DNA of 64,000 nt from an uncultured virus (IMG/VR IMGVR_UViG_3300044632_001415). Its lineage: Duplodnaviria; Heunggongvirae; Uroviricota; Caudoviricetes. The stretch lies in the IMG/VR virus record IMGVR_UViG_3300044632_001415. The stretch is one strand, 5' to 3'. Below are positions 1 to 64,000 of the stretch, piece by piece. The notes below the pieces were generated by a model that saw only the letters and a program-made list of their open reading frames with translations, did not search any database and was not told the DNA's origin. Position 1 is the stretch's first letter. Each line of letters begins with the position of its first letter. The translations under genes were made by a program, and so were the position numbers.

Positions 1-22
1 CTATCAAAAAGAGTGAGCTAAT

Positions 23-244
23 ATGTCTGAAAATAAATCAAATTTTATATCTGATAATTCTGATACTAGCTCAACAGATCCTATTATGGATCTTAAAATT
101 GGTATATATAATCTTTTTGTTAATCTTGTAAACAATTCAATAGTATATCATGGCCCAGAACAAGCTATAAAAATGTCTATTGATTATTTGCAAGAAATAA
201 TATATAATTTTGAGCAAGCAATTAAACCTAATGAGGAGCAATAA
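23..244 (+). CDS. hypothetical protein
   Basis: ORF with GGAG-like upstream sequence; stop overlaps start of SSB gene. Confidence 0.6.
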   Translation: MSENKSNFISDNSDTSSTDPIMDLKIGIYNLFVNLVNNSIVYHGPEQAIKMSIDYLQEIIYNFEQAIKPNEEQ

Positions 245-681
245 TGTTAGATCCACAAAACTTAGTTAATATTATGGGCGGACTTGTTTCCGATCCAGAA
301 TTTGTTAATGATGGAAGAATTCTTAAGCTTTCAATAGGAGTTGATTATTCAGCTTCTGATAAAAATAGCGACAATACTTCTGGTTACTTTGATGTAGTTT
401 ACTACCTTAAGGACAAAGATGGTTTTGCAAGTAAAAATGCCTCCTTTGTTCACAGTCAAGTTGACCAGTCAAAAATGAAAAAGGGTACAACTGTTCACAT
501 TGTTGGAAGACTTGTCCAAGAGCGTTGGAAGCAAGACGATAAGAATCGTTCTAGAGTAATTGTAGTTGCCGAGCACATGTCCTATGGCACGCGCTCTTCA
601 TCTGGAGCGTCTAAAGCTTCTGACTCGTCGGATTCTTCTTCCTCGCAGTCACAGCCCGTAAGCGTTCCTAGTACTTTCTGA
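244..681 (+). CDS. ssb: single-stranded DNA-binding protein
   Basis: OB-fold pattern (N..GGLVSDPE; KKGTTVHIVGRLVQERW..D..NRS.VIVVAE) with Ser-rich tail ending in F. Confidence 0.85.
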   Translation: MLDPQNLVNIMGGLVSDPEFVNDGRILKLSIGVDYSASDKNSDNTSGYFDVVYYLKDKDGFASKNASFVHSQVDQSKMKKGTTVHIVGRLVQERWKQDDKNRSRVIVVAEHMSYGTRSSSGASKASDSSDSSSSQSQPVSVPSTF

Positions 682-1430
682 TGGAAGAGTTTAGCGAGCA
701 AGAGCTTAAAGATCTCATAGATCACGCTCTTGCCGCTAAAAATTCCGATAAATCTGTTTCTCCTAAAATATATTTAGGCCTAGGAGAGACAGATTTACTA
801 GAATCTATTCATCAAAGATTATCTAAACGTGTTATAGAATCTGAACTTAACACGATATTTAGAGATCTTAGATCAGATATTCTTTCCAGAAAAGTTTCTA
901 CTACCAGAAAAGATTTACATACTGTCACACTTAATTGTAAAAAATGTGAAATAGATTCTAGTGCAGAACTGCCTAAATGGAATGTTGACAATCCTGACGT
1001 AGTCGTTGTAATTGATTCGCCATCCTTGCCCCCAGATGCGATTAATTTAATGGTAAATACATTTAAAAAGATAGGATTTTCTTCTGATCAACTATGTCTC
1101 ACCTATGTTAATAGGTGTCCTGTGAGACGAAAATATGAATCTTCTGAAGTTATAAATTGTTCTCATTATTTACATTTAGAGCTTCAGATATTAAATCCTA
1201 AATTAATATTTTGTTTAGGAGCAACTCCATTATCTGTTTTATTTGGTACAGATATTAAAATAAAAGATGTTAGAGGTAAACTACTTTGGTTAGGCTATTG
1301 GCCTATAATAGCTACATATTCTCCAATGTATACTCTAAAATCTGAACTTTCAGATGTATTCGAAAGTGATGTCATACAAGCATATAACTTTGTAATAAAC
1401 AATGATAAGGAAAAAAACAATGTCTTCTGA
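681..1430 (+). CDS. uracil-DNA glycosylase, family 4-like
   Basis: CxxC, TYVNRCP, 'NCSHYLHLELQILNPKLIFCLG', 'ATYSP'; catalytic GE.PG and HP motifs diverged to DSPS and YSP. Confidence 0.75.
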   Translation: MEEFSEQELKDLIDHALAAKNSDKSVSPKIYLGLGETDLLESIHQRLSKRVIESELNTIFRDLRSDILSRKVSTTRKDLHTVTLNCKKCEIDSSAELPKWNVDNPDVVVVIDSPSLPPDAINLMVNTFKKIGFSSDQLCLTYVNRCPVRRKYESSEVINCSHYLHLELQILNPKLIFCLGATPLSVLFGTDIKIKDVRGKLLWLGYWPIIATYSPMYTLKSELSDVFESDVIQAYNFVINNDKEKNNVF

Positions 1431-1800
1431 TATTTGGACAACATCATCAATATATGAGCTGACAGAAGAAGATTTAAGTAATTTTAGGGATATTGTTTTG
1501 AGAGATGTCAAGAATCAATCTCCTTCTGAAGAAGATAAATCTATTTTGTCAAATAATATTGATTTATGGCTTTACACACTAAGAACTATTCGTAGAGAAA
1601 TAGAACTTCAACTTACTAACCATAAGTCAAATCTAAAAATTAAACTTAAAGATCTTAAAGATAATAATACTCATCAAAATGATATTGATGAAGTCTTGCA
1701 TTCAGAAGAAAGATGGCGTAATAACGCAATGAAGTTTCTTACTGCTGTTGAGCGTAAGACTCTTTATGTAAAACTTTTGATTTCTGAAGATGATAAATGA
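1420..1800 (+). CDS. hypothetical coiled-coil protein
   Basis: ORF in coupled operon; AGGA upstream of ATG 1420. Confidence 0.6.
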   Translation: MSSDIWTTSSIYELTEEDLSNFRDIVLRDVKNQSPSEEDKSILSNNIDLWLYTLRTIRREIELQLTNHKSNLKIKLKDLKDNNTHQNDIDEVLHSEERWRNNAMKFLTAVERKTLYVKLLISEDDK

Positions 1801-2257
1801 CAATCAAGTTCGAGTTGTCCATACTCTAGAGAATCTACATCTTGTAGAATCTAGACTGGATGAGGAGAACTCTTACTACTTTTTGCAAGACGCTCTTTTG
1901 CATTCTTCTCATTTCCATATGTACGAATATCCTACTTTGGATTATTCTAATATTGAAACTTTATGCATAAACTTTTCTTGTTTTTCTTCCAAAATTAAAG
2001 ATAAAAAATCTAACCGAATGCTTTCCTCCCTTGTTCCATTAGTTACATTTAGATACCTAATGCTTGAGGATGGATCATGGTCTAACTATAATGCTATGTC
2101 TAGGAAGCCTGGATATGTTGTTGAAGGCATGTACTGGTCTAATGGTTTAATCTATAGGGTTAGGGAAGATGTAAAAAATATTTCTCAGCCTTTTCAGACT
2201 CATCAAATAGTTTTGTTAATTGATGAATCTACTAAAGTGTTACATAACTTTCCCTGA
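1790..2257 (+). CDS. hypothetical protein
   Basis: 155-aa ORF overlapping the upstream gene. Confidence 0.55.
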   Translation: MINDNQVRVVHTLENLHLVESRLDEENSYYFLQDALLHSSHFHMYEYPTLDYSNIETLCINFSCFSSKIKDKKSNRMLSSLVPLVTFRYLMLEDGSWSNYNAMSRKPGYVVEGMYWSNGLIYRVREDVKNISQPFQTHQIVLLIDESTKVLHNFP

Positions 2258-2264
2258 GGTAACT

Positions 2265-2540
2265 ATGAATTTTCTTACGTACGCTCCTCCCAGTAGTTCT
2301 TTCATTAAGCATCTTATTTATGACGAAGAGGATCAAAGACTTGCTGTTCTTTTTAACAGTTTATCTTTATGGGTATATCATCAAGTTCCTCTAGAAATTT
2401 ATCAATCTTTAATTACAGCAGAATCTACTGGAAATTTCTTTAATTTGAATATAAGAAATTTTTATGATTCAAAGAAAATAGACAATGTAACTAATTTTTA
2501 TCTTGTGCAAGAAGGTTACATTGTCAAACAAGAAAAATAA
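2265..2540 (+). CDS. KTSC domain protein
   Basis: SSFIKHLIYDEEDQRLAVLF...YHQVPLEIYQSLITAESTGNFFNLNIR matches the KTSC consensus; GAGG before ATG 2265. Confidence 0.85.
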   Translation: MNFLTYAPPSSSFIKHLIYDEEDQRLAVLFNSLSLWVYHQVPLEIYQSLITAESTGNFFNLNIRNFYDSKKIDNVTNFYLVQEGYIVKQEK

Positions 2541-2720
2541 AAAACAGTATAATAAAATTAAAAATTATACACCAATTTCTTTAGAAACAGTTAGTCCTGA
2601 AGAAGTTCATAAACTAGCTTTTCAAATATTTGGATCATCCTATTATATAGACTATAAAGCTTTAGCAACATTGCAGTCTCCTATGGTATAATATATTATC
2701 ACCTACAGTAGGAGGCTAAG

Positions 2721-3050
2721 ATGTCATCTGAAAAAATTAAAATAAGTAAAACAGTCTTAGAGATACCTAAATCTTCTAATAAAACTGTTAAGCAGAAACC
2801 TTTAGTTAAAAACGCACCTGTATACCATATCTTATGGAGAGATGCTTTTTCTGAGGCTGATGAATGGCATGATCATTCATCTATAGATACCGAAGATTAC
2901 CTATGCCATACCATTGGGTATTTAATAGAAAGTAATAGTAAATCAAATTATTATACTATTGCCTCGACTATTACTATAGATGATTATTTTTGTATGGTGA
3001 TTAATATACCAAAGTCTATGGTTATATCCAAAAAACGTATTGATATATAA
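2721..3050 (+). CDS. hypothetical phage protein
   Basis: AGGAGG RBS; 'ILWRDA...W...CHTIGYL...IPKSMV' pattern. Confidence 0.65.
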   Translation: MSSEKIKISKTVLEIPKSSNKTVKQKPLVKNAPVYHILWRDAFSEADEWHDHSSIDTEDYLCHTIGYLIESNSKSNYYTIASTITIDDYFCMVINIPKSMVISKKRIDI

Positions 3051-3070
3051 TCTAACTAGATTGGATTAAT

Positions 3071-3478
3071 ATGCAGGAATCTTTAGTTTGTTCTCTTTGT
3101 GAAAAAACTTGGAAAAGAAACAAAACACGTGGTCGTAAACCAACTGTTTGCCCTAAGTGTTTAAAGTCTTCTATTCAAATTTCTGAACCTAAACAAAAAC
3201 AACCAAATCAAAAATCAGAAGCAAAAATTTCTAAACCTATTAAATCTATCGTAGATGACAAAAAAACATCTGACGTTACTTACAAGCAGATTTATCAATC
3301 TTTATATCCCAAAGATCCTTCTTTTGAAGAACTTAGAGAATCTACGAAAAATGGCTCCATTTGGAAATGCCAGGCTTGCGCAAACATTATACGTTTAGAT
3401 GTAGCTGTAACTGCTATTCCAACCCATAAGTGTAATCCAAATTCTAATAAAATTAATTTATATGAAAGAATAGGCTAA
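3071..3478 (+). CDS. Zn-finger protein
   Basis: CxxC...GRKP..CxxC plus a second CxxC...HxC. Confidence 0.6.
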   Translation: MQESLVCSLCEKTWKRNKTRGRKPTVCPKCLKSSIQISEPKQKQPNQKSEAKISKPIKSIVDDKKTSDVTYKQIYQSLYPKDPSFEELRESTKNGSIWKCQACANIIRLDVAVTAIPTHKCNPNSNKINLYERIG

Positions 3479-3479
3479 T

Positions 3480-3773
3480 ATGAAAAATTTAAATAAACGT
3501 TCTGTTCCATTTCGTATGGTTAAAAACTCAATGACTCATAATATTTTAATGATAACTAAGTTTTATGATAATTTAGTTACTTTTGCAGATCTTGATACAA
3601 TTCACCCTAAAAAATATAAAGATCGCAATAAAGTTAGAAGATCTCTTTTAAGTCTTCAACTTCATAACTTTATTTTACTTAACGATAATGAAAGTTGGAT
3701 TATCACTCCTAATGGTAAAAACTTTCTTTATGAGTTCGCAGAAAGACAAAAATTAAAAACACGAATAGATTGA
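3480..3773 (+). CDS. winged-helix-like protein
   Basis: C-terminal 'L...NFI......WIITPNGKNFL' wing pattern. Confidence 0.5.
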   Translation: MKNLNKRSVPFRMVKNSMTHNILMITKFYDNLVTFADLDTIHPKKYKDRNKVRRSLLSLQLHNFILLNDNESWIITPNGKNFLYEFAERQKLKTRID

Positions 3774-3939
3774 GGATAAGTGCATAAAAAATACGCAAAC
3801 AAAGTATTATTGTTTTTAAAAAAACTAATTTCTTCTTTAAAGAATTTTCAAGAAATATTTAAATTATTTGAAACAATAGCTTCTCTTTTATTTGTGTATT
3901 TAACTCATAGGAAAATTCCTTCTATTATTTAGGATAATC

Positions 3940-4203
3940 TTGAAACTTATTGATGATTCTCGTTTACGGCAAATAATTTCTTCTAGTGTAACTCCAACAT
4001 TAGATGGTGCGCTCGATAGAATATTAAAAGATATTCTTAAAGAAATAAATATTTCTCCTGCAAACATTACACTTAAAGAAAAAGCTGATTTAATTCGCAC
4101 TTTAGAGCTATACGGAATATTTTCTTTTCGTGGAGCGGTTCAATCTATTTCTAGGTATTTTGATATATCTAGAGTCACTGTTTATAAGTATATAAAGAGG
4201 TAA
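3940..4203 (+). CDS. stand-alone YheO/DauR-type HTH protein (HTH_22-like)
   Basis: 'KEKADLIRTLELYGIFSFRGAVQSISRYFDISRVTVYKYI' matches the C-terminal HTH of PAS_6 regulators; TTG start with AGGA. Confidence 0.75.
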   Translation: MKLIDDSRLRQIISSSVTPTLDGALDRILKDILKEINISPANITLKEKADLIRTLELYGIFSFRGAVQSISRYFDISRVTVYKYIKR

Positions 4204-4207
4204 AGTT

Positions 4208-4798
4208 ATGGGAATGGATGTTTACGGTTTAAAACCTAAAACAGTTGTTGGCGAATACTTTCGCAATAACATTTGGTCTTGGCATCCCCTTTGGGATTAT
4301 TGTTGCTTCGTAGATAATACTTTAGTAGAAAAAGTACCTATGGCTCATTCTAATGATGGCGATGGTTTAAATGCCGTAGATTCTCGTCAATTGGGCTTTA
4401 AGCTTATTGAGACCATTGAAAGTGGCTTAGCTGCGAGTTATATACTTACTTACGATGAACATGTAAAGTCATTGCAAAAAGAACCTTGTTATTGCACCAA
4501 GCCTTCCAATATTGAAACCTTTGAAACAACTTTACAAATGTTTCTTACATCTATTGCTGAGGCTCAAAATTATCCTACTAATTTATTGCAAGAATCTTAT
4601 GATTCTACTGGTCCTATACCATTTCCCAAGCAAAAGGATAAGCCTCAGCAAAAAAATCATCCTCCTAAAAATGACTGTGCTTCCTGCCAAGGTACTGGTT
4701 TAGTTGACAACTTTATGAATAATTATCCTTTAAATATAGATAATATTGAACTTTTTGCAAAATTTTTAATTGACTGTGGTGGCTTTCGTATATGTTAA
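4208..4798 (+). CDS. hypothetical phage protein with Cys pairs
   Basis: MGMDVYG...YFRNNIWSWHPLW...CASCQGTG...FL.DCGGF. Confidence 0.7.
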   Translation: MGMDVYGLKPKTVVGEYFRNNIWSWHPLWDYCCFVDNTLVEKVPMAHSNDGDGLNAVDSRQLGFKLIETIESGLAASYILTYDEHVKSLQKEPCYCTKPSNIETFETTLQMFLTSIAEAQNYPTNLLQESYDSTGPIPFPKQKDKPQQKNHPPKNDCASCQGTGLVDNFMNNYPLNIDNIELFAKFLIDCGGFRIC

Positions 4799-5055
4799 AC
4801 AAACCAATATGCCCAAGATGTCTAGGTTATATTCCTAATAATATTACTCCCGGCAAATATATGGGCGCTATTTCTCGTATAGTTAATGAAGAAATTTGTT
4901 CAGATTGTGGAACAGAAGAAGCTGTAGTTGCTCTTATACCTAGAGATCAATGGCCTATTAATCGTTATGACCACAAATATACATCAGATGCCCGTTTTCG
5001 CTGGCTTGAAAGAATTTATTTAGAGGAAGAAAATGAAAAAAAAATCTCTCAATGA
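4792..5055 (+). CDS. small Zn-binding protein
   Basis: CPRC...AISR...ICSDCGTEEA. Confidence 0.65.
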   Translation: MLNKPICPRCLGYIPNNITPGKYMGAISRIVNEEICSDCGTEEAVVALIPRDQWPINRYDHKYTSDARFRWLERIYLEEENEKKISQ

Positions 5056-5142
5056 TATGCCACTCATAGTATATATATCATTTATTTTTTTCGCTATAGC
5101 TACTCTGGGTAGAAGCATTTACCGTAAGGTAAAAGATTACTG

Positions 5143-5454
5143 ATGGATCATCTTGCTATGAAACAAGCTATGATAAATGCTCTAACTCATAAAGTTTCCA
5201 CTTTGGAAGAAACCAATAAAAATTATTTTATACAAATAGAAGATTCTAACATTATTATGAATGCTCTCGCAGATGCATTGCAGATATGGATAAATTCTTT
5301 CGATAACAATGTCACTCCTATGCCAGGAGACATAGCTTACTGTCGTCAAGTTTTACAGATTTACACTAGATATTCTAATGATTTGTCTACTGTAGAAAAA
5401 GTTGCTGATCTTCATAATCAGATTATTAAATTAGTTAGCGAATATAATGACTGA
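5143..5454 (+). CDS. hypothetical protein
   Basis: ORF in a run of small + strand genes. Confidence 0.55.
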   Translation: MDHLAMKQAMINALTHKVSTLEETNKNYFIQIEDSNIIMNALADALQIWINSFDNNVTPMPGDIAYCRQVLQIYTRYSNDLSTVEKVADLHNQIIKLVSEYND

Positions 5455-5459
5455 TAATT

Positions 5460-5762
5460 ATGAATCATTATAAAGGAGAACTTTTGTTTCGCGAACCATT
5501 TGAAGAACCTGAACAAGAAAAATCTTCTAATCCCGCAGATGATATTATTTATGCTCTTCTTGACGAGCGAGATGCTCTTATCAAAGAACGCGATTCTTAT
5601 CTCGACGAATGCAGATTAGTAATTGAAGAACGTGATTTATTTCATAGAGTAGCTCATGATCTATACATGGCTATAGCTCATATAAAGATGCCTCGTCAAT
5701 ATCGTGATCAAATAACTCCAGCAATGAATTCTTATGTAGAAGTTTTTTATGGAAAACCCTGA
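5460..5762 (+). CDS. hypothetical coiled-coil protein
   Basis: repeated ERD heptads. Confidence 0.55.
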   Translation: MNHYKGELLFREPFEEPEQEKSSNPADDIIYALLDERDALIKERDSYLDECRLVIEERDLFHRVAHDLYMAIAHIKMPRQYRDQITPAMNSYVEVFYGKP

Positions 5763-6028
5763 ATTTCTACAACTTGAATGTAGACGTTTTATCAAATGTA
5801 AAACACTCATTCAAATATCTGCTGTTGAATACGACAGACGTAAAGAAAAATTTGGCCAAGATTATAAACCATGGTGCGGTCCCTGCACCTATGAAGAAGA
5901 TAAAAAATATCGCACATATCATTCAGACTAGGAGTTGCTATGAGTTTTTTCACAGGATTCTTTTTTGCTACGACCTTAATACTTTCTAATGTTCTTGTCA
6001 TTAAACATTTTTTAGGCAAGGATAAATA

Positions 6029-6247
6029 ATGGATGAATCTCACGCTATCATTCAAGATCTTCATGTTTCAGTTTCCCGGGCTCAAGAAGATGTAAAATAT
6101 TGGGAAAGAGAAGCTAATCGCTGGAGATTTGTTGCTGAACAATATTTCAGAATGTGGTACAACGATATTAGCGGAACCATGGTTGCCGATGAACAGGTAG
6201 ATCATGAAATGTCTATGTTCTATAAAGAAAACTTTGAGGATAACTAA
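6029..6247 (+). CDS. hypothetical protein
   Basis: AAGGA RBS; coupled to next gene. Confidence 0.55.
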   Translation: MDESHAIIQDLHVSVSRAQEDVKYWEREANRWRFVAEQYFRMWYNDISGTMVADEQVDHEMSMFYKENFEDN

Positions 6248-6444
6248 TGGCTTACAATAACTATTCTTCAAGATATGAAAAACCAAAGCCAATACCTCCT
6301 GATTTTTTAATTAAAAAATGGCAGACCATTGGTGTTCTTGGTTCTCGGTTAGCTATGGCTGTTGCCTCTAATGCTCCGCAAGAAGAAATAGTCAAGTTAG
6401 CTAATCAATATAATACTCTATACACAGAGGTTATTAATTCCTAA
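6247..6444 (+). CDS. hypothetical protein
   Basis: TAATG overlap, GAGGA RBS. Confidence 0.55.
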   Translation: MAYNNYSSRYEKPKPIPPDFLIKKWQTIGVLGSRLAMAVASNAPQEEIVKLANQYNTLYTEVINS

Positions 6445-6456
6445 TAAGGAGATTTC

Positions 6457-6636
6457 ATGAAAACATGGAGAGATATTGGCAGAGAAAATGCCAAAGCTGC
6501 AAATGAAGAGTTGCGTCATCGCTCTCAAGAAATGGCTTCTCAAAATCAATCTGACTTACTTTCAGATGTAGTTGAGGAGCTTAAAGAAATCAAAGGGCTT
6601 TTAAAACAATTAATTACACATCTTAAAAAAATTTAA
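6457..6636 (+). CDS. hypothetical protein (59 aa, not in ORF track)
   Basis: AAGGAG RBS then MKTWRDIGRENAKAAN...LKKI*. Confidence 0.6.
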   Translation: MKTWRDIGRENAKAANEELRHRSQEMASQNQSDLLSDVVEELKEIKGLLKQLITHLKKI

Positions 6637-6692
6637 TTATATTATTGTACAACAAAAAATAAAAACAATACTTTTCATAAGGAGAAATTACC

Positions 6693-7034
6693 ATGGCCAT
6701 TCAACCCAGCGTTGAAACGCAGTTGGAAACCAATCCCCGCAAGTTCGCACTTGCCGAGCCCACAAAGCTCCTCACCAAAATCAAGGGTGAGCCTCCCATG
6801 AATACTGGTAAGGGTCGCCGTCGCAACCCAGTTATTACCACTATTTATAATGAGCTAATCACCAATCGTAACGAATGGTTCCATGTGAACATTCCCGTTA
6901 CATCAAAGGAGCAACTCGCTTCGCTTCGCGTATCTTTGTATACGCGCGCCAAAAAAGACAACTTGACTCTTTCATCATCTTCTCTCTACAATGAGACAAC
7001 CAAGATGTTTGATCTTTGGGTCATGCTTGGCTGA
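6693..7034 (+). CDS. hypothetical basic protein, possibly highly expressed
   Basis: AAGGAG RBS; C-ending codons more frequent than in neighbours. Confidence 0.65.
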   Translation: MAIQPSVETQLETNPRKFALAEPTKLLTKIKGEPPMNTGKGRRRNPVITTIYNELITNRNEWFHVNIPVTSKEQLASLRVSLYTRAKKDNLTLSSSSLYNETTKMFDLWVMLG

Positions 7035-7088
7035 TTATGTATTTGCCGTTACTATCTTTCTTGAATCTCTAATTTAGGGAAGATATTT

Positions 7089-7295
7089 ATGGCTAAATAT
7101 ATTGTTCGAATTACAAGGACACTCGTTGTAGAAGCGGACTCCGAGGGGGAGGCTACAACGATGTCCTTGTATGCGACAGCTTATCCAGACCACATTACCG
7201 GTATAGAATATATTAACCATGATGCGAAAGTTATTCCCAAAGAAAATGAAGCGTTCAAAGAATTACAAGATTGGCCAGAGAATTCGGGCAATTAA
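7089..7295 (+). CDS. hypothetical protein
   Basis: ORF with RBS-like GGGAAG. Confidence 0.5.
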   Translation: MAKYIVRITRTLVVEADSEGEATTMSLYATAYPDHITGIEYINHDAKVIPKENEAFKELQDWPENSGN

Positions 7296-7485
7296 AATTG
7301 AGGATCCTTACACCGACATACAATTAGGTGCTACTGGAACCATTGCTTTTATAGACGATTTTGACACACTTCATGTTGACTGGGACAATGGTCACCGTCT
7401 GGGAATTATACCTGGTATTGACAAATTTGAGATGATTGATGACGAAGAAACAATAGCTCATCAAACTCATACTCTATATTTGTGA
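7219..7485 (+). CDS. DUF4314-like protein
   Basis: GQRI..I.IEDPY...GATGTI.FIDD..TLHVDWDNG..LG.IPG.DKF; true start may be downstream (~7246). Confidence 0.75.
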   Translation: MMRKLFPKKMKRSKNYKIGQRIRAIKIEDPYTDIQLGATGTIAFIDDFDTLHVDWDNGHRLGIIPGIDKFEMIDDEETIAHQTHTLYL

Positions 7486-7498
7486 TATAATATAACTC

Positions 7499-7615
7499 AT
7501 GCATTCAGAATTTTTTAGAGGACTATTTACAGGTATGGAAATAATGCTAGCCAGCTGGCTTGTCATTAAATTTATATCTAAATTTTTCCCTAATGACCCA
7601 GAGGATAAATTATGA
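7499..7615 (+). CDS. small membrane peptide (38 aa), probably leaderless
   Basis: TGATATAAT with TATAAT 7 nt upstream of ATG; hydrophobic core. Confidence 0.45.
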   Translation: MHSEFFRGLFTGMEIMLASWLVIKFISKFFPNDPEDKL

Positions 7616-7749
7616 CTGATTTTATTTTTGGTATATTTCTGGCAGCAGTGCTAATTTTTATTCCATGGTTATTTTTTGGTAAAGATTAATTTTTTTATTG
7701 TACATACAAAAAAGCTTTTTTTTTCTATAGTGCCGTAGGCTACGCGTTT

Positions 7750-8793
7750 TTATAATCCTTTTACAAATCTCATAACCGATGCTGCAACATCTCCAGACTT
7801 AATAATTTTATTAAATGTTTTTGGAGTAAGTTTAGCGGAAGTTGTTGTAACGGCGTCTATTCCCTCTAAGGCTTTGATGGACTCTGATTTTGCTGCAGAA
7901 ACTTTAGCTAATGTTCTTTCAGATAGTTTTTTATCTAAAATATTTGGCCCAGTCCATGATTTAACAGATATTCTTTCCCTTAAAACTTCTTCAAAGTTTT
8001 TAGCTCCTGCATCATATAGCGACTGAAACTCACCGGCATCGGTAACACCCGGAATAAATAGCTCTGCAGCAATTCTGGGATGTTCCATTCCTTCTCTCTG
8101 ATCACCAATAAAAGCTAGAGCTTTTGATATTGGTACTTGAAAATTTGATGTTAGTTCTCCTGAACTGTCAGTGACGCCTTTCATGTACTCAAGTAAAAAA
8201 TTAATACCTTTTTCGCTTTTTCCAGAAGCTTCAAAAGAATCTAATATCTTTGATCCCGTGTAGCCAATTGTGTCAAAGTTTGGATCTATAAATATTCTAG
8301 ATAAAATAGTTGGTGTTGTTTTAACCCTATAAACATCCAATCCCGTTTTTCTATCAATAAGTAAGTCATCAATCATACTTGGAAACATAGTTGGAGTAGG
8401 AGAAAACCATGCTATAGGCCTTCCGCTTAGGGGGCCTGTAAGCTTATAGTCGTTAGGGCTGGTTAATTTAATCCCTTTCTGCTCGATATCTTTTCTAGCT
8501 GACTTAGGCGCAAAGTGATACATGAAACCTGTTTGAGCTAAATATTTACGATTAAAACTTTCTACTAACTTTGCATTTAGAGCCCCTTCCCCTCGTTCTA
8601 TTAAGCTTGAATCACGACTCCTTGCGAGGAACTCTAACTTTGCATATTCTTCTTTAGAAAAATTTGTACTCATAAACTCTTCGATAGTTCTTGTTACCGG
8701 TGTATATTCTTTTCTAGGAAGCATTGTGTCTGAAGACATCTGTTTTTCTATGGCAAGTTTCATAGATTCGTCAAATTGTTCGTTAGGTGTCAT
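7750..8793 (-). CDS. putative ADP-ribosyltransferase-fold protein
   Basis: 'MYHFAP..ARKDIEQKGI', 'IAWFSPTP', 'VYRVK' resemble ART/Tpt1-like strands; GGAG RBS. Confidence 0.45.
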   Translation of the reverse strand: MTPNEQFDESMKLAIEKQMSSDTMLPRKEYTPVTRTIEEFMSTNFSKEEYAKLEFLARSRDSSLIERGEGALNAKLVESFNRKYLAQTGFMYHFAPKSARKDIEQKGIKLTSPNDYKLTGPLSGRPIAWFSPTPTMFPSMIDDLLIDRKTGLDVYRVKTTPTILSRIFIDPNFDTIGYTGSKILDSFEASGKSEKGINFLLEYMKGVTDSSGELTSNFQVPISKALAFIGDQREGMEHPRIAAELFIPGVTDAGEFQSLYDAGAKNFEEVLRERISVKSWTGPNILDKKLSERTLAKVSAAKSESIKALEGIDAVTTTSAKLTPKTFNKIIKSGDVAASVMRFVKGL

Positions 8794-8851
8794 TTATTTG
8801 CTCCAAAACATGATATACTATTCATAATAGTACTATCAAATTGGAGCATTT

Positions 8852-9250
8852 ATGGGACTTTATGACACTATCATCAGCCAATATCCTATTCCGGAAGTAA
8901 TTATTGAGGGTAAAATAGTATCTTTTGAATCTTTAGAATTTCAAACAAAAGATCTTAATAATATGCTGGATAGCTATTTGATTAATATTGATGGTGAACT
9001 TGTATACTTAGAAAATAATTGGACAAAAAAAGAACCAATTTCCAAAGAATATAAAAATACCAATTTTCATGGAATATTAAATTTTTATAAAAGTTATGTT
9101 ACAGAGTCAGATAATCTTTATATGATAGATTTTTTTGCTAAATTTACTGATGGATTTATAGTTAATATAACCCCTAATGTACAATCTATGCCTAAAAGAG
9201 TAATCGTAGAAGATGTAGATACTTTAATAGAAAAGCTTTTAGATAATTAA
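8852..9250 (+). CDS. hypothetical phage protein
   Basis: MGLYD...FQTKDL...Y.I..DG.L...F.G.LNFY...F.AKFTDG; GGAG RBS. Confidence 0.7.
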   Translation: MGLYDTIISQYPIPEVIIEGKIVSFESLEFQTKDLNNMLDSYLINIDGELVYLENNWTKKEPISKEYKNTNFHGILNFYKSYVTESDNLYMIDFFAKFTDGFIVNITPNVQSMPKRVIVEDVDTLIEKLLDN

Positions 9251-9377
9251 TGTATCATATATGAACTGAATTTATTTTTTGCCGCCTCTATCAACTTAGT
9301 ATATATATTGTGTACGACTCTTTAAATGCAGATGATATAATACTTAATATCAAATATAAAATAAAGGATTTAAACAA

Positions 9378-9650
9378 ATGACTTTTAATGAATGGCTTCA
9401 AATAGGTATCAATAATAGATGGTGTGGTCCGGCGATTTGTGACACCCATGATGGAATGCCTCTTACTGAAGATGAGTCAGAGATGATGTGGGGCGGACAA
9501 GACCCCTGTATCCACATTATACGCCTCTATGAGAGCCCCGAACACGCTGAGGGTATAGAAGAGTCACATTCCCCATCTATGTGGAGAAAAATAGAATTAA
9601 GCCACTTAAGTTCTTTCCAAAAAGAATATGGCTATAAAGATAAAAATTAA
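9378..9650 (+). CDS. hypothetical phage protein
   Basis: W...G....WC....C.THDG.P...DPC; AAGGA RBS. Confidence 0.65.
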   Translation: MTFNEWLQIGINNRWCGPAICDTHDGMPLTEDESEMMWGGQDPCIHIIRLYESPEHAEGIEESHSPSMWRKIELSHLSSFQKEYGYKDKN

Positions 9651-9727
9651 AAAACCCTATATAGGGTGAATTTGAAAAAAAATTTTGAGGGCCAAATTCG
9701 TTTCGGCAAAAAGTTTTAAATCTGGAA

Positions 9728-10015
9728 TTAAATAAAATGTTTAGCTATTGATAAGCTAGCAAGTATAACCCACAGTACATTGAATATAATAATAGTGGGT
9801 AGAGTCTTCTCGGTTGATGTCCAGATTAAAGATAGACTTGATATGATTGCGAATATATATAGCCACCACCACTGGTAGCCGAACAAGAGTCCGGGAAAAA
9901 TAATTGCAATCTTTGTTGCGAATCCCCATGCCTCTACAGCATTTACTCTACTCCAATAGCCCTTAGAGCTCATCGTTTTAAGAGCATCTATAATTTTCTT
10001 AATAAATAATTTCAT
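9728..10015 (-). CDS. small membrane protein
   Basis: about three hydrophobic segments; last gene of the oxygenase/halogenase operon. Confidence 0.6.
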   Translation of the reverse strand: MKLFIKKIIDALKTMSSKGYWSRVNAVEAWGFATKIAIIFPGLLFGYQWWWLYIFAIISSLSLIWTSTEKTLPTIIIFNVLWVILASLSIAKHFI

Positions 10016-10635
10016 ATTATAATTCCATTTTTTTTTACGTGTTCCCATCTTAACCTTACTATCTCTTTTTGATATTTGGGACCCTTAGTAAAGAACCAGT
10101 GATTTGGTTCGGCAAAGTGGAAAAATATCATTTGTACTTCATTTGTAGCTGGTTCTGGAAATTGGTTTCTCCAATGATATTGATCCTCCCCATAATAACA
10201 CAGTGCCTGATTGGGCTCAAGTATATATTCTTTATCTTCAACATAAATTGGCCACTTTTGGATCTGACTTAGGCATACATCCACAGTATAGGTGCAGGCA
10301 TTATCATCTATATGCTTTGGCAGAGCTGCTTTAAATCCTCTGTAGAGTCCCCAAACTGCATACGTGGGCTTGATGTGATCCCCAAACAAAATCTTTGCTC
10401 GATCAATAATATGATCAAAGGATTGCAATAAAGGATTATCAATATTAGAATCTAAAGTACTTACATAGTATCTGCCTAAGAAATCTGTATATTTTAAAAT
10501 ATTTGTTTCTCTAATATTTTTAAACGTATCAATTAGATAAGAAAAATATTCCTCTTCAAATACGTTAGAAATTACTTGGGGATCAGGACGAGAGCAGAGA
10601 GTTCTTCCAGATAATTGATCATAAAATTTCTTCAT
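10012..10635 (-). CDS. 2OG-Fe(II) oxygenase
   Basis: LPKHIDD.AC (HxD), WPIYVE, Y.GE...HWR (distal His), 'FFHF'. Confidence 0.75.
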   Translation of the reverse strand: MKKFYDQLSGRTLCSRPDPQVISNVFEEEYFSYLIDTFKNIRETNILKYTDFLGRYYVSTLDSNIDNPLLQSFDHIIDRAKILFGDHIKPTYAVWGLYRGFKAALPKHIDDNACTYTVDVCLSQIQKWPIYVEDKEYILEPNQALCYYGEDQYHWRNQFPEPATNEVQMIFFHFAEPNHWFFTKGPKYQKEIVRLRWEHVKKNGIII

Positions 10636-11305
10636 TAACTACCTGTTGCATAGGAGTAACATTTATTACTTCTTGTTCTATGTCTTTAGTAATAAAAGTG
10701 CTTATGATCCATTTGTCTTCAGAGAGTGGCACGCACCCCTGATGAGGGTGTGTCCAATATGCAGGAAAAAGGGCTATGGATCCAGCGCGTGCGGGTATCT
10801 TCAGATCGTGCTCTGGAAAGAATGTTTCTCCTCCCACTTCTACTGTATTAAGATAAATAACCGCACCTAACATTCTATTTCTAGCTTTGATAGGTCCTGG
10901 TCCACCATCAATATGTTCTCTATAATATCCATTGTTTTTGATATAGTGCTGCAATCTAAAACCCGAATCAGATAATCCAGGCCATTCCCACAACCATCTA
11001 AAAGATTCTGCGTAATATCCTATTGCTCCAAAAAGCGCATCAACGACAATTTTTTCATATTCAGCCAATGGATTAGTGGGAATATTTAGGGCTTCTAATT
11101 CTCCTTTAGCAAAATTCATATCCATACTAGATTTTATAGTTGGAATTACTCCAGAGAAAACTGGACCAGGAGTAAACAAAATTTCATAATATTTACTTAC
11201 TTCCGTAATAATATTAGAACAAACTTTTTCATCTATAATTGAATCCGCTACCATGATGGCAGAAGGTTTACCTAATGGCCAATCAAATTTTGTTTTGCTA
11301 TTCAT
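10619..11305 (-). CDS. 2OG-Fe(II) oxygenase (prolyl-hydroxylase-like)
   Basis: YREHID, YLN..E.GGETFF, FPAYWTHPHQG, KWI. Confidence 0.9.
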   Translation of the reverse strand: MNSKTKFDWPLGKPSAIMVADSIIDEKVCSNIITEVSKYYEILFTPGPVFSGVIPTIKSSMDMNFAKGELEALNIPTNPLAEYEKIVVDALFGAIGYYAESFRWLWEWPGLSDSGFRLQHYIKNNGYYREHIDGGPGPIKARNRMLGAVIYLNTVEVGGETFFPEHDLKIPARAGSIALFPAYWTHPHQGCVPLSEDKWIISTFITKDIEQEVINVTPMQQVVNEEIL

Positions 11306-11317
11306 TTAATGATCTTC

Positions 11318-11557
11318 CTAATTGCGTGACAATAGTCTTTCATATACATCCAGTATATCTCTTAATCTTGATTCGGCGGGGTCTTTCCAGGAAGAATTTG
11401 TTACTGTCGGCTGCCACGTAAAAGCTCCATTAGTAAACTCTAGCTCTTCTGGATTAATACCGGCTAATATTGCACATGCAAATAGTTCCGACTCCAAGCG
11501 TGTACGCGCAGTTTGTATAGCTAATGCCTTTTGATTCTGAGACAATATAAATTCCAT
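11318..11557 (-). CDS. small helical protein, 'GINPEE' paralogue
   Basis: aligns by eye with 15561..15809; GGAG RBS. Confidence 0.65.
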   Translation of the reverse strand: MEFILSQNQKALAIQTARTRLESELFACAILAGINPEELEFTNGAFTWQPTVTNSSWKDPAESRLRDILDVYERLLSRN

Positions 11558-11567
11558 TAAATTTCTC

Positions 11568-12383
11568 CTAATTCTTAGATTTAAATATTTTACTAAAAAG
11601 AGATTTGTTGTTCACTTGAACTTCTGCATCTGCTTCTCTCTGCATTCTCTTGTACTTACTCTTTTGTCTTTTAGCCATAAAAGCGCCACCAAATCCACGC
11701 CATCTAAGAAGAGTGTACGCAATTTCGTCGCCCCACGTGATTTTAATATCTTTCTCTCTTTTAAAAGGAATAACATGCCAGATTGCTTTACCAGCTTCTA
11801 GCTCAAATGGTTCATCCGTTAAGATATTCATTACCATATGGGCATTGTGATAGTAATCCGTGTTAACTATTGCTGGAAGCATTGTATAATTAGGATTTGG
11901 ATCCCAGAGTGTAGGCAGGAACAGACATGACCATCCTGGTGCAGTTTTTATTAGCCAAGGATTAATTACTTTAATATAGTTTGCTTGGGGTAATTTTCTA
12001 ATTTTACTTACCGGACATTCTCCAGTTTGGTCATAACTAAATCCCTCTATTCCAAAGTCCCCTACTTCATTGGTCAAGTCAAATTTAACTTCCCACATTT
12101 TTCCGTTTATCGATGGTCTAAACATAAGGCTAGCCCAAAGTGGAATAGTAAAACCAGAAGCCAAATAGTCAGATGTACCAGAGCATCTCTTGACACTTCC
12201 TTCATTGCCGCTTAGATTCTTCCACCATTCAGGCCAATTTCCATTATTCTTATATGGGCGACAAGAATCATCCATAAGGAATTTAGATTGAGGAGTAATG
12301 AATACCTCTCCACCTTTTAACTTGGGTATTTCATTAAATATACGAGGACTAACTATTTTTAGTTTTTGCGAGCGCTTCAGCAT
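11568..12383 (-). CDS. hypothetical protein (possibly beta-rich/dUTPase-like fold)
   Basis: P.WWK...VKRC.G..DYL..GF.IPLW...K..NPW.IKT.PGWS.LF...LP.IVNTD...IPFKR. Confidence 0.65.
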   Translation of the reverse strand: MLKRSQKLKIVSPRIFNEIPKLKGGEVFITPQSKFLMDDSCRPYKNNGNWPEWWKNLSGNEGSVKRCSGTSDYLASGFTIPLWASLMFRPSINGKMWEVKFDLTNEVGDFGIEGFSYDQTGECPVSKIRKLPQANYIKVINPWLIKTAPGWSCLFLPTLWDPNPNYTMLPAIVNTDYYHNAHMVMNILTDEPFELEAGKAIWHVIPFKREKDIKITWGDEIAYTLLRWRGFGGAFMAKRQKSKYKRMQREADAEVQVNNKSLFSKIFKSKN

Positions 12384-13824
12384 GATCGACCAATTTCTGT
12401 TTTAAAAGATTTTTTGACATATTTGATAAGTCTTCTCTAATGACTTTACGGGAATTATACGCATCAAGTTCGATAGATGCTACCTCTTTATTTAGAACTC
12501 CTTGACCTTGAGCAACGTGCCAAAGATGTGCTGCGGCAAACAATTCAAATCCGGTGGAAGGAACATCGTGGATTTCAGGAGAATGGACATTCCAAACTTC
12601 TAATAAATGCTGTAAAAGTTCCGGTTTTTCAGCTTCTTGTTGAGCTCTCCACATTTCTGAATCTGATCTATCTGATACATAATGAAGAGATATCATGCAC
12701 AAAATATTTTCCATGACTGAATCCATAATTCGATGATACTCTTTGATGCCATACGTCTTTTCTTTTGAAAACGTTGGCAGGTACGAACATAGTACTCTGA
12801 CTTGTTGAATTGTTGTTGAAATGGAAGTAGCCTCTAGTGGCTCTACAAAAGCTGCTGATAAACCAACTGCTACACAATTATTTTTCCAAGTTGTTTTAAA
12901 ATAACCAGAATTAAAATCTATGACCTTAGCTGGTTTTACTTCAAATCCATGAACTTTTGAAGCTTCTTCTATGGCCTGATCAACCGTACAAAAATCAGAG
13001 GCAAATACATATCCATTACCTCTTCTCATTTGAGTGGGAATTTCCCACATCCATCCATTACTTAAAGCCCTAGCTCTAGTGTAAGGTCTAATTCTTCCTG
13101 ACGGATCTGATTCTGTAGGAAATGCTATAGCTTTATCGCATGGCAAATATTTGCGGTAGGATATAAATGTTTGATCAGAAATTTTACTTAAAATTTCACG
13201 ATTAAATCCTGTGGCATCGACAAAGAAATCTGCTTTTAAATATTTTTTATTATTATTTAAATAAATACTTTCAATGTAACCATCTTCATCTATTTTTAGA
13301 TCTGACACTTCATCATCTATGAATAATATTTTCTTACTTTTTGCAATATTAGTAAGAAATAAATTTAATTTAAATGTATCAAAGTGATACTGATTACTTC
13401 CTAGATGAGTATCATTTCCTAGGTCTACTATTTTATCGTCTACTAAACCTTTCCATGAAAAAGTATTAGTTAACAATAATTCATTTTCTAGAGCATATGC
13501 GTAGCTTCCAAAAAAAGTATTAACGTTTAATCCAGTTCCACCTACACTATGAAAGTAGTCTGGAGTATGTGTCGTCCAATTTTCATAACGTATCCCGTAC
13601 TTATGAGTGATGTCAGCGTGCTTGACCATATCGTCAACTCTAATTCCAACAAGATCCTGAAAGATTCTCCAGTGCTCTGTCGAGCCTTCTCCAACTCCTA
13701 TGATCCCTTTTTTGCTAGAAGAAACTACTGTTACTGTGTAACTTTCAAAAAGAGATTTAATTATAAGCGCAGCAATTAATCCTGCTGTTCCTGAACCAAT
13801 AATAGCAATTTTTTTTTCATTCAT
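12349..13824 (-). CDS. flavin-dependent (tryptophan-halogenase-family) halogenase
   Basis: GSGTAG FAD motif, GVGEGS, catalytic Lys context (THKYGIRYENW), YHFD, FFVDATG, GWMWEIP (WxWxIP), FVEPLEATS. Confidence 0.92.
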   Translation of the reverse strand: MNEKKIAIIGSGTAGLIAALIIKSLFESYTVTVVSSSKKGIIGVGEGSTEHWRIFQDLVGIRVDDMVKHADITHKYGIRYENWTTHTPDYFHSVGGTGLNVNTFFGSYAYALENELLLTNTFSWKGLVDDKIVDLGNDTHLGSNQYHFDTFKLNLFLTNIAKSKKILFIDDEVSDLKIDEDGYIESIYLNNNKKYLKADFFVDATGFNREILSKISDQTFISYRKYLPCDKAIAFPTESDPSGRIRPYTRARALSNGWMWEIPTQMRRGNGYVFASDFCTVDQAIEEASKVHGFEVKPAKVIDFNSGYFKTTWKNNCVAVGLSAAFVEPLEATSISTTIQQVRVLCSYLPTFSKEKTYGIKEYHRIMDSVMENILCMISLHYVSDRSDSEMWRAQQEAEKPELLQHLLEVWNVHSPEIHDVPSTGFELFAAAHLWHVAQGQGVLNKEVASIELDAYNSRKVIREDLSNMSKNLLKQKLVDHAEALAKTKNS

Positions 13825-14543
13825 TTTTTAATAACCAATGTATATCCAAGTGCAAAAGGTAGGTGGAAAGTTATTACATCTTCTCTCTGACAGAGCATTT
13901 GATGGGGGTGGTAATAGGGGTGGGCTTCCTGATTAACATAGAGACCGCCTAGATCATTTGTAGCCATCAACAATAATGAGCCACCACTAGACAAGTGATC
14001 GACCATACCATTTAGCATTTGATCGTCGTGACAAAGGTTTTCTAAATACGCCACAATAAGATTGTAGTCATTGTCAAAGTTTCCATCTTGGATATCCTGC
14101 ATGCCTATAGTGTGCTCATCAGCAATATTGATATTCCAAAGGCGCTCAACATAGTCTAGAAGTGGTAAATTCATTACGTGAATTTCTGAAACATTATTCT
14201 CTTTGAAAAGAGGATAATTTATGTCAAGACCTCTATAACCAAAGGGGGCCAACAATATTTTTGAAGGCTTCTGTAAGGCTACGAGCATTTCAACCATCAG
14301 GAAGTGAATTGCAGCTACTTCATGTGAAGGGCTAGTTGGTGGAGATAGGAATTCTAAATAATTTAGAGTAGTTATAAATCCAATCGCCTGACGACTTCTA
14401 TCTACGCCAGCTTCTAATTCTTCTGATAATGAACGTTGACAAAAATCTGCTATTTCTTCAGCGTTATAATTAGCTCCGGGACTATTGCTTAGCTGCCTAC
14501 TTAGCAGGCTAATATCATATAAGCTAGGATTCTTCTTAAGCAT
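13821..14543 (-). CDS. class I methyltransferase-fold protein with degenerate SAM motif
   Basis: 'LVALQKPSKILL', 'DYNLIV', 'HLSSGGSLLL'; canonical ExGxGxG absent. Confidence 0.5.
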   Translation of the reverse strand: MLKKNPSLYDISLLSRQLSNSPGANYNAEEIADFCQRSLSEELEAGVDRSRQAIGFITTLNYLEFLSPPTSPSHEVAAIHFLMVEMLVALQKPSKILLAPFGYRGLDINYPLFKENNVSEIHVMNLPLLDYVERLWNINIADEHTIGMQDIQDGNFDNDYNLIVAYLENLCHDDQMLNGMVDHLSSGGSLLLMATNDLGGLYVNQEAHPYYHPHQMLCQREDVITFHLPFALGYTLVIKK

Positions 14544-14805
14544 TTTCTATTCTCCATTTTAAAAGTGTGTAATAGTACCAGAATCTACGGATGTTCATCT
14601 GCGACCGACGAAGTGAGGCATATCTTTCGCATTCTGCTGGAGATTCTTCATCGTAAGAAGAAGAACCATATACGACGGCACACTGTTCTAATAATTGCAC
14701 TAAAGTATAGGAATCAATATTATCACAATCTAAACCAATCGACTCTATCGTGGCAAACAAATTGTTTTGGATATATAAAAAATCTTTTTCAATATTATAG
14801 GTCAT
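14536..14805 (-). CDS. small helical protein, distant 'GINPEE'-like paralogue
   Basis: 'LFATIESIGLDCDNID' resembles 'LFACAILAGINPEELE'. Confidence 0.5.
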   Translation of the reverse strand: MTYNIEKDFLYIQNNLFATIESIGLDCDNIDSYTLVQLLEQCAVVYGSSSYDEESPAECERYASLRRSQMNIRRFWYYYTLLKWRIENA

Positions 14806-14971
14806 ATTTTTCCTTTTCATCTACATCAAAGAGCACTGGTACATCGACATATATGTCGCATGTAGTTTCAGCCTGCCCAACTCTCTTATATCTTCCATCA
14901 GTAGTATCAAAATAAACTTCGTTGATACCTTCATCTACATTTGAATCTTGCGGAGGCTGCTCTGGACTCAC
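14795..14971 (-). CDS. small acidic protein (58 aa, not in ORF track)
   Basis: GTG start overlaps upstream stop (GTGA); MSPEQPPQDSNVDEG...EKEKYDL*; fills the operon gap. Confidence 0.55.
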   Translation of the reverse strand: MSPEQPPQDSNVDEGINEVYFDTTDGRYKRVGQAETTCDIYVDVPVLFDVDEKEKYDL

Positions 14972-15558
14972 CTAAACCACGTCACTAAAGAATATTTAAT
15001 TGTTTGATCATTGGAACCTACAGGTTCTGCTATATGTATATATGGAAAATTAGAAGGAAAAAGAATGACACTTCCAGCTTTAGGTGTAATTGATGTATCA
15101 AATTTTGGAAAAGTTAAATTTCCACCTGAGTAGCCATCATTTAAAAATGCAACTAAGCTTAGTGTTCTTGAATTGTCTCGCCAATGATCATGGTGTGCGT
15201 GATATGATGCGCCGCCGCCATATTTCAGTACACGATATCCCTCGTCTGCTTCTAGATCTAGTTCAAAGGTATTTCTATAATCCCAAACATATGGATCTAT
15301 TGACTCCCATATTCTTTTCCATTCTTGCGCAAGTGGCAAAACTCTTTCTACTGAAATGTCTTCACTACCAATAGGGCCTAGTTCGCAACTCATTGATGTT
15401 CTTATCGGAGCAACAACTCCTGACCCAACAGTTGAGCGTTCCCAATGAAGGTATCCCCATGCCTGACTACACTCTTCTTCAAGAAGATGAATAAAATTTC
15501 CTGGATCGAAAACATTATCATACTGCACTATGCAGGGGGCATGTTCTGTCATTTTCAT
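14968..15558 (-). CDS. 2OG-Fe(II) oxygenase (prolyl-hydroxylase-like)
   Basis: YHAHHD, FLND.YSGG.L.F, LFPSNFPYIH, KYSLVTW. Confidence 0.9.
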   Translation of the reverse strand: MKMTEHAPCIVQYDNVFDPGNFIHLLEEECSQAWGYLHWERSTVGSGVVAPIRTSMSCELGPIGSEDISVERVLPLAQEWKRIWESIDPYVWDYRNTFELDLEADEGYRVLKYGGGASYHAHHDHWRDNSRTLSLVAFLNDGYSGGNLTFPKFDTSITPKAGSVILFPSNFPYIHIAEPVGSNDQTIKYSLVTWFR

Positions 15559-15560
15559 TT

Positions 15561-15809
15561 TTATGCTGCTACCTGTTCACGGATAGCAATAACCGTTTTG
15601 CACAAATCTAATAGGCGTTGCACTTCAGATACGTAGCCCTGGAATGGAGCGTCAATTTCAGATTGGGGATCAAAAGTTAATATGTCAATTTCTTCTGGAT
15701 TTATACCAGATGCGACAAGCATGCCGTACATTTGTTCCTTCAATCCATCAATTCTAGAATCTATAGCTTGAAGCTTTCTTTCATTACTTAAAGAGTTAAA
15801 AAAATTCAT
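15561..15809 (-). CDS. small helical protein, 'GINPEE' paralogue
   Basis: aligns by eye with 11318..11557; AGGA RBS. Confidence 0.65.
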   Translation of the reverse strand: MNFFNSLSNERKLQAIDSRIDGLKEQMYGMLVASGINPEEIDILTFDPQSEIDAPFQGYVSEVQRLLDLCKTVIAIREQVAA

Positions 15810-15834
15810 TTTTCTTCCTTTTTTGTTTGTTATT

Positions 15835-15863
15835 ATTATAGTGTATAATTATTGTTTTTTCAA
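15835..15863 (-). promoter_or_regulatory. sigma70-type promoter for the oxygenase/halogenase cassette
   Basis: minus strand TTGAAA-N17-TATAAT (15863-15858; 15840-15835). Confidence 0.65.
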
Positions 15864-15869
15864 GTTGAT

Positions 15870-17618
15870 TTAGATATCAATTACTTTGCTATAATTTGAA
15901 TGGCCTATTTGACTTGCAACATTTCCAGCGTTTCTAGTAACAACAACTATTCCACCAGTTGAGCCTGTAGCTCCTGTTGCCCCAGGATTAGCTGTACCAG
16001 CTGCACCAACTGCACCTCCAGCTCCTCCGCTGTAGTTAACAGTAGGAGCACTATGACTAGGGGCGGCAGATCTGTTGCTAGTTACCGCTCCTGTTGTGAC
16101 ATTAAGGGTAGCTGCGGTGTGCGGGTGTGTTCCGGAGTTGTGGCCAGATGGGTGTGGTGTTCCTGCGCCAGGATTAGGTCCAGTTGATCCCGCAGGGTGG
16201 TGATGAGTAGTCGGGTGTGTGCCAGCATTGTGACTTGCATTATAAACTGTTGCGTGATGGCTTGGCTTACCAGAATGTGGGGCGTTAGCTGGATGATGAT
16301 GATTTCCAGAATGATGACCAGATGGATGGAAAGTTGAGTTGTGACCAGCAGGATGAAAAGTGCCATTATGATGACTTCTCACGGTATGTGGTCCACCTGC
16401 TGGGTGTGCTGCATGCGGAGTGCCAGAACCATGATGATGAGATCCATGTCCCGCATTGTGGTTTTTTCCAGAAACTGTTGCATTGTGGTTGGTAAAATTT
16501 CTAGGACCATTTGCTGGATGAGATCCAGAAGTGTTTCCAGCAGGATGATGATGATATCCGTGACCTGCATTATGTCCTGAAGGGTGTGGATTGCCGGGGT
16601 TGTGCCCAGAAGGGTGTGGGTTGGCACTATGGGGACTGATTACTGCAATTGAGTTAGCAGGGTGGTGATAAAATCCATCATTATGCCCAGAAGGATGTGG
16701 TGTACCAGCGCCAGGGTTTGGTCCAGTTGAACCAGCGGGGTGGTGATGAGAAGTTGGATGAGTGCCGGAGTTATGACCAGCTGGATGTGGTGTACCAGCG
16801 CCGGGGTTTGGTCCAGTTGATCCAGCAGGGTGATGAAAGGTCCCCGACGTATGATATCCAGTTATGTTAGGTGCAGGGTTTCCTGCAGGGCCAGCAGCGC
16901 CTGGCGTAGATGGAGTTCCCGCCGTTCCAGCTACTCCATAGCTTACTAAAGTCCCACTGCCTGCAATTGTCTTGGCAAAAATAATAACTAATCCACCACC
17001 AAGACCACCAGCTCCACCAGTTCCCGCAGTTGCTGGGTTGCCAGCGGTTCCTGCATTTCCTGCACCGCCAGCCTGCCCTACATTGGCTCCAGGAAAGTTT
17101 CCAGCACCACCAGCAAATGGTCCAGTGGGAAGGGTGGTTGTACCATTGGAACCAGCAGTACCTAATGAGCCTCCAGCGATCTTTGTGACAACTCCTGCGC
17201 CGGTAATAAAAAATCCAGATACCGCGTCATCTAAATCATAAAGATCTGTTACAGATATTGGATCTGTACTTGTACCCCAAGCTTTAGATGGATTGAGGGA
17301 AGTTTGTCTTCCGGCAATTGTTCCGCTTCCATCTGCTACAGAGTGAGTAACTGCGGCGGGCATACCAACTGTTCCGTTATTTGTGAAAGTTCCATTGACA
17401 AAAACGCGGAATCCATTTGTAAATAATGTAACACCACTATTAACCGTAAGATTAGTACAGTATATGTCTTTTACTAATTTATAAACATTTGAAGTTGGAG
17501 CTAATGAAATTACTGTAGCTGTGCCGTCAAATGTAGCTGCGCCATCAGTACCTTCGCCAAAGATGGCGTCTCCACCTTCTCTTTGGACAATGGGTTTATT
17601 TACTCTTCTAATTGCCAT
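15870..17618 (-). CDS. Gly-rich fibre/virion protein with His/Pro-rich insert
   Basis: N-terminal domain shared with 17620..18390; Gly-rich segments flank ~250 aa with about 54 His by hand count. Confidence 0.75.
   Translation of the reverse strand: MAIRRVNKPIVQREGGDAIFGEGTDGAATFDGTATVISLAPTSNVYKLVKDIYCTNLTVNSGVTLFTNGFRVFVNGTFTNNGTVGMPAAVTHSVADGSGTIAGRQTSLNPSKAWGTSTDPISVTDLYDLDDAVSGFFITGAGVVTKIAGGSLGTAGSNGTTTLPTGPFAGGAGNFPGANVGQAGGAGNAGTAGNPATAGTGGAGGLGGGLVIIFAKTIAGSGTLVSYGVAGTAGTPSTPGAAGPAGNPAPNITGYHTSGTFHHPAGSTGPNPGAGTPHPAGHNSGTHPTSHHHPAGSTGPNPGAGTPHPSGHNDGFYHHPANSIAVISPHSANPHPSGHNPGNPHPSGHNAGHGYHHHPAGNTSGSHPANGPRNFTNHNATVSGKNHNAGHGSHHHGSGTPHAAHPAGGPHTVRSHHNGTFHPAGHNSTFHPSGHHSGNHHHPANAPHSGKPSHHATVYNASHNAGTHPTTHHHPAGSTGPNPGAGTPHPSGHNSGTHPHTAATLNVTTGAVTSNRSAAPSHSAPTVNYSGGAGGAVGAAGTANPGATGATGSTGGIVVVTRNAGNVASQIGHSNYSKVIDI
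16110..16860 (-). repeat. His-Pro-Gly-Asn protein-level repeats
   Basis: HHPAGSTGPNPGAGTPHP[AS]GHN x3 plus many HPxGHN and HHH motifs. Confidence 0.9.
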
Positions 17619-17619
17619 T

Positions 17620-18390
17620 TCATACTACCTGCGAATAAATAACAGTACCCGCGCTACAGCTAGTTCCACCAGTGACATCGGTTGATACGCCAGAAGTCAG
17701 AACTCCAGCGGAAGAAATAATAATCACCACTCCACCGCCACCGCCGTTTGCACCAGCAGTTCCTGGTGCCTTGATGCTTGCCGTACCGCTAGAAAGACCG
17801 ATGTATCTTGCTGCAAGAATAACTACTCCACCGCCCACTCCAACAGTGCCGCCAGCGCCACCACGTAAGGGAGTTACAGTAGTCGATGTTCCCGTAATGG
17901 AATACCCTTTAATTGCTTGGAAAGGCTGTTTATAGTAGTCGGTCCCGCCTGTTCCTGCAGTTGGTGCGTCTGCAGTCTGTGTTTCGCTTGAGCCACCAAG
18001 ACTATGAGTAACCGGAGTTGCGGTAGCGCCACCCTGCTGTATTGAGCCAGTGGTTGAGAACCCTGTGGTATAGCCAATGATTGAATCATTACCAAGCGTT
18101 AAAACATTTTGAACAAAAATTCTATACCCTGCGGGATTTAATCTAACGTTGTCTGCAATTATTAGATTATAAAAGAATAAATCTCTTGTTGCTGTATAGA
18201 CGGAAGACAATGGTGCCATGCTCAGAACTGTCGCTGATCCATCCAAGGTAGCAGAGCCGTCTGCGCCTGAACCATAAACTGGGTCTGGTGCATCAAGGAA
18301 ACCAGTGAGGTTGGAGTTCGCTTTTGACGTTGTTGATGGTCCAGAGGCGACGCTCAGACCACCTCCATTCGTAAAAATGAACTTTCCCAT
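17620..18390 (-). CDS. Gly-rich virion protein (paralogue of 15870..17618 without His insert)
   Basis: shared 'G.G.DG.AT.DG.ATV.S.AP.S.VY....D....NL......L...G.R.FV' and GGGG-VV.I motifs. Confidence 0.7.
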   Translation of the reverse strand: MGKFIFTNGGGLSVASGPSTTSKANSNLTGFLDAPDPVYGSGADGSATLDGSATVLSMAPLSSVYTATRDLFFYNLIIADNVRLNPAGYRIFVQNVLTLGNDSIIGYTTGFSTTGSIQQGGATATPVTHSLGGSSETQTADAPTAGTGGTDYYKQPFQAIKGYSITGTSTTVTPLRGGAGGTVGVGGGVVILAARYIGLSSGTASIKAPGTAGANGGGGGVVIIISSAGVLTSGVSTDVTGGTSCSAGTVIYSQVV

Positions 18391-18391
18391 T

Positions 18392-18760
18392 TTAGTATTC
18401 CTCGTATCCATTCAAAATATAGTTGACCGTTACTGCGCTTGCTAGTCCTCGTATTTTATCTGAATATGTATCTCCAGCAGTATTATTATTATTTGTTAAT
18501 ACCATTGAAGTTGACAATGTCACTGTTTCGTTAGCTGCAAGTGTTAGCGAGTTAATAAAAATGTGCGAACTTGCTACAGTTACTCCGTATGGCTTTAGAT
18601 ATAGCGTTACTGTTTGTGCGGAAGCAGACGTGTTGCATAAAATAATTTCTTTAATTACAACCTTCGTTACGTATCCAACATTATATGGGACGGTGTATAT
18701 ATCTCCTGCAGACGTAGCAAATGCTGCTGGTCCGACAAGTCTTTTCTGTGTTAAGGGCAT
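18392..18760 (-). CDS. putative virion structural protein
   Basis: beta-rich 'IYTVP...VIKEIILCNT...TV.L...FI...L.ANET'; coupled to fibre gene. Confidence 0.6.
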   Translation of the reverse strand: MPLTQKRLVGPAAFATSAGDIYTVPYNVGYVTKVVIKEIILCNTSASAQTVTLYLKPYGVTVASSHIFINSLTLAANETVTLSTSMVLTNNNNTAGDTYSDKIRGLASAVTVNYILNGYEEY

Positions 18761-21700
18761 TACATAACCTCCATTATAAATTTCATCATATTGTCTCTCA
18801 CATTGTTTACAGTTGCTACACTCACGGAACTCACCGACAATGTTGTGCCGTCAAATGTAAGGTTTGCGCTACCAGCAGCATCGTTAGAACCGTCTTTATA
18901 TACGACCTGATTTGCAGAACCAGCAACTGGGCCCGTTGCTCCTTGTGTTCCTTGCGGACCTGTAGCGCCTTGAGAACCTGTGGCGCCTTGTGGTCCAGTG
19001 CTTCCCTGTGGGCCAATATCTCCTTGTGGGCCAGTAGAACCTTGGGGACCTGTAGCTCCCTGTGGTCCTGTCGAACCCTGGGATCCTGTTTCACCCTGAG
19101 GACCAATGGAGCCTTGTGGTCCTTGCGGTCCAGTAGAACCTTGAGGACCTGTGTTTCCTTGGGAGCCAGCAGCGCCTTGTGAGCCAGTAGCGCCTTGAGA
19201 GCCTATATCCCCTTGTGGTCCTTGTGGTCCGGTTGCACCTTGGGCACCTGTAGCACCTTGTGGCCCAACATCTCCTTGTGCGCCAGTTGCACCTTGGGGA
19301 CCTGTGGCTCCTTGAGGACCAGTGGCTCCTTGAGGACCAACAGATCCCTGAGGGCCCTGAGGTCCAGTGTCACCCTGAGGTCCTATTGGACCTTGAGCGC
19401 CTGTTGATCCTTGTGGTCCAGTATCTCCTTGGGCACCTGTGGCTCCCTGAGCTCCAGTGGCTCCCTGAGCTCCAGTTGCTCCCTGCGAACCAGTTGCACC
19501 CTGCGAACCAGTTGCACCTTGTGCGCCTGTATTGCCAGTATCACCTTTGTCGCCAGTACGAACAAATGTAATAATTACATCTTGACCATTTGCCCATGTT
19601 GGAGAAGAGCCAGTCAGATAAGTAACTGGAACTTTATAATATGAGGATACATAAGTGTTTGCTCCACTTATTGCGTAATAAGCAAAGACCGCTGAATTCC
19701 CAAATTCTTCTACCCTAAAGTGTCCCTTAATTGAGGAAGTTGAATCATCAATTGTTTCAAGATATGCAGATACATCTACAGAGTTACTGTCAACTGGGTC
19801 TATATATAGGAAAGTTGCAGTCGCAAAAGTATTGTCAAACTTTAAGTTTGCTGTACCGGGATCACTGTCTGCTGTACTTGTTAAATAATTATATGAAAAA
19901 GTTGCTCCACCAAAAGAGCCCGTTGCTCCCTGTGCCCCAGTTGCTCCCTGAGATCCTGTGGCCCCTTGAACTCCCTGTGGGCCAACAGATCCCTGAGCTC
20001 CCACATCTCCCTGTGGCCCAGTTGCACCTTGGGGACCAGTTGCGCCTTGTGGGCCAGTGGCGCCTTGAGGGCCAGTAGCGCCTTGTGCGCCTTGCGAGCC
20101 AACTGCTCCCTGAGGTCCGACGTCACCCTGTGGACCAACTGAACCCTGAGGTCCCGTATCCCCTTGGGCGCCTGTTAAACCCTGAGGTCCTGTTGCGCCT
20201 TGTGATCCTGTTGCACCTTGTGATCCTGTTGCTCCTTGAGCTCCTGTCGCTCCCTGAGCACCGGTTGCACCTTGAGAACCGACGTCCCCCTGTGGGCCTT
20301 GCGGACCCGTTGATCCTTGTGCTCCAGTTGCACCTTGAGAACCTGTAGCTCCTTGCGGACCAACGTCACCCTGTGGGCCATCTCCACCAACTGGTCCTTC
20401 GCTACCTTGAGCTCCAGTAGCACCCTGGGGTCCCGTTGCACCTTCAGGGCCAGCTGAACCCTGTGGTCCTTGAGATCCAGTAGCCCCTGTTGCCCCTTGG
20501 GGACCAGTGGAACCTTGTGGGCCTATGTCTCCTTGAGCGCCAGTGGAACCTGTTGCCCCCTGAGGGCCGGTAGCGCCTTGTGCTCCTGCGTCCCCTTGTG
20601 GTCCACTCGCACCTTGTGCTCCCTGTGCTCCCTGTGTGCCAACGTCTCCTTGAGGCCCCTGTGGTCCGGTTGCACCTTGGGCACCGGTAGCGCCTTGGGA
20701 TCCGACATCTCCTTGGGGGCCAGTTGCACCCTGGGCTCCTGTGGCTCCCTGGGCTCCTGTGGCTCCCTGGGCTCCTGTGGCTCCCTGGGCTCCAACGGAT
20801 CCCTGCGGACCTTGAGGGCCAGTATCGCCTTGTGGTCCCACTGACCCCTGAGGGCCTGTTGATCCTTGGGCTCCTGTTGCGCCTTGAGAACCTTGGGGGC
20901 CAGTAGCTCCTTGAGGACCTGTTTCACCTTGTGCTCCAGTTGAACCTTGGGGCCCAATATCACCCTGAGGGCCTTGGGGGCCAATTGGGCTTGTGGAATC
21001 AAGAGAGCCATCACCCTTTACAAATTGAGTAGAAGTTCCACCTTGAGTTACAAACTTATCTGCGTTGATGTACTGGAAGTAGTTAATAGAATTGGTCGTG
21101 CCGCCAGTGCCTGATGAAGCAGCCAAGGTCGAGGAAGGTTTGTCGTAAACACAGTTGAGAATTGAATAAAAACCGTTTAGCTCAACTGGAGCAACGCTGC
21201 TTAGATTTGATGTTAAAAACTGACAGTTGGATAAAGTTACAACGCTTGATGAAGAAGATGTAACGGCGTTAGTCACAGCAGCAGCAACAATCGAATCAAT
21301 AAGAGATAAAGTTCCAGCAGTTAACACTGGGGCAACAGTCACTGCACTCTTAACAATTACATTCGCACTAGCGTTATTGACTGTTATAAAGTTGGGGTTA
21401 CCTCCAAAGATTAAAACCAAACCAGCGCCAGTGATACTTGTAGTACCAAAATCACACACACGAGCAACCGTATAATCGGCGTTACTGCTCTTTGTGAAAG
21501 TGCCAGAAACCTCACAGTTAAGTATGTTTACATTTCCCTGAGCAGCGGGCGTGCTGACCGTCAGGTTTGTCATTTTTATGCCCGAGATGGTGCAGCCAGT
21601 GTTTGTGCTTACCGTCCCTGAAATAACTATGTTCCCACCAATAAGACCAGGGCCAGTTATGGTTGTGTACTGAGTAGTTATTGATGGGCTTTCCGTGTAT

Positions 21701-22422
21701 GTCCCTGGGTGAACAATAACTGTTTTACGCTGTGAGGTCACTAAAGTAAGTGCTTTAGTAATAGAAGCAACGGGGGTTAGTAAATCACCATTACCAGTAG
21801 TATCATCTCCATCTACTTGGCTAACATGGATTTCATAGTCGTAGCCAGTAAAAGTGATTCCAGAAGCACCAGTAGCACCTTGGCTGCCCGTGGCTCCTTG
21901 AGAACCCGTAGCTCCCTGGGAGCCTGTGGCTCCTTGAGGGCCTTGTGGACCTTGTGCGCCAGCAAGAAGACTGGTACCAACACCATCGCCTCCAGTAGTT
22001 ATGTCAAGATAAAAACCTCTTGCATTTCCGCCTTGCTCAAAAAAGCGAAGTCTGTTTTGCCAAACGTCAATAGTGACCCCACCAGTAAGGGTGGTGTTGG
22101 TAACTGCTTTCTTTAGGAAAATTTCACCACCCTCATCACCAGATGAGTTATTGGAGATGAGGTTGCCTCCAGCAGCTATATTGCCAGAAACTGAGACGGC
22201 GGATGGTAAGCTTACAACAAAAGAGCCAGAGGTTTCAGTTACAGTAATTTGATCTGTAGTGCCAGTAATTCCAGTAATTAATTTAGCGCCAACAATAGTA
22301 TTAGATGCGTTCTTATAGAATAACTTGCCATCTGCATAGTTTAATGCCAGTTCCCCATGAGTCATAGAAGCAGGTACAGACGTAGTTGTACCTGAATTCT
22401 TAACTAAAATAGTATTAGCCAT
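18760..22422 (-). CDS. collagen-like tail/head fibre protein
   Basis: N-terminal 'ILVKNSG...[20 protein letters not shown]' anchor; three Gly-X-Y blocks separated by globular domains. Confidence 0.88.
18925..19550 (-). repeat. collagen Gly-X-Y block (C-terminal)
   Basis: [12 protein letters not shown] triplets; boundaries approximate. Confidence 0.9.
19915..20985 (-). repeat. collagen Gly-X-Y block (central)
   Basis: long uninterrupted Gly-X-Y run; boundaries approximate. Confidence 0.9.
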
Positions 22423-22463
22423 GTAAAGACCTCTATAGGAATATAAAATAAGCGCTTATGTTA

Positions 22464-22470
22464 ATAGTAA
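22464..22470 (-). promoter_or_regulatory. putative late promoter motif TTACTAT
   Basis: same motif recurs upstream of several structural-type operons. Confidence 0.5.
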
Positions 22471-22476
22471 CATTTT

Positions 22477-23274
22477 TTATTCTGTTGTGCCAGAACAAGA
22501 TTCCAAATCTTCAAAACGTTTAGTAATCAAATCATCGTATTTAGCTGCGATTTCTGCAACGTTGTGTTGAATCAAGGCGTTGCGTGTACGCTGTGCAGTG
22601 GAAGGACCAATGTGTTGCTTGTAAATCATCTTGGGAATATAATTAAATTTAGTAATTAAAAAAGTTCTAACAACTAGATCAAAATCATCTGCTACAGTAA
22701 AACGAGGATCATGTCCATTCAACTGCCTATAGACATCTGCTCGCCATGCACGAACGTGATTAGGCGCTGAAACGATATGTCTAATAGTAGTAGGATTAAT
22801 CTCTGGAGCACCCATTGTCCACACTTGATGTTCTTCATCCCAATAGTCGGAACCATAGCCAAAAGCCCAACCATCAGGGTATCTTCCTGATTGGCCATCT
22901 GGTAAAATTTCACACCAATCAGAATAAACAAAACCAACTTCAGGATCAGTAAATGCGTCAGCAGTTAACTGTAGTGCGTCGGGCATTAATTCATCATCGT
23001 GATCTAACTCTACTAGAATGTCACCCTCGGCTGCCATCATGCACTGACGTTTAACTCTGCCAATGCTTCCAGAATGAACATGTGATTTATGCGCCATCAA
23101 TCTAAATCTTTCATCAGACGCTAAACCATAAATTTGATTCCATGTATTATTATTAGTAGAATCGTCCCAAACAACCCATTCCCAATCAGTATAAGTTTGA
23201 GATTTAAGACTTGCCCAAGTTCTAGCTAGAATACTTGGATCAGTATTATAAGTTGGTGTACAAATAGAAATCAT
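22477..23274 (-). CDS. glycosyltransferase family 2
   Basis: ISICTPTYN, EWVVWDDS, ELDHDD (DxD), VYSD, ADDFDL. Confidence 0.9.
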   Translation of the reverse strand: MISICTPTYNTDPSILARTWASLKSQTYTDWEWVVWDDSTNNNTWNQIYGLASDERFRLMAHKSHVHSGSIGRVKRQCMMAAEGDILVELDHDDELMPDALQLTADAFTDPEVGFVYSDWCEILPDGQSGRYPDGWAFGYGSDYWDEEHQVWTMGAPEINPTTIRHIVSAPNHVRAWRADVYRQLNGHDPRFTVADDFDLVVRTFLITKFNYIPKMIYKQHIGPSTAQRTRNALIQHNVAEIAAKYDDLITKRFEDLESCSGTTE

Positions 23275-23398
23275 TTAAGCCTCAGTATCAATAAAATATA
23301 TGTATATATTATCACATTAACTTGCAATGTGCCAATAATCCTTGCTCTTATTTAAGGACTTTAGTCTTACTATTCTATCGAGGATGGGAGTCTTTATC

Positions 23399-26224
23399 AT
23401 GCGGAATTTTATTGGTAACTTATTTAGGTTTTCTACTATATCACTAGCTATTGTTGGCTTTTTTGCGCCGCTATCAAGTGCGCACGCAAGCAACTTATTA
23501 GTCAACGGGGATTTTAATGGATCCTCTGGATGGACTGTGTCCCAAAATGGAGGCTCTGGAGTTTTATTCAATGGCGCTTTGCAATTTTCCTATCAGACCG
23601 GCGAAGTATTCCAAGCTATCACTGTTACACCAGGGGATACTGTAACTCTTTCATTTGCTGTTGACAATAGCCTGACAAATAGCGTAGGCCAAGGTGTTGT
23701 ATCGGACACCTGGACAGCAACGATATCCTCGGATTCGCCTTCTCCCGCCTCAGCCACAGTCACTAGATCTGTTGCTCATGATCTTGAAAACTTCAGCCTG
23801 TCCATTACCATTCCGCAAGGTGCAACGACCGCTACAATAACCTTTAGTGGTATGGACAAAGGTTTTTGGAGTGGGCACTACGGTCCAAGTATTGATAATG
23901 TCTCCATAGGAGTGACCCCAGCGGCTTTCGTCCCGACAGGGTATCCAGCAGACCAGCAGTGGGAAGCAGTGACTTACGGTGATGGAAAATTTGTTGCCGT
24001 TGCTTCGTCCGGAGATGGCAACCGTGTCATGACTTCAACAAATGGCAATTATTGGACCTCAAGAACGTCTGCTTCTGATAGTAACTGGCAGGGGATCACC
24101 TACGCCGACAATCAGTTTGTTGCGGTTGGTTCAAATGCTGTAATGACCTCGCCTGATGGAGTTACTTGGACATCAAGAACTGCGCCAGTTGGCGAGTGGC
24201 AAGCAATCACGAACTGTGGCGGTCTTTTTGTTGCTACCGCAACTTGGGGTAGCAGTTATGTAATGTCTTCCACAGATGGTGTTGAATGGACATTACGCAC
24301 TCCATCTTATGGATGGTCACATGACGCTGTTGCCTGTAGTGCAACAATTCCACGGTTTGTATCTGTGTCTCAGTTTGGTAGAGCATGGTCTTCCGCCAAT
24401 GGAACTACTGGCTGGTCTACTCAAAACCCTGGTGCAATTGTGGATATCCGAACAGTTGCGTTTGGTAATGGTCGTTTCTCGTGGCTTGAGTACAGCACAA
24501 ACTCGGGAAATAGATACGGCGGTTACTCCATAAATGGATTGAACTGGTCTGCTGGACTTGTTCCATCTAACCAGTGGAAATACATCACCTACGGCGAAGA
24601 TAAATTTATTGCGGTAGCGGAAGGTGGATTAAATTCCCGCTCCGCTTATTCAACCGATGGTGCGAACTGGACGCTAGGTTCTGGAGTTCCAAATAACTCG
24701 TGGCAAGGGGTTGCTTATGGGGCTGGAAAGTATGTTGCTGTAGCAAACTCTGGAACAGACAACAGAGTTATGACTTCTGCGGATGGTCAATCATGGGAGA
24801 GTCTGTCTGTCACTCCTCCTCCGTACTTCAATGCCGTCACAAACCTGACGGCTGTTGCCAACGCAGATGGAAGCGTGAACCTTGACTGGGATGCGCCAAC
24901 ATCAAGCAATGTTGACATCTACGCTTATGCAGTTAGTTTTTACGACCTTGACGAAATTGGTGGAACCACCTCAGGCGGTTGGGGTTTATCGACTAATCAA
25001 GGAACTACTTATTTGTTAAGCACTGGGATGTTCTCTGGTAGCAATCCTCTCACGACTGGATACGGACCAGTTCGCTTTGGCATTAAAGCAGGAAATCAGA
25101 GCTGCTTTTCCAGCGCAGGCGTAGGTCCATGCGTGTATGGACCCGAAGTCACTGTTGATGCAACTGTTCTTGATCCAACCCCCGCCACAACAACTACCAC
25201 CGAGCCCGAACCAGAAACAACTACCACAACTGAGCCCGAGCTAGAAACAACAACTACCACCGAGCCGGAACCAGAAACAACAACTACCACCGAGCCAGAG
25301 CCAGAAACAACTACTACAACTGAGCCGGAACCAGAAATAACTACTACAACTGAGCCAGAAACAATTCCTCCTGTAGTTATTCCTCCAGATACAGATCCCC
25401 CTACAGTTGATCCGGAACCAGAAACTACAGTTCCCGAACCAGAAACAACTATTCCTGAACCAGAAGTTATAGAGCCGGAGCCTGAGACTACTGTTCCGGA
25501 AGAAATATCTGATCAAGTAGATGAGATTTTATCTGGAGATTTAACTGAAGAAGAATTCGCTAATGCTGTAGATGAAATTTTAACTTCAGCTGATAACGAA
25601 GAAGAGTTAGTTGCTGCAGCTACAGAATTATTATCTGGTGATTTATCAGAAGAACAATTCACAGAGGTTATTGATCAAGTGTTTGCGGAAGAATTAAGTG
25701 ATGAGGCGTTTGCTGAAGTGCTTGATACCGTGTTCGAAGAACCACTGAGTGACGAAGAGTTTACTGCAGTCATTGATGCCGTCTTAGATCAGCCATTGAG
25801 TGACGAACAATTCGAAAATCTAGTTGACGTGTTGAGTAGTGAAACAGTTACTGATGAGCAAGTACAGGAAGCTGTCGATGCAATTATAGAAAATGGAATA
25901 ACGGAAGATCAGGCAACTGAGATTGCTACAAGTGCAGAGGTACTATCATCTATCGATGGAGAACAAGCAGCAGAAATCTTTGCTGAGATCCCTATTGATG
26001 ACATAACAGAAGAGCAAGCGTTGGAAATTATTACTGCGGTACAAGACGCTCCAACAGAAGTCCGTTCTTCATTCGAAGAAGAAATAAACATATTTGGCTC
26101 AGGAAGTTTAAATACTTATGTGCCGTTAGGTTCCAGCATAAATGTGGGACAAAGAAGAGCGGTCATAGCTGCTGGTGCAGTTATAGCTGTTGCTCCAGTA
26201 GCTGGGGCTTCAAGAAGAAGATAA
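23399..26224 (+). CDS. large secreted/membrane-anchored surface protein (carbohydrate-binding domain, beta-propeller, FN3, T/E/P linker, acidic repeats)
   Basis: signal peptide (..SSAHA), NLLVNGDF...GFWSGHYGPSIDNV, repeated W..V.YG.GKFVAV...S.DG..W, FN3-like 'VTNLTA...V.LDWDAP', hydrophobic C-terminus ending RRR. Confidence 0.8.
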   Translation: MRNFIGNLFRFSTISLAIVGFFAPLSSAHASNLLVNGDFNGSSGWTVSQNGGSGVLFNGALQFSYQTGEVFQAITVTPGDTVTLSFAVDNSLTNSVGQGVVSDTWTATISSDSPSPASATVTRSVAHDLENFSLSITIPQGATTATITFSGMDKGFWSGHYGPSIDNVSIGVTPAAFVPTGYPADQQWEAVTYGDGKFVAVASSGDGNRVMTSTNGNYWTSRTSASDSNWQGITYADNQFVAVGSNAVMTSPDGVTWTSRTAPVGEWQAITNCGGLFVATATWGSSYVMSSTDGVEWTLRTPSYGWSHDAVACSATIPRFVSVSQFGRAWSSANGTTGWSTQNPGAIVDIRTVAFGNGRFSWLEYSTNSGNRYGGYSINGLNWSAGLVPSNQWKYITYGEDKFIAVAEGGLNSRSAYSTDGANWTLGSGVPNNSWQGVAYGAGKYVAVANSGTDNRVMTSADGQSWESLSVTPPPYFNAVTNLTAVANADGSVNLDWDAPTSSNVDIYAYAVSFYDLDEIGGTTSGGWGLSTNQGTTYLLSTGMFSGSNPLTTGYGPVRFGIKAGNQSCFSSAGVGPCVYGPEVTVDATVLDPTPATTTTTEPEPETTTTTEPELETTTTTEPEPETTTTTEPEPETTTTTEPEPEITTTTEPETIPPVVIPPDTDPPTVDPEPETTVPEPETTIPEPEVIEPEPETTVPEEISDQVDEILSGDLTEEEFANAVDEILTSADNEEELVAAATELLSGDLSEEQFTEVIDQVFAEELSDEAFAEVLDTVFEEPLSDEEFTAVIDAVLDQPLSDEQFENLVDVLSSETVTDEQVQEAVDAIIENGITEDQATEIATSAEVLSSIDGEQAAEIFAEIPIDDITEEQALEIITAVQDAPTEVRSSFEEEINIFGSGSLNTYVPLGSSINVGQRRAVIAAGAVIAVAPVAGASRRR
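25183..25362 (+). repeat. TTTTTEPEPE tandem linker repeat (~30-nt unit, ~5 copies)
   Basis: direct reading of DNA and protein. Confidence 0.85.
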
Positions 26225-26242
26225 CAACAGGGAGATATAATA

Positions 26243-26431
26243 ATGAAAAAATTTATAACTAAACTAATAGCTGCACTTTACGACCAGGCTTGGACAATTG
26301 CCGGAACAATACTTGTTCTTATTACTTTGTCTGGAGACATACAGACATGGGGTATAAAAATCAGTGTTATTACCTTAATGATAGTTCTGTTTGGCGCTGT
26401 AATTAAAAAAGAAATGGATGATTCTGATTGA
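26243..26431 (+). CDS. small two-TM membrane protein
   Basis: GGGAG RBS; WTIAGTILVLITLSG. Confidence 0.7.
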   Translation: MKKFITKLIAALYDQAWTIAGTILVLITLSGDIQTWGIKISVITLMIVLFGAVIKKEMDDSD

Positions 26432-26803
26432 TTATTTAATCAAATCTTCTGGAATAATCCACAGCTTGCATACAGCGTTAGGCTCAATCTTACCAGCTAC
26501 TATTTCGCATCCCTGACCACCCATAAAAAATACGCAGTTAGAACAAATCATCCCCTGCTTAATGAAGGGGTTAACTTTTGCGGGAGCATAATGTGCACCG
26601 TTTGCCTTTGATGTCTGATCAAACTTTCCAAACATTTCAACCAATTGTTCGTATTGGTCGTACATTAATTTTTGACGAGGATTTAATTTTTCTTCAGGAT
26701 CATCTGGATCTTCTTCATCTTCAGGTTCCTCCTCGGGCATTTCATCTTCTGGCATATCTTCATCATCGCCATTAGAATATTCTGATAGCCAATAATTACT
26801 CAT
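26432..26803 (-). CDS. HiPIP-like 4-Cys protein with acidic N-terminus
   Basis: CSNCVFF.....CEIVAGKIEPNAVCKLW. Confidence 0.65.
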   Translation of the reverse strand: MSNYWLSEYSNGDDEDMPEDEMPEEEPEDEEDPDDPEEKLNPRQKLMYDQYEQLVEMFGKFDQTSKANGAHYAPAKVNPFIKQGMICSNCVFFMGGQGCEIVAGKIEPNAVCKLWIIPEDLIK

Positions 26804-27119
26804 CTCTTGAGCCACCTTTTACTATGCCATCAGGAATCGCAGCTAGTCTGCAGTAACCATTGTCTTCTACTGTCTGAGCTACAATCTTGCAAACACCATT
26901 ACCTTCGTAAAGGGCGCAATTACCACACTTGACACCTATAGTTAGGTTATCGTTTTCCGTACCTGGAACATATCCAACCCATATTCCATTACCATCACCA
27001 TTAGCGAGCTTACCGTATTTTGATACGATACCTATCATGGCCTGAACATATTCTTCCTCAGCTGCAGGAAGTTTATTTTCCATTTTTTCTAAAAATTCAG
27101 CTAACCAATAAATTGCCAT
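26796..27119 (-). CDS. HiPIP-like 4-Cys protein
   Basis: CGNCALY.....CKIV...VEDNGYCRL. Confidence 0.65.
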   Translation of the reverse strand: MAIYWLAEFLEKMENKLPAAEEEYVQAMIGIVSKYGKLANGDGNGIWVGYVPGTENDNLTIGVKCGNCALYEGNGVCKIVAQTVEDNGYCRLAAIPDGIVKGGSRDE

Positions 27120-27121
27120 TA

Positions 27122-27325
27122 TTAACCTATACACTTTCTTGAGCAGAATCTTTCATTATTATGTTCGTAAATCATACCACGTATGAACTGTCTACTACAG
27201 GTCGGACAGGTAAAAGACTTGCCTTTTAATCCTACATACAGAATAGCTTTACCTGCTGGCTCTGCTTTTAATGTAGCTACAGGTGAATTTGAAACATTTT
27301 TCTTTGCGGGCTTTTTACCGGCCAT
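27122..27325 (-). CDS. small Zn-finger (TRASH/MYM-like) protein
   Basis: CPTC...FCSRKC; AGGAG RBS. Confidence 0.65.
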   Translation of the reverse strand: MAGKKPAKKNVSNSPVATLKAEPAGKAILYVGLKGKSFTCPTCSRQFIRGMIYEHNNERFCSRKCIG

Positions 27326-27376
27326 TTTGACTCCTTAGGTATTCAAGACATCTAGGAGTATAGTAATCACTTTTTC

Positions 27377-28117
27377 CTATTTATAGTTATTTTGTATGTA
27401 AACAGGATAAGTTTCATCTATCTCATAATACTTTAGGGGAAATCTATCAAATGGATCTATTCCCTTTTCAATCCTATGCTTAATAGTTTCTAAAGACTTG
27501 TATTCATTTTCATTATATTCTGTATGCGCAAATGATTCTATCTTATATATAATATTATTAATATCTGAAAAATAAGAAAAGTGCCAACCAGCGTTGGGTA
27601 TTCTTGGCAAAAGTGCTTCTCTCATTTTTTGTGGACTATTTTTTTTTAACTCCGAGTATTTCAACGCAACTGGTCTAGCAGTTTGGTTGCAGTGATCTGG
27701 AACCTGCCAATTAAAATTCCAAAAATATTGCCTATTATCTAAAGCTACAGGTTTTTTTATATTTTTTAATTCCTGTATAACAGATGATTTAATAATTTCA
27801 TCCACATCAGATATTAAAATTATGTCATTCTTTTTAGCAAAAGATAAACCATCCATGATGGCGTTTCGTTGAAAGTATTCTCTCTCCCAAGAAGTCATTT
27901 CATCTTTTGGAAAATCAACCTTTATTTTAATTATTTTATCCAAAAATGGATTTATCCATTCACCTATATCTTCTAAATAGAAGGGCTTGCTATTGCCAGT
28001 AAAGGTTTTAGATGCCTCTACAATTACGAATGAATCAACACAAGAGTATAATTCGTGCAAGCGGATCTTTAGCATTTGTTCTTCATTAAAATACGTAAAG
28101 CAATCAAATATTTTCAT
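27377..28117 (-). CDS. glycosyltransferase family 17 (MGAT3-like GlcNAc transferase)
   Basis: DCF.YFNE..L.IRL.EL...VD.FVIVEA..TFTG..KP, E.FQRN, SDVDEI, AGWHFSY, KIESFAH.E. Confidence 0.88.
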   Translation of the reverse strand: MKIFDCFTYFNEEQMLKIRLHELYSCVDSFVIVEASKTFTGNSKPFYLEDIGEWINPFLDKIIKIKVDFPKDEMTSWEREYFQRNAIMDGLSFAKKNDIILISDVDEIIKSSVIQELKNIKKPVALDNRQYFWNFNWQVPDHCNQTARPVALKYSELKKNSPQKMREALLPRIPNAGWHFSYFSDINNIIYKIESFAHTEYNENEYKSLETIKHRIEKGIDPFDRFPLKYYEIDETYPVYIQNNYK

Positions 28118-28562
28118 ACACTAATACATTCTCATTTTTAAACATTGAATATCTTTTAATTTCAGTTTCCACTTGTGCGTTAATAGTTAGATATTTTCCA
28201 AGATCATTTGCCCAAACACCTGGATTTACCACCATTGCAAAACCGCCAGGTTTTAAAAAGCTTTTGATCTGACGGGCTACCATATCTGTGTCGTCGTTGA
28301 AAAGTTCTGGATCATAATTAAATGAAATAAATAAATCACAAATTGATTGACCAAAATATATACCGTTTATACCGGCTTCCCAGTACTTACACTCGTCGTT
28401 AGAGAGATATTTTCCTCTTTCAGTATGCATCATAAAAGCGCCAATACCATGCTTAGGCGTGTGTAAAACATCTAACAATTCTTTACTACGGCCATAAAGA
28501 GTCGTAAATGTTGTTTGTGGAAACACATCTCTAATTATATGTGCTACGTAGTCCCAATCCAT
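28104..28562 (-). CDS. methyltransferase-fold protein (degenerate)
   Basis: 'CDLFIS...IKSFLKPGGFAMV'; probable leaderless start. Confidence 0.5.
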   Translation of the reverse strand: MDWDYVAHIIRDVFPQTTFTTLYGRSKELLDVLHTPKHGIGAFMMHTERGKYLSNDECKYWEAGINGIYFGQSICDLFISFNYDPELFNDDTDMVARQIKSFLKPGGFAMVVNPGVWANDLGKYLTINAQVETEIKRYSMFKNENVLVYENI

Positions 28563-28570
28563 GATATGTA

Positions 28571-29110
28571 TTATAACACAGGCTTACGGGCGTCGACTTT
28601 AAGCCAGCCCCATTCATCTCCACGCTTAACATCTAATATTTCAAAACCCATTTTTTCAAAGTCGTCTTGCAACATTCTATGCGTTAAGCCCACAAAGTGA
28701 AAGTCAAAAGGATTAAGTTGTTCCGCAAAAAAGATTTGCTGCATTCTTCTGTCTCCATCGAGGGAGTCCATAGAGATTAATTGATTACAGGCTAGGATAA
28801 AGTCTGGGACTTCTATTCTGATCATGCCACCTGGCTTAACAATTCTACACCACTCAGCTAATACTGATTGATATTCTTTCCAAGGAAAATGTTCTAGACA
28901 TTCAGAGTTATAAACTATGTCAGCGTAATTATCTGGAAGATTGATTTTTCGTGCATCGCAAACTACGTCTACTGGGACAAAAGTTTTATTTACATGATCA
29001 TATAATGGTGTTGGGTCTATATCTATGTGCATCCAGTCTGAACCTAGGTATGTTCTAGTACCAATTACAACTTTTATGCCATTACCTTGTGGTATTGTTT
29101 CTAATCTCAT
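28571..29110 (-). CDS. SAM-dependent methyltransferase
   Basis: DA....LPDN.AD.VY.S.CLEHF...EW.RIVKPGG.IRIEVPD. Confidence 0.85.
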   Translation of the reverse strand: MRLETIPQGNGIKVVIGTRTYLGSDWMHIDIDPTPLYDHVNKTFVPVDVVCDARKINLPDNYADIVYNSECLEHFPWKEYQSVLAEWCRIVKPGGMIRIEVPDFILACNQLISMDSLDGDRRMQQIFFAEQLNPFDFHFVGLTHRMLQDDFEKMGFEILDVKRGDEWGWLKVDARKPVL

Positions 29111-29971
29111 TTAAATTATTCTTCCTCGATAAAGATTTTGCCAACGTGGGACCTTGATAATATCTACTTCGCGCCCCAAAGCTGCTATATAAATTGTTTC
29201 TGGACTCTCATTTAACCCTTTAAGCTCAGGTTGCAACTGATACCATTCCTCCATGTAATGGGAAGTCCAATCTTCGAACCTAGTTACGTTAGGGCTATGG
29301 TAGGTTACATGCGGGCCTACAAAATATTTATTCCATTTATTCACCCAGTTAACTACGCCTGCATTAATTCTTTCCTGTGCATCAGGATTTCTAGTGCTTG
29401 TGGCATCGTGAGAGACTACTACTGATGGATCAGCTACTATCTTCCAGCCACCTAATCTTATTCTAGTCTGGAAATCAACTTCTTCTTGATGCCCGATCTC
29501 TGTATCAAATCCACCGATTTCTTTGTATCGTTGACGATTTAAAATCCAACAAAATCCAACACCCCATAATATTTCCATATATCTTGTACGCTGTATAGGG
29601 TAAGCTCCACCATTAGGAAAAGCCATAGCGACTTCATGATTAGATTCTAGATAACTAGCCAATTTCTCATCCCAACCACGAGTAATAGCATACGCATCGT
29701 TGTCAAGATAGCCGACATTGTTAGTCTCTGCCCACTCCAGTATTTGATTGACTGCTCCGACATATCCAGTATTGTGATCTAAAAATCTTGGAATGATTCT
29801 TGAATCTTCATTAGCGTGTCTTTCAATAACTTCTCTGACACCTGGGTCAGTCGATGCGTTATCGACAACTAGAAAGCGCCAATCGGAAGTAGAGTTCTCT
29901 CTCATGTTAATAAGCATCATATTTAACTTCTGAGGATTATTATAACTAGCAGTGCCCATATCTATTCTCAT
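29111..29971 (-). CDS. glycosyltransferase family 2
   Basis: VVDNASTD, N.GY..A.N, YLDND, IGGFD, EEVDF..R. Confidence 0.88.
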   Translation of the reverse strand: MRIDMGTASYNNPQKLNMMLINMRENSTSDWRFLVVDNASTDPGVREVIERHANEDSRIIPRFLDHNTGYVGAVNQILEWAETNNVGYLDNDAYAITRGWDEKLASYLESNHEVAMAFPNGGAYPIQRTRYMEILWGVGFCWILNRQRYKEIGGFDTEIGHQEEVDFQTRIRLGGWKIVADPSVVVSHDATSTRNPDAQERINAGVVNWVNKWNKYFVGPHVTYHSPNVTRFEDWTSHYMEEWYQLQPELKGLNESPETIYIAALGREVDIIKVPRWQNLYRGRII

Positions 29972-30705
29972 GGCTTCACCCACCACTGTCCATTTTCATG
30001 ACGGACAAATCCTATTTTTACTAACATTGGATCCCATTCCCATTCATATTTATTATTAATAGCTAAGTGCATCGGGATAGAATTTCCATGCTCAGCGTCG
30101 CCTATTCCGAATGCGTTATTAGGAATGAACACACCGTTTTTCTTTAGGCAATTAAAAATAGCTAAAGCCCATTCATCTACGTTTACGACATGCTCGAGAA
30201 AATCTAGGGCGACAACACCGTCAAACTTATTGCTACCAATTGTTGGCGCAAAGCTATCAGTGAATAAAGTTTTGATATCTAGATCAGGGCGCTTGCTAAA
30301 TCGGTACTGTGCGAAGTTAGCTGTTTTACTATTTTCCAAATCATGGTATGTTGTCTTAATGCCCTGCTCGGCCATTCGCAAACTAAGAGTTCCAATTCCA
30401 TCACCAATGCTTAAAACATTCTTTTTTCCAGAATGAAATAAACCTAAGGAAATTCCCTCACACATACCCTTGTAATTAAAACCCTCATCTAAATGATAGG
30501 CGGATAGTTCCCATATATAAGAGTCAGTAGTTCTATACCAATTCAATAAAGAATTAGGATCATCTACATTAGTGCTGTTATCAATGAAATCTTTAGCCAC
30601 TTCATGATGATTTGCATGAAATCCAAGACTCAATCTATCTTTTGCATCCTTTAAACTTATTCCTAAAAATCCTGAAATAAGTTCTGCCTGGTTATCTATA
30701 TTCAT
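29968..30705 (-). CDS. SAM-dependent methyltransferase
   Basis: VLSIGDGIG, FDGVVALDFLEHV, LKKNG. Confidence 0.85.
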   Translation of the reverse strand: MNIDNQAELISGFLGISLKDAKDRLSLGFHANHHEVAKDFIDNSTNVDDPNSLLNWYRTTDSYIWELSAYHLDEGFNYKGMCEGISLGLFHSGKKNVLSIGDGIGTLSLRMAEQGIKTTYHDLENSKTANFAQYRFSKRPDLDIKTLFTDSFAPTIGSNKFDGVVALDFLEHVVNVDEWALAIFNCLKKNGVFIPNNAFGIGDAEHGNSIPMHLAINNKYEWEWDPMLVKIGFVRHENGQWWVKP

Positions 30706-31562
30706 TTTTTCACTTTCTCCCATAATAAATATGAGGACATTAATCCTTCTTCGTAGGAATCTATATACAATGACTTGCACCAAGTTGTATCTTTGGGTCT
30801 TGGAGCAATACCTTTAAAGTGCTCGTGAGATACACCCTTAATTATAGGGTTAATGCATCCGTGTACATTATACTTTAAATCTCGTGCTATAGCAAATCTG
30901 CTACACTTTATCGGAATCCCTAAATGAACTATTTTTTCTTTAGCGTTTTTAAAACCTAAAGCTCTATTCCAAAGAATCTTCGCGGCATCTTGTGCGAACA
31001 GTGGAGAGAAGAATCGATCATCAACTTGGAGCTGCACTTCATCTTCTATCATTGACTCTAAGGGATTCTTGCGACCAATATCTTGAAAAGGTCTTACTCC
31101 AATTACGAAAGTTAATCTACATATTTCTGTATTTTGATGAGCTAAAACTATATGTTCAGCAGTTAGTTTTTGTTTTCCATAATGAGTTAGAGGGTGCGCT
31201 ATATCAGTAGTATTGTAGCATGAGTTATCTCCGCTAAAAATACCTTGAGTACTTCCTTGTATTAAGTACTTATTATTCTTTGTCACCCAAGTGCATAGTG
31301 TTTTAACCAAGTCAACATTTACGCTTACATATTTTTGTGGATCTGATTCAACAACATCAACTCTATTTTCTCCAGCTAAATTAATAATTACGTCTGGATT
31401 TATAATATCTAAATCTTTTCGAACATCTTGATGATCAACATCTATTCCATACCATCCTGGGCTAGAAGTCTTTCTTGAATAGACTGCCTCAACATCTTCT
31501 GGCTGATTTATTTTCATATGTTGACCGACAATACCACCGGAACCTAATATAAGAACTTTCAT
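30702..31562 (-). CDS. RmlD-like NAD(P)-dependent sugar reductase (SDR)
   Basis: GSGGIVG, PDVIINLAG...VD..E, ST..IF.G, YGKQK (YxxxK), RPK; start trimmed to avoid the tRNA. Confidence 0.82.
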   Translation of the reverse strand: MKVLILGSGGIVGQHMKINQPEDVEAVYSRKTSSPGWYGIDVDHQDVRKDLDIINPDVIINLAGENRVDVVESDPQKYVSVNVDLVKTLCTWVTKNNKYLIQGSTQGIFSGDNSCYNTTDIAHPLTHYGKQKLTAEHIVLAHQNTEICRLTFVIGVRPFQDIGRKNPLESMIEDEVQLQVDDRFFSPLFAQDAAKILWNRALGFKNAKEKIVHLGIPIKCSRFAIARDLKYNVHGCINPIIKGVSHEHFKGIAPRPKDTTWCKSLYIDSYEEGLMSSYLLWEKVKK

Positions 31563-31588
31563 ACTTCCTTCTTTGTAGTAATATTTAG

Positions 31589-31679
31589 CGGAGAGGGTGG
31601 GATTTGAACCCACGGATATCTTTTCAGACATCGACATCTTAGCAGGATGTTCCATTCAACCGAACTCTGGCACCTCTCC
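31589..31679 (-). tRNA. tRNA-Ser(GCT)
   Basis: acceptor GGAGAGG/CCTCTCC, anticodon arm ACATC-CTGCTAA-GATGT, long variable arm, T-arm GTGGG-TTCAAAT-CCCAC, discriminator G; CCA not encoded (CTA follows). Confidence 0.93.
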
Positions 31680-31685
31680 AGATAT

Positions 31686-32444
31686 CTAGGAAACAATTCC
31701 TGGGCGCTCTACATCTTCCATTAATCTAGTTCGACTCCACGCACCACAAGAATTACAATACCATTGCTGATATGTTCCTATCTGGGTATAGCGAAGACCT
31801 CTGCGCTGAAGATCTTCGGACGCACATGTAGGACAGCTACATTCACCTGAATAAACATTCAAATTAGGATGGTTTGTCATCCATGGTCTTAACTTCATAT
31901 AGACTTTACGTAATAGATCAACATCTTGCTTTGCATACTTTGTCATTAACTTCCAGGACTTTATATCCCCACGCATGCAGCCAGCCCATGTTTCAAAGCC
32001 GCCAGTATCAACTTTTCTACCTAACCCTAAATGTTGGCCAAGATGGTCTAGTTTATTGCTATTAAACATAAAATATCTTCTTGCGATCTTTAATGTATCA
32101 ATTTGTTTTACTGGAGATGTAGGCCCTAAATTATGGTATACAAACCTAGCATTAGCTTTTCGCATATCAAATCTATCACCATTATGAGCGATAACAATAT
32201 CGGCTTCATTTATTAGGTCCCATAGCTTTTTTGTAACAAAAAAATCATTCTCTGGATTTTTTTCGTATGCGTCGGGGAAATCAATTAGGGAGCATACTTG
32301 TGTTTTGCCCTCCCCTTCCCATCTATATGAGACACAAAGTAGGTACCACTCTCTGTCGTGCTCGATAACATTCTGTTCGAAATGCCCCCATACATAACTT
32401 AAGTTTGGGGCTGTTTCTATATCGTAATAAAGTATCTTTGCCAT
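31686..32444 (-). CDS. DEDDy 3'-5' exonuclease (RNase H-like) with C-terminal Zn ribbon
   Basis: DIET, AHNGDRFD, IDTL, YAKQDV; CPTC...CNSC. Confidence 0.85.
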   Translation of the reverse strand: MAKILYYDIETAPNLSYVWGHFEQNVIEHDREWYLLCVSYRWEGEGKTQVCSLIDFPDAYEKNPENDFFVTKKLWDLINEADIVIAHNGDRFDMRKANARFVYHNLGPTSPVKQIDTLKIARRYFMFNSNKLDHLGQHLGLGRKVDTGGFETWAGCMRGDIKSWKLMTKYAKQDVDLLRKVYMKLRPWMTNHPNLNVYSGECSCPTCASEDLQRRGLRYTQIGTYQQWYCNSCGAWSRTRLMEDVERPGIVS

Positions 32445-32511
32445 AATAGCACCGTCTTTTCATTTGAGTAGTATCTCTTGAAAACTACATATAGCTATAC
32501 ATTATAACACA

Positions 32512-32553
32512 AATGGTGACGCAATGCTCATAATGTCACACTACGCCACCATT
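32512..32553 (-). terminator. hairpin, possible terminator
   Basis: minus strand AATGGTGGCGTAGTG / CATTGCGTCACCATT pairing with G-U wobbles. Confidence 0.5.
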
Positions 32554-32563
32554 ATATAAGTAA

Positions 32564-32770
32564 TTAATTGTTTAATATTTTTAATATTAAAAAAAATAAT
32601 TTCTGAAGCTGATCTTCCGTTGTGGATAATATAATCTCTTGATTATCGCCCAATATTATCTTGATAATATGGCCTTTTATCAATGAGCCATCTGTTGTTA
32701 TCATGGAAGTTTGATTTGTTATTTCTATATTTTTCATAGCTGGCATAAAGCCAGAAAAAACTTGATCCAT
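32564..32770 (-). CDS. hypothetical protein
   Basis: TAATG coupling with upstream gene. Confidence 0.55.
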   Translation of the reverse strand: MDQVFSGFMPAMKNIEITNQTSMITTDGSLIKGHIIKIILGDNQEIILSTTEDQLQKLFFLILKILNN

Positions 32771-33048
32771 TATTTTTTCTTTTTCTTTTTAAACGTCGCA
32801 ACGTTTTTTGGAGCTTGACCTTTTATGTCCTTCGAAGGAGTTCCTTGTGATCTTTTTCGTTGTACAGCGCTTTTTCTTTGAGAAGAAGACATAGAGTTAG
32901 CTTTTGCAACCGGTACACATTTTGCATAGCCGCCGCCCTTTCCGGATGTTCCACAAGGTTGCCATTTACCATTTTTTTTTGGTGCACCAATGTTAACCCA
33001 TTTCTGATTAAACCATTTAGTTAAACCAACACCTTTTGGTCCAGCCAT
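32770..33048 (-). CDS. small Lys-rich protein
   Basis: GLTKWF.QKWVNI...PCG...YAKCVP...KR; poly-K tail. Confidence 0.7.
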   Translation of the reverse strand: MAGPKGVGLTKWFNQKWVNIGAPKKNGKWQPCGTSGKGGGYAKCVPVAKANSMSSSQRKSAVQRKRSQGTPSKDIKGQAPKNVATFKKKKKK

Positions 33049-33054
33049 AGTATA

Positions 33055-33231
33055 TCACTTCTTTTTGCGAGGCGCTGAAGTAGTTTTCCAAGTCCCGCCC
33101 ATTGATTTATATTTCTTTGCAGCCCAAGCATTTGCGTATGCTGAAGGATAGACGTCAAATTTAGACTTAGCTTGTGACTTGGCCTGGCTCCACAGCTTTG
33201 GATTCTTTGGAACGTTTCTTTTTGTGGCCAT
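33055..33231 (-). CDS. small Lys-rich protein (58 aa, not in ORF track)
   Basis: MATKRNVPKNPKLWSQAKSQAKSKFDVYPSAYANAWAAKKYKSMGGTW...; TGATG coupling. Confidence 0.75.
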   Translation of the reverse strand: MATKRNVPKNPKLWSQAKSQAKSKFDVYPSAYANAWAAKKYKSMGGTWKTTSAPRKKK

Positions 33232-33536
33232 CAGTCTTGATCCTGATCGTATACCTGGTAAGAACTTCCTCCACTTGGTTTATCTTTATCCTTTAGTCCA
33301 TTTGCTGCAAGTACTCCAGACAGACATCCGGAAAGAAATAGTACAATTGGCACTAATAAGGAATCAATAAACGCTTTATCATTGGGGCTTTGTTGATCAA
33401 TTGGCTGTGTAACGAATACAAGCGCATACATTACGCCAATAACTATGACGGCAAAAGTAAATGCTAGGGTTGCTCCTACAAAGAAAACCATGCGAGCTTT
33501 TATTTCACTGTTTGTATATCTTTTCTTTTCATTCAT
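33231..33536 (-). CDS. two-TM membrane protein (holin-like/lysis accessory)
   Basis: two hydrophobic helices; downstream of endolysin. Confidence 0.6.
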   Translation of the reverse strand: MNEKKRYTNSEIKARMVFFVGATLAFTFAVIVIGVMYALVFVTQPIDQQSPNDKAFIDSLLVPIVLFLSGCLSGVLAANGLKDKDKPSGGSSYQVYDQDQD

Positions 33537-33724
33537 TGAGGTACACTCCCGTATATATCTTCTGGACATGTTCCAGAGGCATTGCAAATCGGTGGTTTAC
33601 AATCCGCACTCTCCCAATTAGCTGGATCTTGACATGGGTATCTATATGAATCTGTACATCCACTTAATAGCCCCATGCAAAACGCACCTAAAATAGCTAC
33701 TAATGTTAAAATTACTTTACGCAT
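33533..33724 (-). CDS. small Cys-rich lipoprotein
   Basis: signal peptide with lipobox LLSGC; four further Cys. Confidence 0.65.
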   Translation of the reverse strand: MRKVILTLVAILGAFCMGLLSGCTDSYRYPCQDPANWESADCKPPICNASGTCPEDIYGSVPQ

Positions 33725-34536
33725 CAGCCAAACATTTTCTTCCAAGTGACGGGACCCACAGAACCGTCGGCAGTTAAACCATTAGCAGTCTGCCATGCCT
33801 TAAGCGAGGCAACAGACTTAGGTCCGAAATCGCCATCAGCTTTCGCACCGATGAGTGCCTGAACGAGCATAGCGGGTGCGCCTTTTGAACCAAGTCCAAC
33901 TGGAGTACCCGGATAAGTAAATACCATTGGGCCAGCCTCTACTGCGCCACCAGAGGGCTTTAAGGCTTCAACTGGCGCTTGCACAGAACCATCAGGCGAA
34001 GCGTCACCTAGTGCATACTGCCAGTGCCAAGCTTCAAATTCTTTAGAGGCTGCGTTATTACCTTGGAGATAAAAACCATATTTAGGTGCGTTAGCACACA
34101 TCCACTCAAAGCATTTTCCGCCCATTGAGGTAAGTTTACCATTGACATCATAGCCAAGGTCAATAGCAAGACCCCATCCATGATTGGAGCCTTTAAGGCC
34201 AGTCGGGTCTGGGGCAGCTGAAGGAGCTTTACCTTTCTTTAACCACCAGGTCTTACCCTCATACTGACGAGTAACACCAGTGCCAGTGTCAGTTGTTACA
34301 TAGCGATCCATAAACATTGACAACTGACCTTGAAATGAGCGGTAGTCGCCAACATTCTTTAGCTTGAAGCCAGCAGCTAGTGCAGCGTCGTACATTTTAT
34401 TAAACTGTGCTGCCACTGGTGCATACATTTTTCCTCCAGTTTTTACTGAAGCAAGGACACTTTCGGCTAATTGGCCATTCTTGTACTGCTTAAGAGCAGT
34501 TGGGACGACTAGTTTTATGTAAGGGTACTGACTCAT
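33724..34536 (-). CDS. endolysin: M15 (VanY-like) Zn peptidase plus peptidoglycan-binding domain
   Basis: YRS, SNHGWGLAID, EAWHW; C-terminal ADGDFGP.....LKAWQ...GL.ADG.VGP.TW. Confidence 0.9.
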   Translation of the reverse strand: MSQYPYIKLVVPTALKQYKNGQLAESVLASVKTGGKMYAPVAAQFNKMYDAALAAGFKLKNVGDYRSFQGQLSMFMDRYVTTDTGTGVTRQYEGKTWWLKKGKAPSAAPDPTGLKGSNHGWGLAIDLGYDVNGKLTSMGGKCFEWMCANAPKYGFYLQGNNAASKEFEAWHWQYALGDASPDGSVQAPVEALKPSGGAVEAGPMVFTYPGTPVGLGSKGAPAMLVQALIGAKADGDFGPKSVASLKAWQTANGLTADGSVGPVTWKKMFG

Positions 34537-34550
34537 CTATTAATCTCCTG

Positions 34551-34760
34551 TTACTTTTTCTTATTTTTATTTGTTATTTTTTTCAAAGTCTTAGCAAAAT
34601 TCGCCTGCTGTACAGTTAGTTTACTGTATCTAGATGGATTTTTCGTAACTGCTGCAGCATACCCTGCTGGGGTTTTGCCAGCTTTTTTAGCCTTGGCCGT
34701 AAATGCCCCAGGTCTTTTAATGGCTTTTTGAATCCATTTTTTATCAGCTGGCTTTGCCAT
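34551..34760 (-). CDS. small Lys/Ala-rich protein
   Basis: WIQKAIKRPGAFTAKAK...ANFAKTLKK. Confidence 0.7.
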   Translation of the reverse strand: MAKPADKKWIQKAIKRPGAFTAKAKKAGKTPAGYAAAVTKNPSRYSKLTVQQANFAKTLKKITNKNKKK

Positions 34761-36159
34761 ATTTTCTATTCCTTTGATTAAAGATGAATATTGATATACC
34801 TATAGTAATCAAAAACGCGCCGATACTCATAGATGAACTACCGTCTTGCCCTGTCGTTGGAAGTGGGCCCTCCGGAGTATCTTGTGACCCATGATCATGA
34901 CTACTATGGTCGTGAATTGTTGTTGTGGTTTCCTCTACGATTATTTGTGGCATCGTTGTAGTATTTATAATAGTAGTTGTAGTTTCGGGTTCAGTTACGA
35001 CAGGGGCTTGAGTTGTAGTTGTTTCGGGAACTGTGGTTAGGGGGATAGTAGTGGGAGCAATCGTCGTTGTTGCAATAGTCGTAGTAGGCGCTGGCGCATC
35101 CCATGAAACCGTAATTGAGACAACTTTAACTACACCATTAACCGTTGCACTAGCGGTATAAACTGCCGTGCCCTGCGATGCCGTGTTGACAGTGATGTTA
35201 GCTATACCACTTGCATCAGTTGTTGCGGTAAAGGTTTGCCCTAAATCTGGACCAGAGAAAACTGTCATTGATACTGTAACGCCAGCCTGAGGAACGCCAG
35301 CTAAAGTTTGAGCCGTTGCTGTAATAGTAATTGGCTCACCTGCACGAGGGGTTGCAGGACTATATGATAGTACGAAAGAACTAGGAAGAGATACACTGCC
35401 ACCTCCAATGGAAACAGCCTTTCTAGAGTCGGATGCTTCTGGATATGGGTAGTCAACAAGAGTCTTTAATGTTCCTACATTGCCGGTGAAATACCCATGC
35501 CAGCACGCAGCTACAAGTGTATTTGTTAAGCCAAAATCGTTTACGCCATCAGTTGTAGCTTCTGGTCCACCATTGCACCCTCCATTATTATATATAGCGC
35601 CAGGTAAAAGTGCAGTCAGCCAACCGTATGATCCCATGTTTGCGAACAGACCGCCACCACCATTAACAAAGTCAGCTATTTTTTCTGCATTGGCTGTAAA
35701 TATGGCTTCAGTGCTGGATGAGCGACTCCAGTTATCTGGTATCCATAATACAGCTGGAGGATTAGAGGTAATTGTAGTACTAAAAAAACTGCTTATTTGT
35801 GAATCTGTAATATAAAAATCAATTATAGGAGCAGTAGGAAATTCAACTAAAAACTGTGCACTTAATTGACTAGCCCAGTTAGCCCCACATGAAGTGGTTG
35901 TTGCGTTAGATCCGACAATTGCAATGTGACCATTGTTTAGATTTCGCGCACCATCATGAACTTTTTTAAGAACTTTGGCTATGTATTGTCCAGTGCTTTC
36001 CCATCCTGAGTGACAAACTGGATCCATTCCATCTAATACGATTGGTCCGCCGCCACCACTAGTAGCCAATGCTACTGACGAATTACTAGCTGGATTTAAA
36101 AACAATCCAATACCTATTGTTACTAGCAATACTGATAAAATATTTTTAATTTTTGACAT
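34744..36159 (-). CDS. LPXTG cell-wall-anchored surface protein with Ig-like (Big_1-like) domain
   Basis: signal peptide; 'GVTV.......TTDASG.A'; Thr-rich stalk; LPTTG + hydrophobic segment + basic tail. Confidence 0.82.
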   Translation of the reverse strand: MSKIKNILSVLLVTIGIGLFLNPASNSSVALATSGGGGPIVLDGMDPVCHSGWESTGQYIAKVLKKVHDGARNLNNGHIAIVGSNATTTSCGANWASQLSAQFLVEFPTAPIIDFYITDSQISSFFSTTITSNPPAVLWIPDNWSRSSSTEAIFTANAEKIADFVNGGGGLFANMGSYGWLTALLPGAIYNNGGCNGGPEATTDGVNDFGLTNTLVAACWHGYFTGNVGTLKTLVDYPYPEASDSRKAVSIGGGSVSLPSSFVLSYSPATPRAGEPITITATAQTLAGVPQAGVTVSMTVFSGPDLGQTFTATTDASGIANITVNTASQGTAVYTASATVNGVVKVVSITVSWDAPAPTTTIATTTIAPTTIPLTTVPETTTTQAPVVTEPETTTTIINTTTMPQIIVEETTTTIHDHSSHDHGSQDTPEGPLPTTGQDGSSSMSIGAFLITIGISIFIFNQRNRKYGKAS

Positions 36160-36209
36160 ATCTCCCTCAATTTATTTAAGTTGTCCGCAGGAAATATAGT
36201 AATAGTATA

Positions 36210-36251
36210 AACAAAAAAGAGGGCTATGACTTTTTAGTCATAACCCTCTTT
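36210..36251 (-). terminator. Rho-independent terminator
   Basis: minus strand AAAGAGGGTTATGAC-loop-GTCATAGCCCTCTTT followed by T-run. Confidence 0.75.
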
Positions 36252-36267
36252 AATTAAAATGATTAAA

Positions 36268-36396
36268 TTACTTCTTCTTTTTCTTTTTAGCTATTGCAGC
36301 TTGTATAAAAGGGGGAAGTTTCTTTTGAGCTGGAGTGAGTCCAGTCATTTTTTTTGCAGCCATTTTCTTTGCTGGGCTTTTCTTTTTCATTGCCAT
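36268..36396 (-). CDS. tiny Lys-rich protein (42 aa, not in ORF track)
   Basis: GAGGA RBS; MAMKKKSPAKKMAAKKMTGLTPAQKKLPPFIQAAIAKKKKKK*. Confidence 0.7.
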   Translation of the reverse strand: MAMKKKSPAKKMAAKKMTGLTPAQKKLPPFIQAAIAKKKKKK

Positions 36397-36436
36397 AATT
36401 GTTCCTCTAATCTTAAACTAAGACTGAAAATTAATT

Positions 36437-36550
36437 TCAGTACATCTTTTTGCCACCCATTTTCTTTGAGCTTCCCATTTTTTTGGAACCGCCCATTTTT
36501 TTGGAACCCATTTTCTTGGAACCCGCAGCTTTCTTTTTCATCATTGCCAT
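36437..36550 (-). CDS. tiny Lys/Gly/Met repeat protein (37 aa, not in ORF track)
   Basis: GGGGTG RBS; MAMMKKKAAGSKKMGSKKMGGSKKMGSSKKMGGKKMY*. Confidence 0.7.
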   Translation of the reverse strand: MAMMKKKAAGSKKMGSKKMGGSKKMGSSKKMGGKKMY

Positions 36551-36552
36551 AA

Positions 36553-36816
36553 TTACACCCCCTTTGCCCTACTTTTATTTTCGCTTGACTTCTTATAGTG
36601 CCACATCATATGATCATGCATTTGATCATCTACTTTATCTACCTGTTCGTCAACATGATCTATTTTATGATGTAAATTAAGTATTTCATCCTTAACATCT
36701 ACTAGCATTGTCGCGACAATATTGTGATCACTTTTATTTTCTTTACGGCCCTTTTGGACTAGGGCTACAAGTATTCCGCCAATAGCGGTTATTATTGCAA
36801 CAATGGCAGCTTCCAT
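36553..36816 (-). CDS. single-TM coiled-coil protein (holin-like)
   Basis: MEAAIVAIITAIGGILVALV then ENKSDH...KIDHVDEQVDKVD...H..WH. Confidence 0.65.
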   Translation of the reverse strand: MEAAIVAIITAIGGILVALVQKGRKENKSDHNIVATMLVDVKDEILNLHHKIDHVDEQVDKVDDQMHDHMMWHYKKSSENKSRAKGV

Positions 36817-36817
36817 C

Positions 36818-37129
36818 TCAGGATCCCTTGACCCATTTTTTGGAAGGAGACTGAGTTTTACTGGGACTCCATTTAACTTTATTGGCCCAGTATGCTGCAG
36901 ACATAGGTCCTTTAGATATATTCTTAGCGTGGCGTGAGGCGAAAGCCTTCCTCTGACCAACAGTTTGGTTAGTTTTTACCCCCTGCTGGCCAAAACGAAT
37001 TGTTTTAACTTTACCGCCAGATTTAGCTACAACAATATGAGATTTACTTGGATGACTAGGAGTTCTTTTTGGTTTATTAAAACCACTTACTCCAGCTCTC
37101 GCTAAGCGTGGATCTTTTTTAGTTGCCAT
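36818..37129 (-). CDS. basic phage protein
   Basis: GFNKPKRTP.HP.KSH.VVAK.G...K.IRFGQQG...F..RH......SAAYWA..VKW. Confidence 0.75.
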   Translation of the reverse strand: MATKKDPRLARAGVSGFNKPKRTPSHPSKSHIVVAKSGGKVKTIRFGQQGVKTNQTVGQRKAFASRHAKNISKGPMSAAYWANKVKWSPSKTQSPSKKWVKGS

Positions 37130-37236
37130 TACTTTTTCTTTCTACGCTTTTTATTTTTTAAAATAGGACCATTAGACTTCTGGTTATTTGTACCCATTCT
37201 TGGTCCACTTATGTAAATAGATTTTTTAAAAGCCAT
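37129..37236 (-). CDS. tiny Lys-rich protein (35 aa, not in ORF track)
   Basis: MAFKKSIYISGPRMGTNNQKSNGPILKNKKRRKKK*; TAATG coupling on both sides. Confidence 0.6.
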   Translation of the reverse strand: MAFKKSIYISGPRMGTNNQKSNGPILKNKKRRKKK

Positions 37237-37408
37237 TATTTTTTACGTTTCTTTTCTAATCTATTTGCTGACGATATTGCAATAGCTATTGCCTGTTTAC
37301 GCGATTTGACAACAGGACCACCCTTACCAGAGTGCAACGCACCTTTACCAAATTCATCCATTACAGATGTAATTTTTTTTTGATAAGTTGTTTTTTTTTA
37401 TTTGCCAT
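37236..37408 (-). CDS. DUF6496-like basic protein, frameshifted in an A9 run or starting at 37361
   Basis: KITSVMDEFGKGALHSGKGGPVVKSRKQAIAIAIS; ATG at 37408 is one base out of frame. Confidence 0.6.
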
Positions 37409-37553
37409 TTTTACTGTTATTGTTTTTTGTCCACTGACTAGAGTAATGACCACCAGTTCTCTTCGTGTCAATGACATTCATTACAGAATCTTTAAGTAAT
37501 TTATAATAATTTTTTTCCGAGGATGTTTTACTTCCCCAACCTTTGTCGGCCAT
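37398..37553 (-). CDS. small protein (51 aa, not in ORF track)
   Basis: AAGGTGG RBS; MADKGWGSKTSSEKNYY...NGK*. Confidence 0.6.
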   Translation of the reverse strand: MADKGWGSKTSSEKNYYKLLKDSVMNVIDTKRTGGHYSSQWTKNNNSKNGK

Positions 37554-37572
37554 ATTTACCACCTTATAAAAG

Positions 37573-37619
37573 AAGACTGGTTATATAGTAACATTTCTGC
37601 ACTATATAACCAGTCTTCA
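37573..37619. terminator. perfect 18-bp inverted repeat overlapping a TTACTAT motif
   Basis: GAAGACTGGTTATATAGT-N11-ACTATATAACCAGTCTTC. Confidence 0.7.
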
Positions 37620-37641
37620 AATTTGAAATATTAATGAACGC

Positions 37642-37926
37642 CTATGCTTTTTTTGTTGTCTTTGGGGTATTTGTTACCTTTTTAGCAGGAGTTTTTTGTG
37701 TGTTTGCTCCGTTAATATTTTTAGGTCTACCAGGCTTTTTCTTCTTAGGTTCAGAAGTTTTATTATCATCTAAGTCATAACCACCAAGTTTTGGTTGTTG
37801 AAAAGTAATTACTGGCTCTACTACAGAATTTACTGATGTAGTAGGTTTAGCCTGAAAAGTAGGACTTGGTATTTTTTTCTTTTTTGTAAATAATAACTTT
37901 CTTGCAAGCTTTTTGATTAATTTCAT
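37642..37926 (-). CDS. Lys/Thr/Pro-rich protein with GRP (AT-hook-like) motif
   Basis: KKKKPGRPKN; AGGAG RBS. Confidence 0.65.
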   Translation of the reverse strand: MKLIKKLARKLLFTKKKKIPSPTFQAKPTTSVNSVVEPVITFQQPKLGGYDLDDNKTSEPKKKKPGRPKNINGANTQKTPAKKVTNTPKTTKKA

Positions 37927-37938
37927 TTGTTTCTCCTG

Positions 37939-38262
37939 TTACTTTGTACCTTGCTGTGATTCTTTAATGAGCATATAACGCTCACCAGTTTCTTTTGAAG
38001 CTAAAGAAAACCCATAGGCAACTGCTTCTTCAACTGCTGCCGTCAGAGCTTGTTTATCTTCAAAGGAAACACCATGCAAAGGTATGGTAACCCCTGCATA
38101 AACATCAATATTTTCAAAATTGCCAATATTGATTTTTCTATTTACCCCACATATTACTACGGGAGAGCTTGTTAAAGAAATTTCATTACTCAAGAGATTA
38201 ACCACCTGGTCTAGGGGAGAGTCCATAGACTGCTCCATTGCTGTTTTTGTTATCTTAGGCAT
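37939..38262 (-). CDS. hypothetical phage protein
   Basis: RKINIGNFENIDVY motif. Confidence 0.65.
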   Translation of the reverse strand: MPKITKTAMEQSMDSPLDQVVNLLSNEISLTSSPVVICGVNRKINIGNFENIDVYAGVTIPLHGVSFEDKQALTAAVEEAVAYGFSLASKETGERYMLIKESQQGTK

Positions 38263-39046
38263 ATACGTTTATAAACTCGTTAATTATTTCTAGTGTCTTA
38301 TTAGTTTGCTCATCAATTGATAAGTCATCGGTGACTATTATAGCAGATGAAATTTCTTTCACCAAGTCACATTCTTTTTCTGATTTATGAGAAGATTGTT
38401 CTGCTGTCATTAGATGACCATCTCTTTTCATCATTCTTTCATTTCTGACTTCATCTGAGGCGTCGAAGTATATGATCATTCCATTTGGTTGACTTAGAAT
38501 TTTATCAGCTTCATTTTTAAATCTGACATCTGAAATAATAATCCCAACATGTTTGGGATTATCTTGAAAACCTTCTGAAGAAATAATACTTCTATGCATC
38601 TTTGTTGATTTATAGATTGCCCATTTGGCAAAAATTTCAGGATCATATAGTCTACATAGATCTCCTGCTTTTTGTAGAAAAGATCTCGGTTTAATGCCTT
38701 CCGGTTCTATAGCTAAATTATGTAGCTGCTCAACAATGTCGATAAAATGTCTATAGTCAGGAATATTACCTAGGGCATTGCCACCAAAAAGATCAAACAG
38801 TACTTCATGTATAGAAAATAGCTGCCTATCTTTCTGCCTAAAGCCAAGCGTAGTCTTTTTAATTGTAGCTATTTCATACAGCGATAGAGTAAAGAAGATA
38901 TGATCCCAGATGATATGTCCATCTGAGCTATTTATTCTTGCTTTTGGAACTATCTGTTCAGCTACAGAAGTCTTGCCACTGGCAGCTTTTCCAGATAGCC
39001 CAATAATTATTGGATATTCGGGATGATATTTTTTTTGTATATTCAT
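38255..39046 (-). CDS. deoxynucleoside monophosphate kinase
   Basis: IIGLSGKAASGKT P-loop, PRSFLQK.G, IISDVRFKNE, H.SE. Confidence 0.85.
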   Translation of the reverse strand: MNIQKKYHPEYPIIIGLSGKAASGKTSVAEQIVPKARINSSDGHIIWDHIFFTLSLYEIATIKKTTLGFRQKDRQLFSIHEVLFDLFGGNALGNIPDYRHFIDIVEQLHNLAIEPEGIKPRSFLQKAGDLCRLYDPEIFAKWAIYKSTKMHRSIISSEGFQDNPKHVGIIISDVRFKNEADKILSQPNGMIIYFDASDEVRNERMMKRDGHLMTAEQSSHKSEKECDLVKEISSAIIVTDDLSIDEQTNKTLEIINEFINVYA

Positions 39047-39063
39047 AGCATCTATTATAGCAC

Positions 39064-39498
39064 TTAGATCTTGGATACGTACTCTTTTCTGATTTCTAAT
39101 TCATTAAGAAATGCATTAGCTAGGGCGTCTGGTTCCCAGACAAAAGACCTATTTACTTGAACTACTCGAAAATTAAATTCTTCCCTTATTTCTTCAACTG
39201 TCATTAGTAGTGGAATAAGGGACGCATTTTTACACTTCCACTTACCATTGATCTGATTTGCTACAACGGCAGAATCAGTATATATAATTGGATCTGATAA
39301 ATCAGCCATAGAACATATTAACAAGCCAGCTATTACAGCCTCATACTCTGCTTCGTTGTTAGTTCTGGGACCAAGACCTCTGGCAAATTGTGCTATTTTT
39401 TTTCTATTTTTATAAACAACAGCAGAACACGCTGCCTCTCCAAATTTTTTTTGACCTTGACCACGCGATGCTCCATCGCAGAAAACTTCTATGTTCAT
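39064..39498 (-). CDS. rnhA: ribonuclease HI
   Basis: DGASRG, TNNEAEYEA, YTDS.VV.NQING.WK, D.LAN. Confidence 0.9.
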   Translation of the reverse strand: MNIEVFCDGASRGQGQKKFGEAACSAVVYKNRKKIAQFARGLGPRTNNEAEYEAVIAGLLICSMADLSDPIIYTDSAVVANQINGKWKCKNASLIPLLMTVEEIREEFNFRVVQVNRSFVWEPDALANAFLNELEIRKEYVSKI

Positions 39499-39509
39499 TT
39501 AACACCGTT

Positions 39510-39665
39510 TCAGTTTATTTTGAGTAAAGAATATATATCTAGCAGCATGTTTTCAACTTCTTGTCTTGAGTATAGCTCTCTGTCTTGAGAATATATTTCA
39601 TGTAAAAAGTTTTCAATTTCTGATTTTACGTCAGCTACTTGCTCCTGAGTCAATTCTAATGTCAT
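39510..39665 (-). CDS. small acidic protein (51 aa, not in ORF track)
   Basis: MTLELTQEQVADVKSEIENFL...LLKIN*; fills the operon gap. Confidence 0.5.
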   Translation of the reverse strand: MTLELTQEQVADVKSEIENFLHEIYSQDRELYSRQEVENMLLDIYSLLKIN

Positions 39666-39855
39666 ATTCTATTCCATATTTTTTGGCGGTGTTAATTATA
39701 TTATTTTCATGAGAATTACTAGATACTTGAATTGTTTTATTTAAAAGATATCTATCACCCTTATACTCAACCTGCATAGGGAAATTTAAATCTTTTCTTT
39801 TTTCTGAATAAAACTCTTTGGATGACGTAACACTTTTATAGTAACCTATAAACAT
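39631..39855 (-). CDS. hypothetical protein
   Basis: AAGGA RBS. Confidence 0.55.
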   Translation of the reverse strand: MFIGYYKSVTSSKEFYSEKRKDLNFPMQVEYKGDRYLLNKTIQVSSNSHENNIINTAKKYGIEYDIRIDSGASS

Positions 39856-39874
39856 ATAATATCCTTTTTCTTAA

Positions 39875-40381
39875 TTAGTAAGTACTAAAGTCAGATTCTA
39901 AATATGAACCTTTTTCTTCTCTATAGGCTGCTACCTGCATAGATTGAATCTTATCCATTAATTTTCTGGCTGATTCGGAGGCAATGCGAGCTGAGTTTTC
40001 CATTGATTCAGCTAAGCTAACCATTGCCTCAGCTGTAACCATTTCAGAGTATTGCTCTTCTGCAGCAGTCATAGCAGAAGCTTCTCTTTCGGCTTCATTT
40101 TTTCCAACTCGGTTAGATTTGTATACTCTTTTATAGTTACCTTCTACGATTTTAAAATGTGCCCGAGCCATTCCAGCAAATCTAGCAGCGCGTCCGTAAA
40201 CATTAGACGTTCTAGCAACCAATGAAGCGATGTTGTCTATACCTAGATCAACTATATCCACTTCTGGAATTTCTACAAAATATTTATTTATTTTTTCAGC
40301 AGAACTGTATGCGTCTATTACCTCTGTTAACTGGGGTGCTAAAAAATCTGTTAGCAATTGCTGAAGTTTTTGAATTGTCAC
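39875..40381 (-). CDS. helical coiled-coil protein
   Basis: Ala/Glu-rich heptads; GTGA overlap with sigma factor gene. Confidence 0.6.
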   Translation of the reverse strand: MTIQKLQQLLTDFLAPQLTEVIDAYSSAEKINKYFVEIPEVDIVDLGIDNIASLVARTSNVYGRAARFAGMARAHFKIVEGNYKRVYKSNRVGKNEAEREASAMTAAEEQYSEMVTAEAMVSLAESMENSARIASESARKLMDKIQSMQVAAYREEKGSYLESDFSTY

Positions 40382-41241
40382 TTTACCTTCTCCGCTGATA
40401 AAAGAATTGCGTATTCATCAATTTCTAATTCAATTATTAAATCTCTAACTTTATTTTTAATTTTAGTTAAATGCTCTCTAATTGTATTGGGATGCTCATT
40501 TATTTTTAGAGATATTTCACTGGATCTTTCACCATCTACATATCTCCATTTTAAAAGCTGTCTTTCCTGAACAGATAGTCTATCAAACGGTGATACATTT
40601 TTCTCTCCAAGAACCCAAAATTCATCAATTTTATCGGTAGAAAGCATCTGCTCTAAGGAGTATTCTACTGGATCTGCCTTAAATCCTACAACATAGTTTT
40701 CATCACTTTCATCTGTTGTCGCATCGTCACTGAGTAGTGGGAAAGTTTTTCTACCAAGCTGATCAATTAAAAATGTATCAACATTCTTTTTTAGTAGATA
40801 AAAAAAATAACTATATAAAAATCCACTAAATGGTATTGGACCTTTTGCTGAATCTTTTCTCTCATATCTGTTAATACACTGAAAAAATGTTAGGTTTATT
40901 GTTTGGCGGATATCTTCCTCGTCACCATACCTTCTTGCCATATAGTTAATGCCCCTCATACACTCATTGATCACTCTCGTGTTATTTTGATTAAGTTTGT
41001 TTTTCATTAACGCAAAACGTGTACCGGGATCTTTGATGAACAAAGAAATAAACCTTCGAATATCATAATCATTTAGATTAAACTTGGAATAATACAGCAG
41101 TGACGTATATTTAGTTAAGAAGTTACTAAACACTTTCAGCAACTCTTCCTGATGATGACCTGAACCCTTTTTTGCCTTGTCTATAAGATCTTGCATTTCA
41201 TTTTCTTGCAGTGAATAATACTGCTCCTTATAACTACTCAT
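40378..41241 (-). CDS. phage RNA polymerase sigma70-family factor
   Basis: 'DLIDKAKKG...EELL', 'EDIRQ...FFQCINRY....PFSGFL', region 4 'LSVQERQLLKWRYVDG....EIS......NTIR'. Confidence 0.8.
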   Translation of the reverse strand: MSSYKEQYYSLQENEMQDLIDKAKKGSGHHQEELLKVFSNFLTKYTSLLYYSKFNLNDYDIRRFISLFIKDPGTRFALMKNKLNQNNTRVINECMRGINYMARRYGDEEDIRQTINLTFFQCINRYERKDSAKGPIPFSGFLYSYFFYLLKKNVDTFLIDQLGRKTFPLLSDDATTDESDENYVVGFKADPVEYSLEQMLSTDKIDEFWVLGEKNVSPFDRLSVQERQLLKWRYVDGERSSEISLKINEHPNTIREHLTKIKNKVRDLIIELEIDEYAILLSAEKVK

Positions 41242-41801
41242 TTCTTGCCTTCCCAATTTATAAAATAATCACTATATATATCTCTTATATCTTCATAATA
41301 AATTATTACCGGAACCTCTAGTTCGTTCATAAAATTTTTAGCGTCGGTGGAGTATTTGCTAATGACACAAGTTAGCTTTGCAAACTCGTCTGGATAATAT
41401 CTTTTAAACCTTTTCAATTTTAGTTTACTTTTATCATCTAGATAGCCTTTGACTTCAATCCATTCATTATTCCTTGTCAGTAGAAAATCTGGAGTGTAAG
41501 CTCTTGTTCCCCTTTTAATTGGAAATGGAAATACTGTTGGCTCAAATTCAAAATCAATTTTATATAATTTTAAAATCCTGACAAAATTTGCTTCCCAACT
41601 TGATCTAACATTCATGTCAATATCTTTCCTGTAACCAGTTTTAGTATATTGATATGCGTTTCCTTTTTTTCTTTTTGGAAGTTCATCATTCATAATTGCT
41701 TGATCAACCTGCTTGTTTCTGATATTATTCAAATTAGGTTGTTTTTTGAACGAAGATTTTTCCAGAAAAAAATCGTTTGGCGTTGCAATCCGTGTCTGCA
41801 T
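41238..41801 (-). CDS. PD-(D/E)XK endonuclease (resolvase-like)
   Basis: RSSWEAN..R, FEFEP..F, YTPDF, WIEVKG. Confidence 0.8.
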   Translation of the reverse strand: MQTRIATPNDFFLEKSSFKKQPNLNNIRNKQVDQAIMNDELPKRKKGNAYQYTKTGYRKDIDMNVRSSWEANFVRILKLYKIDFEFEPTVFPFPIKRGTRAYTPDFLLTRNNEWIEVKGYLDDKSKLKLKRFKRYYPDEFAKLTCVISKYSTDAKNFMNELEVPVIIYYEDIRDIYSDYFINWEGKK

Positions 41802-41909
41802 CCTGTATCCTTTATGTCTATAAGCGTATCTATATTATACAATAAAAAGTAAAAAAAAACAAACCAAACGCTACAACGCAAGTTGTAGCCTAAAAAGAAA
41901 GAAAATATA

Positions 41910-42083
41910 ATGTCCACCATTAATACACTAAATGAAATCATCAAGGAAACAATTGACCAAATGAACAGCGAAATTGCTGAAGACCTAGTTGTAAACTATG
42001 GTTATGACTTTGATTCGGCAATTAAGTTGGTAACTGAGTTTACCGAGTTTGACATCGCTGACTCTTCCGAATCAGACTTCTGA
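41910..42083 (+). CDS. small acidic protein (57 aa, not in ORF track)
   Basis: MSTINTLNEIIKETIDQMNSEIAEDLVVNYGYDFDSAIKLVTEFTEFDIADSSESDF*; upstream hairpin and downstream terminator. Confidence 0.65.
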   Translation: MSTINTLNEIIKETIDQMNSEIAEDLVVNYGYDFDSAIKLVTEFTEFDIADSSESDF

Positions 42084-42098
42084 TTCTTATATAAAATA

Positions 42099-42138
42099 AA
42101 ATAAAAATGGGGCTGGGAAACCGGCCCCATTTTTATTT
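42099..42138. terminator. bidirectional Rho-independent terminator
   Basis: AAATAAAAATGGGGCTGG-GAAA-CCGGCCCCATTTTTATTT between convergent genes. Confidence 0.85.
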
Positions 42139-42140
42139 GT

Positions 42141-42935
42141 CTAACTTCTTTTCTTATTTCTAAAAACACCAGTACCACAAGCTCCAGAAGCTGCATGGTC
42201 GCAATAGCTACATATTCTTACGTTTGATGTTGGATTGAAATTTCTATCTGAAATAATATTATTTATAGATTGAATCAACTTTACTTTTACATTTTCAATA
42301 TCTTGCTTAGAAAATAGATGACCTTTTTTCTTTCCAGATCTAAGATAGTATAACTCTGCATATACTTCTTTATCTGGGAATATATGATCCATAGCTAGCG
42401 CATATATTCCTAACTGCAAATTATTAGGAACCTCCTTAAGAGTTACTTCCCATTTGCCTGTTTTGTAATCAGTTATATGAACTCTATCTTCATATACATC
42501 TACTCTATCTATAAAGCCTATTATCTTGTAGCTGCCAATAATTAAACTGAATGCCAACTCTTTATCAAAGATATGAAAATCTACATCACTATTAGTATCA
42601 TAAAAGTCATCTATTATTCGAGATCCAACAGATATTAGTTCATTGGATATTTTATTATCTGGATCCCAAATTGGGATATTTTTTTCATATTCTAATTTAA
42701 GTTCTTCTAAATCTATTTGTTTATTATTTTCTAATTTATTCTCTAAGACAGAGTGAACAATATTACCAAGAGTAGCAGCTGCGTTGAACTGTCTTGGCTC
42801 TTTTTGTATATAAGAATAAAAATACTTAGCTGGACATTGTGTGTATGTATCTATTCTAGAGTAGGAAAAATCTACTAGACTAAGCCGTTCTAAATAGCTA
42901 AGTGATTCATAACTTTTAATTGGTATTGATAACAA
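42141..42935 (-). CDS. RecB/Cas4-like PD-(D/E)XK exonuclease
   Basis: SYSRI..Y..CP, G..VHS.LE, GFIDRVD, ITDYKTG, QLGIYA, CSYC......C. Confidence 0.88.
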   Translation of the reverse strand: MLSIPIKSYESLSYLERLSLVDFSYSRIDTYTQCPAKYFYSYIQKEPRQFNAAATLGNIVHSVLENKLENNKQIDLEELKLEYEKNIPIWDPDNKISNELISVGSRIIDDFYDTNSDVDFHIFDKELAFSLIIGSYKIIGFIDRVDVYEDRVHITDYKTGKWEVTLKEVPNNLQLGIYALAMDHIFPDKEVYAELYYLRSGKKKGHLFSKQDIENVKVKLIQSINNIISDRNFNPTSNVRICSYCDHAASGACGTGVFRNKKRS

Positions 42936-42944
42936 AAAATACTC

Positions 42945-43106
42945 CTATTCATATTCATTTGGGTCAAAAATTAGATTTCCTTCCTGATCATATTCTTTTC
43001 CCATCTCGTCTATTGTATGACCATTATGCTTATTTACGTAACAGCCATTCTTCGTTGGAATCCAACCAGTTTCACCTATCTCCATATAATCGTCAGATGG
43101 CCACAT
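42945..43106 (-). CDS. small protein (53 aa, not in ORF track)
   Basis: MWPSDDYMEIGETGWIP...FDPNEYE*; fills the operon gap. Confidence 0.5.
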   Translation of the reverse strand: MWPSDDYMEIGETGWIPTKNGCYVNKHNGHTIDEMGKEYDQEGNLIFDPNEYE

Positions 43107-43317
43107 TTTCGCCACCAATCATAACCTCAACATCTGTTATCTCATCTGCATTAAGATAGTAATGAATTACTGTGTACAGATCTTTTAGGTCTTTAGGTGT
43201 CAAATAAAAACCAACACAAGTACATTGTAAAAATAATTTATCTTCATAATTATATGTTGAATCTGTATATTCAGTTAATTTAATGTTTCCTTTTTGCACA
43301 ACTGCGGGAATTGACAT
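43093..43317 (-). CDS. hypothetical protein
   Basis: GAGGAG RBS. Confidence 0.6.
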   Translation of the reverse strand: MSIPAVVQKGNIKLTEYTDSTYNYEDKLFLQCTCVGFYLTPKDLKDLYTVIHYYLNADEITDVEVMIGGENVAI

Positions 43318-43319
43318 TT

Positions 43320-43685
43320 TTACTCCTCATAAATTGTTATTGGATTCCAATTTGGATTATCCATTTTTTCTCTCATATCTTTTACGTAAGAGTCCCAGTC
43401 TCTTTCGTCTTCTGTTTTCTTCTGATATCTAACGCTACCCTTGAATGGATTTGAGTTAAACTTAGTCATAACTAAACGACCTTGCTGTGTCTTCCATCTA
43501 AGGATTCCATTTTTGCAGTCGCAAAAATCTTCATTATCAACTTTAATTTTTAATTCTGGATCATATCTTCCAGAGCAACCGTTACATTTAGTGTATCTAC
43601 CCTTGTCTTGACATCTATTGCATGATGAGCAGAATACCCAACACCATTTTTCTACAGGATTAATAGTAGGACCAACACTAGACAT
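43320..43685 (-). CDS. Cys-rich hypothetical protein
   Basis: CxxCxxC, CxxC, CxC. Confidence 0.6.
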   Translation of the reverse strand: MSSVGPTINPVEKWCWVFCSSCNRCQDKGRYTKCNGCSGRYDPELKIKVDNEDFCDCKNGILRWKTQQGRLVMTKFNSNPFKGSVRYQKKTEDERDWDSYVKDMREKMDNPNWNPITIYEE

Positions 43686-46600
43686 TATTACTCTCCAATT
43701 CAATTAGCTTTTTAATAGAAGACTCTACGTTGGGTGAAGCTTCTATTTTATATTTGTAAATAAATTTATGTTTTTCAGAATTAACCTGCAAGAATACAGG
43801 TCTATCTCCTTTTGAGGAATTAATTATATCATATATTTTGTTGAGTAAGACGGGTGATATATCTTTATCAACATCAAAAACTAAAGCTTTTCCTGTTAAA
43901 AATAAATGTGAATCTATTTTTTCGCAAGACGAATAATATATCTTTGCAACTGGGTTTTCTTCATCCCCTTCTTTTGAAAGATTGCCAGATATGATTAAAA
44001 CATCACCTTTATTAAAATAGTCATCCGAAATAGATTTGGCTGCGTTGGGAAAGATTATTATTTCAATATCAGAAGATATATCCTCAATCGTAATCTTAAA
44101 CATTTTCTGACCTTTTTTGGTCATGATTTTCTTTACTGCAGTTATTATTCCACCGATTTTTACAGAAGATCCAACAGTGTAATTAATCAAATCAATAATT
44201 TCACATGTTATTTTTTTAGAAAGAATATCCCAGATACCAAGAACTGGATGAGTAGTAACATAAATTCCAAGTTCATCTTTTTCTTTTTCTAAAATAGATA
44301 ATTCTTCTAATCTATTATATCCAACTTTATATTCATCAATTAATTCGTCTAGTGCACCGGCCATAGCTAGGTGTTCTAATGTTGATTTCTTAAGAATTGT
44401 AGGATCACATCTCCTAAAAAAGTCTGATAAATTTTTATACGGATTTAATTCATCTCTAGATGAAACAATAGCGTCTGCTATTGATGACCCAATTCCGTTA
44501 ACAGCTGATAGTCCAAAAACAATAGAAGAATCATCTATAACCTCAAAGTCAAATCCAGAATAATTTACCGAAGGTGGTAGCACTGATATGCCTAGCTTCC
44601 TACAGTCGGATAGATAAAATGATTGCTTATCTTTATTTCCAACAACAGAAGACATAAGTGCAGCCATATATTCAACAGTATAGTTAGCCTTTAAGTATGC
44701 TGTTACATAACTAATCATTGCGTAACTGGCGGCATGCGCTCTGTTGAAACCGTATCCGCCAAAGTATTCAATGTCTGAGAAAATTTTATTAGCTAACTGT
44801 TCAGATATCTGAGAAGATTTAACACAACCTTCAACAAATTTACTGCGCATTTTAGCAATTTTATCCATTAACTTTTTACCTATAACTTTGCGTAAGTCAT
44901 CGGCTTCTGCCGAAGAAAAGCCAGCTAATTCTCTAGCTACACCAAGAACATCTTCCTGATATAGCATAATACCCAGAGATGGCGCTAAAACAGATTCTAA
45001 TTTAGGATCATCATATTTGATTCTACTACGACCATGTTTTCTGTCTATATACTCTTTATCCATTCCCGAACCCATTGGTCCAGGTCTATGTAGTGATATA
45101 AGGGCCATTATGTCTTCTATACTTCTTGGCTGCAAAGAGATCATCATTTCTCTCATAGATGATGACTCAAGCTGGAATACTCCAGCACAATTGCCTCTAC
45201 ATAATTCGTCATAAGTTTTAGCATCATCCAATGGTATTAAATCAATATCAATTGATATCCCCTTATGTTTGTCTATTAGCTTGACACAAGAATCAATGAC
45301 ACCTAGGTTTCTTAAACCAAGAAAGTCTATTTTTAGTAGACCACATTGTTCAACTCGACCCATATCCCACTGGGTTACAATTGGATTATCTACACCCTTT
45401 TGCATAATTGGTAAGTAATCAGTTAATGGGCCTTTTGATATAACTACACCAGCGGCATGAATTCCTGTTTGCCGAACAAGGCCTTCTAATCCAAATGCAG
45501 TGTCTACAATTTCTTTAGCTGTATTATCTTTTTTGTATAATTCTGAAAAGTCAGCAACTTCCATGCACTCAGAAAGATTTTTAGATATACCCAAAATAGG
45601 CGGAGGTACAAGTTTAGCTACGGTATCCCCTGCTGCAAAATCATGACCTAGTGCTCTGGCAGCGTCTCGTATAGATTGACGAGCTCCTGTCTTATTGAAC
45701 GTACATATATGTGCAACATGATCTACGCCATATTTACTTCTAGCGTAGTTAATAACTTCATCTCTATGTCTATCGTCAAAGTCTAGATCTATATCTGGCA
45801 TTGACTTTCTTCCCTCGACAAGGAATCTTTCAAACATTAAACCAAACTTAATTGGATCTAGGTTAGTAATTTTAAATGCGTAAGATAATATACTGCCAGC
45901 AGCAGAACCTCTTCCCCACCCAACTCTAACATTATTATTTTTAGCCCAATTAACTAGATCTGAAACAACTAGAAAATATTCTGGAAATCCCATATCTTTT
46001 ACTACACGTATTTCATGATTAGCTCTATCTATAATATCCTGCGGAAGTGCATCGCCATATCTTTCCTTTAAACCACTCCAAGCTAATCTTTCGAAGTAAT
46101 CATTAGATGTTTCTTTTGTTGGAATTGGAAAATCTGGAAAATATATGTTTCCAAAATTTAAATTAATATCAACCATATCACATACGTCCATGGTATTCTT
46201 TAACCAATCAGGATTAAATTTTCTTTCCATCTCATCATATGACTGAAGATAGAATTCATCACCACTAAAAGAAAATCTATTTGGAGTATGAATATTACAG
46301 TTTGTAGCAACACATAGCATGATGTCATGGGCGCGAGCGTCATTTTGATGCACGTAGTGGCAGTCTCCACTTGGGACTACTTTGGCTCCAATAATGGAAG
46401 CTATTTCAACTAATTGGTTAAATACTTTGCGTTGCTCGGAAAGACCATGGTCTTGAACTTCTATAAAATAATTTTCTCTACCAACAATATCCTGCATTTT
46501 CTTAGCTGAGTTAAGGGCGTAGTCAAAATCATTTCTTAGTAAAGCCTGAGACACTTCACTATTTAGGCAGCCAGATAGCACAATGATTCCATCAGAGTGT

Positions 46601-47010
46601 TGAGATATAAGATCGTGATCGATTCTAGGCTTAACGTAATATCCTTCAAGAAATGATCTTGATGACATTTTAATAATATTTTTATAACCAACATTATTTT
46701 TAGCTAGAATTGTTATATGATATGGCCCTCTTTGTTCCCATTCATTTTTGGCCGGACCAGATCTTTCTTCCTCGTCTTTATCAAATCTGGTTTTTCTAGC
46801 TTGATAAAATTCAGAACCAAGAATTGGCTTTACACCCGTAGCTTGACCTGCATCATAGAAATCAAGCCACGAGTGTATATTGCCATGATCAGTTGTAGCT
46901 AGACCTTTCATTCCAAGAGATCTAGCTCTGTCTAAATACTCCTCAATTCTTCCATGTCCATCGAGCATAGAATAGACTGTATGGTTGTGGAGATTTGTCC
47001 AATTTTTCAC
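43678..47010 (-). CDS. dnaE: DNA polymerase III alpha subunit
   Basis: PHP domain (LHNHT.YS.LDG, TDHG, KPRID, GCL, DCHY), GRGSAAGS, MPDIDLD, HAAGVVI, KIDFLGL, YGFNRAHA, OB fold. Confidence 0.97.
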   Translation of the reverse strand: MKNWTNLHNHTVYSMLDGHGRIEEYLDRARSLGMKGLATTDHGNIHSWLDFYDAGQATGVKPILGSEFYQARKTRFDKDEEERSGPAKNEWEQRGPYHITILAKNNVGYKNIIKMSSRSFLEGYYVKPRIDHDLISQHSDGIIVLSGCLNSEVSQALLRNDFDYALNSAKKMQDIVGRENYFIEVQDHGLSEQRKVFNQLVEIASIIGAKVVPSGDCHYVHQNDARAHDIMLCVATNCNIHTPNRFSFSGDEFYLQSYDEMERKFNPDWLKNTMDVCDMVDINLNFGNIYFPDFPIPTKETSNDYFERLAWSGLKERYGDALPQDIIDRANHEIRVVKDMGFPEYFLVVSDLVNWAKNNNVRVGWGRGSAAGSILSYAFKITNLDPIKFGLMFERFLVEGRKSMPDIDLDFDDRHRDEVINYARSKYGVDHVAHICTFNKTGARQSIRDAARALGHDFAAGDTVAKLVPPPILGISKNLSECMEVADFSELYKKDNTAKEIVDTAFGLEGLVRQTGIHAAGVVISKGPLTDYLPIMQKGVDNPIVTQWDMGRVEQCGLLKIDFLGLRNLGVIDSCVKLIDKHKGISIDIDLIPLDDAKTYDELCRGNCAGVFQLESSSMREMMISLQPRSIEDIMALISLHRPGPMGSGMDKEYIDRKHGRSRIKYDDPKLESVLAPSLGIMLYQEDVLGVARELAGFSSAEADDLRKVIGKKLMDKIAKMRSKFVEGCVKSSQISEQLANKIFSDIEYFGGYGFNRAHAASYAMISYVTAYLKANYTVEYMAALMSSVVGNKDKQSFYLSDCRKLGISVLPPSVNYSGFDFEVIDDSSIVFGLSAVNGIGSSIADAIVSSRDELNPYKNLSDFFRRCDPTILKKSTLEHLAMAGALDELIDEYKVGYNRLEELSILEKEKDELGIYVTTHPVLGIWDILSKKITCEIIDLINYTVGSSVKIGGIITAVKKIMTKKGQKMFKITIEDISSDIEIIIFPNAAKSISDDYFNKGDVLIISGNLSKEGDEENPVAKIYYSSCEKIDSHLFLTGKALVFDVDKDISPVLLNKIYDIINSSKGDRPVFLQVNSEKHKFIYKYKIEASPNVESSIKKLIELESNNV

Positions 47011-47222
47011 TAAATTCCTCTACTTCTATCTGAGCCATCAAGAGCACTATCTCTTGTTTCTCTATATGTAATAATTACAACTCCGCCACAATACTTGCAA
47101 GGAACAGGCTTACCTTCCTGAGCAAAAGGACTTCTTTCCATGTATTGATCTGGCTGATCCGACTTACACTCAGAGCACACTCCAATAACATCATCTGGAT
47201 TTTGTATATTAGACATTTTCAC
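47010..47222 (-). CDS. small Zn-ribbon protein
   Basis: CSEC...PCKYCGG. Confidence 0.6.
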   Translation of the reverse strand: MKMSNIQNPDDVIGVCSECKSDQPDQYMERSPFAQEGKPVPCKYCGGVVIITYRETRDSALDGSDRSRGI

Positions 47223-48411
47223 CTCCTTTATTTTTTAGTTTGTACGCAAATCTAACTGGAGATGGAGAAGACTTTTCTTCTGTTTCTATATATTTATCTC
47301 CAACTTTAATCCATTTCTTTTTTTGCTCCAAAGAACACTCACCACAACCAACGCCAACAGCATTTGCTCTCTCACACGTATATGGTCTACCGCCAATTCC
47401 GAGTTCTCTTCTTTTGACCCAGTCTCTTATGTGGCTATTAGATTTTTCCCAATTGTAATCGTCGCAATTACTAAGTATTTCATGAAGAAATTTTATTGAA
47501 TCTTCACTGTAAGTAAGTATGGAACATAGGAATAATCTAGCTTCATGTTCAAGAAATTTTTTCTCTTTTGCTTGATCATATAATCTTTGTACGGCGGTGC
47601 AGCCTGTTAGTAGTTTTTCTTTTGTAAATTCTCTTTCTGATTCATCTAACTTTTTAAACGCAGATGAACCATATTTATTGAAGTAAGACATAAAATCTTT
47701 TGATTTTTCTTTTTCAATTTCTAAATCATATGTAAAATCTCTAAACCACTCATTAGCTTTAGAGTTAAATGATTGATCAATTACAATGTTGCTGAATCTA
47801 TTTACGCAATATTGTTTAATAGTATCCATATTAGTATATAGTAAATCCACATTAATTTTATTCTTATAAAGTAATGTATCTTGATGCATTGTACCTTCAA
47901 GGCGCCACATTCTTCTTGGATCGTAAACACTAAAATCTAAAGATGTAAGATTTAATTTATCGTTTACTTTGTTTGCAATATGCCTAAAAATTTCTGGTAG
48001 TTTATTAGATGGATTAATCCCAAGAGCAACAGCTTCGCACTCGATGTGAAAACCTTTTTTGCCAGTAAAGTAAACAATAATAGATTCTTCAGGAATATAC
48101 TGCAATAGGTATTCTTTTAATCTAATGGTTTCCTCTAATGATATATCACCATTGGTGTTATCTAGATCAAAATATAATGAACTTAATCTTGTTGATTTTT
48201 CAATATCTGGATAATTATATTTCCATATAGATGTATACAATCCAGTATTATCATTGTCTTCCCTAAAAAAAGGAATATCTTCATCGGTTATAAATGTAGT
48301 TTTATCTCCAGATTTAACTCTAATAACTCTATTAAGGGAGGGAACATATTTAGCTATTTCTACATATTTCCAAGAAGATAAAAACTTATTTGATCTTTCA
48401 CAAATTTTCAT
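47209..48411 (-). CDS. archaeo-eukaryotic primase (AEP) fused to PriL-like Fe-S domain
   Basis: LYFDLD, FTGKKGFHI, D.SVY...R.WRL; C-terminal C...L.HEARLFL...PYTC.......C..C. Confidence 0.8.
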   Translation of the reverse strand: MKICERSNKFLSSWKYVEIAKYVPSLNRVIRVKSGDKTTFITDEDIPFFREDNDNTGLYTSIWKYNYPDIEKSTRLSSLYFDLDNTNGDISLEETIRLKEYLLQYIPEESIIVYFTGKKGFHIECEAVALGINPSNKLPEIFRHIANKVNDKLNLTSLDFSVYDPRRMWRLEGTMHQDTLLYKNKINVDLLYTNMDTIKQYCVNRFSNIVIDQSFNSKANEWFRDFTYDLEIEKEKSKDFMSYFNKYGSSAFKKLDESEREFTKEKLLTGCTAVQRLYDQAKEKKFLEHEARLFLCSILTYSEDSIKFLHEILSNCDDYNWEKSNSHIRDWVKRRELGIGGRPYTCERANAVGVGCGECSLEQKKKWIKVGDKYIETEEKSSPSPVRFAYKLKNKGGENV

Positions 48412-48590
48412 ATAATTTTGACCCTACAATCATCATGTTTTATATTTAGAATAGATATTTTTGGATAACAAAAATTATCTGAGTGAGTCCTATAATAGAC
48501 TGACTCTTCTATTATATCTTCTAGATTGGAAAAAAGATATATTCTTTTAGATATTCTTTCTTCTATGTTATTGTCTTGTCCATTTATCAT
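48408..48590 (-). CDS. hypothetical protein
   Basis: overlaps both neighbours in the operon. Confidence 0.45.
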   Translation of the reverse strand: MINGQDNNIEERISKRIYLFSNLEDIIEESVYYRTHSDNFCYPKISILNIKHDDCRVKII

Positions 48591-49236
48591 TTATAAGTCC
48601 GCTATCATCTATGTATGTATGTAACTTAGAGGCTATATTGTCCGCTACATGAACTATATAATCCATGTAAGTAATTGGATAAGTTTCTGGAATAGGAGAC
48701 CACGGCCCAAGATGACATCTCACTAATCTCAAAATAGATTGTATTGTTTCTTCTTGCATAAACAAAGACGAAGAGTGCGCATCGTTTGCATATTTTTTAT
48801 CGTGGCTTATTACATTGGATACAAATTTATTTACTGTGTACGGATGCATCGGGTCATACTGAAAGGTGTCATCAGAGTGATTCACCCCTTTAGTTATATC
48901 GTGTAAAAGACATGCTGCCAGTATGACGTCTCGCTCCTCTTGGGAGACACTATACGAATCACACATAGTATCAGCTATTCTTGTAACTCTTTTTGTATGC
49001 AGTACATTACCGCCGTGCCCGTGCTCATCCGGTGGGTGATATTTTCCAGAAAAACTTGATGGAACTATCCAAAAATCAGATGCCTGCAGTAATACGGATC
49101 TAACGAAAGACTTAATTACTTCATCTGAAATAAGATTTATTTCACCTAAAAGAGCGTCTAGGTAATCGTCTTCTTGTTGCGTGTATACACTTTTATCCTC
49201 TTCGAGGATATCATCTAATATACTTTTCTTATTCAT
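48568..49236 (-). CDS. HD-domain phosphohydrolase (YhaM-like HD, no OB fold)
   Basis: PSS.SGKYH...GG.V.HT, ACLLHDITK, H.G.W, HVAD. Confidence 0.82.
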   Translation of the reverse strand: MNKKSILDDILEEDKSVYTQQEDDYLDALLGEINLISDEVIKSFVRSVLLQASDFWIVPSSFSGKYHPPDEHGHGGNVLHTKRVTRIADTMCDSYSVSQEERDVILAACLLHDITKGVNHSDDTFQYDPMHPYTVNKFVSNVISHDKKYANDAHSSSLFMQEETIQSILRLVRCHLGPWSPIPETYPITYMDYIVHVADNIASKLHTYIDDSGLINDKWTRQ

Positions 49237-50012
49237 TTCCATCCTGTCCATTTTGAGCATGGTTCGTCAAAGGGGCATTTCTTGCAATAGGAAATTAAAC
49301 CTCTTCTTGGAACAAATAGTTCTTTAGAAGATATTGTATCACACCAGTACTCAAAAGCGTCAACGTCTTCTTGTGTTATTTCATATTCAATAAATTGATG
49401 GCTATTAGATACTAGATCGATATACCCAAATTTTGTTTTACTTAATCTGCCTGGGTGTTTATTTTTAAAACCAAGATACATTGAAGTAAAATCAACTTGA
49501 TACATATGTCTATGATTTGTTTTATAATTAAATAAAAATTTAATAACAAAATTATTTTCTCCATTAGAATAAATTAAATCAAATTTATCTTCAATTTTTG
49601 AATTTGAACCCGAAAAAGCAAAGTAGTCGTCGCTAATTGATATTGGTATGAATTTGGTATCAGAGTATGTTTCGTAAAATTTTAAAAGCAGTGCTGCGGC
49701 TTTAGAGGTTAAATTAGCTACATTGCCATACATGCTTTCATGTTGTTCAGTTATTATATCGTAATGGTCTGTATTTTTTGGAAACCATAATTTTTCCCAC
49801 CTATTTAATAACGATGCGTACGAGGGGGTAATGCCAGCTTGTTTTTTAAACCAAAAATAATACAGAATGTTTTTAATTGTTATTTCAAATTTATTAGTGT
49901 ATATATCTCTAGAATAAATTTTTTCAGAAAGCTCTTGTTTATATCTGTAGTCATATAATCTTTCACATGTTTGGAAATCTTTTATTGCAGCTACCGTTAG
50001 TTTTAACATCAA
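49233..50012 (-). CDS. degenerate RecB/Cas4-like protein
   Basis: F.TC.R.Y.Y N-terminus and CKKCPF...C C-terminus; D-x-K motif replaced by VIKFLF. Confidence 0.6.
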   Translation of the reverse strand: MMLKLTVAAIKDFQTCERLYDYRYKQELSEKIYSRDIYTNKFEITIKNILYYFWFKKQAGITPSYASLLNRWEKLWFPKNTDHYDIITEQHESMYGNVANLTSKAAALLLKFYETYSDTKFIPISISDDYFAFSGSNSKIEDKFDLIYSNGENNFVIKFLFNYKTNHRHMYQVDFTSMYLGFKNKHPGRLSKTKFGYIDLVSNSHQFIEYEITQEDVDAFEYWCDTISSKELFVPRRGLISYCKKCPFDEPCSKWTGWK

Positions 50013-51472
50013 TCAAAACCCTCTCCATTTAATAATTGCTGAAGATCAGAATCTTTTTCATACATTGAATCATCAGCTATTTCATATTGTTCATATATTT
50101 TCTTTTCATCATTGTACCTAACCAAAGGAGGATCATACAAAAATGCTGAACCAGTAATTCTATTTTTAGGTATTTGAAGCTGCATAACATTTTCATCTTC
50201 AGTATCGTCATTTGTTGCAAGTCTTTTTTCTGTTATAAATATTGTGACTGCACACTTTTGCTGAATAGCTAGTGAACCACCAGTATCAGATTGTTGAACA
50301 ACTTCACGCTTTTCCTTCATTCTATTTGAATTTTCTTGTGCTGTAATTATTAAAACACAATTCATATCTCTAGCTAGCTTTTCTAACCTAACCATCATTT
50401 CTTCAAATTCACCCCAGCGTGGCTTTCCTTTGCCGCTACCCCTAGTGAACATTGATTGAATAGTGTCTATAATAACTACATCTGGAAGTTTGTCATTATG
50501 GCCAATTAAATCTCTTAACCAAATTTCTAAGTCTTCAAAATACGGAGTTTCTGGATCGTGTCTAACCATGAGACGATCTCCCCACTGCTTTAATTTATTA
50601 GTAAATATTTTGATATATTCTTTTTTTTGATCCTGAGTCCATTTATCGACTTCTGCATATACGTTTTTACCTATTATTTGAGTCATCAATACTCTTTCCC
50701 AGTGACCCAATGCTTCTTCAAAGTTTACGTACAAGACTCTATAGCCAGTATCTAACCAATGATTAGCTAGACATTTAGCAAACGTACTTTTACCTTTACC
50801 TGAGGGTGCAATTATTGCATGTACAGCGCCTTTAAAGAATCCACCGTCATCAGTATAGCCCATTGCTCTATTGAGCGATTTAAATTGCGTTGGCATAAAG
50901 TCAGGTACATTTAAGAGACTATCGGCTCTCCCTATAATGTCATCTGCTGTTGTCAGTTTCTCGAACGGATTATATTTAATTGAACTTTCTAAATCTTTTA
51001 TTGATAATGTTAAAAGACTTATACGATCTATATCTTCTGGAGATTTATTACCTTTTTTGTTAATTAGAATTTGTAATTCTTGTAGATAATTAATTTGCTT
51101 TCTTTTATTAGCTTTATGTTTAAGAAGTTCTACAATTGATTCTTTATCTGTTGAGTTAACACTTAATATATAATCCAACATAACAGATACTCCAGCGGCA
51201 CCGCCTAGTGCATCATATATATCTGTTTCTTCTGATAACCATGATCTAAAGGCAATTGGATCTACCTTTTGTAGATTAGTAGATTTATAAAAAGCTAAAA
51301 AAGCTTGATACAATTCATATACACCTTTTTCTCCATGTATCAAGCCAACAATTTCTTGTGGGAGATTTTCACTAAAGTATTCAATTGCCCCATCCTGCTT
51401 TAGGCATAGTGAGAAGGCTTGATATTCAAGTGGTGTTTCCTGGAACTGCTCTACTTCATCTAGTGTCATCAA
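50009..51472 (-). CDS. dnaB: DnaB-like replicative helicase
   Basis: APSGKGKST Walker A, YVNFE, VIIDTIQ Walker B, LEKLARDMNC.LI.TAQ.N, KNR. Confidence 0.88.
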   Translation of the reverse strand: MMTLDEVEQFQETPLEYQAFSLCLKQDGAIEYFSENLPQEIVGLIHGEKGVYELYQAFLAFYKSTNLQKVDPIAFRSWLSEETDIYDALGGAAGVSVMLDYILSVNSTDKESIVELLKHKANKRKQINYLQELQILINKKGNKSPEDIDRISLLTLSIKDLESSIKYNPFEKLTTADDIIGRADSLLNVPDFMPTQFKSLNRAMGYTDDGGFFKGAVHAIIAPSGKGKSTFAKCLANHWLDTGYRVLYVNFEEALGHWERVLMTQIIGKNVYAEVDKWTQDQKKEYIKIFTNKLKQWGDRLMVRHDPETPYFEDLEIWLRDLIGHNDKLPDVVIIDTIQSMFTRGSGKGKPRWGEFEEMMVRLEKLARDMNCVLIITAQENSNRMKEKREVVQQSDTGGSLAIQQKCAVTIFITEKRLATNDDTEDENVMQLQIPKNRITGSAFLYDPPLVRYNDEKKIYEQYEIADDSMYEKDSDLQQLLNGEGFD

Positions 51473-52103
51473 TTTTTTTGCCTTTTATTTTTCTATAAAG
51501 ATCTTTTTTATATTGAGAATTTTTCTTTTTCATTTCCTGATAATACTTTGAAGATGTAATGGATTTTTTAACGCTATTTTTTTCTAGCATTGGCGTAGAT
51601 CTAATTGCTTCAAGCATTCTATTATACACGCTTGTTTCAGTTAATGAATCATTGTAGCGAAATACAATAAGTGCTATTCCATTTTCTTTACACCATTCAG
51701 CTTTTTTAATATCTCTTTTTTGAGCTTCTTCAAACTCGTAGCGAGAAGGAAAAAATCTAGAAGTATAATAAAAATGTTGACGACCGTGATATTCTGCAGC
51801 TATGGCATAGCTAGGGCAATACACATCTAATCTCATTTTGTCGCCAATATGAAATTCATTAATAATTTCTTCACTAGGAAGAAGTTTTTGCATTACAGCA
51901 GTAAGTGCAGTTTGCCCTCTAGACATTTTTTTTCTAGATTGTTTCAACCAAGACAGTCCAAGTTGATTTATTCTAGAATTAACATCTGAAATAGATACGC
52001 CTAGTTCATTCGCTATTTGACTGATAGACATTGATGTTTCTAGTAGAAGATCTACTAGAAACTCAATATCATCATCACTAATGTCCTTTTTACTTTTAGA
52101 CAT
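51456..52103 (-). CDS. HTH plus Vsr/DUF559-like endonuclease
   Basis: SISQIANELGVS; LDVY......EYHGRQH...RD.KK...C...GI.L. Confidence 0.75.
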   Translation of the reverse strand: MSKSKKDISDDDIEFLVDLLLETSMSISQIANELGVSISDVNSRINQLGLSWLKQSRKKMSRGQTALTAVMQKLLPSEEIINEFHIGDKMRLDVYCPSYAIAAEYHGRQHFYYTSRFFPSRYEFEEAQKRDIKKAEWCKENGIALIVFRYNDSLTETSVYNRMLEAIRSTPMLEKNSVKKSITSSKYYQEMKKKNSQYKKDLYRKIKGKKIDDTR

Positions 52104-52105
52104 AT

Positions 52106-52741
52106 TTAGTTTTGTTGCGCCATTGCCTTTGTTAAACTAACGACTTTACCTGTATCTATTATAGACATATCTAAATTCTCCCAAATTTTGGACGCCAAAG
52201 CCAGACCCAATACTCCACAATCAAACAGGCAGTAATCTACACCTTCATTAAATTCAGATATCTGAGCGTATACATTATCTAGTTTGTCATAGTAGTTATG
52301 AAATGGTACATTGATAACATGACAGTTGAATCCAAAAACTCTTTGAACTATTTTTTTATCATGAAAAGACACAACTAATTTTGGTGTATTTCTTATAAAG
52401 TAATTTATAAGAGTATCATAAATTTCTTTATTGTTCAGTAAATAATATTCAAATATATTAGAATAAACATATTCTGAATTTTTATTTAAGCCTATTTTAA
52501 AGTGTTTGCCAGATTCAATATATGGGATAAGGGAGTTTGAAATGGCTTTCATTACATTTTTATCAGTATTTTTTAATGAATTAAGAACACCTTTAGCAAA
52601 GTGTGGAGGAAAAGGATTTTCACTATTTTTATTTAAAGCAACAATTGATGACTTTGGAATATTAACATAGGCAAACTTTTCTCTTTTATTCATTGCTAAA
52701 CTTAATTTAGTAGTTGATTCAGTTACATTTAGTATAGTCAT
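52106..52741 (-). CDS. GT-D-fold (DUF1792-like) protein
   Basis: C-terminal 'I.VP..NYY.....Y.QI......YCLF.CG..G..LA..I......IIDTG'. Confidence 0.55.
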   Translation of the reverse strand: MTILNVTESTTKLSLAMNKREKFAYVNIPKSSIVALNKNSENPFPPHFAKGVLNSLKNTDKNVMKAISNSLIPYIESGKHFKIGLNKNSEYVYSNIFEYYLLNNKEIYDTLINYFIRNTPKLVVSFHDKKIVQRVFGFNCHVINVPFHNYYDKLDNVYAQISEFNEGVDYCLFDCGVLGLALASKIWENLDMSIIDTGKVVSLTKAMAQQN

Positions 52742-52752
52742 TTTATTTCCAA

Positions 52753-53445
52753 TCAGATTCCAAAATTACCCCAGTCAATTAAGACTGGATTTTCGTCGAC
52801 AATAGAATTTATGTGCTCGATTTGATGAAACTCTCCACCATCTAACTCTGAATATCTAGCGTGCTTTATTTTTTTATCAAGATCATTAATATAGCCAAGA
52901 TGTTGCATGATTAGACTGCTGTTTAACCAATAGTTTCTTTTGTTGATCCATTCCCTAACATAAGAAGGTTCTGAGCCACATGCTAATTTTCTATTTACAA
53001 ACGCGCCGTTGTCAAGAAATCTAAAAATTCTACTACTATTATTTGGTGTCCAAAGTTTATCAACTCTATATTGAGTTTCATTCCACATGTGATAAAAGCG
53101 AACATTGACTACATCAAAAGGTGAAGTTGCTAGAACATCACGTATTGGTAAGTCATTAGTATGAAATAACTTTTCATCACAATCAATTGCAATAACCCAG
53201 TCACCTACGCTGGCATATTTTTCTAAATTACTCCAGGCAAATGCTCTTAGTTGACCTTCATTTTGAGTAAACAACTGCTCCGGTGTCTGAAAAACTTCTG
53301 CATATTTTGCAGCTATCTCTGGAGTATTATCGGTAGAACAGTCATCGGTAAAAATAATTTTATCTACTTGAGTAGATAATCTTTCTAAAACTTCTTCTAA
53401 AAATCTAGAAGATTCATTGCGCCCAATCATTTGTGCGAATATCAT
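52753..53445 (-). CDS. glycosyltransferase family 2
   Basis: RNE...L...L, VD.II..DDCSTD.T, WVIAIDCDE, HLGY. Confidence 0.85.
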   Translation of the reverse strand: MIFAQMIGRNESSRFLEEVLERLSTQVDKIIFTDDCSTDNTPEIAAKYAEVFQTPEQLFTQNEGQLRAFAWSNLEKYASVGDWVIAIDCDEKLFHTNDLPIRDVLATSPFDVVNVRFYHMWNETQYRVDKLWTPNNSSRIFRFLDNGAFVNRKLACGSEPSYVREWINKRNYWLNSSLIMQHLGYINDLDKKIKHARYSELDGGEFHQIEHINSIVDENPVLIDWGNFGI

Positions 53446-53465
53446 ATAATTCCAATCTTTTTTAA

Positions 53466-53499
53466 AGGCAGAAAGGGGGATTACTCCCCCCTTCTGCCT
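53466..53499 (-). terminator. hairpin/terminator
   Basis: AGGCAGAAGGGGGGA-loop-TCCCCCTTTCTGCCT on the minus strand. Confidence 0.65.
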
Positions 53500-53530
53500 A
53501 ACCAACAAGTACTAGACTTTAATGAGTTGT

Positions 53531-53722
53531 TCAGCCTACGAGCTGCTCATGAGCCTCTGCAGCCGAGATTCGCTCAATCTCAACATCTTTAATGATCAAC
53601 TCACCAAGAGTGCCAACTGGGCGACGATTGCTCATTGCAATCTTCTCCGCGTCTGTCTTATTATTTGCCTTAACAACTGCAGTTGTTGTTACGGTGAAAT
53701 ACTTAAACTTGTTATCTGACAT
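53531..53722 (-). CDS. small hypothetical protein, possibly highly expressed
   Basis: GAAAGG RBS; GC-richer codons; own downstream hairpin. Confidence 0.65.
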   Translation of the reverse strand: MSDNKFKYFTVTTTAVVKANNKTDAEKIAMSNRRPVGTLGELIIKDVEIERISAAEAHEQLVG

Positions 53723-53736
53723 TGTATTGCCTTTCG

Positions 53737-54141
53737 TTATATTGATGGATAATTAATTGCGATATATTCTATCGCATCTTGCATTGTTGGTGCAAGCTTT
53801 GTTGCCATATATTTTAGATAAACTCTGTTCTTATTAGAGTCACAGCAAAAAACAACTGCTGGCTGATCATTGAACTTTGCCCAAGCTAGTTCAAAATCAG
53901 TACCTATATATGCGCGATCTTGTAACATGTATTCTACCAGAATGATATCCGCTCTGCGTTGCATGAATAGATTTTTTTCAACTATTTCTTCAGGAGTTTC
54001 ATAATCCCTACCAATAATAGTCATTGGATCTAATACATCATAACCTGCAAGATGCAGTGCCTTGGTAGCAGACTTACGCCAAAAGCGACCGTAGTCTTCA
54101 ACACCCTCAATTGCTCCTGAAAGAAATACTTTAAGCGGCAT
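53737..54141 (-). CDS. nucleoside 2-deoxyribosyltransferase/N-glycosidase-like protein
   Basis: VFLSG.I...WR......V.DP...IV......ADIILV...GT.FE..WA. Confidence 0.78.
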   Translation of the reverse strand: MPLKVFLSGAIEGVEDYGRFWRKSATKALHLAGYDVLDPMTIIGRDYETPEEIVEKNLFMQRRADIILVEYMLQDRAYIGTDFELAWAKFNDQPAVVFCCDSNKNRVYLKYMATKLAPTMQDAIEYIAINYPSI

Positions 54142-54550
54142 ATGCTACTCCTGGCCAGTAATATTCTAGGTCATTTGGTTCATCAAAATACTGTGAATAA
54201 TATCCAAAGTCTTTACGAAGAAGATTTGATCTATGTGATCTATGGAATTCTTCATTACCAAACCAAGCTGGCATTAAGATAGTCTCTGGTTCTATTTCTT
54301 CGTATTGCATATTATTATTATATCCTCTACGAACCCATTCGCGGATAGTCGTATTTTGATACAATTTTAGGGCTGACTCATAACCAGTCCACATTAACGT
54401 GACTGGATGATTTCGCCAACCTTTCGTAGGCGTTCTTTCAAGTAGAATATTAAGAACTTGAAATGTTTCAACACGTTGCTTTCCCAATCTACGATAGTCC
54501 AATACTTCTACTGACTTTTGAAAATCAGCATATGGTAAAAATGTTTGCAC
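54131..54550 (-). CDS. MSMEG_6728-family / pyrimidine-dimer DNA glycosylase-like protein
   Basis: MQTFLPY.DF.....LD.RRLGKQRVE..Q, GW.NHP...MW.GY, H.SHRSNLLRKD, YYWP. Confidence 0.85.
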   Translation of the reverse strand: MQTFLPYADFQKSVEVLDYRRLGKQRVETFQVLNILLERTPTKGWRNHPVTLMWTGYESALKLYQNTTIREWVRRGYNNNMQYEEIEPETILMPAWFGNEEFHRSHRSNLLRKDFGYYSQYFDEPNDLEYYWPGVAYAA

Positions 54551-54551
54551 T

Positions 54552-54950
54552 TTAATCCTTTTTAAATTCAGTGAATGTTTTGTCGCCTACGCCAAAGTAT
54601 TCTCTAGCTAGTCCGGAAGCTATTATAGCATCATTGAGACACTCTCCGGCTTCATTCCATACTTTTGCTAGAACTCTTCCATACTTTTCGTTCTTGTCAA
54701 TTATAGTTTCTATCTTAACCTTATGATTCGCAGCTGTCAACCATTGATCAGTAAATTCTTTTGCAGCTAAGCCCATTTTCTTTTCTTCAATATTGGAAGT
54801 ACGACTCTCTGGAGTATTAACTCCATAAAGGCGAACTCTACCTTTCTTCAAAACATCAAAACCAAGATCAATAACAATATCGAAGGTATCACCATCAATT
54901 GTCTTCTTGACCTCTGCATTGTAGATCCAGGGGTTTAATTTAACTTTCAT
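54552..54950 (-). CDS. thermonuclease (SNase-family)
   Basis: IDGDT.D..IDLGF, RVRLYGVNTPE, KYGRVLA, LN......GLA. Confidence 0.88.
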   Translation of the reverse strand: MKVKLNPWIYNAEVKKTIDGDTFDIVIDLGFDVLKKGRVRLYGVNTPESRTSNIEEKKMGLAAKEFTDQWLTAANHKVKIETIIDKNEKYGRVLAKVWNEAGECLNDAIIASGLAREYFGVGDKTFTEFKKD

Positions 54951-54951
54951 A

Positions 54952-55752
54952 TCAATCTCTTTCTATTCCTATAGTGTCACATGCTTTTCTAAATATTTCT
55001 CTACTTATTGCAAACTTTTTATCAGCTTCCCCTCCAACTGGAGAAGATTTATGCCAGCTATGCCCTATTGATACAGTCCCATCGTAAACAACATTATAGC
55101 CTCTATGTCTAGCAAAATAAGAGCACCATGTTTCCTCGTAATAGTGAGGTGTAGGTAAGAAGGCTCCCGTAGAATCTGGAAACATTTCCTTATATTCTAA
55201 GTCATTTGATAATGAATTCCAAACATCTCTGCGCACAAAATAAGCTGAACCAGATACTGTAACGCAATCAACTCTATCTCTATATAGATGATCTTCAGGA
55301 TCATGCTCTCTCCAGCCGCGGTGCTTTGGCTGAGTATTCGTTCCAATTATTCCAGCGTGTGTTATATAACCATTTTCATCTCTTTGCTTTGGGCCAAGGA
55401 TGTGAACTTTTTTATCCTCTTGAAAGATTTTATCTATTTCATATATAGATCTGCTATCAGCCCATATGTCAGCATTAACAAGCGCAATAGTATCCGAGTC
55501 TCCAAGTGCGGCTAATTGATTACATGCTGCGGAGTATCCAATGTTATCATTTAATTTTAATTTATCTATATGATATCTAGATTGATTAAATCTCAACCAG
55601 TCCACACTATCATCTATTGATCCATTATCTGCTATATAAAGTCTCCATTTCTTAGGAGATGCGTGCAGGTCATTGTGTAGACAATCTAATAATCTATTAA
55701 GCAGTGGTCTTGTATTGTAGTTAATTACACATATATCAATCAAATTAAACAC
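54952..55752 (-). CDS. glycosyltransferase family 2
   Basis: VINYNT, DNGS.D, NIGY.AACN, LVNAD, V.GS....RR, YYEET. Confidence 0.88.
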   Translation of the reverse strand: MFNLIDICVINYNTRPLLNRLLDCLHNDLHASPKKWRLYIADNGSIDDSVDWLRFNQSRYHIDKLKLNDNIGYSAACNQLAALGDSDTIALVNADIWADSRSIYEIDKIFQEDKKVHILGPKQRDENGYITHAGIIGTNTQPKHRGWREHDPEDHLYRDRVDCVTVSGSAYFVRRDVWNSLSNDLEYKEMFPDSTGAFLPTPHYYEETWCSYFARHRGYNVVYDGTVSIGHSWHKSSPVGGEADKKFAISREIFRKACDTIGIERD

Positions 55753-55999
55753 CCTCTTCTATTAGGATTTCAAAAGCTGCTTCTGGACTAATTCCAAAAT
55801 CAACAAATGTTAAAAACTTATCTTCTACTAAATACATTATTTCATGATCATAAAATTCTTTAAGCCTATTTAAATATTGGGCTAATGATGGTCCAGTAAT
55901 TTTTTCTTTAATAGATTTATTAGACATAAATTTAATAGATACAAAACCTATAACTAAAGAAGTAATAATTACTTTTTTAATAGTATTATTTATTGCCAT
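55745..55999 (-). CDS. hypothetical protein with N-terminal TM
   Basis: hydrophobic N-terminus; operon coupling. Confidence 0.5.
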   Translation of the reverse strand: MAINNTIKKVIITSLVIGFVSIKFMSNKSIKEKITGPSLAQYLNRLKEFYDHEIMYLVEDKFLTFVDFGISPEAAFEILIEEGV

Positions 56000-56220
56000 T
56001 CGTCGTACTCTTCTTCTCCGCCATCATAATAAGTTTCCTGAACCTGTAATCTAATTGAGTCAGCTACGTCTTTATAGTATTGAATGTACTCTTCCTCAGC
56101 ATCCATGGAAACAAAGTCATATGTTTCTGCTATATGTAGGGCAATATCGCTATCAAAAACAAGGCACACTTGGCCTGGAAGTAGTTTTGCTATATGCTTT
56201 TTCTTAATACCTTTACTCAT
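55990..56220 (-). CDS. hypothetical protein
   Basis: AAGGA RBS; operon coupling. Confidence 0.55.
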   Translation of the reverse strand: MSKGIKKKHIAKLLPGQVCLVFDSDIALHIAETYDFVSMDAEEEYIQYYKDVADSIRLQVQETYYDGGEEEYDEWQ

Positions 56221-56416
56221 TTTCCTTTTCCTTATTTATTTTATGCAAACAGATGTTATTGGTATCTGGCTCAAAAGTTATAAAAAATATATTCTTTTTA
56301 GAAATATCTATACCTTCTGGCGGTGGACTTTCATCTGCTATTTTCTTAGAAGAGCAACCATATACTTGGCTGTGATCTTCATAGACTACAATATAATTAA
56401 GCTTTGATGCTGGCAT
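56213..56416 (-). CDS. hypothetical protein
   Basis: operon coupling. Confidence 0.5.
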   Translation of the reverse strand: MPASKLNYIVVYEDHSQVYGCSSKKIADESPPPEGIDISKKNIFFITFEPDTNNICLHKINKEKENE

Positions 56417-56864
56417 TTGTCACTTCTATCACTTGTTTTGAGTTTTCAACTAGAAAACTTTTTACTTTTTCCCAATCTAAATAATTATTATCTTTAATAT
56501 AATAGATTTTTTCTACTGTTGAATTAGCTATTAGCTTAGCGCAAGAAAAGCACGGGGGGCCATTTATATATATTTTTTTTGGTCTAGCTGAATAATCCGA
56601 ATGTAGGAATGCATTCGCTTCTGCGTGGATTGCTATACAATTGTCATACATAGATCCATTTGGTGAATTATCGGTAACTCTTGGACATCCTCCATCACTA
56701 CAGTGTACCATATTTTTTGGTCCACCGTTATATCCTACTCCGACAATGTGACCGTATTCATCGACCAGTATTGCAGCGTATTTTCTTTTAGAGCAGGTTG
56801 AGAAAATTTCTGACATAGATATACACATTTGTATATACTGAATATCTTTTTTCTTTAGATCCAT
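56397..56864 (-). CDS. dCMP deaminase
   Basis: STC, GYNG.P, IHAEANA, PCFSC. Confidence 0.88.
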   Translation of the reverse strand: MDLKKKDIQYIQMCISMSEIFSTCSKRKYAAILVDEYGHIVGVGYNGGPKNMVHCSDGGCPRVTDNSPNGSMYDNCIAIHAEANAFLHSDYSARPKKIYINGPPCFSCAKLIANSTVEKIYYIKDNNYLDWEKVKSFLVENSKQVIEVTNASIKA

Positions 56865-57016
56865 AATATTACTAATCCAGAACATAAACCAAAAATTACC
56901 GATAACAAAATAGCAGCGTATTTCTGTCTACCTTTTGATAGTGTTTGATTTAAAATTTGAATTGAAATGCACCAATTTAATAATAGTGAAAAAATAAATA
57001 ACTTTAAAATTTCCAT
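56855..57016 (-). CDS. small membrane protein (53 aa, not in ORF track)
   Basis: MEILKVFIFSLLLNWC...YAAILLSVIFGLCSGLVILWI*. Confidence 0.5.
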   Translation of the reverse strand: MEILKLFIFSLLLNWCISIQILNQTLSKGRQKYAAILLSVIFGLCSGLVILWI

Positions 57017-57017
57017 A

Positions 57018-57737
57018 TTACTTCTTCAATAGTAAAGTTAGCGATACTGGAAATTTATCAATAGATAAATCCATTACTGCTTTGGCATATAGTTGTATTT
57101 CTTTTTGCGCGTCTTCTTCTAGTCTTTGTTGCAAGAACAGGGCTAATGATTGAAGACTGCAAGACCACCTATAGATTACATGCATGCCGTAAGCTGGCAA
57201 GAACAATCTAGCTTGCTCTGGTGCCACTCCAGTTTCCATGGCCATTGCATAAAGTGCCTCGCCCTGCTTAATATAATCTACAAGTTCTTGAGTTAGCAGT
57301 GAACCTGTCCATGGGTCTATTGGACCACCAGAGCCTTGCTTGCGATTATCTGGAGCAAGTCTCCAACTGTCTTTGTCTGGAATGTAAAATTCAGGATCCA
57401 CAGTAATGTATCTACGACTAGATTCATTCCATGAGTCCATTGTATGATCTGATCCGACTACATACTTCCAATGCTGTCTAGCTACCATAAGTGGGGCTTT
57501 AAATTCAAATGTAAGAAAAGCGTGCCGAAAAGGTGACATATGATTTTCTCTAGCTAAAAATTCGATTAATCTAGCATCGGCAGTTGTCATTTCTGTAGAT
57601 TCTTTAGCAAAAGAAGCTCTTGCTGCGTTTGCTACAGAAAGATCTGAACCCATATAATCAACTAATCTAACATAACCATTTTCTAAAACTTTTATTATAT
57701 CTATCGATTCAGGTGTCTGTTCCATCTTCGTAGTCAT
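57018..57737 (-). CDS. thyX: flavin-dependent thymidylate synthase
   Basis: GYVRLVDYMGSD..VANAAR.S, H.SPF, VARQ, WNESSRRY, EQARLFLP, R....AQ.EI. Confidence 0.92.
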   Translation of the reverse strand: MTTKMEQTPESIDIIKVLENGYVRLVDYMGSDLSVANAARASFAKESTEMTTADARLIEFLARENHMSPFRHAFLTFEFKAPLMVARQHWKYVVGSDHTMDSWNESSRRYITVDPEFYIPDKDSWRLAPDNRKQGSGGPIDPWTGSLLTQELVDYIKQGEALYAMAMETGVAPEQARLFLPAYGMHVIYRWSCSLQSLALFLQQRLEEDAQKEIQLYAKAVMDLSIDKFPVSLTLLLKK

Positions 57738-58089
57738 TGTAGTTTCCTTCATCTCCATCTTCATCTTCTAGAAGAATTACATTTATATCTGCGTAATATT
57801 CTATCATACATTCATTAAAATCCTCAGAAATTTTATATAAAGAGCCTAGTAAATCAAAACATTCTTCGTTAAATGATTCTTCAACTTCTTTGCCGCGAAC
57901 CATAGAAGAAAGTATTTCAGAAATGTATGATATTGCATCTCCGAGAGATTGTTGTAATAAAATTAATTCTTTAATTCCTAAATTAATTTCATTTTCAAAA
58001 TCTTTTGATACCTCTTGTAAATCTTCAGATTTTATTATTTCATTAAATATTTTTTCAAAATCTTCGTTATCAAATTCATCTTTTTCCAT
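57709..58089 (-). CDS. acidic hypothetical protein
   Basis: very D/E-rich ORF between RNR and ThyX. Confidence 0.6.
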   Translation of the reverse strand: MEKDEFDNEDFEKIFNEIIKSEDLQEVSKDFENEINLGIKELILLQQSLGDAISYISEILSSMVRGKEVEESFNEECFDLLGSLYKISEDFNECMIEYYADINVILLEDEDGDEGNYNDYEDGTDT

Positions 58090-58096
58090 TATGGTA

Positions 58097-60031
58097 TCAC
58101 TTAATTGGGCAAGCCCCGCCCTCACACTCTAAGCTATCTATTAAGTCGCTAGAGCCTGAGTCTGTAAAGGATACGTCATTTTTAATTTTTGAATAAAGTT
58201 TGATATACGTTTCTTCTGTAATTTCTTCATATGGAGCAAGATTAAAACCATGATCACTATGCAGCAGAAATGAAACTGATTTAACTTTATTCTTGTAGTT
58301 TTTCTTCATCCATTCCTGAATTTCAGGCAGTTCTTCTTTTCTATAATATACGGTCACGCTAACATTATTATCTGCCCATGTAGACTGGGCTTTTACAACC
58401 CATTCTAGCTGTTGTATAGCAGTTAGATTTGCAGCTAATGTTGCATGTTTTGGTGTCATGCAAGGGAATTCAACCACGCAAATTGTATGATTTTCTTTTC
58501 CATCTAGACCAACATCATATTGTACCTTGTAACCTTTTTCTCTACAGTAATTAACAAGTGGATCATTACTACCCATTCTAACTCTTCTAATATAAAATTT
58601 TGCATATGCTGGGTGAATACCAGGAGTAACACCAGCTAGTAAGCTTAGTGTTCCACTTGGTTTTACTGTAGTTAGTTTAATTGATTCATTAATTCCATTA
58701 TTTTTTGACCAGGTCTTGTCAAACTCTTTTAAGTTTTTATAACAGTCGTCAACCCATGACAGTTGCTCCTCAGTAGCCTGTAACCATCCAGTAACACCTT
58801 GGCCTAATCTTCTGTTTCTTTCTATAACGTCTTGACTCTTTTTGTAGGGATATGCTAATTTTGTTATTGCTTTTTGCGTTTTATATAGAAGTGTACTTAT
58901 GTCAAGTAGTTCTTCTTTAGAAGAAATATTTGGAAGAAATATTTCAGCTAGATTACATGGTTCTCCATCTTCTAAGCCAATCTCACCACATGGATTTGTT
59001 CCTATTACTCGTGAATCATTAATCTTTTCACCTAGTCGACCGTTCTTTCTTATTAGATTTCTATTGATAAGACCATATGGTTCTCCTGAACCATCGTAAC
59101 CTTTCCAAAACTCGTCAATTATTTCCTCATAGGCGTCTGCGTATACTGAGTTGTTAGAGTTAGCTCTCCAAGCAGGAATGTCACCCTTGCCCCAATTTTT
59201 AGCTCGTAAGAACAAGAAGTCATCTGGGTCACCAATAGCTATTTGAGCAGAACGTCTAGCAGATCCAGCTACAACTATCTTTCCAATTATATTGGCTATG
59301 TCTAGGGCGTCGATTGACCTAATCTTTTTGCCAACCCTAGAATCTAGAATGTCGCATATGTTCTTAATACCTTCTATCAGTACTTCTGGACCGGAAGCTG
59401 TTCCTCCAAAAGTTTTCAATGGTGCACCAAAACCTCTAATTAAAATTGTACTATAAGAGAAAGATTCTCCCGTTTCAAAATAGCTATTTAAAACTTTGCC
59501 AAGCAGTGAGGACCAGCCTTTTCTTGAATCAGGTACGATAAAGTCGGCGTCATTTGCTTTTATGTGTTCAATTTTATTTACATATTTTACTTTTGGAAAA
59601 TCATGAACATTTGCTCTTTCGACAGTGAAACCTACCCCACCACCAACCATAAGGTGATCCATTAAAAATTGAAAATCATCTACTTTTGATATTGTTGTCA
59701 TCCAACAATTGACCAATGATACTCCACTCATTTTCTCCACTAATGGAGTACCTAGCTGCCAGAGACATCTCCCTGCAAAGATTCCTTTTAAGTTAAAGAT
59801 ATAATCAAATAATCTTTCCGCTTCAGCTTCGGTATATCCAGCGCCTATATCCTGTGCGCCATTAATACAGCGAGCTACTGTCTCATGCCAGTACTCTTTT
59901 CTACCCAATTCTTCAATGTCTCTAGAGTAAGTTCTTCTATAAACAATTTCACCCAATCCATTAAATCCCCAAGGTGCAAGCTTATTGGCGTAAGATGTGA
60001 CGAATTCGTGAGAAAGAATTTTAGTTTTCAT
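58097..60031 (-). CDS. nrdJ: class II (adenosylcobalamin-dependent) ribonucleotide reductase, monomeric type
   Basis: VY.RTYSR, GR.LW..G, NC, M.GGGVG, RRSAQ, TNPCGEI.L, CNL.E, TVKPSGT, C-terminal CEGGACP. Confidence 0.92.
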   Translation of the reverse strand: MKTKILSHEFVTSYANKLAPWGFNGLGEIVYRRTYSRDIEELGRKEYWHETVARCINGAQDIGAGYTEAEAERLFDYIFNLKGIFAGRCLWQLGTPLVEKMSGVSLVNCWMTTISKVDDFQFLMDHLMVGGGVGFTVERANVHDFPKVKYVNKIEHIKANDADFIVPDSRKGWSSLLGKVLNSYFETGESFSYSTILIRGFGAPLKTFGGTASGPEVLIEGIKNICDILDSRVGKKIRSIDALDIANIIGKIVVAGSARRSAQIAIGDPDDFLFLRAKNWGKGDIPAWRANSNNSVYADAYEEIIDEFWKGYDGSGEPYGLINRNLIRKNGRLGEKINDSRVIGTNPCGEIGLEDGEPCNLAEIFLPNISSKEELLDISTLLYKTQKAITKLAYPYKKSQDVIERNRRLGQGVTGWLQATEEQLSWVDDCYKNLKEFDKTWSKNNGINESIKLTTVKPSGTLSLLAGVTPGIHPAYAKFYIRRVRMGSNDPLVNYCREKGYKVQYDVGLDGKENHTICVVEFPCMTPKHATLAANLTAIQQLEWVVKAQSTWADNNVSVTVYYRKEELPEIQEWMKKNYKNKVKSVSFLLHSDHGFNLAPYEEITEETYIKLYSKIKNDVSFTDSGSSDLIDSLECEGGACPIK

Positions 60032-60743
60032 TTTTAGCTCCTGTAGTTTGTTCTATTAGTTTAATATGCTTAGAATTAATTTTATTTATTTCTGATAGTT
60101 TGATTTTTTCTATTTGATCAAAACTATATATTTTATGTATTTCTTTTTCAAAGAAGTATCCACTTCTCCAATTGAATACTTTATCTATATTTAGTTTGTA
60201 ATTTACAAAAACATTGCAAATAACAGCACCACCATACACCTTAACAAGGTTAGATAATTTTTCTTTAATATCATTATTTATAACTTGCTCACTACCGTAA
60301 TCGTCAGCGCATTTTTCGTATAACCAATTAAATGCTTGACGTGTCATGGGAAATAAGTCCACCCTATCTATAACTCCCATTTTAATTAACTTATTTCTTT
60401 TTTCAATTATTTTAATATCTTCTTTTAAAACATCTATAAAAAGATCAAACCAATCATGTTGATTAAATTGTCTCCACCCAGTACACCAAAACAATAAATT
60501 ACTTGCAGGATCTGGAATAGGGGTTTTCTCACTATATGGAAGCAGGACTGCGCATGCGACGGCTTTTTTTAAATGCTCTTTAGCGATTTGCTCATCTTTA
60601 TATTTAGAAATTGAATTCTTCCATAAAGCTGTTATGTGTTCAGTCCAGTCTATATCGGCAACATACAGTTTTAGATATTTTTGTGCAAGATCCATCGGAA
60701 GAGATCTATCTTGTGCTACTTTTTTCAACTCATCTAAAGACAT
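60021..60743 (-). CDS. hypothetical protein
   Basis: AAGGA RBS before ATG 60743. Confidence 0.65.
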   Translation of the reverse strand: MSLDELKKVAQDRSLPMDLAQKYLKLYVADIDWTEHITALWKNSISKYKDEQIAKEHLKKAVACAVLLPYSEKTPIPDPASNLLFWCTGWRQFNQHDWFDLFIDVLKEDIKIIEKRNKLIKMGVIDRVDLFPMTRQAFNWLYEKCADDYGSEQVINNDIKEKLSNLVKVYGGAVICNVFVNYKLNIDKVFNWRSGYFFEKEIHKIYSFDQIEKIKLSEINKINSKHIKLIEQTTGAKNEN

Positions 60744-60796
60744 CCAAAATCCTTTATAACTGTAGATAAAATCATTAAAAGGTATAAACTTGCCCA

Positions 60797-60828
60797 GAGA
60801 AGAAGATAGCCCCGCCGAATGGCGGGGC
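60797..60828 (-). terminator. Rho-independent terminator
   Basis: GCCCCGCC-ATTC-GGCGGGGC followed by TATCTTCTTCT on the minus strand. Confidence 0.7.
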
Positions 60829-60876
60829 CTCTCCCACTTCACTGGTTGCGGTATAGTATACCACAATTGTGTCGAA

Positions 60877-61074
60877 TTACTTCAGCGTAGCTGCGCTATC
60901 TGCGTCACCAATCTTTGTTGCAACAAAACCTTTGATTACGCTAATGCCCGCTGCAACAGCAGCAGTGGCTGCGGACTTCAGTTCATCAACTCCACCAACA
61001 GTATACACTGCAATGAAAGCTTGAGCTGCTGTCCAAATTGCTCTTTCAATAATATCTTTATGTAATTTAGTCAT
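60877..61074 (-). CDS. r1t-type holin
   Basis: ERAIWTAAQAFIAV...AVAAGISVIK. Confidence 0.8.
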   Translation of the reverse strand: MTKLHKDIIERAIWTAAQAFIAVYTVGGVDELKSAATAAVAAGISVIKGFVATKIGDADSAATLK

Positions 61075-61088
61075 CTAGCAATCCTTTT

Positions 61089-61394
61089 CTATATCAAATT
61101 TTTTCTAATTAGCTTCTCTATAAGAAGATGAAAAGTTAAACCTAGCCACACTCCTGTGAAAATACTACCTGTTATTTTTTTTTCAGTTAATCTCCAAAAT
61201 GATCTTGTTAATGTTTCGATCTTTTTGGACTTTATTGCATATATATCGTATGCAATAATCGCCAATGCAAGACCGCCCCAGGCAACAGTGCCACTTTTCT
61301 TTTCCTGCTTATCGAGAATAAGAGGGGCGGCTAACGCATCAGAGAGCTTGAGCCGAAGGTACTCCGTACCATTCTTGGACTTTTTCACGACCAT
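61089..61394 (-). CDS. small membrane protein
   Basis: AW..L...I.AYD.YA......TLT..F.R...W..LT.HL; start uncertain, overlaps upstream gene. Confidence 0.6.
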   Translation of the reverse strand: MVVKKSKNGTEYLRLKLSDALAAPLILDKQEKKSGTVAWGGLALAIIAYDIYAIKSKKIETLTRSFWRLTEKKITGSIFTGVWLGLTFHLLIEKLIRKNLI

Positions 61395-61971
61395 AATCTC
61401 CAGTTGTATTTGCTTGACCATAACCACTAGTAAATACTACAGTACTAGTTACGCCCTGAAATTCAGCGGGCTTAAACACACCAAATGATGATGGTGCTCC
61501 ACCGGCTTCGGTTCTGGGACCATGTCCTGTGTTAGCAAATACGTTAGCTGATGTAACACCGTCAAAGATATAATTATTGTAGAGTGAGTATTCTGTATCA
61601 GCTCTTGATGCATGACCGAAATCAGCAGGAAATGCCTTAGCGCCAGTGATGCCCTTGTACTCTAGTGGCTTAAATCTAGCTCCATCATAGGTTGCGCTAC
61701 CATCGGGGAAAGTCCCTGAAAGAGGGTGAACATACAATGTAGTTCCATTAAAGACCTGAGAAAGGAATCTATTGCCTGGGAATTCACCGGTACCAGGAGC
61801 AAAGTGATTATCTGGAGCACCGTCTAAAACATGGCTGGTGCTGTATAGTGGATAGAAGGAATATGTGCCAGTACCTTTGGCTTTTCCTGTCATTGATGTG
61901 TATGGGTTGACCATACCAGCAGTGGTTCTACCCTTTAATACTGGTCTTGGTCCTACGTAAAAAGTGGCCAT
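61339..61971 (-). CDS. putative virion structural protein
   Basis: Gly/Thr/aromatic-rich; AAGGAG RBS; preceded by TTACTAT motif. Confidence 0.6.
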   Translation of the reverse strand: MATFYVGPRPVLKGRTTAGMVNPYTSMTGKAKGTGTYSFYPLYSTSHVLDGAPDNHFAPGTGEFPGNRFLSQVFNGTTLYVHPLSGTFPDGSATYDGARFKPLEYKGITGAKAFPADFGHASRADTEYSLYNNYIFDGVTSANVFANTGHGPRTEAGGAPSSFGVFKPAEFQGVTSTVVFTSGYGQANTTGDYGREKVQEWYGVPSAQAL

Positions 61972-62031
61972 TTTTTTTCTCCTTATAAGAATTGGATATT
62001 ATAATAGTAATTTTAGTTTAAAGATTTTTAA

Positions 62032-63288
62032 CTACTCATATTGAATTATTAAATCACTTAATACTGGAGCAGTTTTATCATCTAGCATGTTTAATGTTAC
62101 CTCTATCCAAACATAATTAGATCCACCAGGATTGGTGGAGAGAGCGTATCCGTCACCATCTGGATATATAACTCGATAACTAAATGCTGTAGAAATTAGA
62201 CTTTGTGGTACGTTGTATATTTTTGGTGTTACATTTGTCACGTCATATATTATACTTCCGTCTGGAGGAGTATATTTAATTATCATTTTACCGGAAGTCA
62301 AATACTTATCATATCTAATGTCTAAATCAGATAAACCATAAGTATAAATATATTTACCTAATTCGGTAAAATAATTTCTCTGCCTTAAAGCTATTCTTAT
62401 GGCAGTTATATCTAGCTCTGGAAAAGCAAACGCTACGGGACCAGAATTTAGAATATAATCAGAACCAGTAGTGGTCCATCCACCTGGTGCAACTTTCCCA
62501 ACGGCATCAGATTCACCATTATAGTATGATCGATAATTTAATGGAATCCAGCCATCTTTTTCTGATAACGTAGGGTTTGGCTTTTGGGTAAATTCAATAG
62601 ATGTAATATCAGAACCAAAAGATGGATATGGATTTATTTTGATCATATTAGCTCTTGAAGACCCTGATATCTCAGGAGCTACATTTGCATACAGATATAG
62701 GCCAGCTCCGCCTAATCCAGTAGATTCAGTTATTACATTTCTTTTCCAAATTTTATCAGGAGAGTCTAGTATACAGTTGTGTATAGGCGTTGTGTCTATT
62801 ATTGCTCCAGCACTATCTACAGATACAGCTGTTGGTTGGACGGCAAATTTTATATAATCACTAATTACTTGACCGCTACCAGGACTGCCTATTTTTAATT
62901 TTGAATATGAACCACTATTAATCTTTGGCAGTGTTATTACATTATATGTTGGATCAAATGATAGTAACTCGGTTGACAAAATTGCGTATTCTGTACCGGC
63001 AAAAGTCGCATAGTCCAATTGATTAAATGAATGTATGGAAATACTATTTGAAACTGCTTCTAAGGCACTTATCCTATCGCTTAGGTCCTGTATCGCCAAG
63101 GATAGAAATCTTTGATCTTTAATAACTCTTTCAAAAGTCTGCTTCAGTTTAACGTCTAAACTATTAGATTTATTATATAGATAAACTAAATCTTTATAGT
63201 TTTCTTCAATTCTTGCATTATAATCTGAGCTATTAACTGGACCATTATATTGATAGTCTCGCTTTTTTGTATTAATTATTTCTGTCAT
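62032..63288 (-). CDS. putative virion (baseplate/tail) protein
   Basis: GP..S.DYN N-terminal coiled coil, beta-rich body, 'Y.YGL', C-terminal 'APVLSDL.I.Y'. Confidence 0.55.
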   Translation of the reverse strand: MTEIINTKKRDYQYNGPVNSSDYNARIEENYKDLVYLYNKSNSLDVKLKQTFERVIKDQRFLSLAIQDLSDRISALEAVSNSISIHSFNQLDYATFAGTEYAILSTELLSFDPTYNVITLPKINSGSYSKLKIGSPGSGQVISDYIKFAVQPTAVSVDSAGAIIDTTPIHNCILDSPDKIWKRNVITESTGLGGAGLYLYANVAPEISGSSRANMIKINPYPSFGSDITSIEFTQKPNPTLSEKDGWIPLNYRSYYNGESDAVGKVAPGGWTTTGSDYILNSGPVAFAFPELDITAIRIALRQRNYFTELGKYIYTYGLSDLDIRYDKYLTSGKMIIKYTPPDGSIIYDVTNVTPKIYNVPQSLISTAFSYRVIYPDGDGYALSTNPGGSNYVWIEVTLNMLDDKTAPVLSDLIIQYE

Positions 63289-63289
63289 T

Positions 63290-63703
63290 TTACATTTCGC
63301 TCTCTAGTCGAGTAACTTTATTAAATAATCTAGCTAGTTTTGCACCCAACTTATTAGTAACATCGATGCTTAAAACTTGCGTATTAGGAAGCTCTACATC
63401 TGGGTCTTTAAATCCAAAAGTAGAAAGGTTTACGCCAGTAATTGAATAACTTAATCCATCATTTAACTTTACGGAATCAGTAATATCAGTAATATCGCCA
63501 ATCAAATATGTTAAATTATCAATTACTGTTAGATCAATTTCATCTAATTCCTTAGAAATTCTACTTATATCTAATTTTAAAAGATTACTTTCCACATTCT
63601 CTTGCTGACTAGATCTAGGACTTTTATACTTTACTCTTTCTATATTGAAGAGTGGTTCCCTAATTCTTGTAGCGTTCGTTTGATTTGTATATATTTTCGG
63701 CAT
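63290..63703 (-). CDS. putative virion protein
   Basis: 'Y.SPRSS..EN' motif resembling the neighbour's N-terminus; GAGGA RBS. Confidence 0.5.
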   Translation of the reverse strand: MPKIYTNQTNATRIREPLFNIERVKYKSPRSSQQENVESNLLKLDISRISKELDEIDLTVIDNLTYLIGDITDITDSVKLNDGLSYSITGVNLSTFGFKDPDVELPNTQVLSIDVTNKLGAKLARLFNKVTRLESEM

Positions 63704-63710
63704 GTTATCC

Positions 63711-63998
63711 TCAGTTGTCTATATGCTTAAACTTTATTCTTACAGAGTCAATTACTGGCGTTTGTAATGGGTTATTGTATCTTCTTAGATCAATTCTATA
63801 TCTAATAGAATTATATAATTGATTATTATTTGAATAATATCTAATTAAAGATCTATTAGATATTTCTTTTGAAGAAATAATTTCTCTTCTTGTATAAAAA
63901 TTGTCTATTGTAAATACGTTGTCATTTTCTGTAATTTTATTTCTAAAATCAATTGGATCAAGATATCTATAATAGTCTAGATATATAGTTCCATAATC
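63711..63998 (-). CDS. partial CDS (3' end), putative virion protein
   Basis: open frame from window edge ending ...IRYRIDLRRYNNPLQTPVIDSVRIKFKHIDN*. Confidence 0.6.
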   Translation of the reverse strand, partial: DYGTIYLDYYRYLDPIDFRNKITENDNVFTIDNFYTRREIISSKEISNRSLIRYYSNNNQLYNSIRYRIDLRRYNNPLQTPVIDSVRIKFKHIDN

Positions 63999-64000
63999 AT

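Follow-up and report, generated by a model that had tools for sequence, protein, structure and literature searches.

A halogenase–oxygenase cassette linked to a His-rich phage fibre gene: a candidate fibre-tailoring module

What might a flavin-dependent halogenase and three hydroxylase-type enzymes be doing behind the fibre gene of an uncultured lake-type phage? The locus lies in a 64,000-nucleotide stretch of the viral record IMGVR_UViG_3300044632_001415, referred to here as the window. An earlier note had described a fibre gene followed by an 11-gene cassette, and had proposed that the cassette modifies His-rich repeats of the fibre. Its gene inventory, order, coordinates and strand are confirmed gene for gene, with 12 ORFs on the minus strand from 9728 to 17618 (Table 1), and its interpretation as a whole is partly supported. 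With a little less than even confidence, we favour the view that the block is a fibre-tailoring module acting, by a putative chemistry, on a loop of the fibre protein fib582. If so, this loop, packed with histidine, would be a concrete candidate substrate for viral halogenases.

Table 1. Features of the fibre module and cassette (all on the minus strand of the window).
Feature	Positions	Strand	Description	Basis or occurrence
Terminator-like hairpin + T run	9654..9667	-	3' of mem106	consensus match only
mem106	9728..10048	-	small hydrophobic protein, last cassette gene	in 47/76 loci
oxy207	10012..10635	-	third oxygenase-like protein, Syn9 gp54 type, 207 aa	in 28/76 loci
oxy228	10619..11305	-	second P4H-type 2OG-Fe(II) oxygenase, 228 aa	PF13640 2.1e-9; in 49/76 loci
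sm79	11318..11557	-	second SMX small helical protein, paralog of sm82	family comparison
unk271	11568..12383	-	dUTPase-fold protein	phrog_7084; AF2 pLDDT 88.2
hal491	12349..13824	-	flavin-dependent halogenase, tryptophan-halogenase family, 491 aa	PF04820 2e-98
mt240	13821..14543	-	catechol/CCoA-type cation-dependent O-methyltransferase fold	predicted structure; in 23/76 loci
sm94	14536..14820	-	small protein without known family; variable accessory adjoining mt240	in 15/76 loci
sm58	14795..14971	-	small protein without known family; variable accessory	in 8/76 loci
oxy196	14968..15558	-	2OG-Fe(II) oxygenase, prolyl-4-hydroxylase (P4H) type, 196 aa	PF13640 2.5e-13
sm82	15561..15809	-	small helical protein, SMX family	directly after fibre gene
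Sigma-70-like promoter match	15835..15863	-	TTGAAA-17-TATAAT, 11/12, best match of region	consensus match only
fib582	15870..17618	-	Gly-rich adhesin/fibre-like protein, 582 aa	ORF; candidate substrate
Low-complexity insert	16119..16883	-	fib582 residues 246-500, 255 aa	composition
fib263	17620..18411	-	insert-less paralog of fib582 N- and C-terminal parts	in 76/76 loci
p122	18392..18760	-	small beta-rich protein preceding both fibre paralogs	phrog_20100; in 64/76 loci
Collagen-like tail fibre	18760..22422	-	1220 aa	PF01391 2.7e-88; PHROG tail-fibre families
p265	22477..23274	-	family-2 glycosyltransferase (GT2)	PF00535 1.7e-17; in 10/76 loci

Adjacent cassette genes overlap by at most 37 nt or are separated by at most 12 nt, and a 60-nt gap lies between the fibre stop codon and the first small gene, sm82. 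The promoter-like site falls within this interval, and its TATAAT element is retained in six of seven aligned relatives. Judged by these consensus signals, a promoter and a terminator of its own probably serve the cassette from sm82 to mem106. Since the promoter-like site separates the fibre gene from the cassette, the timing of their expression could differ.

Pfam and PHROG searches with fib582 gave no match, and its location within the tail-fibre module suggests that it is a fibre. A homolog, L083, carries an N-terminal carbohydrate-binding module (CBM_4_9, 6e-7), which would fit an adhesin role. The insert consists of 21% His, 16% Gly, 15% Pro, 10% Asn and 10% Ser, as against only 0–2% His in the flanks; it contains a unit starting HHPAGSTGPNPGAGTPHP three times and HP[AS]GHN six times. 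The repeats have diverged at the DNA level, three 97-nt copies being 64–80% identical to the reference copy. The motifs GHNP, HNPG, GNPG and HPAG each occur in 21–28 of 81 fibre relatives, compared with about 4 in shuffled sequences; the recurring elements are Asn-Pro-Gly and His-Pro-x-Gly turns. The His-rich insert is specific to the fib582 paralog and absent from its neighbour fib263, in which the best 100 residues reach a median of 1% and a maximum of 4% His (77 distinct copies).

The co-occurrence of cassette and His-rich insert, proposed earlier as a test, proved strongly positive. Relatives were collected with the fibre N-domain as query (best 80 of 305 relatives used) and with the dUTPase-fold protein as query (79 loci); the pooled set comprised 81 distinct complete fibres on viral contigs, a locus being at most 20 kb. 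His-rich inserts are present in 71 of the 81. Across the set, His content in the best 100 residues ranges from 8 to 45% (median 23%); ten fibres are modest in His (8–14%) and retain the halogenase nonetheless. Halogenase, dUTPase-fold protein and oxygenase share a locus with 76 of the 81 fibres, a pairing far from chance, and for four of the five fibres without the full enzyme set the sequence ends within 2 kb at a contig end. In the dUTPase-fold search, p122, fib263 and the His-rich fibre stand beside halogenase and oxygenase in every well-flanked locus except L043, and the best 80 of 305 relatives from the fibre N-domain search display the same linkage. The adjacency persists through six gene arrangements, with the fibre upstream of the enzymes in 69 loci, downstream in 6 and on the opposite strand in 1; the first enzyme after an upstream fibre is oxy196 (59 loci), oxy228 (5), the halogenase (3) or mt240 (2). 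Relative to its nearest relative, the window shows 45–85% protein identity from the collagen-like fibre to oxy207 but 96–99% in flanking genes, and thus the enzymes diversify together with the fibres. In essence the cassette family is viral: among 185,579 species genomes it was found at only three loci, all on MAG contigs and arranged as in the phages. The loci probably derive from one broad viral lineage, and part of the synteny may therefore be plain inheritance.

The enzyme set claimed earlier holds on grounds that differ from gene to gene: Pfam identifies the halogenase and two P4H-type oxygenases, the third oxygenase is recognized by HMM comparison and its residue triad, and the methyltransferase by predicted structure. 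The nearest relatives of both oxy196 and oxy228 are peptidyl-prolyl hydroxylases with collagen-like repeats as their substrates (3itq/5hv0). The best solved relatives of oxy196 are the B. anthracis P4H structures 3itq and 5hv0 (6.5e-7), and at least 90% of 90 sequences share its residues H122, D124, H175 and K188; oxy228 matches 3itq (9e-7), with H131, D133, H188 and K198 conserved. A Pfam search with oxy207 gave no match; the protein matches phrog_2954, labelled 'ferrochelatase' (5.7e-14), its family HMM matches Syn9 gp54 (4e-9), and an H108-x-D110...H154 triad and R156 are conserved. Among solved structures, hal491 matches tryptophan halogenases (3e-56) and VirX1 (2e-35). Of 80 sequences, at least 90% retain its residues G10, G12, G15, K75, W258, E261-I262-P263, E328 and E331, and the family keeps its GxGxxG, Lys and W-x-W-x-I-P motifs intact. 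With the catalytic residues of the three oxygenases and the halogenase kept across 29–90 relatives, the enzymes look active. For mt240, Pfam gave no match, profile searches gave weak methyltransferase matches only, and a glycine-rich SAM loop is not recognizable; the fold is confirmed only by a predicted structure (AF2 pLDDT 85.4), whose top Foldseek match is 3tr6 (9e-9), followed by SafC and norbelladine OMT.

The cassette protein previously listed as unknown is present and can now be identified as a dUTPase-fold protein, unk271, known from the Syn9 array. It is homologous to Syn9 gp43 (2e-17), its profile matches 22 of 22 dUTPases, and its top Foldseek matches are dUTPases and dCTP deaminases; Cys67 is invariant in the family, and 6 of 11 members show weak DUF6065 matches. 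This protein is the halogenase's obligate partner; it also keeps a motif-III-like T-D-Y, a hint that its ligand may be a nucleotide. The small partner proteins proposed earlier also exist. Members of the SMX family share the architecture helix, G-x-D-P-x-x-x-D, loop, helix; one of them follows the fibre gene directly in 64 of 76 loci, rearranged loci included, and so is tied to the fibre gene rather than to an enzyme.

For the tailoring module we infer the substrate, each chemical step, the location in the virion and any metal binding by the loop. The protein fib582 would be a Gly-rich adhesin-type fibre component whose long, probably disordered His/Pro/Asn/Gly loop is its hypervariable exposed part. 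Cassette products would modify this loop inside the cytoplasm, either ahead of fibre assembly or while it proceeds. The P4H-type oxygenases would hydroxylate prolines of the N-P-G and H-P-x-G turns, and oxy207 could contribute additional hydroxyls. Using reduced flavin from a host reductase, the halogenase may halogenate an electron-rich ring, that of Tyr, Trp or possibly His, although enzymes of this family are not known to halogenate histidine. Where present, the catechol-OMT-fold protein might cap hydroxyls, and a GT2 encoded within or next to the cassette may add sugars to them. The dUTPase-fold protein would be an obligate partner in the module, and the SMX proteins, of which one is tied to the fibre gene, may serve in docking or as chaperones without being enzymes themselves. 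Proline is a better supported target than histidine, because the oxygenases are closest to collagen-type prolyl 4-hydroxylases and the N-P-G and H-P-x-G motifs recur.

The cassette might instead build or tailor a halogenated, hydroxylated metabolite derived from an amino acid, its place beside the fibre being a site that tolerates insertions and was passed on within a single lineage. The enzyme core is homologous to the dioxygenase–halogenase–dUTPase-fold array of cyanophage Syn9, which Iyer et al. (2010) interpret as a metabolite pathway, the dUTPase-fold protein already being noted there. Secondary-metabolite synthesis is the published interpretation of Syn9-type arrays (PMC2938197) and of a cyanophage 10-gene halogenase/2OG cluster (PMC7824862). 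The nearest solved relatives of the halogenase use free tryptophan, mt240 comes structurally closest to catechol O-methyltransferases that act on small molecules, SafC among them, and the separate promoter-like site agrees with this view. In L043, where no fibre lies within 8–10 kb, three P450s and an SDR accompany the dUTPase-fold protein, which can thus serve a tailoring pathway away from fibres. We nevertheless consider a metabolite rather unlikely: Pfam and PHROG reveal no peptide synthetase, carrier protein, amino-acid-activating enzyme or exporter in the cassette, the two oxygenases recognized by Pfam belong with the protein-prolyl hydroxylases, the family is essentially confined to viruses, and linkage to one fibre paralog, seen in 76 of 81 cases, survives six arrangements. 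Modification of nucleotides or DNA, in which the dUTPase-fold protein would bind a pyrimidine nucleotide whose base the halogenase and oxygenases modify, is far less probable and would come as a real surprise. The fold and the T-D-Y motif speak for it, as do homologs beside ribonucleotide reductase genes in S-RIM4 and the halovirus Hardygib1 and beside a dCMP deaminase in L043. Yet the oxygenases are of P4H rather than TET/JBP or AlkB type, the cassette belongs to the fibre module and lies some 20 kb away from the nucleotide-metabolism genes of the window (38–60 kb), the Hardygib1 gene has a Gly-rich adhesin about 900 bp away as well, and strict pairing with one fibre paralog is left unexplained.

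That the enzymes act on a protein other than the His-rich loop, such as the collagen-like fibre, fib263, p122, or host proteins or surface structures, is unlikely. The kinship of the P4H-type enzymes to collagen-repeat hydroxylases makes the collagen-like fibre, 1.1 kb upstream, a possible second substrate, and p265 and a further block of glycosylation and methylation genes lie nearby. The match of oxy196 to 4iw3 (E 0.0013; labelled 'Putative uncharacterized protein'), a bacterial prolyl hydroxylase with a cellular protein as substrate, points the same way. However, a collagen-like ORF occurs in only 31 of the 76 full loci and is therefore not an obligate partner, whereas the His-rich paralog occurs in all 76; L043 is the only well-flanked unk271 locus without that paralog, and prolines of the collagen-like fibre lie mostly in G-P-Q positions rather than in an X-Pro-Gly pattern. 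There is very little to recommend a last view, in which SMX or other small proteins are the true substrates, tailored as ribosomal peptides beside a bystander fibre, even though each of the two SMX genes of the window stands before a P4H-type oxygenase gene, a proline is nearly invariant, the sm79 branch conserves F-T-W-Q/T-P, and SMX proteins change more rapidly than the enzymes. Conserved helices form both SMX termini, G-x-D-P-x-x-x-D resembles a helix cap, the copy behind the fibre gene keeps that place, and no SMX gene was detected in 12 of the 76 full loci. The analogy with a RiPP layout drawn in the earlier note fails as well, since a structural-type protein of 582 aa is the candidate substrate and no leader/core pattern can be seen in the small proteins.

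Known phages resemble the window to differing degrees. The earlier remark on similar enzymes close to fibre genes of cyanophages holds for Syn9, where halogenases gp41/42, gp43 and dioxygenases directly follow fibre genes that include the Gly-rich gp36, gp38 and gp39. In contrast, P-SSM2 and pelagiphage HTVC008M have a halogenase and 2OG oxygenases with no His- or Gly-rich ORF within 8 kb. The region downstream of fibre genes is a frequent landing site for accessory genes. Against fibre tailoring we counted this habit, the shared lineage, the promoter-like site and the published metabolite reading, together with L043, P-SSM2 and HTVC008M, S-RIM4, the T-D-Y motif, the ten fibres modest in His, and an insert that in the window contains no Trp and just four Tyr.

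Several genes at the edges of the module vary among relatives. Hydrophobic stretches in its sequence make mem106 a putative membrane protein, and p265 directly follows it in L015–L021 and other relatives. The C-terminus of sm94 is conserved and rich in Cys and Trp.

The fibre with the His-rich insert and the enzymes encoded beside it are linked across relatives of the phage. Two independent searches of 2.9 million viral contigs, one starting from the dUTPase-fold protein of the cassette (unk271; 79 loci) and the other from the N-domain of the fibre fib582 (the best 80 of 305 relatives), yielded loci in which all ORFs were scanned with HMMs from the cassette families; after pooling and de-duplication, 81 distinct complete fibre homologs were obtained. 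For 76 of these, the same locus (within 20 kb) encodes a halogenase, a dUTPase-fold protein, and one or more oxygenases. Four of the other five fibres lie within 2 kb of a contig end, and the locus of the last (L051) carries the halogenase, the dUTPase-fold gene, and an MTase-like gene and gave no oxygenase match. The fibre is upstream of the enzymes in 69 loci, downstream in 6, and on the opposite strand in 1; the first enzyme after an upstream fibre is the homolog of oxygenase oxy196 in 59 loci, of oxygenase oxy228 in 5, of the halogenase in 3, and of the MTase-like mt240 in 2. The earlier note had proposed co-occurrence among relatives as a check on its observation of a His-rich fibre beside tailoring enzymes, and by this check, with adjacency that is robust to rearrangement, the observation is real and conserved.

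The insert of fib582 consists of 21% His, 16% Gly, 15% Pro, 10% Asn, and 10% Ser, with no Trp and few Tyr, and is flanked by Gly-rich N- and C-terminal parts that contain 0–2% His. A unit starting HHPAGSTGPNPGAGTPHP occurs three times and HP[AS]GHN six times. At the DNA level the repeat copies are 64–80% identical to a reference copy, and since they have diverged to this extent the array is not of recent slippage origin. Contigs of related strains afford a separate observation: one, from an RNA library, skips 90 nt inside the insert, which suggests that repeat-unit length varies among co-occurring strains. The insert is of low complexity throughout the 81 homologs. The His content of the best 100-aa stretch ranges from 8 to 45% (median 23%; at least 15% in 71 of 81 proteins; 27% in fib582), whereas in the insert-less paralog fib263 and its counterparts the median is 1% and the maximum 4%. 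Inserts with less His have repeats of Pro, Asn, and Gly, for example GDPP, GNPPHT, and GGNVNPV. N-P is enriched 2.6-fold across the inserts, and the classes GHNP, HNPG, GNPG, and HPAG are each present in 21–28 of the 81 proteins versus about 4 in shuffles. Pfam, PHROG, and PDB sequence searches returned nothing significant for the fibre N-domain. In one relative a carbohydrate-binding module is fused before the usual N-domain.

Coordinates of the fibre module, its surroundings, and loci of relatives
Feature	Record	Position	Strand	Description
fib582	window	15870-17618	-	582-aa Gly-rich fibre-like protein; insert at residues 246-500
Cassette	window	9728-15809	-	11 genes 3' of fib582: sm82, oxy196, sm58, sm94, mt240, hal491, unk271, sm79, oxy228, oxy207, mem106 (number in each name, protein length in aa)
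Skipped segment of insert	window	16559-16650		90 nt (30 codons) missing from an RNA-library contig of a relative
GT2 gene	window	22477-23274	-	265 aa, 5' of collagen fibre; PF00535, 1.7e-17
Acidic protein	window	23342-26224	+	960 aa; long acidic Thr/Glu/Pro-rich region with repeated LSDEA/ISDEAF-type helices
Sugar-decoration block	window	27377-31655	-	GT17, methyltransferase, GT2, second methyltransferase, RmlD-like reductase/epimerase
Exonuclease-subunit gene	window	31686-32444		separate gene, 11 kb from the DnaE-type polymerase gene
Sigma-factor-like protein	window	40378-41256		phrog_351, 4e-10
Polymerase III alpha subunit	window	43678-47010		DnaE-type
HNH/homing-endonuclease-like gene	window	51456-52103		directly downstream of DnaB-like helicase gene
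Syn9 gp39 ORF	L096	10185-11363		duplicated gp38-like Gly-rich segment
Locus with dUTPase-fold homolog, Hardygib1	L026	4854-7837		between ribonucleotide reductase and 'glycine-rich adhesin'
dUTPase-fold protein with P450 genes	L043	5043-13350		three cytochrome P450 genes, short-chain dehydrogenase, dCMP-deaminase-like gene
Fibre homolog with added domain	L083	2878-6006		1042 aa; N-terminal CBM_4_9, 6.4e-7

The gene inventory of the earlier note, 12 minus-strand ORFs from 17618 down to 9728, matches the present listing exactly. From the ORF coordinates, neighbours among the 11 cassette genes either overlap, by 37 nt at most, or are separated by no more than 12 nt. The region's best sigma-70-like match (TTGAAA-17-TATAAT), a consensus match only, lies in the 60-nt gap 3' of the fibre stop, and its −10 box is retained in six of seven aligned relatives; a terminator-like hairpin, likewise a consensus match only, follows the last cassette gene. 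The 122-aa β-rich protein p122 and fib263, together with the His-rich fibre, a single P4H-type oxygenase, a halogenase, and a dUTPase-fold protein, make up the core of the module; the rest is accessory. Among the 76 loci the accessory genes are present at varying frequency (oxy228 in 49, the hydrophobic 106-aa mem106 in 47, oxy207 in 28, mt240 in 23, sm94 in 15, GT2 in 10, and sm58 in 8), and the cassette of the window is among the fullest versions. A near-identity DNA search with the cassette block and tblastn searches with the fibre and mt240 gave no match among 50,697 phage records. G001, the nearest record, is from the same virus and stops within the cassette. Short contig pieces of the module (151–464 nt, 90–100% alike) that span the fibre genes, sm82, oxy196, the halogenase, and oxy228/oxy207 were found in two freshwater/lake metatranscriptome runs. 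As contigs from an RNA library are uninformative on transcription, strand, and transcript ends, we draw no conclusion about expression from them; they give a weak hint of a freshwater or lake habitat.

Two of the three oxygenases pass the gathering cut-off of PF13640 (27 bits), oxy196 with 51.2 and oxy228 with 38.7 bits; oxy207 has no Pfam match and belongs to a PHROG family mislabelled 'ferrochelatase'. An iron triad and a basic residue, at least 90% conserved among relatives, can be located in oxy196 (His122, Asp124, His175, Lys188), oxy228 (His131, Asp133, His188, Lys198), and oxy207 (His108, Asp110, His154, Arg156). Because the Asp of HxD...H is kept in all three, these enzymes are of the hydroxylase type rather than SyrB2-type halogenases. 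The best solved relatives of oxy196 and oxy228 are the collagen-type prolyl 4-hydroxylases (P4H) of Bacillus anthracis (3itq, 5hv0; E about 1e-6), and this kinship is the one pointer to peptidyl-proline as their putative substrate. The B. anthracis enzymes share with oxy196 and oxy228 the PF13640 domain and HxD...H plus Lys, and here, as in P4H systems, a repetitive Pro-containing structural protein is encoded close to the oxygenases. The similarity is weak, however, extending over 60–80 residues, and the motifs considered as candidates, N-P-G and H-P-x-G, lie in a His-rich loop and differ from G-P-P triplets. Further examples of collagen-type P4H are the Chlorella virus PBCV-1 enzyme and the mimivirus collagen hydroxylase/glycosyltransferase.

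The 491-aa hal491 belongs by family and motifs to the flavin halogenases of the tryptophan type (PF04820, 330.7 bits versus a cut-off of 21, E 2e-98, residues 5–449), and halogenating activity is predicted for it. Gly10, Gly12, Gly15, Trp258, and Glu261-Ile262-Pro263 are kept by at least 90% of 80 relatives; the glycines form the N-terminal GxGxxG FAD motif, and Trp258 to Pro263, which reads GWMWEIP in context, is the W-x-W-x-I-P halogenase motif. Lys75, Glu328, and Glu331 are equally conserved and, by the motif context of PrnA and RebH rather than by structural superposition, are candidates for the catalytic Lys and Glu. hal491 is in the same Pfam family as the viral halogenase VirX1 (PDB 6qgm), which it matches at 2e-35, and is nearer to bacterial Trp 5/6-halogenases (3e-56); it is shorter than the VirX1 and Trp-halogenase chains, which have 511–551 residues. 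Its identity to cyanophage and pelagiphage halogenases is 26–36%. We know of no natural substrate for VirX1 or the other cyanophage flavin halogenases.

The small proteins sm82 and sm79, of 82 and 79 aa, are paralogs in one small helical family (SMX), in which both helical ends and a G-x-D-P-x-x-x-D cap are conserved and the middle is variable. In 64 of 76 loci the gene directly 3' of the fibre is an SMX gene, and these include loci with the fibre relocated beyond the enzymes or onto the opposite strand; thus this SMX copy belongs with the fibre and not with an oxygenase. We read the SMX proteins as putative non-enzymatic docking or chaperone partners. The earlier note had likened the locus to a RiPP layout. 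That likeness fails, as the candidate substrate, at 582 aa, is of a structural type and the conserved ends and variable middle of SMX do not make a leader/core layout, and a RiPP reading of the small proteins was rejected as the main one; Pfam searches of the cassette found no RiPP recognition element, protease, or exporter domain. The 58-aa sm58 and 94-aa sm94 have no relatives beyond this phage group.

Two cassette proteins could be placed by predicted structure. The model of mt240 (AF2, pLDDT 85.4, from a 20-sequence alignment) has a class I Rossmann-like fold of the cation-dependent catechol/CCoA O-methyltransferase kind, with 430 Foldseek matches at E ≤ 0.001. Among the matches listed, through rank 47, nearly all are cation-dependent O-methyltransferases; the best, at E 9e-9 to 4e-7 and TM about 0.5–0.6, include SafC (5log), 3tr6, and 3cbg. 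The weak profile hits of the family fall in the same group: among 20 members, one each hits Methyltransf_3, _12, _23, and _24 (E 0.013–0.063), and the window protein itself has no family match and does not reach the Pfam threshold. In contrast to CCoA and catechol O-methyltransferases, mt240 has no GxGxG after the first strand in the alignment. Its 34 homologs in a collection of 5.8 billion proteins have neither a Pfam domain nor an informative name, and a protein-atlas lead to methyltransferases stayed below 0.9. The methyltransferase fold named in the earlier note is therefore right for mt240 by predicted structure, with no glycine-rich SAM loop visible in the alignment, and on the basis of this fold mt240 is a predicted methyltransferase. 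For unk271, which the same note had listed as an unknown protein, the gene stands as described but a dUTPase fold is now recognised by profile, AF2, and Foldseek. The model (pLDDT 88.2) is a barrel like that of dUTPases, extended at both the N- and the C-terminus; the Foldseek matches listed (top 50 ranks) are all dUTPases or dCTP deaminases, the best at E 2.4e-4 with TM to target up to 0.72. A 36-sequence profile matched 22 of 22 PDB dUTPases in an alignment limited to the motif III/IV region (profile positions 168–206), and unk271 has no Pfam dUTPase match.

The enzymes of the cassette have a known counterpart. A Syn9-type array that combines 2OG dioxygenases in tandem, tryptophan halogenases, and a dUTPase-fold protein bearing a conserved Cys was described by Iyer, Abhiman, de Souza, and Aravind (2010, PMC2938197), who read it as a system for secondary-metabolite synthesis, not for fibre tailoring. 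The order of halogenase, dUTPase-fold protein, and 2OG dioxygenases is common to both loci. In each a Trp-type halogenase stands beside several unrelated dioxygenases (the window has a single halogenase and three oxygenases from two or more families), and unk271 likewise has a conserved Cys, Cys67, which is invariant in 36 sequences. The Syn9 array begins right behind fibre genes, among them the Gly-rich gp36, gp38, and gp39. By the cassette HMMs, Syn9 gp43 is homologous to unk271 (E 2e-17), gp50 to oxy228 (4.5e-13), and gp54 to oxy207 (4e-9), and the enzyme core is thus a member of the known Syn9 neighbourhood type. Syn9 differs in having, in the published description, 10 dioxygenases, JmjC/MINA-type included, and 2 halogenases. 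The cassette gave no JmjC/cupin Pfam match, and none of its HMMs matched the JmjC/MINA-type gp49; conversely, HMMs did not find SMX, mt240, sm94, or mem106 in the Syn9 locus. The fibre-side proteins also differ, those of Syn9 having at most 10% His in 100 aa, and this includes gp38 with its short H/N/P/G segment. The enzyme core is a variant of the known neighbourhood without the JmjC-type member, and the new and interesting part is the fibre link. A separate feature of Syn9 is that the gp39 ORF, in which an odd hydrophobic stretch joins up the duplicated segment and which ends in a Trp/Arg/Cys-rich tail, looks like a frameshifted or recombined duplicate.

Elsewhere the component genes occur in other company. 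P-SSM2 and HTVC008M encode a halogenase and 2OG oxygenases, and no ORF rich in His or Gly lies within 8 kb of them. The dUTPase-fold homolog of S-RIM4 adjoins ribonucleotide reductase genes, and the haloarchaeal myovirus Hardygib1 also has one near such a gene; its neighbouring adhesin weakly matches the fibre HMM (3.9e-6), and the locus lacks a halogenase and an oxygenase. In L043, where the dUTPase-fold gene keeps company with P450 genes, there is no halogenase, 2OG oxygenase, or fibre within 8–10 kb. A related cyanophage cluster has been read as a metabolite or capsule-decoration system in a 2021 survey (PMC7824862). Decoration of virion proteins by phage-encoded enzymes has a precedent in mycobacteriophage virion glycosylation, demonstrated by mass spectrometry (Freeman et al. 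2023, as cited in PMC12619734), and here a GT2 gene lies in or beside the cassette. In the system as cited there, the glycans are on the capsid and the tail-tube C-termini, whereas the modification proposed here would be hydroxylation and halogenation of a fibre loop. A literature search, which included DUF6065, turned up no account of a His-rich fibre together with a halogenase and oxygenases.

That the cassette tailors the fibre is a plausible reading, which we favour tentatively. The near-perfect linkage to one fibre paralog, robust to rearrangement, argues for it, as do the assignment of the oxygenases to the protein-hydroxylase type, the Pro-turn motifs within the inserts, and the rapid joint divergence of fibres and enzymes, which are 45–85% identical versus 96–99% for the flanks. 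However, the loci may all belong to a single lineage that inherited its synteny, and in L043 and several cyanophages the enzymes work away from such fibres. A small-molecule pathway, the reading given earlier to the Syn9-type array, is unlikely; Pfam and PHROG searches found no scaffold-building enzyme for a small molecule in the cassette, which favours the fibre as target.

The composition of the window insert is unfavourable to fibre tailoring, for a Trp-type halogenase would meet no Trp and few Tyr there. Another protein could be the target of the cassette, an explanation that must be set against the linkage to the fibre and that we consider quite unlikely. The small proteins, encoded among the enzymes, might themselves be the substrates; given the conservation pattern of SMX, we judge this highly improbable. 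A small share of the probability is assigned to none of the readings. The dUTPase fold hints at a nucleotide ligand and so also counts against fibre tailoring, but modification of nucleotides or DNA, by a cassette whose oxygenases are of the protein-hydroxylase type, is the least probable of these readings.

Fibre tailoring may be carried one step further. It is possible, if doubtful, that phage enzymes hydroxylate and halogenate an exposed loop of a receptor-binding fibre, with methylation or glycosylation as well in some lineages, and so produce an adhesin tip that binds metal and is chemically hardened or retuned. If so, the fibre would be the first case of a halogenated virion protein, protein hydroxylation and halogenation would join the short list of known virion modifications, and phages would have a new route to diversify or harden their receptor-binding tips. 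It would also name a natural substrate class for viral flavin halogenases, including those of the Syn9-type arrays of marine cyanophages. Viral halogenases and cyanophage dioxygenase arrays have been known for some twenty years with no natural substrate. They were earlier read as stray genes (PMC1079782) or as metabolite pathways (PMC2938197, PMC7824862). In the present phage clade, the tie of the same enzyme core to one fibre paralog with a histidine-packed loop makes the question of the viral-halogenase substrate directly testable.

The uncultured phage has a polymerase of the DnaE type and a G+C content of about 34%, and is not a T4-like cyanophage; its relatives are contigs of 180–197 kb, and the clade is widespread in lake-type samples. 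On the 5' side of fib582 lie fib263, p122, a 1220-aa collagen-like tail fibre (PF01391; PHROG tail-fibre families), and the 265-aa GT2 gene. The collagen fibre was considered as an obligate substrate and rejected, since it is found in just 31 of 76 loci. In several relatives the GT2 gene is directly 3' of the last cassette gene, indicating that the block has been rearranged around it. The 960-aa acidic protein, conserved beside the fibre module in relatives, matches no family significantly; it was rejected as a marker for relatives without the cassette because of its acidic low-complexity sequence. The sugar-decoration block, a few kb from the fibre module, could serve in glycosylation of the virion, DNA, or the host surface.
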